A stretch of 64,000 nucleotides of DNA, from the NCBI GenBank assembly GCA_964426735.1, contig CAYRRP010000002.1, forward strand, positions 6,582 through 70,581, written 5' to 3'. This DNA is from an uncultured Candidatus Saccharibacteria bacterium. GTDB taxonomy: Bacteria > Patescibacteriota > Minisyncoccia > Phycocordibacterales > DATDWN01. A program made the position numbers and the translations under genes. How positions within the stretch are numbered: the stretch's first letter is position 1; each line of letters starts with the position of its first letter. Under the pieces are notes generated by a model, which was not told the DNA's origin, searched no databases, and saw only the letters and a list, made by a program, of their open reading frames with translations. Shown one piece after another: positions 1 to 64,000 of this stretch.

Positions 1-665
1 TACCATACGCCGAGGTCAAAGTCCACGTGGTTCATGAGTCTGTATATACCAGGAGCATCTTTTGGTGCGGTACCAAGTAGTACCATTTGAAACTGCATTA
101 CTTTTCGCAGAATTTCAGATTTGAAGGTGCGGTTAATAATTTTCTCCATATTGTTGAAAATTTCTAACTTTCTTCCTTCTCGCATAGTGCGTTTATTGAA
201 AAAATCAAAAATAGAATCATAGTTTTTATACATAAATTCTTTTTTTGCAATTTCGTACTGTCGCTTTGATTCATCGAGATACTCGGCAAGTTTCTGTGAA
301 GAACCTGGCTCGATTGATTCAAAAAGCTCAGCATTCTTTGCTCTATCTGAGTAGAAATCATAGTGTCGCCCTTCACTTTTTAGAAAGACTCGATATGAAG
401 GAGAGAGGCGTGAAAGGTGAAGGTAGTCATGGATATTTTCTCCAAGTATATTAAAAAAATCTTCAAATACTTCAGGCATCATGTACCACGATGGCCCCAT
501 ATCAAAGGTATAACCAGCTTCTTGTATGAGTCGCGCTCTTCCTCCGACCTGGTCATTTTTCTCGTATACATGTACCTCGAAACCTTTTTTGGCAAGCAGT
601 GCTGCGAGAGAAATCCCACCAAATCCTGCGCCAATGATCACTACTTTTTGTTTAGTATAAGACAT
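1..665 (-). CDS. FAD-dependent phytoene desaturase-like oxidoreductase (CrtI/CrtN family), N-terminal part; gene runs off window start
   Basis: Reverse-complement translation from ATG at 665 gives MSYTKQKVVIIGAGFGGISLAALLAKKGFEVHVYEKNDQVGGRARLIQEAGYTFDMGPSWYMMPEVFEDFF...LGTAPKDAPGIYRLMNHVDFDLGVWY with no stop down to position 1. This is the GxGxxG dinucleotide fold plus the FDxGPSWY(M/L)MP(E/D)VFE motif of CrtI-type desaturases. It overlaps the crtB-like gene by 14 nt. Confidence 0.7.
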   Translation of the reverse strand, partial: MSYTKQKVVIIGAGFGGISLAALLAKKGFEVHVYEKNDQVGGRARLIQEAGYTFDMGPSWYMMPEVFEDFFNILGENIHDYLHLSRLSPSYRVFLKSEGRHYDFYSDRAKNAELFESIEPGSSQKLAEYLDESKRQYEIAKKEFMYKNYDSIFDFFNKRTMREGRKLEIFNNMEKIINRTFKSEILRKVMQFQMVLLGTAPKDAPGIYRLMNHVDFDLGVW

Positions 666-1500
666 ATGTTTTTAGTATCAGCCATAATTTTTCTAATGTT
701 GTTGAGCGAACTCGTTTCTCGAATATATTGTATTGGTTCTGTTCAATTTTATCTAATATTTTTTCATAAAGACGTGATGCAAGTCGCACAGGGAACTGTC
801 CTTTGTGAGAAAGCATGCAGATTCCAAGCTCAGCTTCTTTAAATAACTGACGTGCGCGGTGTACTTCAAATTTCATGAGATTAATAAACTCGGGAGTTGT
901 TTCTTGTCGTGCAATCATGGCTTCAGTTACATTGAAACGATTCATGTCTTCTTGGGGTATGTATATACGACCTCGGTCTTGATAATCTTCTCGTATGTCA
1001 CGAAGGAAGTTTGTTAGTTGCATAGCTTCTCCGAGTGATGCTGCGTGCGGAAGTGCATGCGGGTCGTAATATCCAATAATATAGGTAAGCATGAGTCCTA
1101 CGGTTTCTGCTGAGCCGTGCATATATGCTTTCAGGTCGGCGTATGTAGCATACCGTGAGACAGTTACATCTTGAATCATTGCATCAATAAACGTCTGACT
1201 CAGATCAAAAGGAATATCATATCGTCTAAATATTTCAGCGGTTGCAGTAAGAAGAGGATTGTCGGTTGTACGACGGTGGTATGCATGCTCCCATTCGGTT
1301 TTCCATTGGAGGAGTTTTGCACGAGGATTACTTCCTGGTTCTGGGTTATCAACAAATTCATCAGGTGTGCGTACGAATGCGTAGAGGATAAAAACAGCCT
1401 CTTTTATTTCTTTAGGGAAGAAGAGGGTTGCTATGTAGTAACTCGTTCCATGTTTTTTTTCGATATGCTCGGCTTGTGCGAGTGTTTCTTGGTGTATCAT
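652..1500 (-). CDS. phytoene/squalene synthase family protein (CrtB/HpnD-like)
   Basis: 282 aa. YAFVRTPDEFVD and the DIREDYQDRGRIYIP segment are typical of the trans-isoprenyl diphosphate synthase head-to-head family. Overlaps both flanking genes (operon). Confidence 0.75.
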   Translation of the reverse strand: MIHQETLAQAEHIEKKHGTSYYIATLFFPKEIKEAVFILYAFVRTPDEFVDNPEPGSNPRAKLLQWKTEWEHAYHRRTTDNPLLTATAEIFRRYDIPFDLSQTFIDAMIQDVTVSRYATYADLKAYMHGSAETVGLMLTYIIGYYDPHALPHAASLGEAMQLTNFLRDIREDYQDRGRIYIPQEDMNRFNVTEAMIARQETTPEFINLMKFEVHRARQLFKEAELGICMLSHKGQFPVRLASRLYEKILDKIEQNQYNIFEKRVRSTTLEKLWLILKTYVLY

Positions 1501-2612
1501 AATGTTCTATTTCGTAAGAGTGAGATGATTGATGTAAATACAAAAGATATGTGACTGTCGAGGTGTGCATCGGCAACCAAATGTTCAGCTTGGGTAATAT
1601 ATTCTTGAACAAGTGCTTGAGCGTATGCAATACTTCCAGAGTCAGTAAAAACTTTTCGAACAGTTTCTGGATCAAGTGAGCTTTTAGGTGCGCCACAGAG
1701 TGCATCCAGTTGATCTCTGTACAAAGGAGCAGATTTTTCACGTATATAGGCGGTGAGTACCGTATGTTGATTTTCTTGAAGATCCGTAAACATTTCTTTT
1801 TTTGTATCCTTAGGATTGCCAATTATATCAAGAAGGTCATCTTGTACTTGAAACAGCATACCGATTATTTCTCCAAAACGAAGTGAAACATCAATAAGGT
1901 CTTCACGTCCTGCAATAAGTGCTCCGATATGTAGAGGACGTGCAAAAGAGTAGTATGCAGTTTTCAATCTATTTTTCTCTATGATAGATGAAAGTGGTGC
2001 GTTTGTTTCTGTGGTGAGGTGTATATCAAGCATTTGACCAATACATACCTCATCAACAAGTGTAGTAAATACGTACCGTATATTCTGTCGTATCTCCGGT
2101 GTGCTCCATGAGGTAGTGTTGAGCAGCTCAAATACATAGTTAAATACAATATCACCTGCTAAAATTGCTTGATTTTCACTTGCTCGCTCGATATTTTTTT
2201 CAACACGCTTGTTGGTAAGAAGTGCATGGGTATAGGTGTGTATAGTCGGCGTACCATGTCGTACAAGCGCTTCATCCATAATGTCATCATGGATAAGACA
2301 AAATACGTGAAAGAGCTCAACTGCGACAAGGAGCGGAGCGATATCTTCAATTGATGCTTCTGTGTGGGTAGATTTGTATAATGACCATATAATAAATGGA
2401 CGTAATCGTTTGCCACCAGTACTTACATTTTGTATATGTGACAAAATCGAGAGTACTGTTTCTTCGGATGTAATATTTTTATATGCGGTGTATTTTGACG
2501 CAAGATGGCGAGCAAGAAGTGGATCGAATGTTTGTTTGAACAACGCTATATCCATAGGCAATATTGTTCTTACTGTATCGTATTTAAGGTTTTTTGTATA
2601 CACAGTTTGCAT
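1497..2612 (-). CDS. polyprenyl (geranylgeranyl) diphosphate synthase (CrtE/IdsA-like)
   Basis: 371 aa with both aspartate-rich motifs, LIHDDIMD and QVQDDLLD. Shares 4-bp ATGA overlap with the crtB-like gene. Confidence 0.75.
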   Translation of the reverse strand: MQTVYTKNLKYDTVRTILPMDIALFKQTFDPLLARHLASKYTAYKNITSEETVLSILSHIQNVSTGGKRLRPFIIWSLYKSTHTEASIEDIAPLLVAVELFHVFCLIHDDIMDEALVRHGTPTIHTYTHALLTNKRVEKNIERASENQAILAGDIVFNYVFELLNTTSWSTPEIRQNIRYVFTTLVDEVCIGQMLDIHLTTETNAPLSSIIEKNRLKTAYYSFARPLHIGALIAGREDLIDVSLRFGEIIGMLFQVQDDLLDIIGNPKDTKKEMFTDLQENQHTVLTAYIREKSAPLYRDQLDALCGAPKSSLDPETVRKVFTDSGSIAYAQALVQEYITQAEHLVADAHLDSHISFVFTSIISLLRNRTL

Positions 2613-2623
2613 AGGTCACTCTG

Positions 2624-2920
2624 GTGTATACTGTATATATGGATACAATATTCAAAGCGGATATCTTTTTTGTAATCACTACTGTGGTGGTGTGTGTACT
2701 TGGTCTACTTATTGCATTGGTACTTATATATCTCATCCGTATATTACGTGATGTAAAAAAACTCTCTCGAAAAGTACGACAAGAAGGGGAAGCGTTGGTT
2801 GAGGATATTGAGGGCTTGCGTGAAAATATAAAAAAGAACACAATTAAACTATCGGACATCCTTTCTTTTGGGTTTCTCAGGAAAAAGGTAGTACGAAAAA
2901 ACATTAAAAAAAGTAATTAA
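2624..2920 (+). CDS. small membrane protein (DUF948-like)
   Basis: 98 aa with an N-terminal TM helix followed by a charged coiled segment. Confidence 0.45.
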   Translation: MYTVYMDTIFKADIFFVITTVVVCVLGLLIALVLIYLIRILRDVKKLSRKVRQEGEALVEDIEGLRENIKKNTIKLSDILSFGFLRKKVVRKNIKKSN

Positions 2921-2932
2921 TACATTTATCTC

Positions 2933-3298
2933 ATGGCAAAGAAACAAGAAAGTGGTGTTGCAGTAGCGGTAGGTCTCGGAGCTCTTGCGGCTCTCTCAGC
3001 GGGGGCATACTTTTTGTATGGAACTAAAGAGGGCGCAAAAAAACGAGTAAAAATTAAAGGATGGATGTTGAAGGCAAAAGGGGAAGTATTGGAAAAAATG
3101 GAGTCTTTGAAAGATGTAAATGAAGAAACATACAATAAAGTACTTTCTACTGTTATGAAAAAGTACGAAGGACTTAAGAATGTTGATCAAAATGAAGTTG
3201 CAGAATTAGTAACTGATCTTAAAAAGCACTGGAAGAATATAAAAAAACACATCGATGGTGCAACAAAACTAAAAAAAGCTGTAGCAAAGAAAAAGTAA
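2933..3298 (+). CDS. YtxH-like small lysine-rich protein
   Basis: 121 aa with a short hydrophobic N-terminus (AVAVGLGALAALSAGAYFLYG) and a K/E-rich helical remainder. Confidence 0.45.
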   Translation: MAKKQESGVAVAVGLGALAALSAGAYFLYGTKEGAKKRVKIKGWMLKAKGEVLEKMESLKDVNEETYNKVLSTVMKKYEGLKNVDQNEVAELVTDLKKHWKNIKKHIDGATKLKKAVAKKK

Positions 3299-3318
3299 AA
3301 AACTTTTACTTCGAACAA

Positions 3319-3346
3319 AAAGACCGTTTATTACGGTCTTTTTGTT
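3319..3346 (+). terminator. rho-independent terminator
   Basis: Stem aaagaccgt/acggtcttt followed by a T-run. Confidence 0.6.
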
Positions 3347-3367
3347 TATACAAGTCTCTGGTATAGT

Positions 3368-3820
3368 GTGTGGCGGGAGGAAAAAGCTATGGCAGTAACA
3401 TTACTGAGACTGTGGGACATTAACTTGAAAGGTTATAAGATTGTACGGTATTCAAATTCGTGTCCTGCAGACTTGAAATCACTCGAACCCGTCAGATTTA
3501 GCGGTGAGACCTTAGAGCACGCTCTTGCGTCAACAGAAGGTTATGATTCGACAAATTTAACCCTTATCGGTTTAGCTCGAGTTAGTAAAGAAATCAAAAA
3601 AATTCACAAGTCACAGGTACCAGATTTCTTTTTTGAGCAGCGCTGCTGGGTGCCTCGGCGGTTTATTGCGGGGGGAACCTTGTTGGTGTATAAGGGTGAG
3701 AAGTATGCACTCGCTTTTTATTTTATTGGCCATGAATGGTTCGTCCGGCCAGTAGTTCTTTCCATGAAAAATACACCGGATTACTATTTTCTGGTGGTGA
3801 AGAAGGAGGGGTCTGCATGA
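3368..3820 (+). CDS. hypothetical protein (possible start at 3389)
   Basis: 150-aa ORF with no recognised motif. The stop codon lies in the loop of the downstream hairpin. Confidence 0.4.
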   Translation: MWREEKAMAVTLLRLWDINLKGYKIVRYSNSCPADLKSLEPVRFSGETLEHALASTEGYDSTNLTLIGLARVSKEIKKIHKSQVPDFFFEQRCWVPRRFIAGGTLLVYKGEKYALAFYFIGHEWFVRPVVLSMKNTPDYYFLVVKKEGSA

Positions 3821-3836
3821 TGCAGACCCTTTTTTG
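3808..3836. terminator. terminator hairpin gggtctgca-tga-tgcagaccc + T6; convergent genes on both sides
   Basis: Perfect 9-bp stem followed by tttttt. Confidence 0.65.
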
Positions 3837-3839
3837 TTA

Positions 3840-5030
3840 TTAGCGTGTATCTTTGAGGGCAAGTGACCAGTATGTTCCAAGTATTACTGTAATTCCAAGC
3901 AGGAGGAATATGTAATTGTATGGTAAAAATCTCAGTGCGAATGTTGCAACGATAGGTCCAATAATAAAACCAAGTGGGCGAGTGGTTCGGTATATACTGA
4001 TTTCATCAGTTTGACTTTGATTTACTTGTTTAAAGAAGAAACTATCTGAGGTGATTTCAACAAAGGAAGCCCCAGTACGTGTAAGGAATAGGAGTGAAGT
4101 CCAGAGAATAAAGTTGTTGGTGGTGATGAAGCTGATGCAGATTGTTGCAAGACCCATGATTATAAGTCCTATAGTGAGTATTTCTTTCTCACCGTATTTA
4201 GTGTCAGCAAGTTTGCCGATAGGAAGCTCAAATAATGCAAATGGAAGAAGCATGATAGTAAACATAATACCGATTTGTTCCCATGAGAATCCGATATGCA
4301 TGTTCAGATGTACAGGCATATAAATAATCATAATTGCATAGAACAATTGAAGGATGAGGTGACACATGAATACTTTCGATAGGTTTGCTATTTCTATGAA
4401 TGTAACCACCGTCTCACGTACTTTAATGTGTGCAATAGGTACATCTGTATAATTTTTAAAATATCGTCTGGTGAGGATGAAGAGTGGTATAAGACAAAGG
4501 AGTGATATGAAGTACACTCGATCAAATTGATCTTTTGCTAAAATAAAACCTACAAGCATTGGTGCGATTACGAGAGTAATGTTTGCAAGGGTAAGATATG
4601 TACCTCGAATTCCACCAGTTTTTGTTTCATCGGTTGATTCACTTTCGAGGAAGACATCGAGATTGAAAAGAATAAGAGGAACGACAATTTGATGGATAAG
4701 GAAATAGATACCAATCAGTGTGGGGTTTTGTGAAAATATCAGGCCAGTTACTGCAAGAGCTTCGAGTGTGATCGCACTCAGTATAATTTTATAGTTGCCA
4801 ACTTTGTTGAGTATTTTTGATATATTGAGAAGGAGCACAAGGTTTATGAGTGACCCTATGGTGTAGAGGTTACTTACTTGATCATCGGTAAAAAAATGAG
4901 ACAGAAAGGATGAGTTTATGTAAATAATAAAGTAATAATGGAAGGATAGAAATATGTTGGCAAGATATACAACAGTGAGTAATTTATGTTGACGCACCCG
5001 TTCAGTTAATTTCGTAAGAATAAAATCCAT
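3840..5030 (-). CDS. MFS-type transporter (start taken at internal Met MDFILTK)
   Basis: About 12 hydrophobic segments. The longer ORF (to 5141) overlaps the IS transposase gene, so the internal ATG at 5030 is preferred. Confidence 0.6.
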   Translation of the reverse strand: MDFILTKLTERVRQHKLLTVVYLANIFLSFHYYFIIYINSSFLSHFFTDDQVSNLYTIGSLINLVLLLNISKILNKVGNYKIILSAITLEALAVTGLIFSQNPTLIGIYFLIHQIVVPLILFNLDVFLESESTDETKTGGIRGTYLTLANITLVIAPMLVGFILAKDQFDRVYFISLLCLIPLFILTRRYFKNYTDVPIAHIKVRETVVTFIEIANLSKVFMCHLILQLFYAIMIIYMPVHLNMHIGFSWEQIGIMFTIMLLPFALFELPIGKLADTKYGEKEILTIGLIIMGLATICISFITTNNFILWTSLLFLTRTGASFVEITSDSFFFKQVNQSQTDEISIYRTTRPLGFIIGPIVATFALRFLPYNYIFLLLGITVILGTYWSLALKDTR

Positions 5031-5127
5031 ATTTGTATAGTATAACGGAAAATGATGCTTGGACAAAACTAAGTGAGTACTACGGATCTCCCCACCATAC
5101 ACCTTTCCGGAGTTTTCCAAAAGTGTT

Positions 5128-6060
5128 TTAGGTACACACATTTGTCACCTCTAATTCTAACATTTCATTAGGTGTTTTCCCATTTAAACCACAATGTTCT
5201 AAATTGTTGTAGTACTCATTCCATGTTTTCAATTTCTCTTGCAAGTCATTCATTGATTTGAATTTGTGTTTTTCGTAGAATTTCTCTTGATCTTCTCTGT
5301 GACTTCTTTCCACTGTCCCGTTTTGTGCAGGTTTGCCAGGATCAATGAGGTAGTGAATGATATTGTGTTCTGTACAAAATGTATCAAGTCCATGGAGTGT
5401 TTTGACTGAAACATCACTTCTTTTGTTTGTTCCGAGGTAGTAGTTGGTGAACATACTTCCATTGTCTGTTTTAATTGCATGTATCTTGTACTTAAATTGC
5501 TTGATGACGTCTTCTAGAAACAAAACTGAGTGGTATGATGTCTGTTCATCATATATTGCAAGATACCTCCATCGAGAAGCTGTATCAATGGCTGTATACT
5601 GAAAATATCGTTTTCCTGCAATCTTTCCTGGTACATACTTCACATCAATCTCAATGAGTTCACCTGGTTTTCTTTCAGCTTTGATATATTTGTATTTGAT
5701 TTTCTTTACTCTGTATTTTCGTACTAAATTCTCTGATTTCAATATCTTTCCAATTGTTCTTTCGTGAATGACAACTCCTTCCTTTGCTAGTTTCCACTTT
5801 AGCTTGAGTGCACAGAGTTTAGTTTTCTTTCGGAGATCAACCACTCTCTCTTTTAGTTGAATCTGTGATTCCTTTGGATTTGTCTTTGGTCTTGTTGATT
5901 TTGGTATGAGTCCTTTCTCTCCTTTGTCACGGTATTCTTTGAGCCACCTCTTGAGGGTTCTTCCATTGTGAGGAAAGATCTTGATTACATCTTTTAGCCT
6001 AGCTCCATCCTCGACCATTTGTACCCATCTTAAACGTTCTTCTTGTATGTTTTTTGGCAT
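5128..6060 (-). CDS. DDE transposase, IS481/IS3-superfamily integrase core
   Basis: N-terminal HTH-like region followed by the catalytic DDE region (IDVKYVPG..., TDNG, VERSHRED). Confidence 0.75.
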   Translation of the reverse strand: MPKNIQEERLRWVQMVEDGARLKDVIKIFPHNGRTLKRWLKEYRDKGEKGLIPKSTRPKTNPKESQIQLKERVVDLRKKTKLCALKLKWKLAKEGVVIHERTIGKILKSENLVRKYRVKKIKYKYIKAERKPGELIEIDVKYVPGKIAGKRYFQYTAIDTASRWRYLAIYDEQTSYHSVLFLEDVIKQFKYKIHAIKTDNGSMFTNYYLGTNKRSDVSVKTLHGLDTFCTEHNIIHYLIDPGKPAQNGTVERSHREDQEKFYEKHKFKSMNDLQEKLKTWNEYYNNLEHCGLNGKTPNEMLELEVTNVCT

Positions 6061-6112
6061 ATGTGTACACATGAGTTAACTCTACTAAAAAGTGACATAT
6101 GTGTGTGCACAT
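5128..6112 (-). mobile_element. IS481-family-like insertion sequence (single DDE transposase gene, imperfect terminal IRs)
   Basis: Transposase ORF 5128-6060 has an rve-type integrase core: KTDNGSMF ... VERSHRE. Terminal IRs are gtacacacatttgtcac (5132-5148) and gtgacatatgtgtgtgcac (6092-6110, reverse complement). Length about 1 kb. Confidence 0.7.
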
Positions 6113-6124
6113 TACCAAAGTTTA

Positions 6125-6153
6125 TTGACAAAATGGTGCTATGTGTTATATAA
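6125..6153 (+). promoter_or_regulatory. sigma70-like promoter for flp (TTGACA-16/17-TATATA/ATATAA), followed by SD caggaggg
   Basis: Sequence read directly. Lies between the IS right end and the ATG at 6172. Confidence 0.5.
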
Positions 6154-6171
6154 CATATACAGGAGGGTGAT

Positions 6172-6414
6172 ATGAAACTCACTCGAATTCTTTCCCGTTT
6201 AGTTCGGGCCACCACCGGTCAGGACCTCATTGAATACGCGTTGATGGCCGGCTTCATTCTGGTTGCTGCTGGGGCGATCCTGCCAGGAGTTGCCAACAGT
6301 CTCAGTCATCTGTGGCACAAAGCAACTTGTGCTAATCACCAGGTGGAGAAGAGCGTTGATGGCAGCTATTCTTGTGCGCTCTCTGTGTCCGTTCCTGTGC
6401 GAGGGTCACGATAA
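6172..6414 (+). CDS. flp: Flp/Fap family type IVb pilin
   Basis: TTGQDLIEYALMAGFILVAAGAI is the Flp prepilin G/xxxxEY processing motif plus hydrophobic stretch. The gene is markedly GC-rich compared with its surroundings. Confidence 0.7.
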   Translation: MKLTRILSRLVRATTGQDLIEYALMAGFILVAAGAILPGVANSLSHLWHKATCANHQVEKSVDGSYSCALSVSVPVRGSR

Positions 6415-6516
6415 TGGATTCGACCATGGTACGTGCCGTCTGCGCACTGTTGGCTGTAGTTTTCTTGGTAATTATTGTTGTCCGTCGACGTAATGACGAA
6501 GAAGAATAATTGCCCA

Positions 6517-6554
6517 AAACGCCTGCGAGGGAAACCTCGCAGGCGTTTTTCTGT
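6517..6554. terminator. strong bidirectional terminator aaacgcctgcgagg-gaaa-cctcgcaggcgttttt
   Basis: 14-bp GC-rich stem with a T-run on the + strand and an A/T context on the - strand. Sits between flp (+) and rnj (-). Confidence 0.7.
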
Positions 6555-6582
6555 TTACTGTTGACTAATGACTGTTGTCTTT

Positions 6583-8409
6583 CTAGACTCCAAGGATTAC
6601 TGGAATCACAATTGGTTTCTTTGCGGTCTTTTGGTAGAGGTAGCGGCCGACATTGTCCGCAACATTTGCTTTGACGTAGTCAAAGTTGATTGGGTTCATA
6701 CCTTTGGTTGTATCCTCAACTGTTTTTTTGATAATCTGGCGTGTCTGGTTTAAGAGATCTTGCGATTCTCGCAAATACACAAATCCTCGAGAAATAATAT
6801 CGGGAGATTTTTTGAGTTTACCTGTTTTTGCATTCACGCTTGCAACAATCATGAAGATACCATCTTGAGCGAGTGTTTTTCGATCTCGAATCACGAGCTC
6901 TTGTACATCACCAATAGAGAATCCATCCACCATCACGACATTGTCAGGAGCAGATTCTTTGAGACGAACAAATTTAGTTCCACCATCTTGGATTTCAAGG
7001 ATTGCACCATTGTCAGGAACAATAACATTCTCGGGAGGCATACCGATAATTGATTTTGCAAGATCTTCATGTACACGAAGCATGTAGTGACTCCCGTGCA
7101 TTGGCATAAAGAACTTCGCTTTTATTTTTTTATGTAACCATTCGAGCTCTCCTCGGTTTCCGTGTCCAGTTGAGTGGATATATACATCAGATGATCGATA
7201 GTGGATGATTTTTGCACCTTGTCGAGCAAGATTATCTTTAAGTTTCTGTACAGCTTTTTCGTTACCCGGAATAATAGAAGAAGAGAGAAGGACAGTATCC
7301 CGAGGAGTTACTTTAAAGTATTTATGAGTCTTGTTTGACATACGCATCAGTGCCGCAAACTCATCTCCTTGTGCACCTGTTGCGAGCACTACAATACGAT
7401 CAGGAGGGTAGTTTTCCATATCATCTGAGGTGATGATTGTGTCTTTTTTTACTTTCAACATATCGATTGTACGAACAATATCGATATTGTTTTTCATACT
7501 TCTTCCTTCAACAACAACTTTCTTTCCATACCGCTCAGCGATTTCAATGATTTTCATCACGCGTTCGAGCTGTGATGCAAACGTACCGATAATGAGACGA
7601 CTTTTTGTGTTTTTAATAATCTCTTCCAAGTTTTGATGTACTAGACGTTCTGGTGTAGAAAAACCTTGGTTATCAACATTTGTTGAGTCCATCATGAGGA
7701 AGAGTACTTTTTCTTTTTCAAAACGAGAAAATTCTTTTTCTTCTGCTTCGGTAGGAACACCATCAACATGATCAAGTTTGATATCGCCAGGTGTGACGAG
7801 TGCACCATATGGTGTATCGATAATAATACCCATTGAGTCTGGAATAGTGTGAGTCACAGCAAAGAAACGCACTTTAAGTTTTCCGAGAAGAATCGCATCT
7901 TCTTTTTCCACGACTCGAATATCGAGCGCTGGGAGATGAGGGAACTCTTCTTGGCGTTTTTTAACCATAATAGAGGTCAATGCACGAGTGTAGAGTGGTG
8001 GGTTACCGATTCGATCCATGATGTATGGAATACCACCAATATGATCGAGGTGTCCGTGAGTGATAATCACTCCACGAATCTTATCTTTTCGATCCTCAAG
8101 GTATTTTGTGTTAGGAAGAATGTAGTCTACACCTGGTGTATCATCATCTTTAAACTGAAAACCCATATCGATAACTATAATATCGTCTTTGTACTCGATA
8201 AGGGTCATGTTTTTTCCAATCTCTTCTACTCCACCAAGTGGAATAATACGGATTGAATCTCCGGCAGGAGGGATCACATCGTCTTGTTTTTTAGTAAGAC
8301 GTACGTGAGGTGTATGTGGACGACCAAAACTTCTTCGTGGAGAACGTATTGCGCGATGTGTTTCGCGAGGAGTATGTGGTGTTTCGTTATGTGTATCTGA
8401 CTGGTTCAT
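6583..8409 (-). CDS. rnj: ribonuclease J (metallo-beta-lactamase/beta-CASP RNase)
   Basis: 608 aa. HGHLDHIGG zinc motif and overall RNase J organisation, plus an about 60-aa basic N-terminal extension. Confidence 0.85.
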   Translation of the reverse strand: MNQSDTHNETPHTPRETHRAIRSPRRSFGRPHTPHVRLTKKQDDVIPPAGDSIRIIPLGGVEEIGKNMTLIEYKDDIIVIDMGFQFKDDDTPGVDYILPNTKYLEDRKDKIRGVIITHGHLDHIGGIPYIMDRIGNPPLYTRALTSIMVKKRQEEFPHLPALDIRVVEKEDAILLGKLKVRFFAVTHTIPDSMGIIIDTPYGALVTPGDIKLDHVDGVPTEAEEKEFSRFEKEKVLFLMMDSTNVDNQGFSTPERLVHQNLEEIIKNTKSRLIIGTFASQLERVMKIIEIAERYGKKVVVEGRSMKNNIDIVRTIDMLKVKKDTIITSDDMENYPPDRIVVLATGAQGDEFAALMRMSNKTHKYFKVTPRDTVLLSSSIIPGNEKAVQKLKDNLARQGAKIIHYRSSDVYIHSTGHGNRGELEWLHKKIKAKFFMPMHGSHYMLRVHEDLAKSIIGMPPENVIVPDNGAILEIQDGGTKFVRLKESAPDNVVMVDGFSIGDVQELVIRDRKTLAQDGIFMIVASVNAKTGKLKKSPDIISRGFVYLRESQDLLNQTRQIIKKTVEDTTKGMNPINFDYVKANVADNVGRYLYQKTAKKPIVIPVILGV

Positions 8410-8429
8410 ATGTGTGTTGTTACGTTGGG

Positions 8430-10172
8430 TTAATGTTTAATAAAGAATTTCCATACATCGTTTGTATTGATATACCACTCGTGTACATTGAGGAATCGTT
8501 CTCCAGAAATGGTGAGTTGACCAAGTGTAATGTTTTTAACTCGTGTCGGTGTGATATATATAAAGTAAGGTGCATACAAGAAGACGGCAGGAGTATCATT
8601 TTTAATTTCTGTTTCAAATGAAGAAAGATACTTTTTCTTGATGGTTTCATCGGTTGTTTTTCGGTAATCTTCGAGGAGTTTGTCGGTTTTTGGGTTTGCG
8701 TATAATGCAATGTTGAGTCCGGGATCACTTCGTTGTGATGAGTGCCAAAATGGATACACATCGAGATCTCTTCCAAGGACTTCTCCGAAGAGAAGAGAAT
8801 CATATTTACGAGGGCGAATGATATTCTGATTTAGATCACCGACTTCAAAAATTTTTACCTCTACTCGTGCACCAAGTTGTTGCCAACGAGTCTGTATATT
8901 TTGCGCAAGCGCTTTGAGTTCTGGTGCATCGGAAGTAGAAATAGAGAAAGAAAGTATTTCAGTGTCTTTGCCGGTCTTTTTTTCGTATACTCCCTGATCA
9001 TTAAATGCCCAGCCTGCCTTCTCGAGGATTGCACGAGCGTCACTTAAGCGCTCTTCAGGTGTTGTCTCGGTACGGTCGGTTGTGTTGGTATGAAGTGGGC
9101 CGTTGAGTGCTTGCCCGTATCCGACAAGAACTTCTTGAATGATTTGATTTTTATCAATCACACGATCAAGTGCAAGGCGTACTTCCTTGTTTACCAATAC
9201 GGGATTCTCGTTTTGGTTGAAGAATACGCCAAAGACGCGAGGAAGAGGTTGGGTAATCGTACGTGCATTGCTTGTGCTTAGAAGTGCAACATTTTGTGGG
9301 GATATACTATTGATACTTTCTACATCTCCATTTTCAAATCCATCAAGCAAATTTTTTTCATTTGTATAAAATTTTAATACAAGAGTGTCGATGTATGGTC
9401 TACCAAGTGAATATTTTTTGAATGCATGAAGAGTGTATGTAGTTGGGAGACCAGATGCATTTGTTGCAAATGAGTCGACTGAATATGGCCCACTTCCTAC
9501 TGGTTTGGTGTTGAATGTGCTAAATGGGAAACTTTCAGTATCTACATTTTTCCAAATATGCTTTGGTAAAATACCGAGTGTGGTATTTTGAATAAAAGGT
9601 GAGTATGCTTGCTTGAGTGTAAATCTCACTGTGTGTTCGTCAATCTTTTCAACCTTTACTCCATCCCAGTTACTTCGGCGAGGACTTTTTAAAAATGCAT
9701 CTTGTGCTTTTTGGACAGTAAATTCGACATCGTCAGCAGTGACAGGTGTGCCGTCGTGAAATACAGCAGTCTTTTTTAATGTAAATGTATAGATTAATCC
9801 ATCTTCTGAAATAGAATATTCCTGAGCAAGGTCTGGATGTAGACCGCCGTCAGATGTAGCTTTCATGAGTCCAGAGTATACGAGAGATGTGAGGTCTCGG
9901 TCTGCGTCAGAAATCGCAAGAATAGGGTTTATAAATCGAGGTGAACCTACAATACCTTCAGTAATACTTCCACCATAGTCAGGTACTTCTACAAGAAAAG
10001 ATTTGTTGAGTGTGTAAAGTAAAATAAGTCCAGAAATAATACAGATGATACTGATACATGCAAAAAGTATCTTTTCTGTAATAGAAAATGATGAAATAAG
10101 AGATCGTATAGTAGTATAATGAGACACTATCCACCGCTTGTGCGCTTGAGTGTCAGGTAGGTTATTTTCCAC
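8430..10172 (-). CDS. ABC transporter substrate-binding protein, family 5 (oligopeptide/nickel type), N-terminally membrane anchored
   Basis: 580 aa with an N-terminal TM helix and an SBP_bac_5-like body. Confidence 0.6.
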   Translation of the reverse strand: MENNLPDTQAHKRWIVSHYTTIRSLISSFSITEKILFACISIICIISGLILLYTLNKSFLVEVPDYGGSITEGIVGSPRFINPILAISDADRDLTSLVYSGLMKATSDGGLHPDLAQEYSISEDGLIYTFTLKKTAVFHDGTPVTADDVEFTVQKAQDAFLKSPRRSNWDGVKVEKIDEHTVRFTLKQAYSPFIQNTTLGILPKHIWKNVDTESFPFSTFNTKPVGSGPYSVDSFATNASGLPTTYTLHAFKKYSLGRPYIDTLVLKFYTNEKNLLDGFENGDVESINSISPQNVALLSTSNARTITQPLPRVFGVFFNQNENPVLVNKEVRLALDRVIDKNQIIQEVLVGYGQALNGPLHTNTTDRTETTPEERLSDARAILEKAGWAFNDQGVYEKKTGKDTEILSFSISTSDAPELKALAQNIQTRWQQLGARVEVKIFEVGDLNQNIIRPRKYDSLLFGEVLGRDLDVYPFWHSSQRSDPGLNIALYANPKTDKLLEDYRKTTDETIKKKYLSSFETEIKNDTPAVFLYAPYFIYITPTRVKNITLGQLTISGERFLNVHEWYINTNDVWKFFIKH

Positions 10173-10227
10173 GAAAAATTGTGTTAATAAGTTAAAACAC
10201 TGAGTAGTCTAAAAAAGACGAGAATGG

Positions 10228-10458
10228 TTAGTTCAGTCGAAGTATAGCAAATGAAAGGGCAGTAAAAATCACTGCAATAACAATAGTTGCAATAAATACT
10301 ACTTTCTCACCTCCTCGTTTTGTATGATGTCCAGACGAGAAACTATCGCCTCCAAAAGCACCTCCAAGGCCAGCTTCTGATCTCTGGAGCAGTACACCTC
10401 CGATGAGGAGTACAGATAGTGCAATCTGAACATACGGAATTAAGTTAACAATACTCAT
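10228..10458 (-). CDS. secG: preprotein translocase subunit SecG
   Basis: 76 aa with two TM segments and the LLQRSEAGLGGAFGG glycine-rich loop. Confidence 0.7.
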   Translation of the reverse strand: MSIVNLIPYVQIALSVLLIGGVLLQRSEAGLGGAFGGDSFSSGHHTKRGGEKVVFIATIVIAVIFTALSFAILRLN

Positions 10459-10559
10459 GTTGGGAACAGTATAGCAGATAGGGAATAAAAGGGTATATTG
10501 ACAATGTGTGTTTAAATGTTATTGTTAAATAAGTATTTTCACGAATCAAGGAGATATTT

Positions 10560-10964
10560 ATGGAATTACCGTTGACAGGCACTATCCTGGAAAGACATCT
10601 TTCCTCTATGGTGAGGGAGTTTATGGGAGGTGCCGAGGTCGCTCATGTTGTACTTTGGGGTACTCGAGATGAGTTTGGTACCAATATAAGAACCATATGT
10701 CTTACAGAAGAGCAGGCTGGACTTGCTGTTATGAAAATTCATCAAGGGGAGGATCATGGAGCTGATTTTGGTTTTCTTCCAGAAAACCTGTACATCATTG
10801 TTCTTGATCTTGATCAAACTGAATTGGTCGAATTCCTTGTTTGGGTATTTAGGAACAAGGAACATTTTGACTTTTCAAAATTTGGAGTATCGGCTGCAGG
10901 CGAAGGGTGTGGGTTGGTACCATTCATTTTTGAAAACGGGGCTTTCGAATATATAGACAAATAG
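10560..10964 (+). CDS. hypothetical protein
   Basis: 134-aa ORF with no recognised motif. Confidence 0.4.
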   Translation: MELPLTGTILERHLSSMVREFMGGAEVAHVVLWGTRDEFGTNIRTICLTEEQAGLAVMKIHQGEDHGADFGFLPENLYIIVLDLDQTELVEFLVWVFRNKEHFDFSKFGVSAAGEGCGLVPFIFENGAFEYIDK

Positions 10965-10988
10965 TATCTTCTAATGGAACAGTTTGTG

Positions 10989-11016
10989 CCCCGCCGGCTT
11001 CGGCGGGGCATTTTGT
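10989..11016 (+). terminator. rho-independent terminator gccccgccg-gctt-cggcggggc + T-run
   Basis: Perfect 9-bp GC stem. Confidence 0.7.
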
Positions 11017-11044
11017 TGACTTGTTAACAATCAAAAATTATACT
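11016..11044 (+). promoter_or_regulatory. groESL promoter TTGACT-17-TATACT
   Basis: Consensus spacing. The 5'UTR that follows contains gcgtacattagta (see findings). No CIRCE element is present. Confidence 0.55.
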
Positions 11045-11083
11045 GTATGCGTACATTAGTAATATTAATAAGCAAAAGATAAT

Positions 11084-11407
11084 ATGAAAAAAACAGAGAC
11101 GAAAAAAACGACCATACAACCTCTCGGAAATCGTGTGCTTATACGGCCTTTTACGAAAGAAGAGGTTACAAAGAAAAATAATTTTGGCATTATCTTGCCT
11201 GATTCTGATGCGAAACAGAAAATGGAACAAGGGACTGTCATTGCTACAGGTCCTGGGCTTTATGTAGACGGCAAACTGGTGAAGGTTTCTGTGCAGAAGG
11301 GAGATGTCGTAGCGTTTTCAAAATACGGTTTTGATGATATTGAGGTAGATGGGGAAATATTGTATTTGATTAAGGAAGAAAACATGCTTGCTATTTTAAA
11401 AAATTAA
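11084..11407 (+). CDS. groES: co-chaperonin GroES
   Basis: 107 aa starting MKKT...IQPLGNRVLIRP. Confidence 0.9.
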   Translation: MKKTETKKTTIQPLGNRVLIRPFTKEEVTKKNNFGIILPDSDAKQKMEQGTVIATGPGLYVDGKLVKVSVQKGDVVAFSKYGFDDIEVDGEILYLIKEENMLAILKN

Positions 11408-11453
11408 TTGAATTTAAAGCTCTTGTTTATGCGAGCCGTAGCTTTAAAGCTAA

Positions 11454-13097
<1,644 letters not shown>

Positions 13098-13116
13098 AGG
13101 TAGAGGTTTGATGTAA

Positions 13117-13152
13117 GAATTTAGAAATACCACCCCAAGGGTACCCCTTGGG
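13117..13152 (+). terminator. hairpin ataccaccccaaggg-tac-cccttggggtggtat, weak T tail
   Basis: 15-bp palindromic stem after groEL. Confidence 0.5.
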
Positions 13153-13205
13153 GTGGTATTTACGTAATAATAAAAATATGATATGGTATTGAAGGAGACC
13201 ATGCA

Positions 13206-13682
13206 TTGAAACTTGCAGGATTTTTCATTATTTTTGCCGTTAGTTTAACGGCAGGTAGCTTGGGTGTAGTTGGGTGCGACGAGCATCCAAACTATACCGC
13301 TCAGATACCGTGCGGTCATCTGAGTAATCTTTCGGGGGTAACTCTGGAAGATCTAGCTTCCGAGTTCCCTCAAAACGTCATTGTTTTTTCCGACCAGTGG
13401 GTCGGGTATCTGGATCCGGTCTTACCGGCTCTCCAAATTATCTGGACCACTCGGTGGACAGAGTGGGTGGTAAAAGAGGAGCCAAATTTTGAACGATTTG
13501 TCCCTCCACCACCTCCACCACCTTGTATTACTGGGTGCGATCCGCCCCCACCACCTCCACCTCCGCCTCCTCCGCCGCCAGCGGTAGAGGTTCCAGAGGG
13601 GAATCAAGTTGTACTTGTTCTTGCAGGACTGATACTCATCGTCTATCTCTATCAGTCCCAATCGCCAGAGAAAAGGAGATAG
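13206..13682 (+). CDS. secreted/C-terminally anchored proline-rich protein (TTG start predicted)
   Basis: Signal-peptide-like N-terminus, a P7 then P20 polyproline tract (the ccacc/ccgcc repeat at 13504-13580) and a C-terminal hydrophobic helix followed by KRR. Confidence 0.45.
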   Translation: MKLAGFFIIFAVSLTAGSLGVVGCDEHPNYTAQIPCGHLSNLSGVTLEDLASEFPQNVIVFSDQWVGYLDPVLPALQIIWTTRWTEWVVKEEPNFERFVPPPPPPPCITGCDPPPPPPPPPPPPPAVEVPEGNQVVLVLAGLILIVYLYQSQSPEKRR

Positions 13683-13690
13683 ATTCTGTA

Positions 13691-13729
13691 CCGGCTCAGG
13701 TGTGTCACACACCTGAGCCGGCTTTTTTA
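13691..13729 (+). terminator. rho-independent terminator ccggctcaggtgtg-tcac-acacctgagccgg + T6
   Basis: Long perfect stem followed by tttttt. Confidence 0.75.
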
Positions 13730-13767
13730 TGGTATAATGGAAGAAATTATTTTTAATACAAACAAAT

Positions 13768-14352
13768 ATGCAAGAGAAAAATTTTATACAACGAAATCTT
13801 GGATGGATTATCCCAGTGGGTATTATTGTGGTGTTGGTGATGTGGGGAGTGTCTGTATACAACGGACTTATCTCACAAAATGTTGCTATTGATGCACAAT
13901 GGGCACAAGTGGAAAATCAACTCCAGCGACGTTTTGATCTTATTCCAAACCTTGTGGCTACAGTGAAAGGTATCGCAGGTCAGGAGCAAGAAGTGTTTGG
14001 TGCGATTGCGGAAGCTCGTACACGATATAGTGGAGCAGCGACAGTAGATGCAAAGGCACAAGCTGCAGGTCAAGTAGAGTCAGCTCTCGGACGACTTTTG
14101 GTTATTGCAGAAAACTATCCGCAACTACAATCATCGCAAGCATTTCGAGATCTTATGATTCAACTCGAAGGTACAGAAAATCGTATTGCAACAGAGCGTA
14201 TGAATTATAATAATCAGGTGAAAGTATTGAATGCTTCAGTAAAACGACTTCCGACTTTGTTGTTTGCTCGAATATTTGGTATCAATGAACGAGCGTATTT
14301 TGAAGTAAGTGCGGAAGCTCAAACTAATCCTACGGTAGATTTCAAAAACTAA
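13768..14352 (+). CDS. lemA: LemA family protein
   Basis: 194 aa with an N-terminal TM helix and a LemA-like body (…QLQRRFDLIPNLV…). Confidence 0.75.
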   Translation: MQEKNFIQRNLGWIIPVGIIVVLVMWGVSVYNGLISQNVAIDAQWAQVENQLQRRFDLIPNLVATVKGIAGQEQEVFGAIAEARTRYSGAATVDAKAQAAGQVESALGRLLVIAENYPQLQSSQAFRDLMIQLEGTENRIATERMNYNNQVKVLNASVKRLPTLLFARIFGINERAYFEVSAEAQTNPTVDFKN

Positions 14353-14371
14353 TTTTTCTGAGGATTTTCTC

Positions 14372-15247
14372 ATGAAAAAAATTATTAGTACACTTTTGTT
14401 TGTATTTCTCATGCTCCCGACTAGCGTAGGAGCATTTGACGTACCTGCCAAACCATCAAGTTATGTAGCAGATTATGCAGGATTGCTCTCAGAAGATGAA
14501 AAGAATACTCTTGAGCAAAAACTAAATATATTTGAACAAACATCTACCAATGAAATTGCTGTGGTTACGATTGCCTCGCTCAATGGTGAAGAAATTGCCG
14601 ATGTTGCTCAACAAATATTTACTGCATGGGGGATTGGTAAGAAAGATAAAAATAATGGAGTACTCTTACTTATTTCCCTTTCAGATCGGAAGACTCGTAT
14701 TCAGACAGGTTATGGTGTGGAAGGTGCCCTTACTGACTTGGGCACCTCGTATATTCAAAGTGATTTGATTACCCCTGCATTTCGTGCCGGTGAGTATGGA
14801 AAAGGAATCAGTGATGCGGTTGATGCAATGATTGAAGCGCTTGGTGGTGCTTCTATTGTGCCTGAAGATTATACTCCAGAAAAGACAAGTAAGATGCCGT
14901 GGGACTTTATATTTATTGCAGGGTTTATTGTGATTCAGTGGATGGCAGCAATACTAGCGAAATCAAAATCTTGGTGGGGAGGAGGGGTGCTCGGTGGTGT
15001 GGTTATGCTGATTGTTATGTGGTTTACAGGTATTTTCTCGATTCCGTTTTTCATCGCGTCAATCGTGTTTGGATTATTATTTGATTTTATTGTTTCTCGT
15101 GCATACGCTAAACATAAAACAAGTGGCACTGCACTTCCATGGTTTATCGGTGGAGGTAGAGGTGGTGGGAGTTCTTTTGGAGGCGGAGGCTTTGGTGGTT
15201 TTGGAGGAGGCTCTTCAGGAGGAGGTGGTTCGAGTGGGAGCTGGTAG
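14372..15247 (+). CDS. TPM-domain (TLP18.3/Psb32-like) membrane protein with glycine-rich tail
   Basis: Signal peptide, TPM domain, TM helices and a GGGRGGGSSFGGGGFGG tail. This is the classic lemA-TPM gene pair. Confidence 0.7.
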   Translation: MKKIISTLLFVFLMLPTSVGAFDVPAKPSSYVADYAGLLSEDEKNTLEQKLNIFEQTSTNEIAVVTIASLNGEEIADVAQQIFTAWGIGKKDKNNGVLLLISLSDRKTRIQTGYGVEGALTDLGTSYIQSDLITPAFRAGEYGKGISDAVDAMIEALGGASIVPEDYTPEKTSKMPWDFIFIAGFIVIQWMAAILAKSKSWWGGGVLGGVVMLIVMWFTGIFSIPFFIASIVFGLLFDFIVSRAYAKHKTSGTALPWFIGGGRGGGSSFGGGGFGGFGGGSSGGGGSSGSW

Positions 15248-15274
15248 TATACTATTAATCATTTTAATGTATAT

Positions 15275-15778
15275 ATGAAAAAATATAATATTCCAGAAAT
15301 AAAAGATAAAGAGTTACATCGGATAGTAACCACCACTATTATTTATAAAAAAAATAAAGGTCAGTATATATATCTGATTACAAAACGTTCAGCTCAGAAG
15401 AAAGTGCATCCAAATAAGTGGACAGTTCCAGGGGGAGGACTCTCAACAGATGACTATGTTCATCTTACACCAAGTACAACAGGTGCTCCTCAGTGGTATG
15501 GAGCATTGAATAATTCTTTACTTCGAGAAATAAAAGAAGAAGTCGGTTTAAAAATTGGCAAACCAGAGTTTCTTGTCGATCTTACGTTTATTCGTCCTGA
15601 TGGTATACCTGTTATTGTGTTTAGTTATTTTGCTCAGTATATTTCTGGTCAGGTAAAATTAGATGAAGATGCAGTTGATTTTAAATGGGTGACGCTCAAA
15701 GAAGCGAAGAAATATGATTTGATAGATGGTATTTGGGAGGAGATAAGAGATACCGAGAAGATTTTGAAAAAGAGATAA
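15275..15778 (+). CDS. NUDIX hydrolase
   Basis: Nudix box GGGLSTDD...REIKEEVGL. Confidence 0.7.
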   Translation: MKKYNIPEIKDKELHRIVTTTIIYKKNKGQYIYLITKRSAQKKVHPNKWTVPGGGLSTDDYVHLTPSTTGAPQWYGALNNSLLREIKEEVGLKIGKPEFLVDLTFIRPDGIPVIVFSYFAQYISGQVKLDEDAVDFKWVTLKEAKKYDLIDGIWEEIRDTEKILKKR

Positions 15779-15786
15779 GGAGGTAG

Positions 15787-15873
15787 GGAGGATTCGTATA
15801 GCGGTCTAGTGCGCTCGCTTGGAAAGCGGGTAGGGAAGAAATTCCCTCAGGAGTTCGAATCTCCTATCCTCCG
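15787..15873 (+). tRNA. tRNA-Ser (anticodon GGA), class II with long variable arm
   Basis: Acceptor GGAGGAT/ATCCTCC, anticodon loop TTGGAAA, variable arm AGGGAA-GAAA-TTCCCT, T-loop TTCGAAT. No encoded CCA. Confidence 0.8.
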
Positions 15874-15891
15874 CTAAAATTCGAAGTGCTG

Positions 15892-15925
15892 GCATAAAAA
15901 TGAGGGAGTTGTTGAAACTCCCTCA
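15892..15925 (-). terminator. terminator for the minus-strand gene 15956-16276 (gagggag-N9-ctccctc, T-run on minus strand)
   Basis: Hairpin read directly. Overlaps the first copy of the 26-bp direct repeat. Confidence 0.5.
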
Positions 15926-15955
15926 CGGTCTTCTGTAACATATCCAAGGTAAGAT

Positions 15956-16276
15956 CTAGTTGAGTTTTGGGTCGAAAAACCCTATAAGAGACAGTCCTTC
16001 AGTGGACCCTTTCTCTGAAAGATGTGCGAGCACTCTGATTTTTTCAGTTTCAGCTTCGACATCAGTCTCGAAGGTCTGAATAAACTTTTTTTGTTCTCCG
16101 CAGTGTTCGGGTTGTGGCGATGCTCCAAGAAAATATTTGAAATTAGATCCGTTCTCACGAACGTGGATACCAATCGCAAAATTTCCTCTCTTTAAAACTT
16201 CTCTACAAACCTTACATCCCTGAACGATACCCTCCGGATGCTCTACGACCAACACTTCACATTCATTATTTTTCAT
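15956..16276 (-). CDS. hypothetical protein
   Basis: 106 aa with several Cys (CKVCREV..., EHCGEQ). No recognised family. Confidence 0.4.
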   Translation of the reverse strand: MKNNECEVLVVEHPEGIVQGCKVCREVLKRGNFAIGIHVRENGSNFKYFLGASPQPEHCGEQKKFIQTFETDVEAETEKIRVLAHLSEKGSTEGLSLIGFFDPKLN

Positions 16277-16406
16277 AACGCTTTCCTTTTGGTTTGAAAT
16301 GAACTACTTCACTGAATTGAGTATAGCTGGGACAAAAGCATAAGTGAAGTTTTATATCAAATAAATAATATTTGTATCTTTTTGTTATATATGATATTTT
16401 TTTATT

Positions 16407-17051
16407 ATGATCAAAATAAACGATGTAGTTCAGTATATTTTATATAAAGACGAAGAAGCTCTCACCGCTCTGGCAAAGGGTTATATGAATTTATCTAAAT
16501 ATGCTAAACAAATTCAGGGGGAAGTTAGGGAAAAATCAAAAAAAGAAGTGGGTATTCCGGGGATTGTAGTTTCGTTATCTCGTCTAGCCCAAAAAACCAA
16601 TTCTAAGCATCCACTGATCCAAGATGTTCAAATAAAAAATATTACAACAAAAACTCCTCTTTCAGAGATTGTGTACAGTAAGACCACTGAATCAATCTCA
16701 AAACTTTCCAAAATATACGACAAAGCTAAAACTGGTGCTGATGATTTTTTCACAATAACACTCTCTACAAATGAAATTACAGTTATCTGTAGTGATAGAA
16801 TAAAAGCAGAAATTGAGAGAACACTAAAAGAAAAGCCAGTAATGACTGTAAAAAATCTTGCTTCTATTGGTCTGTCTATCGATCCAAAATACTATCCAAT
16901 GCCAAATATAACCTATTCCTTAATTAGAAGAATCGCACAAAAGAGAATACCCTTGGCAGAAACTATTACTACCCGCACAGAAATTATTTTTGTGTTTGAA
17001 CAAAAATATTTAGCTGAGATGGTTGATTTGTTCATTGTTAAAGAAAACTAG
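16407..17051 (+). CDS. hypothetical protein
   Basis: 214-aa ORF with no recognised motif. Confidence 0.4.
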   Translation: MIKINDVVQYILYKDEEALTALAKGYMNLSKYAKQIQGEVREKSKKEVGIPGIVVSLSRLAQKTNSKHPLIQDVQIKNITTKTPLSEIVYSKTTESISKLSKIYDKAKTGADDFFTITLSTNEITVICSDRIKAEIERTLKEKPVMTVKNLASIGLSIDPKYYPMPNITYSLIRRIAQKRIPLAETITTRTEIIFVFEQKYLAEMVDLFIVKEN

Positions 17052-17214
17052 CCGTCCATCAAAGAACCAGAAAAACCAAAGTTCGAAGTGTTGGCATAAA
17101 AATGGTAGAAAGGGAATTTCTGACCCAAATGAACTTGAAAGGTACATAATAAATATTTACAAAACACTACTCACGCGTGGTATAAAAGGCACTTATGTTT
17201 ATGTTGTTGATTAA
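17023..17214 (+). pseudogene. C-terminal remnant of a DUF2075-like (Schlafen/RecD-like ATPase family) gene
   Basis: The 63-aa ORF ends ...TLLTRGIKGTYVYVVD, which resembles the conserved C-terminal signature of DUF2075 proteins. No upstream body exists, and the second copy of the 26-bp direct repeat lies inside it. Confidence 0.35.
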
Positions 17215-17313
17215 AATTTAAGAAATTGTTTAAACCAAGTTGTAAATAAAACCTCGATCTCAATTCAAAAAGAAATTACTCCAGGAATAATAAAATCTCC
17301 ATATGTTGGTGAA

Positions 17314-17694
17314 ATGGTTAGTGTTCCATTGGTTGGGTCTGCGCCTTGTGGGGAACCACTTTTGGGAGAAAGTAATATTGAGGAAATGATACAAGTCGAA
17401 AAAAACAAAATTAAACCCGGGACCAAATATTTTATTGTTAGAGCTAGTGGAGATTCCATGAATAAAGCGGGAATAGATGATGGTGGTCTTGTTCTCTGTC
17501 GGTATGCTGAAAAAGGGGAAACTGGTGATAGAGTCGTTGCATTACTTGGTGGTGAAAATGTAACGATAAAATATTATGATAAGAAGGATGGTCGTAGAAT
17601 TTTGTTGCCAAAAAGTACCAACCCCGATCATCAGCCGATTGTCCCAGAAGAAGGAGATACTGTTCAAGGTGTAGTTCAGGAAATTTTGAAATAA
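17314..17694 (+). CDS. umuD: S24 family peptidase, UmuD-like (no DNA-binding domain)
   Basis: 126 aa with VRASGDSMNKAGIDDGGLVLC (catalytic Ser in GDSM) and a downstream Lys. There is an in-frame stop 72 nt upstream, so no LexA-type HTH. Confidence 0.7.
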   Translation: MVSVPLVGSAPCGEPLLGESNIEEMIQVEKNKIKPGTKYFIVRASGDSMNKAGIDDGGLVLCRYAEKGETGDRVVALLGGENVTIKYYDKKDGRRILLPKSTNPDHQPIVPEEGDTVQGVVQEILK

Positions 17695-17852
17695 ATTTTA
17701 ACACAGCCATGTATGATTCGAGACTTTTGTTGGATATTATAAATAGTGGCTTACCCTGTCTTCCTGGCTAAATCTCCCTGTCCCCGCAAAATCGTGATAG
17801 TACGAGATAAGTCTAAAAAAGGCCCCAATTGAGTGCTTTTTAAACTTGATAA

Positions 17853-18986
17853 ATGTATGATGAGTTTATGGCAAAATGCATCTACTGCTTAAAAGATGAG
17901 ATAGGGACAACTTTTCTAAGCAGGGAACATGTTATTCCTCAGTCTTTTGGCACTTTTACCCCGTTAAATCCAAATATAAAAGGTGATGTTGTCTGCGATA
18001 GTTGTAATACAAAAATCCTAAGTCCTCTGGAAACTAATTTCATTGAAGATTCAATGGAGGGTTTTTTCGCACAACGATTAAATCTGAACAATAGAAACAG
18101 TATCACAATGAGAAATGGAAACTTTAAGATTGATACAGATAGCGGTTTTGGTCATGATTTCTTTAATCAAATGGTTTTTCCACTTAAACCAGAAAACGAT
18201 AAGCTCGTTCCTTATCCAAAAACTCAAATAAAATTTCGAGGGCTCGGAGGTCAATCTTGTCGAGTGTTCTTTCCAGAAGCACTAAAACAAATCAAAAAAG
18301 ACTCAAAAGAGTTTTTGAAACTTTCTGCTGACATGAAGAAACTAAGTCAAAAAGATCTCTGTATTTTCGCTGAGACGCATGAGGATATGAATGAGGTCGT
18401 CGTACTTTTAAAGGAGTACGGTGTGATTTACAACGAAAAAGAGCGTTATCACAAACCTTTTGAAGAAGGTGTGAAGTACGAATTGTCAGAAGACTATTCT
18501 TGTACAGTAAATCATAATATTGGTCGTGTCCTAGCAAAGATTGCACTGAATTATTTTGTGTATTGTTGTATACAAGACAGTCAAAAATCACTTCTGCTAT
18601 TGCCAGGTTTTGATCCAATAAGAAACTATATATTTAAAGGGGATGGAAAAATGCGAGACTTCATTGTTTCTGTTAATGAGAAGCCTATTACTTATTATGA
18701 AAATGAAAATGATGAGAGGATCATTTCGCATATCATTAATTTTATTGAAGAAAATGGAATGGTTGTTGCAAGAATGACATTCTTTGGTTGTCCTGCAATC
18801 TACAAAATTATTTTAGGTGAGATGCCAAACGGAATACCTGTCAAAAACTTTGGGTGTGGGCATTTATTCGATCCTTTTTCAAAAAGAATTATCAATATGG
18901 CAAATAAACCCACGCCAGAGGAGCTAACTTCTGAACAAGTGAGGGTAACTTTCGGTATACAAAAAAGATATCGTTTTGGCACATAA
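17853..18986 (+). CDS. HNH-motif nuclease domain protein with large unknown C-terminal region
   Basis: N-terminal KCIYCL...SREHVIPQSFG...DVVCDSCN gives the CxxC...(E)H...N...CxxC HNH signature. The remaining 280 aa or so are unrecognised. Confidence 0.55.
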   Translation: MYDEFMAKCIYCLKDEIGTTFLSREHVIPQSFGTFTPLNPNIKGDVVCDSCNTKILSPLETNFIEDSMEGFFAQRLNLNNRNSITMRNGNFKIDTDSGFGHDFFNQMVFPLKPENDKLVPYPKTQIKFRGLGGQSCRVFFPEALKQIKKDSKEFLKLSADMKKLSQKDLCIFAETHEDMNEVVVLLKEYGVIYNEKERYHKPFEEGVKYELSEDYSCTVNHNIGRVLAKIALNYFVYCCIQDSQKSLLLLPGFDPIRNYIFKGDGKMRDFIVSVNEKPITYYENENDERIISHIINFIEENGMVVARMTFFGCPAIYKIILGEMPNGIPVKNFGCGHLFDPFSKRIINMANKPTPEELTSEQVRVTFGIQKRYRFGT

Positions 18987-19055
18987 TGATCGGGTTTTTG
19001 AAGGTACTCTAAAAAAGTAGATTGCAAATTCGCCTGTAAACCTTATGATGAAAGA

Positions 19056-19964
19056 GTGAAAAAGCGTCACCACACCGTGCCGAGATGTTACCTAGAAAAC
19101 TTCACTGACCATGATGGTTTTGTTTGGGTTTTGGATACAAAAGACAATATATTCCGTATTAAGCCTGAAAATATTCTCCTTGAAAATCACTTCTACACTA
19201 TCACACTCAAGGACGGTGAAAAGAGCTTCGTAGTTGAAGATACTCTGGCCAATATTGAAGGAGCGTACATTGCAATCTTTCAGAATAAAATTGAAAAAGA
19301 GCTTCCTCTTACTGATGAAGAAAGAGCAAGAGTTGCTGTTTTTATAGCTGCGCTTTATATAAGAACTTCACCGTATAGAGAGGGTCTTCGCAGTGCGTTT
19401 GGAACGCTCAGAAGGGGTATGGAAGATTGGAAAAAGCAGTTTGAGACAATGAGTAAAGAATCGAAAAGGGCTATGGCTGCTATCCAATCTTCCGGCAAAG
19501 ATGAATTAATCAGTATTGATGATTTGGATAAGTACTTAGAGAATTTTAATGAACATCATTCTGTAAACGTGATTGAACAGTTGCCTGAGATTGCCCAAAT
19601 CATATTTGATATGAAGTGGGCTATCTGGAGAGATATTAATAGTAATTTTGTTACAAGCGATGATCCTGTTGTGCTTTTGCGGCCAGAGTCAATTAAAAAA
19701 TATGGAGCAAATGCAATTGGTAGCAAACCAGGGCTTCTTTATAAAGATACTGAGTTAACACTTCCTCTATCGAAAGATAGATTGCTTTTAGCAGGATGGA
19801 TACTGAACAAAAATTCTTATATAGATGTTCCTGATGATATTGTCCGGAGGATAAACCACAGAACGATAACAGGATCTTCAGATAGAATTATTACTAAATC
19901 TCAAAAGGATGCTGAAACAATAAGAGATAAATATACCGAAACTGTAAATAAGACAGAAAAATGA
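19056..19964 (+). CDS. DUF4238-like protein
   Basis: The N-terminus MKKRHHTVPRCYLENFTD matches, from memory, the HHxVPxxYLxxF start of the DUF4238 family. Confidence 0.45.
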   Translation: MKKRHHTVPRCYLENFTDHDGFVWVLDTKDNIFRIKPENILLENHFYTITLKDGEKSFVVEDTLANIEGAYIAIFQNKIEKELPLTDEERARVAVFIAALYIRTSPYREGLRSAFGTLRRGMEDWKKQFETMSKESKRAMAAIQSSGKDELISIDDLDKYLENFNEHHSVNVIEQLPEIAQIIFDMKWAIWRDINSNFVTSDDPVVLLRPESIKKYGANAIGSKPGLLYKDTELTLPLSKDRLLLAGWILNKNSYIDVPDDIVRRINHRTITGSSDRIITKSQKDAETIRDKYTETVNKTEK

Positions 19965-20632
19965 ATGATGAATTTCTGCAAAAAAGAATAGCTGAAACAA
20001 AACACGAAATCTTTCCAATTGACAGGCTTTTATCATTGGAAAGCGTCTACCTCATATTCCAAGAAGAATACGTGAAGGTTGAAGATAAAAATCTTTTATT
20101 CAAAGATTCTAAATATCAGCGCTTGCGAGAAGGTTACTTTTCGATGTTTGTTGCCGTTTCTCTTCAAGATAACTCGGTTTCGAGGAAAAGGCACTATCTT
20201 ATTTTCCCCTCAGATCCTAGTAACGATGTCTATATTAGCTACAGATTGAATGAGGAGAAAGAGTCGATACCGAAGTTAATAGCCTACGAATTTGATATTA
20301 AAGAATATACGAACTGGTCGCTAAACTTTGAAGAATTCACCAAGAAAAGTATAATTCCAAAAATTGGTATCTATAATATCGCTATACCCATTTATAGAAA
20401 AATGGACGGACAGGATCTGCAGTTGTTGGTCGATTATTTGAAAGCAAACAAGCTCATAAGAAGAATATGGATACTCGGACTCCCATCAGATACCGTGAAA
20501 AATTATGATATTTCTGATGTAACTATTGTTGATAAAGACGGTATTATTTATCATAAGACGATAAACCTAAGTGAATGGATAGATAAAACCGAAGTGCCTA
20601 TAATTTTTCAAGATATCATTAGGTTTAAATAA
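19961..20632 (+). CDS. hypothetical protein, translationally coupled to preceding gene
   Basis: ATGA start/stop overlap. 223 aa with no recognised motif. Confidence 0.45.
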   Translation: MNDEFLQKRIAETKHEIFPIDRLLSLESVYLIFQEEYVKVEDKNLLFKDSKYQRLREGYFSMFVAVSLQDNSVSRKRHYLIFPSDPSNDVYISYRLNEEKESIPKLIAYEFDIKEYTNWSLNFEEFTKKSIIPKIGIYNIAIPIYRKMDGQDLQLLVDYLKANKLIRRIWILGLPSDTVKNYDISDVTIVDKDGIIYHKTINLSEWIDKTEVPIIFQDIIRFK

Positions 20633-20747
20633 ATTATTCAGACTGTAAAAAATAAGGATAAGGCTTTTTTGGATCGGTGGAGAAGTTGTAGTATAGAAAA
20701 ATAATACGCCAAAGAGTATAGTTCTCCACAGGTGATATCTTGTTTCG

Positions 20748-20771
20748 GTGAACGAATGTTCACTGTATAAT
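20748..20771 (+). promoter_or_regulatory. Cheo-box-like LexA operator candidate GTGAAC-gaat-GTTCAC overlapping a TGTATAAT -10 element
   Basis: GAAC-N4-GTTC at 20750-20761 and TATAAT at 20766-20771. Lies at the predicted start of the Y-family polymerase gene. Confidence 0.45.
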
Positions 20772-22010
20772 GTAGGTGTGTCAAAGAACAGAGTAATTTT
20801 TCATATGGATGGGGATGCTTTTTTTGTTGGATGTGAGGTGGCAAAAAATCCAAAACTAAAAGGTCTTCCTGTTGTCACCGGGCAGGAGCGCGGGATTGTT
20901 TCTGCGCTTTCATACGAAGCCAAAGCACTTGGCATAATCCGTGGTATGCCTATTTTTCGCGTAAAGAAAAATTTCCCAAACGTTTTAGTGTTGCCAGGTG
21001 ACTATGCGTCCTATGTCATGTATTCAGAAAAAATGTTTGATATTGTGCGCCGGTATGCAGACGATGTGGAGGAATACAGTATAGACGAATGTTTTGCAGA
21101 CCTGACAGGGCTCGACAGACCGCTCCATATGACATACACACAAATAGCCGAGAGAATTAAAAAAGAAGTAGTGGCAGAACTCGGACTTTCGGTTTCTGTC
21201 GGACTCGCTCCGACAAAAGTTTTAGCAAAAGTTGCATCGAAATGGAAAAAACCAGATGGACTTACGGTGATTGACTTAGGACATATAACACAGTTTCTGA
21301 CAGAGACACCGATAGGTAAAATCTGGGGTATAGGGCCACGCACCGCAGAGCGTTTACAGAGATTGGGGATAAAAACAGCGGGAGACTTTGCCGGCAAAGA
21401 TATGACGTGGGTCAAAAATAATTTATCTAAACCATATATAGAAATATGGATGGAGTTAAATGGGGTGTGCGTACACCACGTCGACCCAAACCCAAAAACA
21501 ACATATTCCTCGGTGCAGAAAACGAGAACTTTTTATCCGACAACAAACGACAAGGTTTTTCTCCTTTCGCAGATATCCAAACATACAGAGGAGGCTTGTC
21601 GTAAAGCGAGACACTACAACCTCGTTCCCAAAAAATTTTCTTTCTTTTTGAAAAGTCATGATTTTACATATTATTCACACACAGTAGTGTTAGAGGTACC
21701 TACACATGCACCAGAAACGTTGGTCAGTATCGCACGGTCTCACCTCGACAAAGCTTGGCGTCCAGGTGTGCAGTTTCGGACCACAGGCGTGACTCTTTCA
21801 GAACTCGAGCCCGAGGGTGTAAAACAAGGTGACTTGTTTGGTGCGATTGAAAAAGCAACAAAGTTTGAGATCATACACAAACAAATAGATAGTCTAGAAA
21901 AAAAGTTTGGTAAAGGTGTAGTGCATCTCGGCAGTACAGACAAAGCAATAAAAAACAGAACCCTCGGTACCGACTCGGACGATCTTTCTCGCGACTTGCT
22001 GTTTTTGTAA
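20748..22010 (+). CDS. umuC: Y-family DNA polymerase (UmuC/DinB-like); start codon uncertain (GTG 20748, GTG 20778 or later)
   Basis: VIFHMDGDAFFVGCEV is the h-h-D-x-D-x-F-F-a-x-x-E palm motif. A little finger domain follows. Confidence 0.8.
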   Translation: MNECSLYNVGVSKNRVIFHMDGDAFFVGCEVAKNPKLKGLPVVTGQERGIVSALSYEAKALGIIRGMPIFRVKKNFPNVLVLPGDYASYVMYSEKMFDIVRRYADDVEEYSIDECFADLTGLDRPLHMTYTQIAERIKKEVVAELGLSVSVGLAPTKVLAKVASKWKKPDGLTVIDLGHITQFLTETPIGKIWGIGPRTAERLQRLGIKTAGDFAGKDMTWVKNNLSKPYIEIWMELNGVCVHHVDPNPKTTYSSVQKTRTFYPTTNDKVFLLSQISKHTEEACRKARHYNLVPKKFSFFLKSHDFTYYSHTVVLEVPTHAPETLVSIARSHLDKAWRPGVQFRTTGVTLSELEPEGVKQGDLFGAIEKATKFEIIHKQIDSLEKKFGKGVVHLGSTDKAIKNRTLGTDSDDLSRDLLFL

Positions 22011-22044
22011 GAGAGTATCTGCACCAGGAAACTGGTCATCTGGC
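21987..22044. repeat. 58-bp direct repeat, copy 1 (last 8 codons of umuC-like gene plus 34 bp downstream)
   Basis: tctcgcgacttgctgtttttgtaagagagtatctgcaccaggaaactggtcatctggc. Copy 2 is at 23058-23115, with a single mismatch. Confidence 0.85.
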
Positions 22045-22093
22045 ACTGATTATTAGTGTCGCTGACTGTTGCTATTTTTAAATAAGGTTACCA

Positions 22094-22122
22094 TTGACAT
22101 AACGCTATCCGTATGCTAAGAT
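22094..22122 (+). promoter_or_regulatory. consensus promoter TTGACA-17-TAAGAT upstream of GC-rich gene, with SD aaggag 8 nt before ATG 22198
   Basis: Sequence read directly. Confidence 0.55.
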
Positions 22123-22197
22123 AGCGCAGGATTCATGAGCTATTTCTGGCTCAAAAAATGCATATTCCCAAACCCAAACGAAAGAAGGAGACAAGCT

Positions 22198-22932
22198 ATG
22201 GCAACCGATGGTCCTGATCCCGCACCCTGTAAGCCTGATATTCTCAAGAAAGGCAGGGGTGTCTGTGTCCTCGACGGTAGTTCCAACGCTGTAGAGCGTT
22301 GGGTACAGTCTGTCGCTAAGAAAGCTAACGCTCAAGTCGACTGGCATTACAGTGGTGGACGAGCGAACGTTCTGCATCTCGGTGACGACACAAGTCGTCA
22401 GCGCGTTCTGAACGCAATCAGTGAGCTCAGAGGTGAACTCAAAGGTCGGATTCTCAGCGTCGACGGTCCTGCCCTCTATAGTAACGATATCGAAGATCCC
22501 GAAGCAAGCGGCGCAGTCGTTCGTGAAGTCGACGGCCAACTGGTGCTCGATGATCCGATCGCCGTCGCGGTGATCAGGGTGGTGGAGAAACACAACTGCC
22601 GTAACACACTGGAACTGAACGCCGATCGCGTCAAGCACTTCAAGCGTCGGCTGACGGAGCGTGGCATGACTCCAGATCAAGCGGTGATCGTTCTCCTGAA
22701 CGTCGACGACGTTCACGGCGGTCCGCTCGCGAACGCTCTGATGCCCGGACACAACTGGCAGGAAATCCGTGACAAGGGAGAAGTCCCTTTCGCGCGAGGA
22801 CTCGCCATGCGAGACGGCATTCAGAAAGCGCTCGGTGCTTTCGACAAGGACGCCGCGACGAAGTTGCAGAGCATCAGCGACGTAGCTGTCGTGGTAGTTG
22901 ACCACGGTGTCGCCGAAGTATTCGCGGCCTAA
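22198..22932 (+). CDS. hypothetical protein encoded by a GC-rich (foreign-composition) insert
   Basis: 244 aa. Strong third-position G/C bias in this frame, and a good SD and promoter. The antisense ORF 22105-23043 is judged an artefact of GC richness. Confidence 0.55.
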   Translation: MATDGPDPAPCKPDILKKGRGVCVLDGSSNAVERWVQSVAKKANAQVDWHYSGGRANVLHLGDDTSRQRVLNAISELRGELKGRILSVDGPALYSNDIEDPEASGAVVREVDGQLVLDDPIAVAVIRVVEKHNCRNTLELNADRVKHFKRRLTERGMTPDQAVIVLLNVDDVHGGPLANALMPGHNWQEIRDKGEVPFARGLAMRDGIQKALGAFDKDAATKLQSISDVAVVVVDHGVAEVFAA

Positions 22933-23057
22933 CCGCAAAACTTCGCAATGGCACAATGGGCGCACGACCTTCGGGTACGTGCGCCTTTTCTTATACCACA
23001 TCCAATGAACGAAGCCACAGAGTTTAGAGTAACCATCAGACACGGAGAGGAAGCGTC

Positions 23058-23115
23058 TCTCGCGACTTACTGTTTTTGTAAGAGAGTATCTGCACCAGGA
23101 AACTGGTCATCTGGC
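23058..23115. repeat. 58-bp direct repeat, copy 2
   Basis: Identical to 21987-22044 except one base (g/a). Confidence 0.85.
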
Positions 23116-23189
23116 GGGGTATTGTGTTTAATATGAAAAAACTCCTGTATGGAGTGGGAGTTTTTTCATGAGAGAAAATAGTGAGGTGT

Positions 23190-23804
23190 TTACTTGATTG
23201 TTGGCGGTTGTATGCCAGCATCATCGAGGAGTTTTTTTGCTTCATCCATCTTGCCTTGTTTGATCAGTGTACGAGCTTGTTTCATTACCTCTTTTTGCGC
23301 ATCAGTGAGATTTGCAAAACGTGGGTGAGCTCCTTCTACAAAGAGACCTTTGTATTCTGGAATTTTAATACCCGCATCGGTCAGCAACTTCTTTGCTTCC
23401 TCAGGTTTTCCAGCATCAGTGAGAGCTTTTGCTTGCTTTAGTGTTTCTTTTTGTGCATCAGTGAGGTTCTGGAAAAAACCTTTCATATGTTCATGGTCTG
23501 GTTTTTTTAAACCAAGCTCAGTCATGATTTTTTCTGCACCTGCCTTATCACCATTTTTACGAAGTGTATGAGCTTCGACGAGTTTGTTGAATATAGCCTC
23601 AGTAATTTCGATATCGTCAAATCGTGGATGGGTCGAAGTGAGTGTTTTAAATGTTGCATAATCACCTGAGTCGAGAGCGCTTTCAAATGCTTCTCTGTTT
23701 GGTCGATTTTTATTTGTGGTTGGATTACTTGCAGCGCTTACCAAAAAAGGGAGTGATGCTGCGCCAACAAAAACCAGTGTCATAAGAGCTTTTCTTTTTT
23801 TCAT
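23190..23804 (-). CDS. secreted protein with tandem about 40-aa helical repeats
   Basis: Signal peptide MKKRKALMTLVFVGAASLPFLVSAAS. Repeated NLTDAQKE(T/V)(L/M)KQA(K/R)(A/T)L...GK..EAKKLL(T/D)DAGI units. Confidence 0.5.
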   Translation of the reverse strand: MKKRKALMTLVFVGAASLPFLVSAASNPTTNKNRPNREAFESALDSGDYATFKTLTSTHPRFDDIEITEAIFNKLVEAHTLRKNGDKAGAEKIMTELGLKKPDHEHMKGFFQNLTDAQKETLKQAKALTDAGKPEEAKKLLTDAGIKIPEYKGLFVEGAHPRFANLTDAQKEVMKQARTLIKQGKMDEAKKLLDDAGIQPPTIK

Positions 23805-24001
23805 GGTAGTTATAACTTTCATATGTGGCAAATTTATTTGTCGAGCCGCAGTAAAATAGAGTAAACTATATTTTCTTTGCTCTTCGCTGACTTTGCTCAA
23901 ATCTGAAAGTTCTCATTAATAAGTAAGTAATATGTTTGTTGGATGATCACTTCCAACATATACTCATACGTCTATGAAAAAAATTTCTTTCACGATATTT
24001 G

Positions 24002-24781
24002 TTATTGCGCCATCAGTATGAGTTTGTCACAAGGGTTTGGGTCTGTACTAGTGCTGAGAAGCATCATTTTTGGTCGAGGGTGTACTGGTGGTACGCCTGG
24101 TCGAAGTGAAAGATTCCATGGCAGTATGATGCATACAAGGAAGTTTTCATCGTCGATTTGTTTTCCTATAAATCGAGACATTCGATCATGTGTGATTGTT
24201 GTTGTAGGAATAAGTGAAGTATTAAGAACCCATTGTTTATTATTTAAGTCAGTGAGCATAGTAACATCATGTTCAATAGTAACTAGTCCAGCAAGATGTC
24301 CTCTCTCAGGATGTGACCAGATTTCTTTGTGCTGACGTTCGACAGGATATCGTATGACCGGATTTTTATATCCATACATATCTATAACATAGAGTAGTGT
24401 GCCAAAACTAATACTGATAAGAAGGCTTGCACCGAGAACTTTTTTTGAATCAAAACGATATCCTTTTGGAGTGAGACGAAGTGTGTGGACGATTACTCCT
24501 GTGAATAAGAGAAATGATCCAATCCAAATAAGAGGCATTGTTTGAAGTAAAAATTGAAGTTTATTTGGTGCGATAAAACGTTCATACTCGAATCCTGCAT
24601 GTTTAATTCCAAATAACATACCTGCCCATGCGCATGCTCCAACAAGTGTTACCAGTGTTCCAGGTATCCAGAGGAGGGTGTGCTGCAGTTTGAAACGCCA
24701 TTGAGGTAGAGGTGTTATATTCTCAGCTTCTATTTTTGAAAATATACTTTCTTTTAAATTGTTGTGTGTATTATTGGTCAT
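24002..24781 (-). CDS. membrane protein, putative anti-sigma factor partner of ECF sigma
   Basis: Overlaps the sigma gene by 11 nt. Has 3-4 TM helices. Confidence 0.4.
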   Translation of the reverse strand: MTNNTHNNLKESIFSKIEAENITPLPQWRFKLQHTLLWIPGTLVTLVGACAWAGMLFGIKHAGFEYERFIAPNKLQFLLQTMPLIWIGSFLLFTGVIVHTLRLTPKGYRFDSKKVLGASLLISISFGTLLYVIDMYGYKNPVIRYPVERQHKEIWSHPERGHLAGLVTIEHDVTMLTDLNNKQWVLNTSLIPTTTITHDRMSRFIGKQIDDENFLVCIILPWNLSLRPGVPPVHPRPKMMLLSTSTDPNPCDKLILMAQ

Positions 24782-25337
24782 GATGGTGAAGTAAATCTTT
24801 TAGAATCTTTTTTGCTCGGTTGAGATGAATTGCAACGGTTCCTGGTGGTATCTGTAGAATATCAGCGATTTCTTCATAACTTTTTTCTTCATAAAACCGG
24901 AGTTCTATAATATCCTGATATTTTTTATCGAGAGTCTCCAAAGCTTTCTTGAGTAGCACCTTTTGCTCTTCATGGAGTGCAACAGAAGATGTATCATCAG
25001 TTGCAGTCAATGAATGAAAAATCGTTTCATCTGCATCGAATGATACAGATGGTTCGCGTTTTTTCTTACGATACCAGTCAATCATTTCATTGTAAGCAAT
25101 ACGATATATCCACGAAGAAAACCGAAGGCTTGGATCGAAATCCTTCATGTTTTTATACACCTTGATAAAAATATTTTGAAGAAGATCGTCTTGGTCTGCG
25201 GTTGATGCATGTGATTTTCTCCCTATATATGCTCTGAGTTTAGGTTCGTATCGCTCAATAATATGAGCAAAAAACTCTCTGTCAGTGAGAGATTGTTTAA
25301 GTATTTCTTCGTCAGTGAGGTGTGAGGCAGAGTCCAT
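24771..25337 (-). CDS. RNA polymerase sigma-70 family, ECF subfamily
   Basis: A region 2 followed by a region 4 with IPPGTVAIHLNRAKKILK. Confidence 0.75.
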   Translation of the reverse strand: MDSASHLTDEEILKQSLTDREFFAHIIERYEPKLRAYIGRKSHASTADQDDLLQNIFIKVYKNMKDFDPSLRFSSWIYRIAYNEMIDWYRKKKREPSVSFDADETIFHSLTATDDTSSVALHEEQKVLLKKALETLDKKYQDIIELRFYEEKSYEEIADILQIPPGTVAIHLNRAKKILKDLLHHHDQ

Positions 25338-25427
25338 TCTCTCTAGTATATACGAAAAGTAACATGATTTTCTTTCAGAAGCAGTGTTTGTATATTTTCA
25401 AGAGTCTTCTGATATACTAGAGTCTAT

Positions 25428-26681
25428 ATGAATAAAAAACCTCATGTGGTGATTGTTGGAGCAGGATTTGGTGGTGTCTACACAGCTAAAGCACTGATTC
25501 CGTATGTAAAAAAAGGTGTACTCGATGTAACTATTATTAATAAAACAAATTATTTTTTATTTACCCCGTTGCTTCATGAGGTTGCAACAGGGGGACTCGG
25601 AGGACGTTCGGTGACTGAACCAATCAGGCATATTTTTGCAGGTACTGGAGTGGTATTTCATCAGGGTACAGTAGAAGCGTTATCTCCGAAGGAGCATACC
25701 CTTGTAGTAGATGGAAAAAGTATTTCATATGATTATGCAATAATTGCTACAGGTGCAGTCACCAATTTTTATGGAATTCCTGGTGCACAAGAACACTCTC
25801 TTGTACTCAAAAATCTTGCTGATGCAATAGAGATACGTGAACGTATTATCGATGCAGTTGAAGACGCGTCGTGTATTGAGTCTGCTCTCGAACGAAAGAA
25901 AAAACTTTCTTTTGTGGTGGTTGGTGGAGGAGCTACGGGAGTGGAGATGGTGGCTGAAATGGCAGAATTTATCAATACACTCTATGATCTGTATTTTAAA
26001 GACGTGAGTGCGATTCAGAAAAAAGATATTTCGCTTCATTTGGTAAATACAGGGCCAGACCTTTTGGCAATGCTTCATCCGAGTCTTCGAGTTAAAACAG
26101 CTTCACGGTTGACTGCGCTCGGAGTACAACTTCATATGAATATGTCAGTAACAGAAATTACTGCAGAAAAAGTGCTCTTTAAAGATGGGAGTTCGATTGA
26201 TACATCGTTTGTATTTTGGGCGGGAGGTGTCACACCGAGTGTGCCAAAGTTTAATTCATTTGAACCTACCGTGGTTGCAGGGAAACTTGCAACAAATACA
26301 TTTTTGCAATTGAACGGTGATCCTCATGTGTTTGTATTAGGAGATAGTGCGTTGGTAGAGACTGCAGATGGAAAGGGGTATCCAGCACTTGCACAAATTG
26401 CAGCGCGACAAGCTGAAGTTGTTGCATATAATGTTCTTGCATTACTTTCACACAAACCACTAAAAACATTTATGTATAACATACGAGGGACATTGGTATC
26501 TCTCGGTCAGTGGTATGCAGTTGGGGAGATGTTTGGATTGCGATTTTCAGGAAAATTGATGTGGTGGATCTGGCGTACAGTGTATCTGTTCAATTTCCAT
26601 TCATGGACAAAGCGGTTCAAGATTGCATTTGAGTGGACTGAAGCTCTTTTTTCTCCCCGAGATATCACAAAGTTGAGATAA
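25428..26681 (+). CDS. ndh: type II NADH dehydrogenase (NDH-2) / pyridine nucleotide-disulfide oxidoreductase
   Basis: VVIVGAGFGG and a second GGGATGVE dinucleotide fold. Confidence 0.75.
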   Translation: MNKKPHVVIVGAGFGGVYTAKALIPYVKKGVLDVTIINKTNYFLFTPLLHEVATGGLGGRSVTEPIRHIFAGTGVVFHQGTVEALSPKEHTLVVDGKSISYDYAIIATGAVTNFYGIPGAQEHSLVLKNLADAIEIRERIIDAVEDASCIESALERKKKLSFVVVGGGATGVEMVAEMAEFINTLYDLYFKDVSAIQKKDISLHLVNTGPDLLAMLHPSLRVKTASRLTALGVQLHMNMSVTEITAEKVLFKDGSSIDTSFVFWAGGVTPSVPKFNSFEPTVVAGKLATNTFLQLNGDPHVFVLGDSALVETADGKGYPALAQIAARQAEVVAYNVLALLSHKPLKTFMYNIRGTLVSLGQWYAVGEMFGLRFSGKLMWWIWRTVYLFNFHSWTKRFKIAFEWTEALFSPRDITKLR

Positions 26682-26707
26682 ATATTACACCACACTTTTA
26701 AAAAAAA

Positions 26708-26743
26708 GAAGGGCACCTTCCTCGCGAGGAAGGTGCCCTTCTG
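26708..26743. terminator. bidirectional terminator gaagggcaccttcctcg-cg-aggaaggtgcccttc flanked by A7 / T-rich
   Basis: 17-bp stem. Confidence 0.7.
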
Positions 26744-26767
26744 GTTTGGTGGGAATTTGGGTAAGTT

Positions 26768-26793
26768 AAAAGCCCCGGGGTTGCCGGGGCTTT
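26768..26793 (-). terminator. terminator for PEP-CTERM gene (aaagccccgg-ggttg-ccggggcttt)
   Basis: 10-bp stem with a T-run on the minus strand. Confidence 0.6.
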
Positions 26794-26815
26794 GTTGGGT
26801 TCGAAAGAACGGTTG

Positions 26816-27394
26816 TTACGTGCGGCGCCGGAGTGCTGCGATGCCGATGAGCCCTGCGCCCATGAGGACGAAGGACATCGGTTCGGGTACCTGGGATGTC
26901 ATGTTACCTGACCATGCAACGGTGGTGTCGGGGTTGTATCCACCAGCGTACTGAGCTGATATTGCCCCGGTGACAACTGTCGGGTCGAAACCATTCCCTG
27001 TAACTGTGCCGGTGAACGCGGCCGACAGAAAGTCAACCCCGCCTGGTAGACTCGTGAGTACCCAGACATTCGCCCCTTGCCAGGAGGTCACATCGACGGT
27101 GAATCCGTTGAAAGTGAGAAAGCCTGGCATCGGGATGTTGCCGAGGATGTTGGTTGCGGTTCCGCCGCTCCCGAGGGAGCTGCTGAAATCGCCGGTAGCC
27201 GGGGTTACGACAGTGAACGACGGGGTACCGATGAAGGTACCACTGTTCATGTTATTGATTTTGATGTTCGCCACCGGTGAGCCGAAGTTCACCGTGCCGT
27301 AGATTGGTGCGGCGGTTGCCGCCGGTGAGAAGAGGCCGAAGCCAATGACTGCGATCATGGCCAGGAGGCCATTTTTTAAAAAGTTTTTTACCAC
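26816..27394 (-). CDS. PEP-CTERM sorting-domain secreted protein
   Basis: Signal peptide. C-terminus VPEPMSFVLMGAGLIGIAALRRRT (PEP motif + TM + basic tail). GC-rich. Confidence 0.7.
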   Translation of the reverse strand: MVKNFLKNGLLAMIAVIGFGLFSPAATAAPIYGTVNFGSPVANIKINNMNSGTFIGTPSFTVVTPATGDFSSSLGSGGTATNILGNIPMPGFLTFNGFTVDVTSWQGANVWVLTSLPGGVDFLSAAFTGTVTGNGFDPTVVTGAISAQYAGGYNPDTTVAWSGNMTSQVPEPMSFVLMGAGLIGIAALRRRT

Positions 27395-27527
27395 TTTTTA
27401 CTCCGATTTTTTTTTCAATGTACATTGTCACCGACCTGCTTCGAAAACAGTTCGATAGACATTGCCGTCAAAGACACTATCATGTTTTATTTAATACGTC
27501 AAGTATTTTTTAAACTTTTTTTGTATG

Positions 27528-27566
27528 AAAAAAATAATCCCCGGTCACGTAAGTGACCGGGGATTG
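27528..27566 (-). terminator. terminator atccccggtcac-gtaa-gtgaccggggat + T-run (minus strand)
   Basis: 12-bp stem. Confidence 0.65.
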
Positions 27567-27592
27567 GTTGGGTTTGAAAGAACTGGTTTTTG

Positions 27593-28378
27593 TTACGCGC
27601 CGTTGTGATGACGGCGCCGGAAGAGCGCAATGCCGACAAGGCCTGCGCCCATGAGGACGAGGGTTATCGGTTCAGGGACTCCAGTTTGTTGGTCGGGTGG
27701 ACCTTGCATTACTACAAACGCCTTGTTAGCCGCGTTATTGCCGGACGCCATGTTGCTGGTTCCGTCGAAGAACACGAGTTCCCAAATGGTGCTGGGGACG
27801 AATGCTACCACATCACCGACTCCGTTGGTCGGATCGAGGATGCTGTAGAGCACGTTCGGTACTGACGGGTCACGCCAGTACATATTAAGGAGTCCTTCGA
27901 GGAGGGAAATTCTGACTACCAGTTCAGCGGAGTTTGACCCACTGTTTTGTTGAAACCTAAACCCAGCTGCGCCACCAGCATTGGTACCAAAGTATTGGCT
28001 GTTGGCCGGCGTCCAGTTTGGACTGGTCGAACTGCCCGTGAACCCTCCAGTTCCGTAGGCGTAGCTGGCTAAGTTCATGATTTGTGTACTGTACGGAGAG
28101 TTCCCGTCCAGATACGGCAGACCGTCTTGGTTGGGTGTAAACCCGGGTTGCCAAGATCCTACGGTATTACCTGACCCGATGAGGCCGAAGTTCCCGGTCA
28201 TCAGAATGGTCATGCTTGTGTAGGTGCACGCGTTTGCAATTGCACAGAGCTGAGGTAGAGCTTGAGCTCCAACCAAAAGCGGACTGTTGTTGGTGTACGG
28301 CGCCGCCTGCAGGGAGCAGGTGAGTGCCGTAGTGATAAGAAGAATGGCAAATGCCATCTTCTGGTTTTTGATAAACAT
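27593..28378 (-). CDS. PEP-CTERM sorting-domain secreted protein (paralog); start taken at MFIKNQKMAFAILL
   Basis: C-terminus GVPEPITLVLMGAGLVGIALFRRRHHNGA. GC-rich. Confidence 0.7.
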   Translation of the reverse strand: MFIKNQKMAFAILLITTALTCSLQAAPYTNNSPLLVGAQALPQLCAIANACTYTSMTILMTGNFGLIGSGNTVGSWQPGFTPNQDGLPYLDGNSPYSTQIMNLASYAYGTGGFTGSSTSPNWTPANSQYFGTNAGGAAGFRFQQNSGSNSAELVVRISLLEGLLNMYWRDPSVPNVLYSILDPTNGVGDVVAFVPSTIWELVFFDGTSNMASGNNAANKAFVVMQGPPDQQTGVPEPITLVLMGAGLVGIALFRRRHHNGA

Positions 28379-28529
28379 ACTACATCTCCAACGTCGTTGA
28401 ATTGAGGCGTTCATCGCCTCGTTTTGTCTGCCGGAAACCTTAGCACACCTCTTTGTGTATGTAAATAGACTTATTGACAAAGTTATATATAAATAGTAGT
28501 GTTGTTTTCAATTAATAATAGAGGATTAT

Positions 28530-31500
28530 ATGTACGCACCACACACCATGTCTAAGAAAATTTTTGCTTTTATTGCGCTTTTTAGTGTTTTGTTTTTGAA
28601 TACACAAACACTGATTGCTTTTGCAGATACACCTGCTGATCAGGATACGTACACACACTATGGATCAGTAGTGAAAGATAGTTATGTTGATGAAGATGTA
28701 ACATCAAATCATGACACAGCGAATTATGGTCACCTCTCAAGTATTGATGTAAAATCAGAGACTTCAAAAAATCGTCGAGTGTTGGTGCAATACGATCTTT
28801 CTTTTCTCGCTCCTTCACAAGAAATCGAATCTGCAGAAATGTTTGTGTATATGAGTAATGAGGCGAGTTCAAATTCAAATCGAACATATGGTGTGTCTCA
28901 AATCCTCGCTTCATGGGTTGAAGGGAATGGTGGTACTGATAATAATCCGGTAAATGAAGTGCGATGGGCTAATAAACCAACAGCATCTACAACTCCTACT
29001 TCAACAACTAGTATTACTCCAGGTGTTAAGTGGGTAAGTTTTGATGTGACTGCTGATGTAAAAAATCTTGCGAAAGGTGTTGGTGTAAATGCGGGGTGGA
29101 TGATACAGGATGTGAATGAAAATTCAGGTACTGATTATTTGGCAGAATTTCGTTCAAAAGAATATTCAGGTACTTCTTGTGCACCATCTCCAAGTCCATG
29201 GGGTTGTAAGCCGTATATCAAAGTCGTATATAAACAATACAATGGAGGTATTTTTGGTACAGTATGGAATGATGTAAATCATGATGGTATTAAAGATGAA
29301 GGTGAGCTTCCAAAACAAGGTGAAGTGATTGCTCTTACGGGTCCAATTGCAACAACTACCGTAACTAATACAGATGGTATTTATTATATTCCAACAGGCC
29401 TTCCATCTGGTACATATACAGTATGTCGAGATAGTTCTAATACAACTGTACAAACAGCGCCTGTTTCTGGTGTGGATTGTGCAAATGGAGCATATGGTAC
29501 TTCAGTTTCTGTGGTTGGAGTCGATGGTCTTTCTATAGGTCCTGATTTCGGTGTATTCCAAGGCGGATCAGTAAAAGTGGTGTTGAATACAAATCCAACT
29601 CTTACAGAAGATTCATTTGCATTTAGTCTTATTAAAGATGAAACTACTGTTTCAAGTCATACATTTTTTCCAGGTAATACGGAGTATGTGTTTAATGGGA
29701 TAATTCCCGGAGATTACTCACTTTCTCAAAGTATGTCATCATGGTGGGCACTTGGAGATAGTGTGTGTATGCAAGGTGAAAATTCATACGCATCATCTTC
29801 ATTTCCAATTAGTGCTGGTATTGAAACTGTGTGTACATTCTCAAATGTTAAAAAATCATCTCTTTCGGTAACAAATTATACAGAACCAGTGCAGGGTACC
29901 TATTCATTTACACTTTCTCAACCGTCAGAGTCGGGAGATACTCTTGTGTATGATCCAGTGATTATTGGACATGCTGAATCACACGTATTTACAGGTATTA
30001 CACCAGGTACATACAATCTACTTGAAATTATTGACGGCGGTCCATCGGGTGAAACAGCGGTGTGCTTTATTGGAGATACTATGGTTGATCCAAGAGTTGA
30101 ATCAATCACTATTCCTGCAGGGGTAAGTGTTCAGTGTACGTACAATCACGGAGATTTTGCAGTGATTCAAGGAAGTGTATTTAATGATATGAGTGCAAAC
30201 GCTACACTTGATGAATCTGATAATGCACTCTCTGGATGGATTGTAAAATTATTTAAGATAACAGAGGAGATGGTTACTACCGGTGAAGGTGAGTCTATGG
30301 TTACAAATCCTGTTACTGTGGTTACTGAGGTTGGTTCAAAGATTACAACAGGTGCAGGATATATCTTCGGTCAGCTCAATCCTGGTATATACAAAGTATG
30401 TGAAGAAGTGCAATCAGGTTGGACACAGTCTATGCCAACAACAGGTGAAGATTGTTCAGGTTCATACGGACATTTTATTACGCTTAATTTCGGTGATGTT
30501 GTTACAAAACATTTTGGCAATTTCTCTAAAGGTGAAGTGGCTGGTATTGTGTTTGCTGATACAAACAACAATGGAGTAAAAGATGAAACAGAAGTTGGTC
30601 TTTCTAATACTCCAGTGCATCTCGGCGGTACTACACTATATACAAGTGGAAATGGTGAATATCATTTCACAAACGTAACACCTGGAGAATATACACTTAC
30701 TGTAAGTGCTCCCGCATACTCTTCGTATTCACTACCTGTGTCAGGAAACTACTTAGTGGGTGTGTTGTCAGGAGGGAACTATGTTCATAAAGACTTCGGT
30801 ATCTTTACTGACACAGACACTCCATCTCTTCCTGTACACCAAACCCCTGCTTCTGGTGCTGTCGTTCGTGCTCTTGGACTTATCCTTGATTGGTCAGATT
30901 CAATTGATCCATCTCTTTCAGGTGTGTCATATCACTATCAATCATCAGTTTCATCTGCGACAACAACAGGTAACGCACTTTCAACTCCAATATATGGAAC
31001 AACACTTTCTGCTTCACAGATCGATGCATCAGGTACAAGTGAAGGTATGTATTTCTGGCAGGTGAAAGCATGTGATACTGCGTACAACTGTACTTCATGG
31101 ACAAACCCATGGTCTGTAACTGTTGATACAACTGCTCCAGTTTCTACATTTACATCTCCAAATCCTGATTCAAATATTGAAGACGAACATATTGTAATTG
31201 CAGGATCGACAACTGATGCACATATGGTTGCAAGTACAACTCTTGCGTACGCTCCATATATCCAAGCTACAGAAGAAACAGCAGCATCATGTGGTGCATA
31301 CAACACGATCGTATCTTTGGTAAATGGAGTGGCTTCAACAACATTTAACTGGAGTTATAACTGGACACCTGAAACTGATGGTGTGTATTGTCTCACGGCG
31401 CATGGTCAGGATGAAGCGGGAAATACAGAAGCGAGTCCATTTATTACCAATGTTACCTTTAAGAAAAAAGTTGTAACAACAACAGGTGGTGGTGCTTCAG

Positions 31501-31937
31501 GTGGTTCGACTGAAGGTGGTTCGACCAATACTTCTGGGTCAGCATCAAATGGCCCTATCGTAGGATCATTTGGTGGTGGAACAGGAGGTGGTGCACCAGT
31601 AACACTCGCAGTTGGTGGAAGTCCTGATGGTGCAGTAATACCAACACAAACATCTGGTACAGAACAATCATCATATCAATCTATCGAAGATACATCTCGC
31701 GGATTTTCCGGAAACATATACACAGGAGGATCTACAAATGATGCAGGACTTACCGATGCTCCTCGTGCTTCAACTACACGTATTCAAGAAAATAATGAGG
31801 GAGATAGTGAATCTAACAACAATGTTGCAGCGGTTTCATTTGCAGGAGAGTGGAATAATTGGTATTGGTTGTGGTTACTCCTTCTCATTTGTATCATTCT
31901 TGGTGTATACTACTCTACACGACGCGAAAATAAATAA
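28530..31937 (+). CDS. large cell-surface protein: signal peptide, DNRLRE-like N-terminal domain, multiple SdrD-B/Cna-B-like repeats, Ig-like regions, G/S/T-rich stalk and C-terminal TM anchor
   Basis: 1135 aa. Repeats of the form G.V(W/F)NDxNxxGxKDxxExGL..V.V.L.G....T.T...G.Y.F..L.PG.YTV. C-terminal WYWLWLLLLICIILGVYYSTRRENK. Confidence 0.6.
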   Translation: MYAPHTMSKKIFAFIALFSVLFLNTQTLIAFADTPADQDTYTHYGSVVKDSYVDEDVTSNHDTANYGHLSSIDVKSETSKNRRVLVQYDLSFLAPSQEIESAEMFVYMSNEASSNSNRTYGVSQILASWVEGNGGTDNNPVNEVRWANKPTASTTPTSTTSITPGVKWVSFDVTADVKNLAKGVGVNAGWMIQDVNENSGTDYLAEFRSKEYSGTSCAPSPSPWGCKPYIKVVYKQYNGGIFGTVWNDVNHDGIKDEGELPKQGEVIALTGPIATTTVTNTDGIYYIPTGLPSGTYTVCRDSSNTTVQTAPVSGVDCANGAYGTSVSVVGVDGLSIGPDFGVFQGGSVKVVLNTNPTLTEDSFAFSLIKDETTVSSHTFFPGNTEYVFNGIIPGDYSLSQSMSSWWALGDSVCMQGENSYASSSFPISAGIETVCTFSNVKKSSLSVTNYTEPVQGTYSFTLSQPSESGDTLVYDPVIIGHAESHVFTGITPGTYNLLEIIDGGPSGETAVCFIGDTMVDPRVESITIPAGVSVQCTYNHGDFAVIQGSVFNDMSANATLDESDNALSGWIVKLFKITEEMVTTGEGESMVTNPVTVVTEVGSKITTGAGYIFGQLNPGIYKVCEEVQSGWTQSMPTTGEDCSGSYGHFITLNFGDVVTKHFGNFSKGEVAGIVFADTNNNGVKDETEVGLSNTPVHLGGTTLYTSGNGEYHFTNVTPGEYTLTVSAPAYSSYSLPVSGNYLVGVLSGGNYVHKDFGIFTDTDTPSLPVHQTPASGAVVRALGLILDWSDSIDPSLSGVSYHYQSSVSSATTTGNALSTPIYGTTLSASQIDASGTSEGMYFWQVKACDTAYNCTSWTNPWSVTVDTTAPVSTFTSPNPDSNIEDEHIVIAGSTTDAHMVASTTLAYAPYIQATEETAASCGAYNTIVSLVNGVASTTFNWSYNWTPETDGVYCLTAHGQDEAGNTEASPFITNVTFKKKVVTTTGGGASGGSTEGGSTNTSGSASNGPIVGSFGGGTGGGAPVTLAVGGSPDGAVIPTQTSGTEQSSYQSIEDTSRGFSGNIYTGGSTNDAGLTDAPRASTTRIQENNEGDSESNNNVAAVSFAGEWNNWYWLWLLLLICIILGVYYSTRRENK

Positions 31938-32085
31938 AATCAATCCATCTACTTTGTCGCAGTGCAGATTTTATAGCTCACCGTACAGCCAAGTACGGCT
32001 CGCTCCAAAATCCTTCTGCTTCGCGTATCTGAACCGATTTTACTTATTTACGTGGCTGTTTAGTAGCTAAGTTACATAACACGTA

Positions 32086-32784
32086 ATGAAAAATATTATC
32101 TTAAGTTTAATTGTTATTGCATTGGTTGGATTTGCAGGGTACAAAGTATTTGGTACACCAAAAGAAAGTGTACCTGCTACAGAGAATGCAACAACGACAC
32201 CTGTTGTTACAGAAACAATAGAAAAGGATGTGTACGTCGTTGATACTGCAACCAGTACGATTACATGGAAAGGAGCATTTGTATCAGGAGCAAAATCTCA
32301 TATAGGTACTATTATGCTCAAGTCAGGAAAAGGAAAGTTTGAAAATGCAACAATCACTACAGGTGAATTTGTGATTGATATGGCATCGATTAAAGAAAGT
32401 GAAGGAAATGCTCAACTTGAGACTCATTTGAAATCAGATGATTTCTTTAATGTAGAAAAATTCCCTGAAGCAAAGTTTGAATTACTTTCTTTTACACCAG
32501 CAAAAACAGCAGGTGACTTTACTGCAAAAGGAAAACTCACTATTCGCGATGTAACAAAAGATTTTTCTTTCCCTGTTACAGTTACGGTAGAAGGTCAAAA
32601 TATGCTTCGAGTGAATGGAAAGATTACATTTAATCGCGCTGATTATAATGTAAAATATGGTTCAAGCTCATTCTTTAAAGGATTGGGTGATAAAGTGATT
32701 TCAGATAAAGTTGAACTTACATTGAATCTTCTTACAAAACCAATCGAAATATCAGAACAAGTGCCTCCCAGTAGTGTCCAATAA
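32086..32784 (+). CDS. YceI-like periplasmic/polyisoprenoid-binding family protein
   Basis: N-terminal TM helix and a YceI-like beta-barrel body (...TITWKGAF..., ...FNRADYNVKYG...). Confidence 0.6.
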   Translation: MKNIILSLIVIALVGFAGYKVFGTPKESVPATENATTTPVVTETIEKDVYVVDTATSTITWKGAFVSGAKSHIGTIMLKSGKGKFENATITTGEFVIDMASIKESEGNAQLETHLKSDDFFNVEKFPEAKFELLSFTPAKTAGDFTAKGKLTIRDVTKDFSFPVTVTVEGQNMLRVNGKITFNRADYNVKYGSSSFFKGLGDKVISDKVELTLNLLTKPIEISEQVPPSSVQ

Positions 32785-33268
32785 TACAAACACAAAAAAC
32801 ATCAAAATGGTCACACTTGAAACAAATTACGGAAATATTACATTCGAGTTGTATCGTGCAGATGCACCAAAAACTGTGGAGAATTTCACAACACTTGCAG
32901 GTAAAGGTTTCTACGATGGACTTACGTTTCATCGTGTGATCAAAGGATTTATGATCCAAGGTGGAGATCCAAATGGAAATGGTACCGGAGGTCCAGGATA
33001 CAAGTTTGACGATGAACTCAACCCAAACACTGCATCGTATAAAGCAGGGTATAAGAAAGGGGTTGTAGCGATGGCAAATGCAGGTCCAAACACCAACGGT
33101 AGTCAGTTCTTCATTATGCATGCAGACTACCCACTTCCAAATGCGTATACTATCTTTGGTAAAGTAGTGGAAGGTCAGGATGTGGTAGATAAGATTGCAA
33201 ATGTGAAAACGGGGGCTAATGATAAGCCAGTTTCTCCAGTTGTGATTAAATCAGTAACGTTGAAGTAA
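32774..33268 (+). CDS. ppiB: peptidyl-prolyl cis-trans isomerase, cyclophilin type (start possibly 32807)
   Basis: FHRVIKGFMIQGGDP...GTGGPGYKFDDE...SQFFI. Confidence 0.85.
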   Translation: MSNNTNTKNIKMVTLETNYGNITFELYRADAPKTVENFTTLAGKGFYDGLTFHRVIKGFMIQGGDPNGNGTGGPGYKFDDELNPNTASYKAGYKKGVVAMANAGPNTNGSQFFIMHADYPLPNAYTIFGKVVEGQDVVDKIANVKTGANDKPVSPVVIKSVTLK

Positions 33269-33282
33269 ATAGCAAAAAACTC

Positions 33283-33310
33283 ACACTCCGTGTGAGTTTT
33301 TTGTACGGTT
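33283..33310 (+). terminator. terminator aaaaaactcacac-tccg-tgtgagtttttt
   Basis: Perfect stem followed by T6. Confidence 0.75.
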
Positions 33311-33427
33311 GACTTGTGGGACGATGTGGCGTATCATTATAGGTAATGTAAGTTCTCGTAGTTTTCGTGAGAAAAGGAGAGAGGCTAGTCGCCTTACAGT
33401 TTACAATAAAGACTAGTTAAAAAGAAA

Positions 33428-33742
33428 ATGGCACAGAAGTTGTACGTAGGAGGTATTGCATATGCTACAAGCGATGCAGCATTAAAAGACGCATTTGCTC
33501 AGGCAGGTAATGTAGTATCAGCTACAATTATCATGGACAAAATGACAGGCCGATCAAAAGGTTTCGGTTTCGTAGAAATGGCATCTGATGCGGAAGCACA
33601 GGCAGCGATTGATATGTGGAACGGAAAAGAACTTGACGGACGAAAACTTACTGTAAATGAAGCTCGACCAATGGAACCACGAGCTCCACGAACAGGAGGA
33701 TCATTTGACCGAGGTAATGACCGAGGAGGTCGTTCATGGTAA
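33428..33742 (+). CDS. RRM-type RNA-binding protein
   Basis: RNP-2 LYVGGI and RNP-1 KGFGFVEM. RG-rich tail. Confidence 0.8.
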   Translation: MAQKLYVGGIAYATSDAALKDAFAQAGNVVSATIIMDKMTGRSKGFGFVEMASDAEAQAAIDMWNGKELDGRKLTVNEARPMEPRAPRTGGSFDRGNDRGGRSW

Positions 33743-33882
33743 ATTAAAACTTCAAATCTGACGAACTCCTTTGTTGAGTTTCGGTAAAATAATTGTCATC
33801 GTACATTAGTACGTCTCCAATTATTTTCCTTACTCGCCTCGGATTTCATTCAGATTGTGAAATTTTAAGAATACTTAAAAAC

Positions 33883-33910
33883 AAAAAGCACCCGAAAGGG
33901 TGCTTTTTGT
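33883..33910 (+). terminator. terminator aaaaagcaccc-gaaa-gggtgcttttt
   Basis: Sits about 140 nt after the RRM gene. The intervening region contains a hairpin carrying the GTAC motif. Confidence 0.65.
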
Positions 33911-34008
33911 TGCATTTTTTTATCCACCGAAAAAGCTTCACAAATTTAAAAAAAGGAGTACTATACAAACTTTGCGGGTTTCATTCTTAATCATTAATTT
34001 ACGTTTTC

Positions 34009-35652
34009 ATGCAATCATTTATTTCGCGTATTCTTGTCAAAATAAAACATAATTGGCAGTCAGGTTTAACCGTATCTTTGGTCTCTATTCCACTTTCAGT
34101 GTCCCTTGCGGTGGCATCAAACAGTACGCCAACAGCGGGTATTATTACTGCGGTGTGGGCAGGACTTATGGCATCATTGTTTGGAGGAAGTAATTACAAT
34201 ATTGTAGGTCCAACAGGCGCACTCTCAGGAATTCTTGCAGCGTACGCACTTACTCATGGGGCAGATGCGCTTTCGATGCTTGCTATCGTCTCTGCGGTGT
34301 TTATTTTTGTGTCGTATGTTTTCAAACTTGAGCGATATCTCGTATTTATTCCTGCATCAACTGTGCATGGCTTCACCTTAGGTGTTGCATTCATTATCGG
34401 ACTCAACCAGATGAACTTTGCACTCGGTCTCTCAGGACTTGAGAAGCACTCTGAGTTTATTTCAAATGTACTCGAATCATTTGCTCATATCGGTCAAACA
34501 TCACTTCCTACATTTGGCATTTTTGTACTCTTTTTGGTTGGACTGTTTACTCTTTTGAAGCTTACACCAAAACTTCCTGGGGCGATTACACTTACACCGA
34601 TTGGAATTTTTCTCGGCTATTTATCGACTGTAGGAAAACTTCCCTTTGAATTAAAAACTTTGGGAATGCAGTATGCAGACATTGCTCCGAAGATAGTACA
34701 ACCATTTCATTTTTTCCTGGACTCATCATTGCTCCTTCCTGCACTTACGGTAGCGGTTGTGGCGATTCTTGAAACAATGATTTCTGCAAAAATTGCAGAC
34801 GGTATGACTGGTACAAAGTATCAACCTCGAAAGGAAATGTTTGGTCTTGGTATTGCCAATGCAGTCTCAGGACTTTTCGGAGGTATTCCTGCGACCGCAG
34901 CGCTTGCGCGTACGTCACTTAATGTGAAGACAAAAGCAAATGATAAGATGTCGGCAACTATTTCAAGTATTTGTATTGCACTCATTTCATTTGTATTTTT
35001 GACATACTTTAAATACATTCCACTTGCAGTGATTGCAGCGATTCTCGTCTTTGTTGCGGTGCGTATGGTGGAGATAGTGCATTTTTACCGTATGTTTAGT
35101 TTTGATAAAAAAAGTTTCAGCATTTCAATCTTGGTCGCCATCGTTACTATTTATGAAGATCCGATTGTGGGTATCCTTTTCGGTACCGCAGTTGCACTTC
35201 TTCTGTTTGTGGAGAAGTTATCAAAAGGGCAGTTTGAGCTCATGATCAACAATGCAGAACAGAAGGTGACTGATCATGTGGTTGGGGAAGATATCGATGA
35301 CGAAAATATCTGTAAAGACTGTCATACTCTCGTGTACTCAATCAAAGGTCAGCTTGCGTATGTCAATGCTCAAGCACACATCTCTCGATTTGAAACAAAG
35401 CTGAATGCAGATTTTGAAAATGTTGTCCTTCGTATGCGAGAACTTTTCTTTATCGATCTCGATGGTGTGGATGCATTTGAAGAGATTGTGACATTGATCG
35501 AGTCTCAGGGTAAGCAAGTGCTTTTGACAGGGGTCAATCCATTGATCGAAAAGTCACTCGAAGAAAGTAAGGCATTCCAGCGTATACGAGATACAAAACG
35601 AGTATTTCCGCATACTCGTGAGGCGCTTCAAAAACTTGGGTACACTCTCTAA
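34009..35652 (+). CDS. SulP family anion transporter with C-terminal STAS domain
   Basis: 547 aa, 10-12 TM helices, STAS-like tail. Confidence 0.75.
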   Translation: MQSFISRILVKIKHNWQSGLTVSLVSIPLSVSLAVASNSTPTAGIITAVWAGLMASLFGGSNYNIVGPTGALSGILAAYALTHGADALSMLAIVSAVFIFVSYVFKLERYLVFIPASTVHGFTLGVAFIIGLNQMNFALGLSGLEKHSEFISNVLESFAHIGQTSLPTFGIFVLFLVGLFTLLKLTPKLPGAITLTPIGIFLGYLSTVGKLPFELKTLGMQYADIAPKIVQPFHFFLDSSLLLPALTVAVVAILETMISAKIADGMTGTKYQPRKEMFGLGIANAVSGLFGGIPATAALARTSLNVKTKANDKMSATISSICIALISFVFLTYFKYIPLAVIAAILVFVAVRMVEIVHFYRMFSFDKKSFSISILVAIVTIYEDPIVGILFGTAVALLLFVEKLSKGQFELMINNAEQKVTDHVVGEDIDDENICKDCHTLVYSIKGQLAYVNAQAHISRFETKLNADFENVVLRMRELFFIDLDGVDAFEEIVTLIESQGKQVLLTGVNPLIEKSLEESKAFQRIRDTKRVFPHTREALQKLGYTL

Positions 35653-35656
35653 TTAT

Positions 35657-35688
35657 CAAAACTACTCCATGATGGAGTAGTTTTGATA
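35657..35688 (+). terminator. palindromic terminator caaaactactccat/atggagtagttttg
   Basis: 14-bp perfect palindrome followed by a T-run. Confidence 0.7.
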
Positions 35689-35698
35689 TACTAAGAGG

Positions 35699-36148
35699 AT
35701 GAAAAAAATACTTATTGCTCTATGCTGTGTGATCGTATGTATTGGTGTATTGTATGGTATACGTACATCACATACAGTATCGGTGGTTTCGTATAATACG
35801 AAAGAAGTGATGCTGGGTAATACAGTGTATACTCTTGAGATTGCTGATACTGATTTGTTGCGAGAGAAAGGGCTTTCGTATCGACCATCTCTTGATGCTC
35901 GTACAGGAATGCTTTTTGTGTTTACAGTCCCAAGTAGACTGAAATTTTGGATGAAAGATATGAACTTTCCTTTAGATATTATCTGGCTTGATGCTGATAA
36001 AAAAATAGTACATATTGAGCATTCACTTTCACCGGCGACCTACCCACAGTCCTTTGGTCCAGAAACTCCAACTCAATACGTAATCGAAATCCCTGCGGGG
36101 GATACGATAAAACGAGGACTTGTGATTGGAGATATGATGTCATTTTAA
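35699..36148 (+). CDS. DUF192 domain protein
   Basis: FWMKDMNFPLDIIWLD. Confidence 0.6.
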   Translation: MKKILIALCCVIVCIGVLYGIRTSHTVSVVSYNTKEVMLGNTVYTLEIADTDLLREKGLSYRPSLDARTGMLFVFTVPSRLKFWMKDMNFPLDIIWLDADKKIVHIEHSLSPATYPQSFGPETPTQYVIEIPAGDTIKRGLVIGDMMSF

Positions 36149-36384
36149 ACAAGTGGTCACCAAGTGGGTTAAAAGTCCTTATCTAAGGGCTTTTTTTGGC
36201 GAAAAATTTTACATTGCACAGCTTTTGTATCGCGGTGGGAAATGAAGTGAGTTTTCCACTCTTTTTTCAAGATTTTTTGGAAGGTTTTAAGGTAAAATAA
36301 TTGTCCAACCATATTTTTCACTAAAAAAAGTAAAAAATAAGGTAAAAACATATTAATTATTAAGTTAGTTTAGTAATACTTTCT

Positions 36385-39171
36385 ATGAGCATCAATGTAA
36401 AACGTCATGACGGTACTGTAGTGCCCTTTAATGCTGATAAGATCAATCGATCGATTGAACGAGCATGTAAAGGGCTTTTTGATCCAGTTGCAAAAGTTAC
36501 TCAGATTGCAACCGAAACGCGACTTACGCTCTATGATGGTATTACGACAGAAGAGATGGATCAGGCGACCATCAACGCTGCGGTGCAGAATATTATTTCT
36601 GATATTGAATATGATGTGGTCGCAACACGGCTTCTTTTGAAAACTGTGTATCGTCGAGTGGTGGGTGAATACGACAAAGATGATATTGCTGATCTCGAAC
36701 AAAAACACAAAGAAGCGTTTGTCCGGTTTATCAATGAAGGTGTTGCTGATAGACGACTTCATCCCGCGATGAAGAGTCGATTCAACCTTGATACGATAAC
36801 CGCTGCACTTCGTATAGAACGAGATGAGTTGTTCCAATACGCAGGACTTGATAGTTTATTATCTCGATATGCAATGAAGCATATTGATCAGACACCTCGA
36901 GAAACTCCACAGTTTTTCTTTATGCGTATTGCGATGGGTCTTGCATACAATGAACAATCTCCAACAGAGATGGCTATTAAGTTTTACAATAAAATGTCAA
37001 AACTTCAGTATGTTGCAGGAGGTTCAACGAACCTTGCTGCAGGAACTATAAACCCAGCACTTTCAAACTGCTACCTTCTTGAAATCCATGATGATATGGC
37101 TCATATCGCAAAATCAGTGTCAGATGTTATGTTGCTTTCAAAAGGTTCAGGAGGTATTGGTGCGTCAGTGACCAAACTTCGAGCATCAGGTTCACCGCTT
37201 AAGTCAAATAATGGTATTTCAACAGGGCCGACACCATTTGCAAAAATTATTGATACAGCGATTCGTGCAATTCAGCGAGGTGGAAAAAAGAAAGGAGCAT
37301 TGTGTTTCTACATGGAAAACTGGCATATTGATTTTCCAGAATTTCTCGATTGGAAGCATAATGCAGGAGATGATTACATGAGAATGCGTACTGCAAACAC
37401 TGCGGTATTTATGACTGATGAGTTTATGAAGCGAGTGCAAAATGGTGAAGAATGGTATATGTTTGACCCTGCAGAAACAGCAGACCTCAATGAACTCTAC
37501 GGAAAAGCATTTTCAAAACGATATGCAGAGTATATTGAGATGGCAAATGCAGGAAAATTAAGAACTTTTAAAAAAGTACCCGCAAAAGAACAGTATCGAC
37601 AGATTCTTGTTGCATTGCAAACCACTTCACATCCGTGGCTTACATGGAAAGATACTATCAACCTTCGCGCACTCAACAACAATACAGGAACGATTCATAT
37701 GAGTAATCTCTGTACAGAGATTTGTTTGCCGCAAGACAAAGATAATGTTGCGGTATGTAACCTTGCCTCATTAAACCTCGCTGCGCATATCAAAAATAAA
37801 GAAATTAATTGGTCGCTTCTCGAAGAGTCGGTGCGTCTTGCAGTGCGTCAGCTCGATAACCTGATTGATATTAACGTGCTCCCAATTCCTGAAGCAGAAA
37901 AATCAGATAAAGAAAATCGGGCGATTGGTCTCGGAGTGATGGGATTTTCAGATACGATTGAACAACTTGGTATGTCATATGATGCCGAGCATGCATGGGA
38001 TTTTGCTGATCGAATTTTTGAGTTTATTTCATATATGGCAATTGATGAATCAGCAAACTTGGCACAAGAACGAGGAAGTTATACTCATTTTGCAGGTTCA
38101 GAATGGTCAAAAGGCAAAGTGCCATTTGATACGATTGCAAAAGTGGAAGCGGAGCGAGGTCGTCCACTTACGGTAGATAAAGAAAGTAAGCACAAGGGTT
38201 TAAATTGGGATGTGCTCCGAGTAAAGGTGCAAAAAGGTATTCGAAATGCAACTCTTATGGCTGTGGCACCGAACGCAAATATCGGTCTGGTGGCTGCAAC
38301 TACGCCAGGTATTGATGCACGTTTTGCACAAATCTTTTCTCGAAATAAAATCTCAGGAAAATATATCGATATCAATCATAACCTTGTGAAAGATTTGAAG
38401 AATATGGGAATCTGGGAAAAAGTGAAAGGGGAGATTGTTGAACGACAAGGTGATATTGCAGATATTGCAGGGATTCCTCAACACATCAAAGATATCTACA
38501 AAACTTCATTTACCACTTCACCATATGCATATATTGAGGTAGCTGCTCGAGCTCAGAAATGGGTAGATCAAGGGCTTTCTCGAAACATGTATCTTGAAAC
38601 ACGTGATATTGATGAGACAATGAAGATATATCAGACTGCATGGGAGAAAGGTGTGAAGACTACATACTACCTCCATATGAAGCCTCGTCATACCGCTGAA
38701 CAATCAACTGTCGCAGTTAATAAGGCACAACAGATTGGTAAGACTGGTTTTGCAGCACTTGGTTTGAAAAAAGAAAGTGGCGCATTTGCGATGCCACTCC
38801 AGAAGTCACTTGATTCAGTAGAAGTACAGCCAAGTGTACCAGTTTCTGTTCCTACACCAGCACCGACTATAGCAAAAGAAAGTGAAGCTTTGGTAACAGC
38901 AGAAAAAATATTACAAAATGCACACGTACAAGCTCCGTATGTGTCTCCAGAAACGATAGTTCGAAGTAGCGGTTTTGCTTCGGTTGCCCCCGCACCAGTC
39001 TTGCAGACAACAACAGAAAAGAGTAATGTAGGTGCACCAGAGGTTATGAGTATGCCTCTTATGGAGAAAGTGCTTGTTGCAAAAGCAACTCCTGCGGTCA
39101 CAGTCAGTGATGCGGTGAAGGTGTGTCCTATAGACCCCGCCGAGCGAGCACAATGCGATAGTTGCCAGTAG
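36385..39171 (+). CDS. nrdA: class I ribonucleoside-diphosphate reductase alpha subunit with N-terminal ATP-cone and an about 170-aa low-complexity C-terminal extension
   Basis: ATP-cone (VKRHDGTVVPFNADKI), catalytic NLCTEI, and a C-terminal Cys cluster CPIDPAERAQCDSCQ. Confidence 0.9.
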   Translation: MSINVKRHDGTVVPFNADKINRSIERACKGLFDPVAKVTQIATETRLTLYDGITTEEMDQATINAAVQNIISDIEYDVVATRLLLKTVYRRVVGEYDKDDIADLEQKHKEAFVRFINEGVADRRLHPAMKSRFNLDTITAALRIERDELFQYAGLDSLLSRYAMKHIDQTPRETPQFFFMRIAMGLAYNEQSPTEMAIKFYNKMSKLQYVAGGSTNLAAGTINPALSNCYLLEIHDDMAHIAKSVSDVMLLSKGSGGIGASVTKLRASGSPLKSNNGISTGPTPFAKIIDTAIRAIQRGGKKKGALCFYMENWHIDFPEFLDWKHNAGDDYMRMRTANTAVFMTDEFMKRVQNGEEWYMFDPAETADLNELYGKAFSKRYAEYIEMANAGKLRTFKKVPAKEQYRQILVALQTTSHPWLTWKDTINLRALNNNTGTIHMSNLCTEICLPQDKDNVAVCNLASLNLAAHIKNKEINWSLLEESVRLAVRQLDNLIDINVLPIPEAEKSDKENRAIGLGVMGFSDTIEQLGMSYDAEHAWDFADRIFEFISYMAIDESANLAQERGSYTHFAGSEWSKGKVPFDTIAKVEAERGRPLTVDKESKHKGLNWDVLRVKVQKGIRNATLMAVAPNANIGLVAATTPGIDARFAQIFSRNKISGKYIDINHNLVKDLKNMGIWEKVKGEIVERQGDIADIAGIPQHIKDIYKTSFTTSPYAYIEVAARAQKWVDQGLSRNMYLETRDIDETMKIYQTAWEKGVKTTYYLHMKPRHTAEQSTVAVNKAQQIGKTGFAALGLKKESGAFAMPLQKSLDSVEVQPSVPVSVPTPAPTIAKESEALVTAEKILQNAHVQAPYVSPETIVRSSGFASVAPAPVLQTTTEKSNVGAPEVMSMPLMEKVLVAKATPAVTVSDAVKVCPIDPAERAQCDSCQ

Positions 39172-39399
39172 AAGAGACTACAACATTCATTTTTTCACTT
39201 AGTCCTCGCCTTTTGAGAGATACGGCATAATTTTTTGACCTTCCGCAAACTCGCTTCGCTTCGGTCCTGAGTACAAGACTTGGTGCTCACGGTCTAAAAA
39301 AATTATTGATATCTCTTGCAAAAGTCTGCGAAATCGTTCAAAAATGAATATTGCATTCTCTGTGGTAAATTATTTATTTATTAATTAATCATAAAACAT

Positions 39400-40431
39400 A
39401 TGGCATTAATTGGAAAAGCGTCACCAGAAGATATGAACCTACATCCACTTAATTATAAGTGGGCGTATGATCTCTATAACCAAGCAGTGCGAAATACTTG
39501 GTTTCCTCATGAAATTGCACTCAACGAAGACCTTCAGGATTTCGAGCAGATGACTCCTGATGAGCAGCATGCAGTGAAGTTTTTGATGGCATTTTTCAAC
39601 CCTGCAGAGCTTATCGTAAACCGCTCAATCGCGCTTGGTATTTACCCATATCTCAAATCTCCAGAGTGTCACCTCTATCTTGCAAAGCAGATGTGGGAAG
39701 AAGCAAACCACTGTGTAGCGTTTGAGTATGTACTTGAAACTTTTCCGTTTGATCGCGAAAAGATTTTCAACCTGCACCTTGAAGTCCCTTCGATGCTTGC
39801 AAAGGAAAACTACATCAACAAGTACATGAAGCGAATGACTGAAGACAGTCTTGATATTGAGACTGTAGACGGGAAGAAAGACTTCATCAGAAACTTGGTA
39901 GCAACAAATATCGTGATGGAAGGTATTTGGTTTTATTCAGGCTTCATGGTGGCACTTTCGTTCCGCCAGCGAAACCAACTCCGAAACTTTGGCTCAATGA
40001 TTAACTGGGTGCTTCGAGACGAATCACTTCATCTAAAGTTTGGTATGAACTTGATTCATAATATTCTTGAAGAAAATGCAGAACTTCTCACTGAAGAGTT
40101 TGCGGCAGAAATTCGAAACATTGTTATCGAAGGAGTAGATCGAGAAACAGATTACAATAAAGATTTGTTCCCAAATGGAATTCTCGGGCTCAACGCTGAT
40201 TATGTAAACCAGTACGTGCAGTATGTGGCTGACCGACGTCTTGAAGAGCTTGGGCTACCAAAACACTACGGTGCAACAAATCCTGCGAAGTGGATGTCGA
40301 CTGCTACTGATGTGTTTGAGCTTGTAAACTTCTTTGAAGCTCAAAATACAAGCTATGAAGTAGATGGACGGGCGCACCAGTCAAAGAAAGAAGGTGATAC
40401 TCCACAGGCACCAACTGCTCCAACGGAATAA
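39400..40431 (+). CDS. nrdB: ribonucleoside-diphosphate reductase beta subunit
   Basis: Di-iron ligand region ...EEANHCVAFEYV... and the tyrosyl radical region. Confidence 0.9.
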   Translation: MALIGKASPEDMNLHPLNYKWAYDLYNQAVRNTWFPHEIALNEDLQDFEQMTPDEQHAVKFLMAFFNPAELIVNRSIALGIYPYLKSPECHLYLAKQMWEEANHCVAFEYVLETFPFDREKIFNLHLEVPSMLAKENYINKYMKRMTEDSLDIETVDGKKDFIRNLVATNIVMEGIWFYSGFMVALSFRQRNQLRNFGSMINWVLRDESLHLKFGMNLIHNILEENAELLTEEFAAEIRNIVIEGVDRETDYNKDLFPNGILGLNADYVNQYVQYVADRRLEELGLPKHYGATNPAKWMSTATDVFELVNFFEAQNTSYEVDGRAHQSKKEGDTPQAPTAPTE

Positions 40432-40545
40432 GGTATAAAAAATGGCTCAAATGAGCCATTTTTTAGTATCCCTGAAGGAAATTAAATTGCGTTTTGATAG
40501 ATTGCTTAACCGAAGGTTTTATACTAGTATCGTTAAAGGAGGCAG

Positions 40546-40776
40546 TTGATGTCGCAAAGGTCTGAAGAATATACGTTTGATTTTGGGAGTGTGAATCATG
40601 TTTCAGGGAACACGTTTGATCTGAAAGTAACTGTTGTGTTCCATGATGGAAGATTTACACTACGAGCGATTCGTGATGGTAAGGGAGGTACTTTTGAAGA
40701 ATTACCACAACGGGTCATGGAAAAACTCTTAACACACTCTCTTAAGGAGGTTGTGTTCGACTACTACACTCAGTAG
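40546..40776 (+). CDS. hypothetical small protein
   Basis: 76-aa ORF followed by a strong terminator. Confidence 0.4.
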   Translation: MMSQRSEEYTFDFGSVNHVSGNTFDLKVTVVFHDGRFTLRAIRDGKGGTFEELPQRVMEKLLTHSLKEVVFDYYTQ

Positions 40777-40777
40777 A

Positions 40778-40812
40778 AAATCCCCCGAGCCTAGCTCGGG
40801 GGATTTCGTTAT
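40778..40812 (+). terminator. terminator aaatcccccgagc-ctag-ctcgggggattt
   Basis: 13-bp stem. Confidence 0.7.
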
Positions 40813-40870
40813 ACATCCACATAAGAGACATGATATAATGTCGGCATATTCACTTTAATTTGAAATACGA

Positions 40871-41899
40871 ATGAAGAAACTACGAATTGGTATCAATGGT
40901 GCAGGGCGAATCGGGCGAGCATTTTTGAAAATTGCCGAAAAGCGAGATGAGCTTGAGGTGGTTGCTATCAACGACCTTGGAAATATCGACAATATTGCAT
41001 ACCTTTTGAAATACGATACAGCATACGGACGAAGTGGACTTGATGTGAAAGTATCTGATGATAAAAAAACGCTCATGATTGATGGGCGGGAAGTAAAGTT
41101 CTTGTCTGAAAAAGACCCATCACTGCTTCCGTGGAAAGATTTAGATATCGATGTGGCTGTTGAATCTACAGGTTTCTTTACTTCATTTGAAAAAGCACGC
41201 ATGCATGTGACTGCGGGTGCAAAAAAAGTGGTTATCAGTGCTCCTGCAAAAGATGGAGCAAGTGCGGCAGATGAAGGAACCATACTTATGGGTATCAACT
41301 GCGATACGCTCAAAGATATGGTCGTGACTTCAAATGCATCATGTACCACAAATGGTGGAAGTCCAGTGATTGATATTTTGGATAAGGCGATTGGTATCGA
41401 AAAAGCAGTCCTCAATACCGTACATGCATACACCGCAAGTCAGGGAATCGTGGATGGACCAAATGCAAAAGATTTCAAAGAGGGACGAGCTGGTGCACAA
41501 AATATCGTACCAACATCAACTGGTGCGGCGATTGCTCTCACAAAAGTAATGACGAGTCTTACTGGAAAATTTGATGGTATCTCACTTCGTGTACCAGTAA
41601 TCTCTGGTTCAATGGCAGATATTACGTTTATTGCAAAGAAAAATACAACAGTTGAAGAAGTAAACAAAGCGCTTGAGGAAGCATCAAAAACTGACCATTG
41701 GAAAAATGTATTTGGTGTTGTAAAAGATCCAGTAGTTTCTACTGACATTCTTGGTCTTCCGTATGCATCGATTGCAGACCTTGGGCTTACACGAGTGGTA
41801 GATGGCAACCTTGTGAAGGTGCTTGCATGGTATGACAATGAGATGGGGTATACTCACTCACTGGTTGAACATGTTATTAAAACAGGGAGCTTTTTATAG
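40871..41899 (+). CDS. gap: glyceraldehyde-3-phosphate dehydrogenase
   Basis: INGAGRIGR, catalytic SNASCTTN, and WYDNEMGY. Confidence 0.9.
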   Translation: MKKLRIGINGAGRIGRAFLKIAEKRDELEVVAINDLGNIDNIAYLLKYDTAYGRSGLDVKVSDDKKTLMIDGREVKFLSEKDPSLLPWKDLDIDVAVESTGFFTSFEKARMHVTAGAKKVVISAPAKDGASAADEGTILMGINCDTLKDMVVTSNASCTTNGGSPVIDILDKAIGIEKAVLNTVHAYTASQGIVDGPNAKDFKEGRAGAQNIVPTSTGAAIALTKVMTSLTGKFDGISLRVPVISGSMADITFIAKKNTTVEEVNKALEEASKTDHWKNVFGVVKDPVVSTDILGLPYASIADLGLTRVVDGNLVKVLAWYDNEMGYTHSLVEHVIKTGSFL

Positions 41900-41928
41900 T
41901 CATGAGTAGACAGTAAACAGTCAATAGA

Positions 41929-42282
41929 ATGAAAGGAGGCTATAAAGATCTATTGGTGTGGCAAAAAGCAATGAAGCTTGTTTTGCTGGTTTACGAATAT
42001 ACAAAAGACTTCCCGGCTTCAGAAAATTTTGGTTTAACTTCTCAGATAAGAAGATCAGTTGTTTCTATACCTTCAAATATTGCAGAAGGAAGTAAGAGGA
42101 AAACCAAAAAAGATTTTCAACAATTTATCTCAATTGCACTTGGTTCAGGTGCTGAGCTAGAAACTCAAATTGAGATATCAAAACAGCTAAAATATGGAAA
42201 TAATGTTAAAATAAAGGAGATAGAAAATTTATCAAATGAGGTTATGAGAATGCTGTTTGCTTTATTTAAAGTGAACTATTGA
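41929..42282 (+). CDS. four-helix-bundle protein (TIGR02436-like, so-called 23S rRNA intervening sequence protein family)
   Basis: 117 aa with ...SIPSNIAEGS..R..KDF..F..IALGS..ELETQ.... Confidence 0.6.
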   Translation: MKGGYKDLLVWQKAMKLVLLVYEYTKDFPASENFGLTSQIRRSVVSIPSNIAEGSKRKTKKDFQQFISIALGSGAELETQIEISKQLKYGNNVKIKEIENLSNEVMRMLFALFKVNY

Positions 42283-42308
42283 CTTATGACTGTTAACTAA
42301 AGACTACC

Positions 42309-42767
42309 GTGACTATTTATTTAGCTTCAGATCATGCAGGTTTTACACTCAAAGAATCAGTTCACAAAGTACTTAAAGAACTTGAGTATGAAGTGATAGA
42401 TTTGGGTGCGGAGAAAGAAATTCCTGGCGACGATTATCCAGAAATAATTGCTCGTGCAGCACAGAAAGTATCTGAAAATCCAGAACAAGATAAAGCAATC
42501 ATTTTCGGTGGTTCAGGACAAGGTGAAGCAATCGTTGCAAATAAATTTCCAGGAGTACGTGCGGTAGTTTTCTATGGTGGCGCCCTTGATATTATTACTC
42601 TTTCACGAGAACATAATGATGCAAACATACTCTCGCTTGCAGGACGTTTTGTGACAGAAGATGAAGCAAAAGAAGTGGTTGGTTTGTGGTTAGCAACTGC
42701 TTTCTCTCGAGAAGAACGACATGTACGTCGAATTACTCAAATTAAAGATATTGAATTGAACGTATGA
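42309..42767 (+). CDS. rpiB: ribose-5-phosphate isomerase B
   Basis: 152 aa, RpiB/LacAB fold signature (IYLASDHAG...GGSGQGEAI). Confidence 0.8.
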   Translation: MTIYLASDHAGFTLKESVHKVLKELEYEVIDLGAEKEIPGDDYPEIIARAAQKVSENPEQDKAIIFGGSGQGEAIVANKFPGVRAVVFYGGALDIITLSREHNDANILSLAGRFVTEDEAKEVVGLWLATAFSREERHVRRITQIKDIELNV

Positions 42768-43426
42768 CTATAGTAGTACCTGCAATAATCACAAAAAATT
42801 TCAAACTTCTCGAAGAGAAAGTGTCTCTCGTGAAAGATTTTGTTGAGTATGTTCAGGTGGATATTACCGATGGAAAGTTTACTCACAACATAACCTGGCC
42901 ATATGTAGGAGATACTGGTGAGTATGCACAGCTTGTCCAAGAAGAAATCGGTTTGCCTTTTTGGGAAGAAGTTGATTATGAATTTCATCTGATGGTAGAA
43001 AAGCCAGAACTCACTGTCTCTGATTGGATCAAAGCTGGTGCGTCTCGTATCATTATTCAGTTTGAGAGTACTACAGAGATGCGTGCAATTATTGATATGT
43101 GCCACGCTGCTTCTGTGGAAGTAGGTATTGCGTTAAAACCTTCTACAGATAGTGAGCTTCTTGTTCCGTTTATTTCTGATATCTGTTGTATTCAGTGTAT
43201 GGGAAATGAAGAGCTTGGAAGACATGGTGCTCCACTTGATATGTCTGTCTTAGAGAAGATTAAAATGCTTCGAGAAAAATATCCAAACATGAATATTGCA
43301 ATTGATATTGGTGTGCACGAAGATACTGTAAACGATTTGGTGGATGCAGGTGCCGACACACTTGTTGCAGGTTCAGCAATTTTTGATGCAGAGAATATAG
43401 AACAAGCAATACGAGATCTGGAATAA
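42764..43426 (+). CDS. rpe: ribulose-phosphate 3-epimerase-like (divergent)
   Basis: TIM-barrel RPE family features (VDITDG..., ...FHLMV..., ...IDIGV...). TGA/ATG overlap with rpiB. Confidence 0.6.
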   Translation: MTIVVPAIITKNFKLLEEKVSLVKDFVEYVQVDITDGKFTHNITWPYVGDTGEYAQLVQEEIGLPFWEEVDYEFHLMVEKPELTVSDWIKAGASRIIIQFESTTEMRAIIDMCHAASVEVGIALKPSTDSELLVPFISDICCIQCMGNEELGRHGAPLDMSVLEKIKMLREKYPNMNIAIDIGVHEDTVNDLVDAGADTLVAGSAIFDAENIEQAIRDLE

Positions 43427-43440
43427 AAAGCGAAAACCCG

Positions 43441-43474
43441 CCACAGAATATGTTGCGGGTTTCTTTAGGGTTGT
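43441..43474. terminator. terminator aaacccgc-N13-gcgggttt
   Basis: 8-bp stem. A possible 43-aa membrane peptide ORF (43466-43596, minus strand) abuts it. Confidence 0.5.
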
Positions 43475-43690
43475 TTTTTGGAACGAGCTTCGTGTTGTCG
43501 GATAAGGAGCCAGAGGATTGCTGGGATACCAACAACGGAGAATGCTAAAAAGCAAAACCCCATATTGGTATAATGGAATGTAGGTTCAAGTGGCATTCTG
43601 TGTATACAATAAATGTAAAAGTGTTATTAGTCAACCTATCCACATGCTGTACAAGTAAAAGGAGTTATTTTTTTGGTATACTTACGTTGT

Positions 43691-44584
43691 ATGGATCTCA
43701 CTCCTGAAAAAATTTTGTTCTTGAAAGAAAAAGCAAATGACATCCGTATCTCAATTATTGAGATGCTTGTTGCTGCAGGTTCAGGACATTCTGCAGGGCC
43801 TTTAGGTATGACGGATATTTTTACAGCACTCTATTTTCATATTCTTAAGCACGAACCAAAAAATCCGTTCTGGGAAGATCGTGATAGGCTTGTACTTTCA
43901 AATGGACATATTTGTCCAGTGATGTATGCAACCATGGCTCATGCTGGATATTTTCCTACATCAGAGCTACTTACATTGCGCAAGTTTAAATCTCGACTTC
44001 AGGGTCATCCTCATCGAGAGTTTTATCCGTATGCAGAGACTTCATCAGGCCCACTTGGTTCAGGTCTTTCTCAGGCAGTAGGTATGGCTATCGCTGATCG
44101 GATGGATCATGGTCTCACATCAAGTCGATTTTTCTACTGCTTACTCGGTGATGGAGAACTTAATGAAGGGCAAAACTGGGAGGCTATCATGCTTGCAGCA
44201 AAAGAGCGTCTCGGTAAACTTATCGTATTTGTTGATCGCAATAATATTCAGATCGATGGATATACCGAAGATGTGATGCCTCTTGAGTCTCTCACACATA
44301 AGTTTGAAAGCTTCGGATGGCATACAGAAGAAATCGATGGGCATAATATGGGCTCTATTGTAGAAGCGGTGGGTCGCGCTCAAGCAGTCTTTGATGGGCC
44401 GAGTGTTATTATTGCTCGGACGATACCAGGAAAAGGTGTGTCATATATGGAACGTGACTTCAAGTGGCACGGTAATCCTCCAGGGACAGATATAAAAGGT
44501 GAACCACCAAAAGAAGATCAGGCGAATATTGCACTTCGAGAGTTGCGTACACTCAGTGGTCAGATCACATCAGAACATCAATAA
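43691..44584 (+). CDS. transketolase, N-terminal (TPP-binding) subunit of a split enzyme
   Basis: SGHSAGPLGMTDIF...GDGELNEG. Confidence 0.8.
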   Translation: MDLTPEKILFLKEKANDIRISIIEMLVAAGSGHSAGPLGMTDIFTALYFHILKHEPKNPFWEDRDRLVLSNGHICPVMYATMAHAGYFPTSELLTLRKFKSRLQGHPHREFYPYAETSSGPLGSGLSQAVGMAIADRMDHGLTSSRFFYCLLGDGELNEGQNWEAIMLAAKERLGKLIVFVDRNNIQIDGYTEDVMPLESLTHKFESFGWHTEEIDGHNMGSIVEAVGRAQAVFDGPSVIIARTIPGKGVSYMERDFKWHGNPPGTDIKGEPPKEDQANIALRELRTLSGQITSEHQ

Positions 44585-44585
44585 T

Positions 44586-45581
44586 ATGATAAATTCTCTC
44601 CAATTTTTAAATAAAAAAATATTTGATAAAGATGTTGAAAAAGTTCCAATTCGAAAAGGTTTTGGGGAGGGTTTAGTGTTGGCAGGTGAAGCGGATGCTC
44701 GGGTAGTAGGGTTGTGTGCAGACCTCACCGAGTCTACACAAATGCATTTGTTTAAAGAAAAATTTCCTGAACGTTTTATTGAAATCGGTGTAGCAGAACA
44801 AAACCTTGCATCGGTTGCATCAGGTTTGTCGGCGATGGGGAAGGTGCCCTTCATTACCAGTTATGCAATGTTTTCTCCAGGGAGAAATTGGGAACAAATC
44901 CGTACAACTATTTGTTATAACAATCGACAGGTGATTATTGCAGGTTCTCATGCAGGTGTTTCAGTGGGGCCGGACGGAGGGACACATCAGGCGATTGAGG
45001 ATATTGCTATTACGCGAGTGATACCCAACCTTACTGTAATTTCTCCATGTGATTATATTGAAGCAAGGAAAGTTGTACGTGCTTCTGTTACGCTCGGTTC
45101 ACCGGTGTATATTCGACTCGCGCGAGAAAAGACTCCTGTTATTACTACAGATGAATCTCCGTTTGAAATTGGAAAAGCAAATCTTTTGTATGGTACAGAA
45201 GATGTAAAAGCTGATGTCGGTATTATTGCGACAGGTGCGCTGGTACATAAAGCATTACTTGTTGCAGAGACATTGAAAAAAGAAAAAATATCAGTAAAAG
45301 TGTTAAATGTTCATACGATTAAACCACTTGATACTGATGCAGTACTCACACTTGCAAAAGATTGTGGAGCTATTGTCACTGTAGAAGAACATCAGATTGT
45401 GGGAGGATTGGGTAGTGCGATATCAGAGTATCTTTCATCTGTATATCCAACACCAATTGAATTTATTGGTGTGCATGATCAGTTTGGACAATCAGGGACT
45501 CCAGATGAATTGATTGAGTATTATGGTATGGGAGAGTTTTCGATTGCAAATGCTGTACGAGTAGTACTCAAAAGAAAGTAA
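44586..45581 (+). CDS. transketolase, C-terminal (pyrimidine-binding/C-terminal domain) subunit
   Basis: Begins 1 nt after the stop of the N-terminal subunit gene. ...FIEIGVAEQN... Confidence 0.8.
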   Translation: MINSLQFLNKKIFDKDVEKVPIRKGFGEGLVLAGEADARVVGLCADLTESTQMHLFKEKFPERFIEIGVAEQNLASVASGLSAMGKVPFITSYAMFSPGRNWEQIRTTICYNNRQVIIAGSHAGVSVGPDGGTHQAIEDIAITRVIPNLTVISPCDYIEARKVVRASVTLGSPVYIRLAREKTPVITTDESPFEIGKANLLYGTEDVKADVGIIATGALVHKALLVAETLKKEKISVKVLNVHTIKPLDTDAVLTLAKDCGAIVTVEEHQIVGGLGSAISEYLSSVYPTPIEFIGVHDQFGQSGTPDELIEYYGMGEFSIANAVRVVLKRK

Positions 45582-45593
45582 TCGTGGTAGTGT

Positions 45594-45812
45594 GTGGCAA
45601 GGAGGATTCACATGGATATTGTTCTTGATCATTGCTACCGGAAACATTCTACAAAGAGAGTGTACATTCTTACTGAGATTGAAAGAGATAATAGAGGTGT
45701 TGAGTACGTGACGTTATCTGAGCAGGGTAATTTGAATGTTCGATACATCACAATGAGAGATTTTTGTGCTCAATATAAAAAATTGCGTACTCCAAAAAAC
45801 AAAAAGACCTGA
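45594..45812 (+). CDS. hypothetical small basic protein
   Basis: 72-aa ORF. Confidence 0.35.
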   Translation: MARRIHMDIVLDHCYRKHSTKRVYILTEIERDNRGVEYVTLSEQGNLNVRYITMRDFCAQYKKLRTPKNKKT

Positions 45813-45831
45813 GGTTACCAACCCAGGTCTT
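45804..45831. terminator. bidirectional terminator aagacctg-N12-caggtctt with T-runs on minus side
   Basis: Lies between convergent genes. Confidence 0.65.
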
Positions 45832-45835
45832 TCAG

Positions 45836-46828
45836 CTATAGAGTATGAGGAGTGTACTCTGCCGGGGCATCTGTGAGGTATGCTTCCAGTTTTTCTCGAG
45901 AGAGTAGTCCTCGTTGAGCTCCGACTTGTTGCACAACGGATATTGAGTTGATTGGCCCCCACATGAGAGCTTCTTTTACTGATAGTCCGTGAGCAAGTGC
46001 TGAAACCACTGTGGATGCAAATGCATCACCTGCTCCAGTACGCTCAACTGGTTCATGTGGGTATGTTGGGATAAACCAAGACTCATTTCCATCGTATGCA
46101 TATGCACCTTCAATACCATCGGTGATAAAGACGTATCGTGGGCCAAGTGAAGCAATACCTTTAAGAAGAGATTTGATATCACGTGAGGTAACTGAAAGGA
46201 TTTTTTGAGCCTCTTCTACGTTGCAGAAAAAGATTTCGGTGTGTTGGTAAATATCTTTCAGTGTATCTTTGCCGAGGCGTATTTGAAATGTTCCTGGTTG
46301 GAATACAAGTTTAGTTTCTGAGTTGTTTTTGATAAATGATGCGATTTCATTATGAAATGCAAGAGAGTTTTCTCCCAGTGATGAGAGGTAAATATAGCGA
46401 GGTTTGCCAATGTCTCCAAGTGAATAATCAAACTGCTCATGTTTGATAAGAATTGTTCGTTCTACGTCGTACCATAAGACGTAATGATAGTTGGTTTTCT
46501 TACCTTTTTCTGTTCGCACAAAATCAGTAATAACTTTATTTCTTTTGAGTTCTTCGATGCAGTCAATACCGTCTGTATCATCTCCTACATATGAAAGGAG
46601 TGCTGAATTGAGTCCCAGTCGAGCTGCAGAGACCGCTGCATTTGCACTATTTCCTACAGCTTTGATCACATCTACAGATTCGTAGGGAATCTTTTCTCCA
46701 AATGGAACACAAAGCTTGCAGTTTGTATGATCAATTTCACAATTGACAGTAGCTTCTTTGAGTCGAATAAATGCATCGGTTACAATGTCGCCAATGCAGA
46801 GAACATCTATGTTTTTTTCTTTACTCAT
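45836..46828 (-). CDS. PfkB-family carbohydrate kinase (ribokinase-like)
   Basis: N-terminal GDIVTD and C-terminal GAGDAF anion-hole motif. Confidence 0.75.
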   Translation of the reverse strand: MSKEKNIDVLCIGDIVTDAFIRLKEATVNCEIDHTNCKLCVPFGEKIPYESVDVIKAVGNSANAAVSAARLGLNSALLSYVGDDTDGIDCIEELKRNKVITDFVRTEKGKKTNYHYVLWYDVERTILIKHEQFDYSLGDIGKPRYIYLSSLGENSLAFHNEIASFIKNNSETKLVFQPGTFQIRLGKDTLKDIYQHTEIFFCNVEEAQKILSVTSRDIKSLLKGIASLGPRYVFITDGIEGAYAYDGNESWFIPTYPHEPVERTGAGDAFASTVVSALAHGLSVKEALMWGPINSISVVQQVGAQRGLLSREKLEAYLTDAPAEYTPHTL

Positions 46829-46863
46829 ATTCCTTTAGTATATCATTGTGGTATACTTTTTGC

Positions 46864-47730
46864 ATGAAAACATTACGTGAATATGTCCGCGAGGCGGAAG
46901 AAAAAAAAGTTGCAATTGGCCATTTTAATATTTCAAATCTCGAAGGATTGTGGGGAGTGTTCCGTGCAGCATATTCACTCAACGTTCCGGTTATTATCGG
47001 AGTGTCAGAAGGTGAACGTGATTTTATGGGGGTGCGTCAGGTGAAAGCGTTGGTTGAGTCTCTTCAAAAAGAATATAATTACCCAATCTTTCTCAATGCT
47101 GATCATACCTATTCATTTGAACGAGTAAAGGAAGTGATTGATGCAGGATATGACTCTGTAATTTTTGATGGTGCAAACATTTCTTTTGAAGAAAATATAA
47201 AGTTGGCAAAACAATGTGTAGACTACGCTCGAGCATCAGGACGAGATGTATTGGTGGAAGGTGAGCTTGGATATATTGGACAGTCATCAAAGATTTTGGA
47301 TGAAATACCAGAAGGTGTTTCGTTTGATGATGCATCACTCACGTCTCCGGAGAAAGCAAAAGAATTTGTAGATGCGACAGGTGTCGATATGCTTGCTCCT
47401 GCGGTGGGAAATGTTCATGGTATGCTCCGAGGCGGGGTTGATCCGAAGCTTCGTATTGATGTGGTTAAAAGTGTCAAAGAAGCAGTAGGTGTTCCGCTTG
47501 TACTGCATGGGGGATCAGGAAATTCAGGTGAAGATTTCCAAAGTGCAATTAAAGAAGGGGTGGCGATTGTACATATCAACACTGAGCTTCGAGTGGCATA
47601 TAAAAAAGGGTTACAGTTGGCCCTTCAAGAAAATCCTGATGAAGTTGCTCCGTATAAATTTTTGCGAGAAGCTGTAAAAGAGGTACAAGCTGTCGCTGAA
47701 GCAAAACTGAGACTTTTTAATAATTTGTAA
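46864..47730 (+). CDS. fba: class II fructose-bisphosphate aldolase
   Basis: ...VAIGHFN..., ...NADHTYSFE..., ...LHGGSG... Confidence 0.85.
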   Translation: MKTLREYVREAEEKKVAIGHFNISNLEGLWGVFRAAYSLNVPVIIGVSEGERDFMGVRQVKALVESLQKEYNYPIFLNADHTYSFERVKEVIDAGYDSVIFDGANISFEENIKLAKQCVDYARASGRDVLVEGELGYIGQSSKILDEIPEGVSFDDASLTSPEKAKEFVDATGVDMLAPAVGNVHGMLRGGVDPKLRIDVVKSVKEAVGVPLVLHGGSGNSGEDFQSAIKEGVAIVHINTELRVAYKKGLQLALQENPDEVAPYKFLREAVKEVQAVAEAKLRLFNNL

Positions 47731-47742
47731 TTATATTCGGTT

Positions 47743-48717
47743 ATGAAAAAAATATACATCACCCGAAAAATTCCTGATATTGGGATATCAATGCTCACAG
47801 AAAAAGGATATGAGGTGGATATTAACCCACATGATAGACCGCTTACAAAAACAGAGTTGGTAGAAGCGGTGTCACAAAAACCATATGATGCTGTGCTTTC
47901 GCTTTTAACTGATCAGATTGATGCTGAAGTATTTGATGCTGTACCTTCAGCAAAGATTTTTGCAAATTATGCGGTAGGATTTAATAATTTTAATAGCACT
48001 GATGCACAGGCTCGAGGAATTACCCTTACAAATACACCAGGGATGTCAGCAGATACGGTCGGTGAACACACGGTCGCGATGCTACTTGCACTCACTAGTC
48101 GTATCCTCGAAGGTGATGCATATGTACGAGCAGGTAAGTATACAGGATGGGATCCGATGCTTCTTATGGGCACAGATCTCGAGGATCTAACAGTTGCGAT
48201 CGTGGGTGGTGGGCGTATTGGGTATCGTGCTGCACATATTTTACATAAAGGTTTTGGAATGAAAGTTGCATACTATGATGTTAAAAAGAATGAACAGTTT
48301 GAAAAAGATTTTAATGCTGTGTTCTATGAACAACTTGATGATGCGTTGAAAGTTGCTGATATTGTATCTCTTCATGTACCGCTTCTTGATTCAACACATC
48401 ATTTGATAGATGCCCGAAGGCTTTCTTTGATGAAACCAACAGCTTTTCTTATCAATACAGCACGAGGACCTGTGGTGGATGAGACTGCTCTTGTGGAAGC
48501 ATTGAAAAAGAAAATAATTGCAGGTGCTGGACTTGATGTGTTTGAACATGAGCCCGCACTTGCACCAGGACTGACAGAACTTCCTAATGTTGTACTTACT
48601 CCACATATTGCATCTTCAACTGTTAAAACAAGAAATCAAATGGCTGTCCGAGCAGCTACAAATATCATAGATTTTCTCGAAGGTAATGTACCAGCTGATG
48701 TTATAGTGGAAAACTAA
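47743..48717 (+). CDS. D-isomer-specific 2-hydroxyacid dehydrogenase (glycerate/phosphoglycerate dehydrogenase-like)
   Basis: NAD-binding GGGRIGYRAA and the catalytic R..E..H region. Confidence 0.75.
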   Translation: MKKIYITRKIPDIGISMLTEKGYEVDINPHDRPLTKTELVEAVSQKPYDAVLSLLTDQIDAEVFDAVPSAKIFANYAVGFNNFNSTDAQARGITLTNTPGMSADTVGEHTVAMLLALTSRILEGDAYVRAGKYTGWDPMLLMGTDLEDLTVAIVGGGRIGYRAAHILHKGFGMKVAYYDVKKNEQFEKDFNAVFYEQLDDALKVADIVSLHVPLLDSTHHLIDARRLSLMKPTAFLINTARGPVVDETALVEALKKKIIAGAGLDVFEHEPALAPGLTELPNVVLTPHIASSTVKTRNQMAVRAATNIIDFLEGNVPADVIVEN

Positions 48718-48748
48718 AGATACAGACTAGTTTCTACAGTGCTATACT

Positions 48749-49273
48749 ATGTATATGTTTTTACGAGCAAGACAAAAAGGTTTTACATTTATTGAGCTTG
48801 CGGTAGCGATCGCTATTATCGGTACATTGTCTGCTCTTATTTTTTCTGGGGCAGCGGCTTCTCGCAAATCTGCACGAGTCGCTCAGCGTGTCTCTGATAT
48901 GAAAAAAGTGCAAGCTGCTCTTGATTTGTATTACGCAAAAAATAAATCGTATCCGGTCACAAATGCCTGGAGGGGTATTTGTTACTCATACAATGGTGGT
49001 GGTGCGTATACAAAAGCAAATGGTTCGTGGATACCAGGTCTTTCTCCAGACTATATACAGTCTGTACCCACCGATCCTCAAAGTAGTCCTTCGTATGACG
49101 CAAATTGCTACCTCTATTTTTCAAACGGAACAGATTATGCTTTTTTGGTTCATCAGGTAACTGAACTTTCAAACGGTAGTTCAGGTGCGTCGTATGCCAA
49201 GTATCCAGAATTTTTTGACCCAGTTCGTCCTACGTGGGCATGGAAAGTATCCTCACCTGGCGGTAATTTTTAA
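48749..49273 (+). CDS. type IV pilin-like / pseudopilin protein (prepilin N-terminal methylation motif)
   Basis: KGFTFIELAVAIAIIG. Confidence 0.7.
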   Translation: MYMFLRARQKGFTFIELAVAIAIIGTLSALIFSGAAASRKSARVAQRVSDMKKVQAALDLYYAKNKSYPVTNAWRGICYSYNGGGAYTKANGSWIPGLSPDYIQSVPTDPQSSPSYDANCYLYFSNGTDYAFLVHQVTELSNGSSGASYAKYPEFFDPVRPTWAWKVSSPGGNF

Positions 49274-49280
49274 TTATTAT

Positions 49281-49820
49281 ATGAAATATATATCATCACA
49301 AAAAAATAAAGGTTTTACACTTGTCGAGTTGCTTGTGAGTATTGCTATTATTGGACTCCTGAGTACAGTCGTGTTTGCATCGTATTCTCAGGCACAAAAA
49401 AAGGCTCGTATCGCAAGACGGGTGTCTGATTTGAAGCAAGTACAAACCGCTCTCGCATATTATTATGCAGTGAATAAATCATATCCAAATACAAGTTGGG
49501 AATGGAGAAGTACGTGTAGTTCGTGGGGATCATATGCTCCGAATAATGTAATTCCTGGTTTAGTACCAAATTATATTGCAAACATACCTGCTGATCCGCA
49601 AACAAATGCGGCCGCAAATACATCGTGTTATATTTATGCATCAAATGGAACGGATTATTTCTTTAAGGCATATAATATAGCTGAATTTTCACATGCTGAT
49701 TATTTGTCAAAACCAGAGTTGGTGGATCCTGCAATGGATGGTGGGGCAAATCTTCAAATTGTTGACGGTGTAACTCCATGGGCGTGGAAGGTGTATACTC
49801 CTGGTATTGCTGGGTGGTAG
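49281..49820 (+). CDS. type IV pilin-like protein, paralog of preceding gene
   Basis: KGFTLVELLVSIAIIGL. Shares the ...YYYAxNKSYP... and C-terminal PWAWKVxxPG segments with its neighbour. Confidence 0.7.
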   Translation: MKYISSQKNKGFTLVELLVSIAIIGLLSTVVFASYSQAQKKARIARRVSDLKQVQTALAYYYAVNKSYPNTSWEWRSTCSSWGSYAPNNVIPGLVPNYIANIPADPQTNAAANTSCYIYASNGTDYFFKAYNIAEFSHADYLSKPELVDPAMDGGANLQIVDGVTPWAWKVYTPGIAGW

Positions 49821-49868
49821 GCTGTTTTACTCCTTGCATAAAGTCTAGTTTTCTGTATAATTGCACCC

Positions 49869-50519
49869 ATGGTAACTCTTAATTATGTAGATAGAAAAGA
49901 AGTGGGTAATTCGACTGGGCTTCGTGCACAGGGTCTTATTCCTGCGGTATTTTATGGTAAAAAACAAGCTTCGACTCCTGTTGCTGTACAGCGAAGTGAG
50001 TTTTTGAAAGTGTGGAAAGCGGTAGGTGAATCAGGTGTTATCTCACTTGTTGGACCTTCTGGTACAGTGGATGTGTTGATTCAGGAAGTAGATACCGACC
50101 CTGTTACAGAAATACCTCAGCATGCAGACTTTTACGTGTTTGAAAAAGGAAAGAAGATTGAAGTTTCAATTCCACTCGTCTTTACTGGTGTATCTCCTGC
50201 AGTAAAAGATCTCTCAGGAAACTTGGTGAAAGTAATGCATGATATTACTATCGAAGCATCTCCAGAAAATCTTCCTCATGAAATTGAAGTAGATATTTCT
50301 GCACTTATTGACTTCGATTCAGTTATTCTTGCTAAAAACCTCGCTCTTCCAAAAGGTGTATCGCTTGTTGGTGATGAGGATGAAGTAGTTGCATCAGTAT
50401 CTGCTCCACGTGGTGATGAACCAGAAGAGCCTACTGTGGCACCAGACCTTTCAGCTATTGAGGTGGTTAAGAAAGGTAAGAAAGACGAAGAAGGTGCTGA
50501 GGGTGCTGTCGCTGAGTAA
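49869..50519 (+). CDS. rplY: 50S ribosomal protein L25 / general stress protein Ctc
   Basis: 216 aa with an L25 beta-barrel N-domain and an acidic tail. TATAAT at 49853-49858 sits only 10 nt before the ATG. Confidence 0.8.
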   Translation: MVTLNYVDRKEVGNSTGLRAQGLIPAVFYGKKQASTPVAVQRSEFLKVWKAVGESGVISLVGPSGTVDVLIQEVDTDPVTEIPQHADFYVFEKGKKIEVSIPLVFTGVSPAVKDLSGNLVKVMHDITIEASPENLPHEIEVDISALIDFDSVILAKNLALPKGVSLVGDEDEVVASVSAPRGDEPEEPTVAPDLSAIEVVKKGKKDEEGAEGAVAE

Positions 50520-50561
50520 CTCCGCTCCAAGAGTAATCTCATTGTTTAAAATTAAAATCTG

Positions 50562-50591
50562 AAAAAAGAGGCAACAAAGCCTCTTTTTTGC
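50562..50591 (+). terminator. terminator aaaaaagaggc-aacaaa-gcctctttttt
   Basis: Perfect stem followed by a T-run. Confidence 0.75.
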
Positions 50592-50688
50592 TATCGACCA
50601 GAGGTGTCTTTTTAGGCTATAATAGAGACTGATCTTTTCCTTCTCCCGTTCGGTCTGTCTGAGTTATATAATCAAGATCATTTCCTTT

Positions 50689-52050
50689 ATGAAATCTAAA
50701 GTAACATACATAGTCTTTTTTTGTCTTTTTTTGTTTTCAATCATGGTTCCTTTATCTGTTGGAGCACAGCAAACACCAGAACAAATTGCTGCACAAGAAG
50801 CTCAGTGGAAAGCAGAACTTGAGGCGACAGAAAAAGATATTGCAAAATGGCAAGATATTTTAAATAACACAAAAAAGGGTACAGCCTCTTTGCAAAAAGA
50901 AGCTGATATGTTGAATGCAAAAATAAATGAAGCAAAAGCATTTATTAAAAAAAGAAACATTGCGATTGAGCAGCTTCGTAGAGACATAGACAATAAAACA
51001 AAAACAATCGGTACCCTTGAAGAAAAAATTAAAAATAGTCAGGATTCACTTGCTCAGCTTATCCGAAAGACCCATGAAATAGACTCGTATACATTACCTG
51101 AGGTTATCTTAGCTAAGAAAGATCTGTCAGATTTTTTTAGTGATGCTGATTCATTTAACACTATCAATAAATCTCTCAAAGAGTTACTTGATGATATTAG
51201 AGAGACAAAAAATCTTACGGAAAAAGAGCGAGAATTGCTCGATAAAAAGAAGAACGAAGAGATTGATATAAAAGCAAATGTTGAAGCTCAAAAACGGCAG
51301 GTTGAGAAAAACGAACAAGAAAAACAATACCTAATCAAAGTAAACAAAACCCAAGAAAAAAGTTATGAGCAGGTGATCAAAGAGCGTCAAAAGAAAGCAG
51401 CCGAGATTCGTGCAGCACTGTTTGCATTGCGTGATACCGCAGCGATTCCATTTGGTACCGCATATCAGTATGCACTTGAAGCAGAAAAAGCGACTGGTAT
51501 TAGACCTGCATTCCTTTTGGCGATTTTGACACAAGAAACAAATCTCGGAAAAAACCAAGGTTCATGTAATAAACCAGATAGTCCAGTTGAGAAACAGTGG
51601 CAAGCGATTATGCCTGGTCCAGAAGATATTAAAAAAGGACTTTCAAAACGAGATGATGAAAGTGCGTTTTTACGTATCGTAGAATCCCTTGGTGTTGGAC
51701 CTCGAGATCGAGTATTGTCATGTCCGATTGGTGGTACCGGATGGGGAGGGGCGATGGGACCTTCGCAGTTTATCCCGACCACATGGGAAGCATATGCACC
51801 ACGTGTAGCACAAGCATTGGGTAAAACAATCACAAACCCATGGAATGCAGAAGATGCATTCGTGGCTTCATCTATTTATCTCACAGATCTCGGTGCAGCG
51901 GCACAGACATATACAGCAGAGCGAACAGCGGCACTGAAGTACTACGCAGGAGGGAACTGGAATAAAAAAGCGAATGCATTTTATGGGGATCAGGTGATGG
52001 CGAAAGCGAAAGTCATCCAGGAGACCATGATCGACCCTCTTAACTTCTAA
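50689..52050 (+). CDS. secreted coiled-coil protein with C-terminal MltB-like lytic transglycosylase domain
   Basis: Signal peptide, about 250 aa of coiled coil, then ...ILTQETNLG... and ...GAMGPSQFIPTTW.... Confidence 0.6.
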   Translation: MKSKVTYIVFFCLFLFSIMVPLSVGAQQTPEQIAAQEAQWKAELEATEKDIAKWQDILNNTKKGTASLQKEADMLNAKINEAKAFIKKRNIAIEQLRRDIDNKTKTIGTLEEKIKNSQDSLAQLIRKTHEIDSYTLPEVILAKKDLSDFFSDADSFNTINKSLKELLDDIRETKNLTEKERELLDKKKNEEIDIKANVEAQKRQVEKNEQEKQYLIKVNKTQEKSYEQVIKERQKKAAEIRAALFALRDTAAIPFGTAYQYALEAEKATGIRPAFLLAILTQETNLGKNQGSCNKPDSPVEKQWQAIMPGPEDIKKGLSKRDDESAFLRIVESLGVGPRDRVLSCPIGGTGWGGAMGPSQFIPTTWEAYAPRVAQALGKTITNPWNAEDAFVASSIYLTDLGAAAQTYTAERTAALKYYAGGNWNKKANAFYGDQVMAKAKVIQETMIDPLNF

Positions 52051-52061
52051 CCGCTCTGATC

Positions 52062-52166
52062 TTTTTCACCAATCTCATCGTCTAAAATGTAGTAAAATAT
52101 TTTCCGCCGTACGCATAGTACGTCTATAAATATTTTCTACATTTTATACGCGACCTTGGTGAAAAA
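52062..52166. repeat. about 105-bp imperfect palindrome (AT-rich 40-bp arms) with 25-nt loop containing CGTACGCATAGTACGTCT
   Basis: Arms tttttcaccaatctcatcgtctaaaatgtagtaaaatattt / aaatattttctacattttatacgcgaccttggtgaaaaa. The tract polarity is wrong for an intrinsic terminator. Confidence 0.6.
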
Positions 52167-52324
52167 TCTACAGAGCTTTCATTCTAAAAAAATTAAGTGA
52201 TAACTTAACCAAAAAGAGTCTTAAGATAAGGCTTTTTTGGTACTTGACAAATAGGTATTTGATTGTGTATAATATATTGGTAGGCAAAAAAGCCAAAGTC
52301 CTTTGAATTCATCAACGAGGAGTT

Positions 52325-52837
52325 GTGATGCAGCAAGTATTTACGCCCCAAGAATTTTTGAGCTACCTGAACCGGTATCTCAAGGTAAAACGCCCGAACC
52401 TGATCGAAGAAAAAAGTCGGGAAGAACGAGCTAGTAAAGACGTTCCTTTGTTTCCTCTCGACACTCTCGATTTCAACAAGGATGTTGATCTCGTTATTTG
52501 CGGTCCTTGCTCCACCGGCGTGCTTGACTGGATGGCATACAACGAAGACTTTCCGATGGGAAAATGCATGGTCAAGGCGGGGGAACCTGATAGGTCTTGG
52601 CTTCATTCAGCTCTTTCCCGACAAGAAAAGTCGGTGAAAAATATCGTTGTTTATGCTACCTGCTGCGGTTGCTATACGGACAGATACAAGACCCTGCTTG
52701 CACAAGTGTTTTCAGAGATCAATTGGCACTTTCCGTACGTTCGGGATTTGTGCGACAATAATAACCCTGATCGGATTGCGGAAGGATTGCTTAAAGCCGG
52801 CATTCTCAAGATTGTTCCGGCTCCTGTAGTCGCCTAA
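52325..52837 (+). CDS. hypothetical Cys-rich protein (CGPC ... CCGC), locally elevated GC
   Basis: 170-aa ORF with no recognised family. Confidence 0.4.
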   Translation: MMQQVFTPQEFLSYLNRYLKVKRPNLIEEKSREERASKDVPLFPLDTLDFNKDVDLVICGPCSTGVLDWMAYNEDFPMGKCMVKAGEPDRSWLHSALSRQEKSVKNIVVYATCCGCYTDRYKTLLAQVFSEINWHFPYVRDLCDNNNPDRIAEGLLKAGILKIVPAPVVA

Positions 52838-52853
52838 CCGATTTCGTCAACCC

Positions 52854-52899
52854 CGTACCAAACAAGCCTTGTGCCTGTTTGGACGGGGTTTTGTTTTAT
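52854..52899 (+). terminator. terminator ccccgtaccaaacaag-N9-ctgtttggacgggg + T-run
   Basis: 15-bp stem with one bulge. Confidence 0.7.
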
Positions 52900-52928
52900 A
52901 TAAAATCACAGAGTCTATTTTAGTCATT

Positions 52929-53096
52929 GAGCAAGTCCACCAATGCACCTAATCGGAGCCCCCGCAGGGTCTGAGCCGGTGTTGTCAATGACCCGAAGCT
53001 TTGCTGAGGGCTCTTGACAACTCAGGCCCGAGGACAGCCAAAAGTGCTCGCTGGAGACTTTTGGGCAGCTCCGATTAGGTGCATTGGTGGACTCGC
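52929..53096. repeat. 168-nt GC-rich structured element with perfect 26-bp terminal inverted repeats (MITE-like or structured ncRNA), immediately upstream of rpmE
   Basis: agtccaccaatgcacctaatcggagc (52934-52959) is the exact reverse complement of 53068-53093. The interior has a second nested hairpin (ctgag..ttgtcaa / ttgacaa..ctcag). Confidence 0.6.
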
Positions 53097-53156
53097 GGAG
53101 GTCAGACTAAAGGGGAAGTTGCAAAAATAAGGAATTTTTGGTACAGTATTCGGGCA

Positions 53157-53414
53157 ATGAAAAAAGACATACATCCTAAGAACTACCGAGACGTTTTGTT
53201 TATCGACAACTCAAACAGTGCTGAGTTTATTATCTCGTCTGCGGTAAAGACTAATGAGACTGGAAAAGCTAAAGATGGTAAAGAATACCCTATTTTCCGA
53301 GTAGAAATCTCTAGCGCATCACATCCTTTTTATACAGGAAATGAGAAAACTCTCGACACCGCTGGTCGTGTAGAACGCTTTAAAGCAAAACAGGCAAAAG
53401 CTAAAACTAAGTAG
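53157..53414 (+). CDS. rpmE: 50S ribosomal protein L31 (type B, no CxxC zinc motif)
   Basis: MKKDIHPKNYRDV start; 85 aa. Confidence 0.85.
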   Translation: MKKDIHPKNYRDVLFIDNSNSAEFIISSAVKTNETGKAKDGKEYPIFRVEISSASHPFYTGNEKTLDTAGRVERFKAKQAKAKTK

Positions 53415-53425
53415 ATAGTCCATCA

Positions 53426-53490
53426 AGTCTATAAAGTCCATACAGTCAGAAGCACTAATGCTCATGACTTTATGGACTTTTGACTTTATA
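53426..53490 (+). terminator. nested hairpin terminator region (agtctataaagtc ... gactttatagact; inner gtccata/tatggac + tttt)
   Basis: 13-bp outer perfect IR plus an inner stem followed by a T-run. Confidence 0.5.
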
Positions 53491-53509
53491 GACTTTAGAC
53501 TATACACAT

Positions 53510-54481
53510 ATGGACGATCAGTTTAAAGACAATCCAAAGACCGCATATCTCTATGAGATGTATACTAAGCTTCAGAAAGATGAAGAGGATATTCTCGTAC
53601 TTGAGAGCGACCCTTCGATGGTTGAAATGGTAAAGACAGAAAAGGCTAACATTGAAGCTCAAAAAACTGCGTTGATGGATCAAATGAAAGAGATTATTGA
53701 GTCTGAAAAGAAAGAAGAGGAGTTTCCTAATGAAATTATTCTTGAGGTGCGTGCCGGTGCAGGAGGAGAGGAAGCGTCACTATTTGCCGAAGAACTTGCT
53801 CATATGTATAGCAGATACGCTGAAACCCAAGGGTGGAGTGTTGCGGTGATTGATGAGTCGAGAAGTGCAGTGGGAGGTTACAAAGAAGCATCGTTTGAAA
53901 TCAGAGGACGAGATGTATACAAAAAACTTCGCTATGAGACAGGAGTGCATCGAGTTCAACGTGTACCAGCGACAGAGAAGATGGGGCGAGTGCATACATC
54001 GACTGCATCGGTAGCGATTTTGCCTGTACGAAAGAAGACCAATATTTATATCAACCCTGCTGACTTGGAGATGGAATTTTCACGCTCAGGAGGTGCGGGA
54101 GGACAAAACGTAAACAAAGTAGAGACAGCGGTGCGTATCATCCATAAGCCAACAGGTATTGATGTACGCTCTACAGCCGAGCGAAGTCAGCTCAAAAATC
54201 GTGAAAAAGCGATGAGTATTTTGACTGCCAAACTCCAAGTGCTCAAAGATGAAGAGGAAGCTCGAAAGTTTTCAGCTGAACGAAAAGATCAGATTGGTAC
54301 TGCCGATCGGTCAGAGAAAATCCGTACCTACAATATCCTCCAGGATCGTATCACTGACCACCGTATCCGAGTATCGTGGCACAATATTACAAAGATTTTA
54401 GAAGGTGAAATGGAAGGTATTATCGAAGCTTTTGAGAACTTTAATGGACAAGTAGTGGAAGGGGGTCAAGAAGAGGATTAA
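53510..54481 (+). CDS. prfA: peptide chain release factor 1
   Basis: PAT tripeptide ([17 protein letters not shown]) and GGQ ([11 protein letters not shown]). Confidence 0.85.
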
Positions 54482-54624
54482 AGTAGCTGGATTAAGGATT
54501 AATGAGGGAGAAAATACACGAATTATGAATTTAATTTATTCTTTAATCTGTAATCCTTAATCAAAAATCTAGCGTATAATGCTATTGCAAATACCTGCCT
54601 AGTTTGGTATAGTACTCCGTACAT

Positions 54625-55335
54625 ATGGAAAAAAACATCACTTCAGGTCAGAACACGGTAGACGCACTCTTTGCAGTAGGGGCTCATTTTGGCTTCGTAA
54701 AATCTCGACGACATCCGTCACATAAACCGTTTATTTTTGGTACAAAAAATAAGATTGAAATTTTTGACCTTGAAAAAACAAAAGTATCTTTCGATAAAGC
54801 ACTTGAATTCGTAAAAGAGCTTGGGGCAAAAAACGCACCAATCCTTTTTGTGAGTGGTAAAAGTGAAGCAAAAGAAGCTATTGAAAAAGCAGGAACAACT
54901 CTTGGTTTTCCTTATGTTGCCGGACGATGGTTGGGAGGAACACTGACAAACTTTCCTGAAATCAGAAAGCGAGTAAACAAACTCGAGGATCTTCTTTCTC
55001 AGAAAGAAAAAGGTGAGCTTGCAAAATATACTAAAAAAGAACGACTTTTGATTGATCGAGAAATCGAACGAATGAAAATCTTTTTCACAGGCCTTTCAAA
55101 TCTTAAAGAAATGCCAAAAGCACTGTTTATTGTAGATACAAAACGTGAGTATTCGGCTGTAGCAGAAGCAAAAGCACTTAATATTCCAATAATCTCTCTT
55201 GTTGGGTCAGATTGTAACTTAACTGAAAGCTCATACCCAATTCCGGGGAATGATGCATCAAAAGCAAGTATTTCATATTTTATAGATCAGATTATTAGTG
55301 CGTATCGAGCAGGTCAACTTTCAAAGACTCAGTAA
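54625..55335 (+). CDS. rpsB: 30S ribosomal protein S2
   Basis: ...LFAVGAHFG..., ...RWLGGTLTN.... Confidence 0.9.
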   Translation: MEKNITSGQNTVDALFAVGAHFGFVKSRRHPSHKPFIFGTKNKIEIFDLEKTKVSFDKALEFVKELGAKNAPILFVSGKSEAKEAIEKAGTTLGFPYVAGRWLGGTLTNFPEIRKRVNKLEDLLSQKEKGELAKYTKKERLLIDREIERMKIFFTGLSNLKEMPKALFIVDTKREYSAVAEAKALNIPIISLVGSDCNLTESSYPIPGNDASKASISYFIDQIISAYRAGQLSKTQ

Positions 55336-55379
55336 TACTTGTTTTCTTTAGGTTTATTTATTTGTTAATTTAAAATTCT

Positions 55380-55964
55380 ATGGAAATCACAACAGAACTT
55401 ATCAAAACACTTCGAGATCAAACAGGGGTGTCTGTTATGCAATGTAAAAAAGCTCTTGAGGAGGCAGGAGGAGATATGGATAAGGCTGTGATTATTCTCA
55501 AAAAAAGAAGTGCTGAGACTGCTCAGAAAAAAAGTGATCGTGAACTCGGTGCGGGTGTAGTGGAGAGCTATATTCATAGTACAAAAACTGTAGGCGCAAT
55601 GGTTGAGCTTATGTGTGAGACTGATTTCGTATCTGGAAATGAAGAGTTTAAAAAACTTGCATACGATATCGCAATGCATGTTGCTGCAACAAATCCAAGT
55701 GTACTTACAAAAGAAGAAATTTCTGAAGAGGCTAAAGCAAAAGCACTTGAGGTATTTGCACCTGAAGTAGAAGGTAAGCCAGAAGAACTTAAAGCAAAGA
55801 TTCTTGAAGGTAAACTTGATTCATTTTTTAATGAACAGGTTCTTCTTGATCAAGCGTTTATAAAAAACAGCGAGGTGACTATTCGAGGTTTGATTGAACA
55901 AGGTACTCAAAAATTTGGAGAAAAAATACAACTCACACGATTTGTTCGGTTCTCAATTAAGTAA
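55380..55964 (+). CDS. tsf: elongation factor Ts (short form)
   Basis: LIKTLRDQTGVSVMQCKKAL (UBA-like N-terminus) ...GAMVELMCETDFV.... Confidence 0.85.
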   Translation: MEITTELIKTLRDQTGVSVMQCKKALEEAGGDMDKAVIILKKRSAETAQKKSDRELGAGVVESYIHSTKTVGAMVELMCETDFVSGNEEFKKLAYDIAMHVAATNPSVLTKEEISEEAKAKALEVFAPEVEGKPEELKAKILEGKLDSFFNEQVLLDQAFIKNSEVTIRGLIEQGTQKFGEKIQLTRFVRFSIK

Positions 55965-55973
55965 TTTAATTCT

Positions 55974-56384
55974 ATGACAATTACAGTGTTCATATCGTCT
56001 TTTGTGGCATTACTTGCCATGATTGGAACGAAAATGATTGAACAGAGACTCGGATCATTTCCGCTGTGGACTCGTCTCGTGTCAAAAACTGATGAGGTTG
56101 TACATGATGTAGTAAATCGGGTTATCGGTAAGTATCAACTATGGAAGAAAATTACATATCTTTTTGTATTTAATTTTTTACCGTCGTATGCATATGAGTT
56201 GCTCGTAAAGATGAAGGATTATGTGTATAAGAAGTACTATGAATCTCAGTCAAAGCTAAAAGGGAATAAACGTATGCTTCGTGCCAACGGATCAGTATCG
56301 TCATTTTTACAGGAGATTAGTTCAGAACCAAAAAAAGAAGAAGTAGTAAATGATAATGAGGTGGCTGATGTAGAGTTGAAATAA
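55974..56384 (+). CDS. hypothetical membrane-associated protein
   Basis: 136-aa ORF with a hydrophobic N-terminus. Confidence 0.35.
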   Translation: MTITVFISSFVALLAMIGTKMIEQRLGSFPLWTRLVSKTDEVVHDVVNRVIGKYQLWKKITYLFVFNFLPSYAYELLVKMKDYVYKKYYESQSKLKGNKRMLRANGSVSSFLQEISSEPKKEEVVNDNEVADVELK

Positions 56385-56427
56385 AGTTTTTTGTTTGATA
56401 AACTAGTTTAGTTAAACGTGAAATATG

Positions 56428-56503
56428 CCACTTTAGCTCAGTTGGTAGAGCAGCCGTTTTGTAAACGGCAGGTCGTCAGTTCAAGCCTGACAAGTGGCTC
56501 CAG
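56428..56503 (+). tRNA. tRNA-Thr (anticodon UGU), CCA encoded
   Basis: GCCACTT acceptor, D-loop AGTTGGTA, anticodon loop TTTGTAA, T-loop TTCAAGC, then T-CCA. Confidence 0.85.
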
Positions 56504-58033
56504 AACCTGACTTTCTTCAGGAATCACGGAGGATGCGTGGGCTCGCTGTAAATAGACCCAAGGATTATCGCTAGGATTTAGAACATGGTTTGGGGAAATC
56601 GGCGCGATGACGCGCAAGGTTTTGTTTTGGAGAAGGAGGTTCGAGCCAAAGACTTTTTTGGCAGCGACCTTTTTATGCAAAAGGTCGCAATCCAATGCGA
56701 TTTTTTCCATATCCACGGCCTCTTTTATCCATTTTTGCATCGGTTCGAGCCAATGATTCTGCTTTTGTTCTATGGAAGATATTTCCTCCTCCAGTGACTT
56801 TTTCTCGGATAGCAATTTAGCTTTTTCACAACGATAGACTTCCTTATCAATATCCTGTTCCAAGTATCCGTCCAAAAGTCGCTGGAGCTTAACCGAAATA
56901 TCTTTTATCCTTTTTTGATTTTTTTCTACAAAAGCAGAAACAGATTGGGCGGAGTTTGTTCTATCATGTTCTAATTTGGTATTCAAATAGTCCGCCCAAT
57001 CTTTCGGCATAGAAACTTTTTGAAGTAAAGAGGAAATTTGCGCGTCTAATGATTCCTGGCGAACACAGGGTTCAGGACACTTCATATCTTTCCGTTTCTT
57101 AGTGCAGTGATAATACGTATAGAAGTGTTCCTGACCGTTCAACTGCTTTTTAACCCTGTATTCGCCAGTAATCATCATTCCACAAGACGCGCAGGTTATA
57201 AGTCCGCAGAATACCTGAGGCTGATTTTTCTGCTTGAAACGCGGACGGCTTTTTTGCTTCAAAATTTCCTGAACTCTATCAAAAAGTTTCTTTGACACGA
57301 TTGGCTCATGATTGCCTTCGTGAATTTCTCCAGCGTATCTGAAGTGTCCGTAGTAAAAGGGGTTAGAGAGTATAAATGTCGCTCGGGAGATGTGAATTCT
57401 CTGTCCGATCTTTGTGATGAGGCGGTTTTGCTCCAAAAAGACCCCAATTCGTTCGAGCGTTTGATCGCCCTTAGAATACATCTCAAACGCTTGGCGAATC
57501 ACAGGCGCTTGCTTCCTATCTACTACAACAGTCTTAGACCGTGAATCGTTCAAATACCCGATAGGAGCAAGCGACGGATATTCGCCACGACGAACTTTTT
57601 GGCGCAAACCGCGCTTAGTGTTCTCGGACAGGGAATCCACATAGTATTTGCTCTGCCCGAAAGCGATACTTAACATAAATTTACCCTGTGGCGTGGACTC
57701 AAACCAAAAGCTGGGGAATTTCAAACCGACGATTACACTTGTATCAAGCAAATATATTATTCTTCCACCATCAACAGAATTACGAGCGAGACGGTCTGGA
57801 TGCCAAGAGAGAATAGAGTCTGCTTCGCCCGCTTCAATTTGTAAAAGCATATCGTTAAACATTGGTCTGCCAGGAATTTTGGCACTTTGCTTTTCAATAA
57901 ACTCGCGAGCGATATCCAAACCTTCTCTCTTGGCAAAGTCGCGTAACTCTTGCAACTGTGCCTCGATGGATAATATTTGCTTGTCCTCTACGTCGGTTGA
58001 TTTGCGTGCATACAAAAAGAATTTTTGAGCCAT
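56438..58033 (-). CDS. large serine recombinase (resolvase catalytic domain + recombinase domain + zinc ribbon + coiled coil); 3' end uncertain because the ORF reads through IR-L and antisense tRNA-Thr
   Basis: N-terminus FLYARKSTDVEDKQILSIEAQ (catalytic Ser), ...DRLARN..., zinc ribbon CGLITCASCG...YYHCTKKRKDMKCPEP. Confidence 0.8.
   Translation of the reverse strand: MAQKFFLYARKSTDVEDKQILSIEAQLQELRDFAKREGLDIAREFIEKQSAKIPGRPMFNDMLLQIEAGEADSILSWHPDRLARNSVDGGRIIYLLDTSVIVGLKFPSFWFESTPQGKFMLSIAFGQSKYYVDSLSENTKRGLRQKVRRGEYPSLAPIGYLNDSRSKTVVVDRKQAPVIRQAFEMYSKGDQTLERIGVFLEQNRLITKIGQRIHISRATFILSNPFYYGHFRYAGEIHEGNHEPIVSKKLFDRVQEILKQKSRPRFKQKNQPQVFCGLITCASCGMMITGEYRVKKQLNGQEHFYTYYHCTKKRKDMKCPEPCVRQESLDAQISSLLQKVSMPKDWADYLNTKLEHDRTNSAQSVSAFVEKNQKRIKDISVKLQRLLDGYLEQDIDKEVYRCEKAKLLSEKKSLEEEISSIEQKQNHWLEPMQKWIKEAVDMEKIALDCDLLHKKVAAKKVFGSNLLLQNKTLRVIAPISPNHVLNPSDNPWVYLQRAHASSVIPEESQVLEPLVRLELTTCRLQNGCSTN
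56499..56706. repeat. left inverted repeat (IR-L) of the serine-recombinase element; begins inside tRNA-Thr 3' end (ctcca); carries a 45-bp insertion (56646-56690) that forms a perfect 10-bp hairpin
   Basis: The reverse complement of 58063-58226 matches 56499-56645 and 56691-56706 with zero mismatches. Confidence 0.85.
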
Positions 58034-58062
58034 ATATTTTATTAGTTAAAAATTATTTTTGT

Positions 58063-58226
58063 AAAAAAAGTAAAAATCGCATTGGATATCGAACCTCCTT
58101 CTCCAAAACAAAACCTTGCGCGTCATCGCGCCGATTTCCCCAAACCATGTTCTAAATCCTAGCGATAATCCTTGGGTCTATTTACAGCGAGCCCACGCAT
58201 CCTCCGTGATTCCTGAAGAAAGTCAG
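58063..58226. repeat. right inverted repeat (IR-R) of the serine-recombinase element
   Basis: Perfect reverse-complement match to IR-L, minus the 45-bp insertion. Confidence 0.85.
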
Positions 58227-58504
58227 GTTCTGGAGTGTCTTTATGACTCCGCTAGAACTTTCTTCATTAAACTTGTTTAATGAATTCCGTCCCGTCACAG
58301 TGTCCGTTCCACCGAACACAGGATGTGTTCGGCTCCACTCCCACTGTTCCGCTCCGCCCTCGCCCCGCCACCTTGAACCATGCTAGGTTTGTTTCGCGCG
58401 GATTTCTTTTGAGTTGTATGTCGGTGGGCGGGTCTCGGGCGGGGAACTGTTACGATATATCATAACATTGTGATAGACTGTAACAATGAGATATACTGTG
58501 GATA

Positions 58505-58711
58505 ATGAAAAAAGAGGCTGCAAAACTGGGGTTAAATCTGAAAAGAATTAGGACAGAAAAAGCAATATCTCAAGGAGATATTGCTCGCGAATTAAAGGTT
58601 AGCCGTGGTTTTATTAGCACTATTGAAAATGGAAAAACGAACCCGACACTTTCAACTATTTCTAAAATCGCTAAAGCACTGGGGATTTCAATTGATGAAC
58701 TTTTGAAATAA
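58505..58711 (+). CDS. XRE-family helix-turn-helix transcriptional regulator
   Basis: 68 aa with ISQGDIARELKVSRGFISTIENGKTNPTLSTISKIAKALG. Confidence 0.7.
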   Translation: MKKEAAKLGLNLKRIRTEKAISQGDIARELKVSRGFISTIENGKTNPTLSTISKIAKALGISIDELLK

Positions 58712-59005
58712 AAGATCACGACAAAATCCATCCTCTGTCTACCGGAAATTTGCTGGCTCAAACTGGGGATGATTTAACCTTTTAATATCAATTTAAAGTA
58801 GGTGAAATCCAAAAGCATTGACTCCTCTGAGTTCATATTGATATCTTAAGAATGTATAACTTGTAAGTATCAGTGAAGATTTATACATTTCCGCTTTACC
58901 GTAATTACATACTGAACATCAGAATTTTTAGCTTAATATAAGATTTATTTTATCGATTAATTCAAATCTAACTTCTCAAGTTCGATCTATTGAAGTAAAA
59001 CACAC

Positions 59006-59671
59006 ATGAAAACACTTAAAACTACGCTTTGCGTAATGGTTATTATTTTTGCTGCGAATTTATTTTTTGTTAAAACTACTTACGCACAAGTAGCAGTTGG
59101 TTCAGATAAGATTAGCACTTATGTAGTCCGGCAAGGAGATACTATTGGTGAAATTGCAGAAAAATTTGGTATTAACATTAAAACACTTTTGTTGGCAAAT
59201 GATATTAAAATAGCATCAAAAATAAAGATAGGACAAAAACTGTTAATACCGCCTGTTTCAAGTCAAGGCCTCGGAAAAAAAGTCTCTAACAACTTAATTA
59301 AAACTACTAAAGGTATCGGAAAAAAGGTTGCTTCCTTTTTTGTAAAACCCGTCAAGGCTGCTACAAAAACCCAAGGAATTCATGGAAAGAATGGGGTTGA
59401 TCTTGCTGCGAAGGAGGATACTCCTATTCTCGCTGCTGCTAACGGAAAAGTGACAGTGAGCCAAACTGGATGGAATGGTGGGTATGGTAATTATGTCGTT
59501 ATAACTCATAACAATGGACTTCAAACATTGTACGCTCACAATAATGAAAATCTGGTCTCTGTCGGAGACAAGGTCATTCAGGGACAAATCATTGCCCATA
59601 TGGGTTCTACAGGTAAATCTACAGGTAGCCACGTTCATTTTGAGGTGAGAGGTGGGAAGAACCCATTCTAG
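59006..59671 (+). CDS. LysM domain + M23 family metallopeptidase
   Basis: Signal peptide, LysM (YVVRQGDTIGEIAEKFGI...), and M23 motifs H..GVDLAA and GSHVHFEV. Confidence 0.75.
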   Translation: MKTLKTTLCVMVIIFAANLFFVKTTYAQVAVGSDKISTYVVRQGDTIGEIAEKFGINIKTLLLANDIKIASKIKIGQKLLIPPVSSQGLGKKVSNNLIKTTKGIGKKVASFFVKPVKAATKTQGIHGKNGVDLAAKEDTPILAAANGKVTVSQTGWNGGYGNYVVITHNNGLQTLYAHNNENLVSVGDKVIQGQIIAHMGSTGKSTGSHVHFEVRGGKNPF

Positions 59672-59717
59672 ATTTGAGTTTATTTAGAAATGCTGTAATG
59701 GATATATATTAATTGAT

Positions 59718-60125
59718 GTGATAATATTCTTCTATCAAATTATGTTTAAAAAGCATACAAGTCTAAAAGAAAGATTTTTGGGTGCCACTTTACTTGTTGC
59801 CCTTACAGTCTTTTTATCTTTCGGACATATATTACTGTCACCGTCTGTTGCATTCGCGAATGATAAGGTGCATAAGGATGAAGTACCACACGCTCCAGAT
59901 GCAGAAGAACATTCACCCTGTCCAACCGAGTTACATCTAACCATAAGTAATCGAGCAACATCCGATGACGACCAAAACTCTATTCCTAAGATTGATTATT
60001 TTCCTGTCACATTCTATTCAAACAGTACTTGTCTTGAAGACCATCTAATATCTTCGTACTTTTTCCCAATTGAAAAACTTCCACCCAGGCTTCCACAACA
60101 TCAAAAAACAAATCTGTTGATTTAG
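59718..60125 (+). CDS. hypothetical secreted/membrane protein
   Basis: 135-aa ORF with a hydrophobic N-terminus. Confidence 0.35.
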   Translation: MIIFFYQIMFKKHTSLKERFLGATLLVALTVFLSFGHILLSPSVAFANDKVHKDEVPHAPDAEEHSPCPTELHLTISNRATSDDDQNSIPKIDYFPVTFYSNSTCLEDHLISSYFFPIEKLPPRLPQHQKTNLLI

Positions 60126-60202
60126 AAGAGTCCTAACACCTCGCGGCATATATATGCACGAGTTTGTTTCTATTATTTAGCGAACTCTAATCTAAAACAA
60201 CT

Positions 60203-61105
60203 ATGAATAAATTAATTTATATTATTATCGGCATCCTAGTGATAGGAGGCGGAACATATTATATAACTACACAAAATAAGACTGAATCAGTGGCTTCTGA
60301 GGTTAGCAAAGAGGAATCGAAAGACTCTGTGACCAAAGAAAATATGAATGCTAACAACATGATGGCATCAGATATGGCTGTTCTTGCAGGAACGCGGGTT
60401 ATTTTGAAAAATTCGTCCTTCAAAGCCGGAAGTCAGAATATTCCATTTGAACTCTACGGCAAGGACGGACATCTATTTAGCGATGCTGAGTTAAAAATTA
60501 CCCATGAAAAAAAGATGCATTTCATTATGGTTTCATCTGATTTTTCAGATTACCAACACGTACATCCAGAATTCAAAGATAAATTATGGCAGGCACCAGT
60601 TATCCTAAAGAACAATATTGCATATCAAGCTTATGTCGATATTGATTCTGAAGCTGGCTTAGAAACTCTACGACTTCCTATAACTGTCGGTACTCCACAA
60701 ACAGTGTCAAAAGTCTCACAAAAAGAAACAACACTTACTAAGGATGGTATTGAAGTAAAAATGAAGGCAGAAAATGGTTTTGTCGCAGGTAAAGAAAATC
60801 TTGTTATTTTCACTGTTTCAAAGGCAGGTAAAACAATTATTCCTCAAAATTACCTAGGCGCAAAAGGTCACGTAGTAGCACTTGGGGATGATCCAAACAC
60901 ATTCATACACGGACATCCTGATGATCATGGAGATAATGAAATTCACTTCGCCTTTGGTTTTAAAAAGGCCGGAATATACACACTCTTTGCGCAATTCCAA
61001 GTTGAAGGTGTAGTTCGCACATATCCTTTTACTGTGACAGTAACTGGCGCAATAAGTTCTATCGATGAGAGTAAGCCTCATACCGATACCGTTCAACATA
61101 ACTAA
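60203..61105 (+). CDS. membrane-anchored periplasmic protein with two His-rich segments (HVHPEF; HGHPDDHGDNEIHF), candidate metal-binding partner of the downstream efflux system
   Basis: N-terminal TM helix and paired His-rich motifs. Its position is upstream of a CusBA-like pair. Confidence 0.4.
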   Translation: MNKLIYIIIGILVIGGGTYYITTQNKTESVASEVSKEESKDSVTKENMNANNMMASDMAVLAGTRVILKNSSFKAGSQNIPFELYGKDGHLFSDAELKITHEKKMHFIMVSSDFSDYQHVHPEFKDKLWQAPVILKNNIAYQAYVDIDSEAGLETLRLPITVGTPQTVSKVSQKETTLTKDGIEVKMKAENGFVAGKENLVIFTVSKAGKTIIPQNYLGAKGHVVALGDDPNTFIHGHPDDHGDNEIHFAFGFKKAGIYTLFAQFQVEGVVRTYPFTVTVTGAISSIDESKPHTDTVQHN

Positions 61106-61113
61106 ATAAATAT

Positions 61114-62919
61114 ATGAATGAAAAAATCTCTTTATATAAAAGCAGGTCTTTTGAGGTATTGCAAAAACTTTCTAAAACTCAAAAAACTTCTTTAATAATT
61201 ATAAGCACGGTTGTGGTCACAGGGTTAACAGGTGTTCTTGTGTACGCAGACGAGGGGCATGATAGCCCAGAACCAGTGGTACAACAATCTGAACAAGTTC
61301 TAGTAAGAAAAGTGGGTGATGTCGACCCTGATGCAATATCACAAGAAGGACTCAGTAGCTTCTACGGTGAAATAATATCAAAAGATATTGCTTCAATTAA
61401 CGCCTCACGTGAGGGTGTTATTAGTTCTTGGAATGTATCGGTGGGAGACAGAGTTTCAGCTGGGTCAGTTCTCGGTTATGTAACAGTTACCGGAGTGTCT
61501 CCTGAGCAACAGATGGCATTGGCTGAGCAACAAGCAAACGCCTTAAAAGCGCAACTTGATTTAGAGACGGCGAATAAGATTTCAATTCAAACTGAGTCAG
61601 TCTTTGATCAAATTGCAGAATCACTTAAATCTGTAGCAAACAAACAAAGATCAATTTACGATGGCTCAGACGGCACTTTTTCCTCTACATATCAAACAGA
61701 GCTACAAACTATTACCCAACTACAAACACAACTATCAAACAAATTACAAGATTTCGGAAATACTGCCTTAAATGAAATATATCCGCTTGTCGGGGGTTCT
61801 CAGGATAACTCACCATTTAATCAAAACTATTCCCCGACAAGTCTTATCTGGGCGTTTGGAGTGAAAAAGGACTCATTAAGAAATTCCTATGCACCTTTAA
61901 GTATTTTACTTGCGGAAAAAGTTAAGGCTCGAACAGTCACCGATCAAGATATTCGAAATTACTTAGACAAAACAATAGAAATGGTAGAGGCTTCTATTGC
62001 TATAGAAAATTTGGATCTAAAAAAAATTACTGAATCTGTAAAAAATTTACAAACTGAATTACGAGATATTAGTAGTGAACTTGCTCAAGCAACAATCGAC
62101 AAAGCCTCTAAAGAACGTGAACGAAGTCAGATAGACATTGAACTCTCAAGAAGTCTTGTTGGTTTTGAAAGTGACCTCAGTTTAAAAAAACTTGAGCAAC
62201 TTTCTGCGAGTGAGCGTGCAAAAAATGAAGCCAAGGGTGCACAACTCTTAGCACAAAAATTGGCAGTGAGTGCAGGTGGAGTAATTCCTATCCTTGCTGC
62301 TAAATCAGGGGTTGTGGCCACAATTGAAAAAAACGTCGGTGAATATATCACCATATCGGACCGTATAGGGTTTATATCTAACGCTAACCCACGAAAAAAC
62401 GTACGGTTCAGCATACCTGCTTCATGGAAGGATATAAGTAAGGGAGACACTCTCTTGATTTCTTGGAGACCAGAATATTCTATGGGAAGCGCTGTTATTA
62501 CAGGCATTAGTACAATTATTGATGAGAGAGGTGGTTATCAGGCTGAAGCTGTAATTTCCCAAGGTACAGTTTTCCCTGTTGGGGCATCAGTAAGAATTAT
62601 TCCAGAAAATTCTAAAAAAGGCGTATTCGTAAACAGGAAAGCCGTAGTATTTGAAGGAGTGCAACCATATGTATGGATAATTACAGAAAGTGATGCAGTG
62701 CGAAAACAAGAAGTAAAAATAGGAAGAGGCCTTGGCGAGTATGTTGAAATACTCTCAGGTCTTGAAAGAGAATTCTCATACCTTGTTATCCTTGATCCTT
62801 TAGTACAAATTAATTCAGGCATGATGCTTTCAGAAATTCTTAAAACAGAGCCAAAGGTCGAATCTGCTACTCCAGTAAAAATTCAAGACGAGAGTCAGCC
62901 TCACGGTCATGATGAATAA
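61114..62919 (+). CDS. efflux RND periplasmic adaptor (membrane fusion protein) with extended coiled-coil region
   Basis: 601 aa with an N-terminal TM helix, a biotinyl-lipoyl-like segment (GVISSWNVSVGDRVSAGSVLGYV), a long coiled coil and a C-terminal beta-barrel. His-rich tail (QPHGHDE). Confidence 0.6.
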   Translation: MNEKISLYKSRSFEVLQKLSKTQKTSLIIISTVVVTGLTGVLVYADEGHDSPEPVVQQSEQVLVRKVGDVDPDAISQEGLSSFYGEIISKDIASINASREGVISSWNVSVGDRVSAGSVLGYVTVTGVSPEQQMALAEQQANALKAQLDLETANKISIQTESVFDQIAESLKSVANKQRSIYDGSDGTFSSTYQTELQTITQLQTQLSNKLQDFGNTALNEIYPLVGGSQDNSPFNQNYSPTSLIWAFGVKKDSLRNSYAPLSILLAEKVKARTVTDQDIRNYLDKTIEMVEASIAIENLDLKKITESVKNLQTELRDISSELAQATIDKASKERERSQIDIELSRSLVGFESDLSLKKLEQLSASERAKNEAKGAQLLAQKLAVSAGGVIPILAAKSGVVATIEKNVGEYITISDRIGFISNANPRKNVRFSIPASWKDISKGDTLLISWRPEYSMGSAVITGISTIIDERGGYQAEAVISQGTVFPVGASVRIIPENSKKGVFVNRKAVVFEGVQPYVWIITESDAVRKQEVKIGRGLGEYVEILSGLEREFSYLVILDPLVQINSGMMLSEILKTEPKVESATPVKIQDESQPHGHDE

Positions 62920-62924
62920 ATTCT

Positions 62925-64000
62925 ATGTTTAAAAAAATAGTTAGTTGGTCAACCATTAATAGGAATAAAACAATTTTCCTGGGATTACTAGTTACTCTCT
63001 TAGGAGTATATGCAGGCATGAATATGGAGGTTGATGTTTTGCCTAATATCAACAAACCCACCGTAATAGTTTTCGCAGAAGCAGACGGTCTTGCGCCCGA
63101 AGAAGTCGAAAAGGCAGTACTCGTACCGCTTGAAAATGCAGTTCTTGGCACTGCAGGTGTTGAAAGAGTTCGTGGAACAGCGTCTTTCGCATTAGGGATC
63201 GTCAATATCGAATTTCCATTTGGAAGTGATATTTACAAAAATCGACAATTAGTCCAAGAACGGATCTCCGCTGTTGCAGTACCTCCCAATGTAAAAGTTT
63301 CACTCGGGCCTGTTTCTTCTGTGATGGGTGAAATTATGTGGGCGGGTGTGAAAAGTAACTCTAATATCTCGCCGACTGATTTACGAACATATGTGGATTT
63401 CACTCTAAAACCAAACTTACTCAAGGTAAAAGGTATTTCTGATGTAATTGTTATGGGTGGAGATGTTCTTGAATGGCAGGTCAGACTCAATGCGGATGCT
63501 CTAAGTAAATACAAGATTACTCAAGAAGAAATAAATCTCGTACTGGAAAGAAATCTGCAAAATGCATCTGCAGGCATAATACAACAACAGAACAAAGAGT
63601 ACCCCGTTAGAATATTTGTGGCACCGAAAGAAATTAGTGAATTAGCAGATATTGCGATTCATACAGAAAATGGCCCTGTAAGATTAGGTGAGATTGCCTC
63701 CTTCGTAGAAGGGGCAAGTATAGTTCGAGGTGGTGCTTCTGTTGATGGTAGTCAGGGAATAATTCTTAGAATATTCAAACAACCTAATGCGGAAACGTTA
63801 AAAGTGACTAAGGAAGTGGATAGTCTTTTTGTAAATTTACAAAAAACAGCTCCAGCGGGAATTACACTACGAACAGATTTGTTTAGACAAGAATGGTTTA
63901 TTTCCGCCGGTCTATCGAACGTAGAAAAGGCATTAGTTGAGGCACTTATAATTGTTGCCGTTATTGTCTTTCTATTTTTAGTGAAATGGAAACCTACCCT
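62925..64000 (+). CDS. CusA/CzcA-family heavy-metal efflux RND transporter, N-terminal part (runs off window end)
   Basis: Translation MFKKIVSWSTINRNKTIFLGLLVTLLGVYAGMNMEVDVLPNINKPTVIVFAEADGLAPEEVEKAVLVPLENAVLG... continues with no stop to the end of the window. Confidence 0.75.
   Translation, partial: MFKKIVSWSTINRNKTIFLGLLVTLLGVYAGMNMEVDVLPNINKPTVIVFAEADGLAPEEVEKAVLVPLENAVLGTAGVERVRGTASFALGIVNIEFPFGSDIYKNRQLVQERISAVAVPPNVKVSLGPVSSVMGEIMWAGVKSNSNISPTDLRTYVDFTLKPNLLKVKGISDVIVMGGDVLEWQVRLNADALSKYKITQEEINLVLERNLQNASAGIIQQQNKEYPVRIFVAPKEISELADIAIHTENGPVRLGEIASFVEGASIVRGGASVDGSQGIILRIFKQPNAETLKVTKEVDSLFVNLQKTAPAGITLRTDLFRQEWFISAGLSNVEKALVEALIIVAVIVFLFLVKWKPT

Follow-up and report, generated by a model that had tools for sequence, protein, structure and literature searches.

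A large serine recombinase gene between long inverted repeats at a tRNA-Thr gene: a probable flippable module of a larger integrative element in Patescibacteria

Integrases of the SSV1 type (archaeal fuselloviruses) are tyrosine recombinases that target tRNA genes and have attP within the int gene, which is split into two large parts on integration. Hin, Gin, Cin and Pin are small serine recombinases that use 26-bp sites together with an enhancer and Fis; hin sits inside its own invertible segment, and Gin or Cin inversion exchanges the C-terminal coding part of a gene. The yeast 2-micron plasmid, which replicates and does not integrate, has the Flp/FRT system within 599-bp inverted repeats, Flp being a tyrosine recombinase. 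Tn4451 and Tn5397 (TnpX and TndX) and IS607 excise and integrate via a circle and leave no target duplication. The tycheposons of Prochlorococcus mostly have tyrosine recombinases, with a large serine recombinase in 27 of 937, and often carry replication genes (bioRxiv 10.1101/2020.12.28.424599).

The locus described here lies in a 64-kb stretch of DNA, referred to as the window, and consists of a large serine recombinase (LSR) gene between two long inverted repeats, the first of which begins at the 3' end of a tRNA-Thr gene. The repeats probably delimit a flippable integrase module of a larger LSR integrative element situated between the tRNA CCA end and the tRNA terminator. Literature searches returned no account of this architecture, and the design of the element is apparently undescribed so far.

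Recombinase gene, repeats and half-sites at tRNA-Thr

The tRNA, the recombinase gene and the first repeat pair are placed as follows.

56427 to 56502, plus strand: tRNA-Thr(TGT) (ARAGORN; Rfam tRNA, 69 bits)
56438 to 58033, minus strand: LSR gene in its integrated form, 531 aa (Pfam Resolvase, Recombinase, Zn_ribbon_recom)
56498 to 56644, unstranded: arm A, tRNA-proximal, 147 nt, 100% complementary to 58089-58235 (repeat search)
56645 to 56689, minus strand: 45-nt segment of the gene copy only, coding for ..CDLLHKKVAAKKVFG..; the right copy has 1 nt there
56690 to 56705, unstranded: inner 16-nt repeat extension, pairing with 58072-58087
58036 to 58065, minus strand: promoter-like site of the recombinase, TTTACA-18-TAAAAT, ending just before the ATG (consensus match only)
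58089 to 58235, unstranded: arm A', a second copy of arm A in inverted orientation, on the upstream side of the recombinase gene (repeat search)

An earlier sequence-only reading had called the 531-codon ORF a large serine recombinase, and the domain matches agree. PF00239 covers residues 6-151 (E = 1e-21), PF07508 residues 174-260 and PF13408 residues 275-336, giving the order resolvase, recombinase, Zn ribbon with no N-terminal HTH by Pfam. Members of the LSR family have a recombinase domain and a zinc-ribbon domain bearing a coiled-coil insert. The resolvase catalytic motif LYARKSTDVEDKQ is present with Ser12, the nucleophilic serine of the LSR family. Alignment to known recombinases, which that reading had proposed as a check, gave the A118/LI integrase and the SPbeta prophage serine recombinase (deposited as resolvase homolog YokA) as the best PDB matches; residues 175-422 align to the A118 integrase C-terminal domain in phmmer (4kis/6dnw, E = 5e-12), and TnpX is matched only weakly, in its catalytic domain (E = 4e-4). 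The recombinase has more than 7900 homologues, and an exact-protein lookup of the window ORF returned no record.

Arms A and A' are 1444 nt apart. With the inner extension they amount to 147 + 16 = 163 matched positions (56498-56644/58089-58235 and 56690-56705/58072-58087), the number first reported; the repeat was real, but its left coordinates had been off by 1 and its right range, 58063-58226, by about 9. That the repeat might be a dispersed one is not borne out in the window, where a 60-nt arm probe has two matches, both of them the arms (chance expectation 0). The insertion in the left copy was also found, with its perfect 10-bp hairpin (gcgacctttt/aaaaggtcgc, 56664-56688, 5-nt loop), and the hairpin is kept in relatives with a compensatory change, GACC/GGTC versus AACC/GGTT. 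With regard to the inner extension, relatives conserve no non-coding block upstream of the gene better than GGAGGTTCGA(W)ATCCAATGCRATTTTT. A tRNA-like fold was sought by eye in the inner GGTTCGAATCC block of the arm, and no convincing T-arm could be drawn. The recombinase mRNA is probably leaderless, judging from the position of the promoter-like site; locus L100 has TATAAT 6 nt upstream of the recombinase ATG. Arm A contains an inward-facing terminator-like hairpin (56602-56615 plus a T-run), and inward hairpins of this kind occur in the arms of 31 of 50 loci. They weaken the idea that read-through from the tRNA drives or silences the recombinase.

Three further features define the sites at the arm ends.

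56498 to 56502, plus strand: core c of site S3 (attL), CTCCA, comprising the last acceptor nucleotide, the discriminator and CCA
58231 to 58235, plus strand: core c' of site S2, TGGAG (CTCCA in reverse complement)
58236 to 58280, plus strand: T*', the reverse complement of T*, a pseudo-tRNA 3' half (reverse complement GTTCTAGCGGAGTCATAAAGACAC)

An Rfam scan of 55000-60000 at E <= 1 returned the tRNA alone. Its T-arm and acceptor 3' half are the chromosomal (B-type) half-site T of attL, and T* is the element-borne (P-type) half-site. As the sequence-only reading had it, the left repeat starts in the last bases of tRNA-Thr, with a 5-nt overlap of arm A (CTCCA); at all loci the outer repeat boundary lies 3-7 nt within the tRNA 3' end. 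Junction sequences limit the crossover region to 4-7 nt of common core, those of L022 and L059 confine it to ACCA / TCAC, and the crossover is likely to fall within (N)CCA.

When the sites of 30 loci were tabulated, S3 had the form T-c-A, S2 the form T*-c-A (inverted) and S1 the form T*-c-X, in which X is in most loci a hairpin with a T-run, the tRNA's own terminator. S3 is attL, S2 an intact internal attP and S1 attR. Arm A is the element-side half of attL and at the same time the translated, variable C-terminal tail of the recombinase, and in arm A' the internal attP copy has its A half. In all 30 loci S3 and S1 share a common core, and in most of them, as in a syntenic relative, S1 is followed by the displaced tRNA terminator, the arrangement of a tRNA-integrated island.

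The T-loop GTTCAA of tRNA-Thr is 19 nt from the arm junction and the T* hexamer 23 nt. Among the loci the distance between the GTTCRA hexamer and the junction is 22-23 nt for T* and 17-19 nt for the tRNA; of 41 loci, 36 have a shift of +4 bp and the other 5 one of +5 bp. This agrees with the attP/attB rule of the LI integrase, in which the motif of the zinc-ribbon domain is shifted by 5 bp between the two sites (PMC3783163). The half-sites are therefore of the attP and attB types seen in the LSR family, with the motif farther from the crossover in attP. Unlike in textbook LSR sites, only the T/T* half of each site is conserved, and neither the A-arm ends nor the X flanks have the inverted similarity to T* or T that dyad symmetry would require.

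The same half-sites encode the end of the protein. The conserved region of the recombinase runs from residue 1 to about 475, arm A encodes residues 463-512, and the final 19-20 codons are antisense tRNA (PLVRLELTTCRLQNGCSTN and a stop). The ORF does cross the left repeat and the antisense tRNA without a stop, as had been noticed, its stop falling in the D-loop. The C-terminus, which had been called unclear, is settled by the relatives: the arm is translated, with no stop in 2099 codons of the recombinase frame over 50 loci versus 28-67 stops in the other five frames, and the native stop sits in T*, 13-16 codons beyond the core. The native tail x(F/L)YxxARTxF with its stop is conserved in 36 of 36 loci, ends in ..YDSARTFF.. 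or ..YDSARTYF.. and is encoded across attP (arm A, core, T*). In the window, the plus strand of T*' (58236-58280) encodes the native tail CLYDSARTFFIKLV and a stop, and a plus-strand ORF at 58116-58280 encodes the same tail peptide starting from arm A'. All T* hexamer variants (GTTCGA, GTTCTA, GTTCGG and GTGCGA) retain Arg-Thr; the tRNA-typical GTTCAA would give a TGA stop in T*.

Cargo, layout and orientation among relatives

Beyond core c' the window contains the following.

58231 to 58443, unstranded: arm R', the proximal arm of a second repeat pair, made up of T* and a GC-rich hairpin region
58444 to 64000, plus strand: start of the cargo segment (ORFs, Pfam), predicted to extend about 5.4 kb past the window
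58505 to 58711: XRE-type HTH in the cargo
59006 to 59671: LysM/M23 peptidase in the cargo
61114 to 62919: HlyD-like protein in the cargo
Other cargo genes: a 135-aa protein, a 300-aa protein and an RND pump

A second copy of 58236-58500 was sought in the window and none was found; the truncated element that this had suggested was replaced by a distal arm beyond the window. Its partner, arm R, is predicted at about 69385-69597 in window-equivalent coordinates. Three Logan contigs (L085/L086, which starts from window position 58414, and L087 and L088, which start deeper in the cargo) include the distal cargo genes, and all three terminate in the reverse complement of 58414-58443, a reading that assumes k = 31. 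In a syntenic relative the distal arm is seen directly (L089 10969-11185 versus L001 5591-5807, 98.6% identity), and arm R and S1 lie 15.6 kb away, the sequence running from ..GTTCGAACGGAGTCATAAAGACA through CTCCA into ..AAAATCCCTCACAATATTGTGAGGGATTTTATT. These contig-end 30-mers and the syntenic relative suggest that the window element has a distal arm of the same kind. On the same basis the whole element would measure about 13 kb, of which about 10.9 kb would be cargo, with its limits at the tRNA CCA end (56498) and at a predicted site about 13 kb further right, past the end of the window. The contig ends also point to a displaced terminator at attR of the window's own genome. The minus-strand RNA fold of the R' region has z = -4.6; attempts to align R arms across clades failed, and for L089 and L086 Rfam gave no match at the end of the cargo or in the R region.

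The cargo is entirely different between loci, with no second conserved gene accompanying the recombinase. Efflux pumps, copper resistance, methyltransferases and toxin-antitoxin parts were seen, and the cargo has opposite orientations in L021 and L040.

About 100 related Patescibacteria loci, from collections of loci chosen for presence of the recombinase, have the same layout at 15 or more tRNA types. In GTDB genomes the recombinase ORF converges on the tRNA in about 60 of 65 loci, with at least 15 tRNA identities. The repeats are 80-344 nt long and mostly 95-100% identical. One proposal of the sequence-only reading, a serine-recombinase-only element or TIR-bearing transposon, does not survive this comparison. 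The 1.7-kb repeat-bounded unit is never alone, as T* lies beyond the promoter-side arm in 50 of 50 loci; wherever the flank suffices, the promoter side has a second repeat pair, cargo genes and the displaced tRNA terminator; and the two 5-nt cores at the arm ends are inverted relative to each other and do not form a direct target duplication. The window has one copy of the module. Several copies per genome occur at different tRNAs elsewhere (for example L030, L034 and L036 in JACKGP01), and copies within one genome are 52-55% identical to the window recombinase. In L057 and L066 the arms adjoin T*-like remnants, which suggests repeated insertion. No transfer genes and no recombination directionality factor were found, and for want of the latter excision of the element is only putative. 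For the window's organism neither an empty attB site nor an excised circle was observed, and no set of reads with both orientations.

The other proposal, an invertible (flip-flop) segment, is supported by the comparison of orthologous loci. The module has its normal orientation in the window, L001 and L009. In L100 the order is prfA-rpsB-tsf-tRNA-Thr(TGT)-arm-promoter-recombinase, all on the same strand, so that the module is flipped at the orthologous locus; a P0006 contig has the same synteny, a flipped module and a 526-aa protein with the native tail. L062, L096 and L098 are flipped as well. As in an inverton, a segment flanked by inverted repeats is observed in both orientations, across different populations. 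The flipped state makes up about 15% of related loci and proteins overall, part of which could be artefact because assemblers can mis-orient segments between perfect repeats, and about 17 of 120 clusters of homologues have the native tail. In every one of the native-tail contigs L090-L095 the break lies within the upstream arm, where the flipped integrated form and a free circle are not separable. Short contigs that start and end in arms of 55, 99 or 127 nt were considered as evidence of circles and rejected, since they look like unitigs cut at the arms and these lengths are typical assembler k-mer sizes. Flipping may be catalysed by the recombinase or arise by homologous recombination across the 147-nt arms, and the same products would be expected from either. 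If either attP copy could integrate, a 50:50 ratio of orientations would be expected; about 85:15 is seen, so an additional assumption is needed, for example that the flipped form is less stable.

Within genomes the A arms share 100%, 96.6% and 95.9% identity, versus 66-78% between genomes; for the R arms the figures are 98.6% within a genome and 88.5% between genomes. By this measure the arms evolve in concert.

Proposed element and alternative explanations

In the favoured model, the layout in the sense of the tRNA would begin with attL (T, CTCCA, arm A), followed by the recombinase gene, which is directed towards the tRNA, and by an inverted intact attP copy (arm A', core, T*) that runs into arm R'. 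Next would come the cargo of about 10.9 kb, then arm R, which ends in T*, and finally attR (T*, core, terminator). The free form, which is likely to be circular, would contain two inverted copies of an attP-bearing sequence R+A of about 360 nt. Integration via one copy would split it and leave two abutting perfect pairs, of which A/A' would enclose the recombinase and R'/R the cargo. The recombinase probably recognises the T-loop-like GTTCRA motif, which in the tRNA (attB type) sits 4-5 bp closer to the core than it does in T* (attP type). Integration in the window orientation would swap the native tail for antisense-tRNA codons, and arm A would give the tRNA a substitute terminator. A flip between A and A' would restore the native tail and make the gene co-directional with the tRNA. 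Concerted evolution keeps the arms identical. The tail swap may regulate activity, and the second attP may have a function; to our knowledge, LSR biology offers no established role for an intact internal attP in the free form.

A bolder extension, which we regard as unlikely, is that Patescibacteria have a widespread one-enzyme cassette platform at tRNA genes, in which two inverted attPs allow the flip and the tail isoform decides whether the element stays or leaves. Loss of the tail to antisense-tRNA codons would then lock the integrase in, an orientation-dependent C-terminal isoform would replace a separate directionality factor, and the pseudo-tRNA half-site would be read twice, as DNA (attP half) and as protein (tail).

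Of the competing explanations, two nested elements fare best but appear rather improbable. A cargo element with a palindromic attP (T*-c-T*') would have inserted first at the tRNA end, making a quasi-palindromic T-c-T*' that became the target of a recombinase-only element (attP A'-c-A). This is the closest surviving version of the recombinase-only TIR element. S3 (T-c-A) and S2 (A'-c'-T*') do resemble the attL and attR produced from an a-a attP and a t-t attB, a dyad symmetry expected of LSR sites (PMC3783163), and perfect repeats bound each module, both orientations of each having been found. However, the module always has T* alongside, and no naive tRNA-terminator site with the module alone was seen. 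The core belongs to the inverted repeat, so that S3 x S2 recombination would invert and not excise. The conserved tail and stop in T* place T* in the recombinase transcription unit and indicate that A-c-T* is the selected configuration, whereas an A-c-A' joint would read into frames with 28-59 stops. The +4/5-bp shift, finally, makes T* P-type and not B-type.

Somewhat less probable again is a domesticated, immobile inversion switch, with which the recombinase would flip its own gene and the neighbouring segment for phase variation, the link to the tRNA being historical. The same locus and the same synteny of the cargo in genomes with no more than 90% identity between their recombinases, arms homogenised over that time, the two orientations of the orthologous locus and the lack of directionality factor and transfer genes are what such a switch would give. 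Against it, the module occurs at 15 or more different tRNAs with unrelated cargo in different genomes and in several copies per genome (the three JACKGP01 loci), the T*-like remnants of L057 and L066 suggest repeated insertion, and the displaced terminator is kept at attR in most loci. All of this indicates insertion events, and the multiple copies at different tRNAs with unrelated cargo indicate repeated ones.

An assembly artefact (fold-back or chimera), which the sequence-only reading had named as a danger, or a chance dispersed repeat around the recombinase could account for arms that are 100% identical and for the many related contigs that break within arms, but it is refuted by the comparative sequence data: about 100 assemblies, made independently in different projects and with different assemblers, have this architecture, arm identity within loci spans 72% to 100%, the repeat occurs just twice in the window, the arms are translated in frame, and de Bruijn graphs are expected to break at true inverted repeats.

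Under the favoured model of one integrative element with a flippable integrase module, the findings bear on genome engineering and on genome evolution. Serine integrases are valued engineering tools whose direction control normally needs a second protein. The family described here is large and ancient and differs in design: its attP lies in its own ORF and mimics a tRNA T-arm, a spare inverted attP copy is kept in the integrated element, and the two states of the integrase gene differ in the C-terminal tail. For engineering it would provide attP and attB sites that are paired in nature, covering dozens of tRNA targets. The element would also explain the gain and shuffling of accessory genes beside tRNA genes in ultra-small, streamlined bacteria, and the frequent assembly breaks at these recombinase genes.

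Comparison with known systems

Tn4451/Tn5397 and IS607 share the serine-recombinase catalytic domain with the window recombinase, but they have neither long inverted repeats nor tRNA-end targeting. The small IS607 TnpA has an N-terminal MerR-type domain and Tn4451 has GA-dinucleotide ends, and neither feature is seen here. Hin, Gin, Cin and Pin likewise combine a serine recombinase with a segment flanked by inverted repeats; the present system differs in its LSR, its perfect arms of 147-213 nt, the swapping of the recombinase's own tail and the location of the whole system within an integrated element. The topology of the 2-micron plasmid is that of the free form predicted here, with two unique segments, one of which encodes the recombinase, and two long site-bearing inverted repeats, although the circular form of the present element is a predicted one.

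Tycheposons resemble the element in being cargo islands that are site-specific at tRNA genes in streamlined genomes, but they belong to a different host phylum. A text search of the tycheposon preprint gave a single hit on inverted repeats or palindromes, in its reference list, and by this measure the preprint does not seem to report pairs of long inverted repeats, an attP copy inside the element or an integrase that inverts (10.1101/2020.12.28.424599).

Phage-type large serine integrases (Listeria A118/LI, phiC31, Bxb1, SPbeta YokA) have the same three-domain architecture as the window recombinase and supply its best PDB matches. The 4-5 bp motif shift between attP and attB is common to both, and the crossover region is short here. 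Unlike those integrases, the present one has as its target the generic 3' end of many tRNA genes, in the gap between CCA and terminator. Each site has one conserved half, attP lies inside the integrase ORF, and a second, inverted attP is kept in the integrated element; the integrase module is invertible, with no directionality factor evident.

SSV1-type integrases also target tRNA genes, and as here their attachment site lies in the integrase ORF, so that integration alters the product. In the present element only the last 14 or so codons are exchanged, and the mirror copy would permit their restoration by inversion.

Inverted repeats around the recombinase gene

The recombinase gene lies between inverted repeats that begin at the 3' end of a tRNA-Thr gene. 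The features of the locus are:

56427-56502: tRNA-Thr(TGT); the repeat arm starts in its last five bases, CTCCA.
56438-58033, minus strand: recombinase ORF of 531 aa with the Pfam domains Resolvase, Recombinase and Zn_ribbon_recom.
56498-56644 and 58089-58235: inverted-repeat arms (A and A'), 147 nt, 100% complementary in a repeat search of the window.
56690-56705 and 58072-58087: additional 16-nt match.
56645-56689: 45 nt between the matched blocks of the left copy, against 1 nt in the right copy.
56664-56688: perfect 10-bp hairpin within this 45-nt stretch, inside the recombinase coding region.

The sequence-only reading had reported inverted repeats around a serine recombinase at this tRNA, and both blocks are present in the sequence; its left-hand positions deviate by 1 and its right-hand range by about 9. 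The dispersed repeat that it had considered as an alternative is contradicted within the window, where a 60-nt arm probe matches only the two arms and no match is expected by chance. The comparison with known serine recombinases that it had proposed identifies the A118/LI serine integrase and the SPbeta prophage serine recombinase (deposited as the resolvase homolog YokA) as the closest solved structures, with TnpX a weak match. Neighboring genes in the window encode L31, prfA, rpsB and tsf, which indicates an ordinary chromosomal setting.

The hairpin at 56664-56688 is kept across the clade with a compensatory change (GACC/GGTC in the window, AACC/GGTT in relatives). Among non-coding sequence upstream of the recombinase, conservation is highest in the block GGAGGTTCGA(W)ATCCAATGCRATTTTT, which is at 58072-58098 in the window and has equivalents in the related loci L001, L002, L004, L091 and L100. 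It contains the GGTTCGA motif that also occurs in the pseudo-tRNA half T* described below, lies just upstream of a promoter-like site, and is a candidate recombinase-binding operator. Loci whose recombinase has the native tail, L091 (150-273) and L092 (140-264), have a leader of ~110 nt between promoter and start codon, with long-range pairing of AATGGCCGTC and GGGGCGGCCATT; the window has no such leader.

Layout among relatives and the three junctions

More than 7900 recombinase homologs were found (E <= 1e-20), and the homologous loci belong to Patescibacteria. Loci were gathered by exact-protein lookup (4), from species-representative genomes (80) and from JGI metagenomes (35), and the layout counts refer to the 65 genome loci with a complete 3' end. 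In about 60 of these the recombinase ORF converges on and overlaps a tRNA 3' end, an inverted repeat of 80-165 nt (344 nt at one locus) pairs the ORF 3' end with the region upstream of the start codon, and the end of the arm on the gene side lies, in every case, 3-7 nt within the tRNA 3' end. Arm identity within loci is 72%-100%, mostly 95-100%. The tRNAs used are Thr, Phe, Asp, Tyr, Leu, Met, Gly, Gln, Ile, Arg, Val, Ser, Lys, Glu and Trp. Elements at other loci are mostly at tRNAs with an encoded CCA. The window's tRNA-Ser(GGA) (15787-15874), read from sequence, apparently has no encoded CCA; it carries no element and is followed by its own hairpin, GAGGGAGTT..AACTCCCTC, taken as its terminator.

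Beyond the promoter-side arm, 50 of 50 loci have a pseudo-tRNA 3' half (T*), whose pattern aaaataGGTTCGAGC-N15-NCCA mirrors that of the real tRNA half (T), GGTTCRAnnCC-N12-NCCA, at the other arm. In both, the junction precedes NCCA. A second repeat pair (R'/R) of 85-325 nt, mostly 99-100% identical, is present in about 35 loci with enough flank. It abuts the first pair, shares its core (CTCCA in the window) and encloses 0.7-4 kb of unrelated cargo, for example an HD-domain protein with a methyltransferase, TrmB, SocA/Panacea or a 1256-aa protein. Three junctions were aligned in 30 loci:

S3: T, core, arm A.
S2: T*, core, arm A; inverted and internal.
S1: T*, core, X (the sequence after the core).

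In most of the 30 loci X is a hairpin followed by a T-run (AAAGACTTCCGAATGGAGGTCTTTT in L023, AAAACCCAGGCTTATCCTGGGTTTT in L040), which is the intrinsic terminator of the tRNA itself. The DNA from S3 to S1 is therefore inserted between the tRNA CCA end and this terminator. S3 is the attL of the element, S1 its attR and T*-core-A its attP; S2 is a second attP copy, intact and inverted, that the integrated element keeps within itself. Mismatches in L022 (T/ACCA versus C/ACCA) and L059 (TCAC/CA versus TCAC/AC) place the crossover within the discriminator-CCA bases. The predicted empty site is a tRNA ending in AAGTGGCTCCA and followed by the terminator.

The distance from the T-loop-like hexamer (GTTCGA, GTTCTA and similar) to the junction is 22-23 nt in T* and 17-19 nt in the real tRNA. 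Every locus shows this offset, +4 bp at 36 of them and +5 bp at the remaining 5. T* thus behaves as a half-site of P type, and the T-arm of the tRNA as one of B type. The A-arm end and the terminator X, which form the opposite halves of the sites, show none of the dyad symmetry to T* or T that textbook serine-integrase sites have.

At L057 (about 5764) and L066 (about 6410) an A arm adjoins a T*-like remnant in place of a tRNA, and L047 and L077 contain several modules and recombinase copies within 8-11 kb. Both observations suggest that elements have inserted one after another at old attR sites and form arrays in tRNA clusters.

The recombinase C-terminus and module orientation

Arm A is translated: in 50 loci the recombinase frame has no stop among 2099 arm codons, against 28-67 stops per frame in the remaining five. 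In the attP configuration (A-core-T*) the reading frame always closes 13-16 codons past the core, with a tail x(F/L)Y(D/N)xARTYF conserved in 36 of 36 loci. In the window this native tail, QVLE followed by CLYDSARTFFIKLV and a stop (ending in QVLECLYDSARTFFIKLV), is visible as a mirror ORF at 58116-58280. All T* hexamer variants preserve Arg-Thr in the recombinase frame and the tRNA-typical GTTCAA would give a TGA stop, so T* is constrained as both DNA and protein. In the window's orientation, antisense-tRNA codons replace the native tail (PLVRLELTTCRLQNGCSTN and a stop; integrated tail QVLEPLVRLELTTCRLQNGCSTN). The stop falls in conserved D-loop sequence, which explains why many homologs are also 530-531 aa. 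The sequence-only reading had noted that the ORF runs through the left repeat and the antisense tRNA, leaving its true C-terminus unclear; the native end is located 13-16 codons past the core, in T*.

The native tail occurs in about 17 of the 120 best homolog clusters. In the contig of one cluster, P0006, the gene order is rpsB(+), tsf(+), a 125-aa gene(+), a 427-nt gap and recombinase(+), which at this level corresponds to the synteny of the window with the module flipped. At the DNA level, a locus from the metagenome scan (L100) reads prfA-rpsB-tsf-tRNA-Thr(TGT)-GGCTCCA-arm-promoter-ATG, with the recombinase on the strand of the tRNA. The invertible segment that had been offered as an alternative reading is thus borne out across populations, both orientations being found at the orthologous tRNA-Thr(TGT) locus. 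The module is also flipped in L096 at tRNA-Thr(CGT), in L098 at tRNA-Gly and in L062 at tRNA-Trp (tail FEKIRTEFAKN and a stop). Flipped modules make up about 3 of 22 informative metagenome loci, a count in which the two states come from different populations and a segment between perfect repeats can be mis-oriented by assemblers. Cargo orientation also differs, L021 and L040 being 88% identical over 798 nt in reverse.

Extent of the element, proposed mechanism and known systems

No second copy of 58236-58500 is present in the window. A truncated element was the first reading of this result, and was displaced by evidence for a distal arm beyond the window. L085, a Logan contig from the same organism, starts at window 58414. 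Its last 30 bases, 11,001 nt further on, are the first 30 in reverse complement, and contigs from two further runs stop at the same point. With k = 31 assumed for Logan assemblies, the end-to-end 30-base match indicates a unique segment between inverted repeats with its inner edge at 58443. The distal arm is directly visible in a syntenic relative (recombinase 90% identical), where L089 10969-11185 is a 98.6% inverted copy of L001 5591-5807 and leads into GTTCGAACGGAGTCATAAAGACA, CTCCA and TAATAAAATCCCTCACAATATTGTGAGGGATTTTATT. From these sequences we conclude that arm R' is probably 58231-58443, and that the cargo would start at 58444 and extend about 10.9 kb, putting the right element end near window-equivalent 69.6 kb, beyond the window. 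The distal inverted copy of 58231-58443 is predicted at about window-equivalent 69385-69597, with a hairpin and T-run expected after it.

The cargo encodes an XRE regulator, a LysM/M23 peptidase, an HlyD-like protein together with an RND pump, and also small proteins. The cargo of the syntenic relative includes an additional copper-resistance block (L089 5630-9925: CsoR-like regulator, Cu-ATPase, DsbD-like protein, cupredoxin) that the window's genome lacks, making 15.6 kb in all. The cargo is therefore itself undergoing remodelling.

In the R' arm, 58280-58443 is rich in GC although the genome is AT-rich, and contains nested hairpins. RNA of its minus strand folds far better than shuffled sequences (z = -4.6); that of its plus strand does not (z = -1.6). 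The block could be part of a structured RNA with the pseudo-tRNA 3' half as its end, or else a feature of the repeat at the DNA level. Another GC-rich non-coding block, of 350-500 nt, separates the distal R arm from the final cargo gene (L089 10600-10960, and window-equivalent about 68.9-69.4 kb at the end of contig L086); it has no match in Rfam. With about 0.39 as background, GC content elsewhere in the window rises to 0.54 at 22001-23000 and 0.51 at 27001-28000.

Within one genome the two A arms are 100% (window), 96.6% (L001) or 95.9% (L009) identical; compared between the three genomes, A arms reach only 66-78%. For R arms the corresponding figures are 98.6%, at a distance of 15.6 kb, and 88.5%. 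The window and L001 share cargo synteny, and their recombinase genes have about 89% identity in DNA. The likeness of the arms within genomes is therefore a product of homogenisation that continues after integration, by gene conversion or flipping, and not of recent insertion.

The free form would be a circle in which recombinase and cargo each make up one unique segment and two inverted R+A copies, each with an attP, lie between them. Integration of one copy into the site between tRNA CCA and terminator would split that copy, giving two abutting repeat pairs, and would join arm A to the tRNA with an inward-facing terminator-like hairpin, which is found at 56602-56615 in the window and in 31 of 50 loci. 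If the copy at the 3' end of the gene is used, the integrase would lose its native tail, giving the common and apparently stable form. A flip of the module between A and A', by the recombinase or by RecA, or integration via the other copy, would give the rarer form, in which the gene has its native tail and runs in the same direction as the tRNA. The tail may decide activity or direction, and the internal attP could serve to autoregulate, to flip the module or to exchange cassettes. No second conserved gene beside the recombinase, such as a directionality factor, was found among the compared loci.

A rival reading has two nested elements: a cargo unit makes a T/T*' site, and a unit consisting of the recombinase alone inserts into it. 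This would better fit the dyad symmetry of LSR sites but is disfavoured on four counts. The recombinase unit is never found without T*, S3 and S2 have the core in opposite orientations, T* encodes the conserved recombinase tail, and T* is marked as P-type by the +4/5-bp shift. Domestication purely as a switch in the chromosome, to which the two orientations might point, is unlikely given at least 15 tRNA targets, several copies per genome, unrelated cargo between loci and accretion at the T*-like remnants of L057 and L066. A chance repeat or an assembly artefact is excluded by the recurrence of the layout in about 60 of 65 genome loci and by the range of arm identity; many related contigs break inside the arms, as expected in de Bruijn-graph assembly of true inverted repeats.

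The enzyme is a large serine recombinase and the reaction logic is that of serine integrases. For the single integrated element favored here, the closest concept is the tycheposon (bioRxiv 10.1101/2020.12.28.424599), a kind of tRNA-targeted cargo island; a few tycheposons use LSRs. No description of the element's architecture was found in the searchable literature, and the element possibly embodies a new regulatory principle. Its parts have counterparts elsewhere. SSV1-type integrases also have attP inside the int gene, and Hin/Gin-type systems likewise combine DNA inversion with C-terminal exchange. The yeast 2-micron plasmid, with two unique segments between two inverted repeats, has the same topology as that proposed for the free circle.
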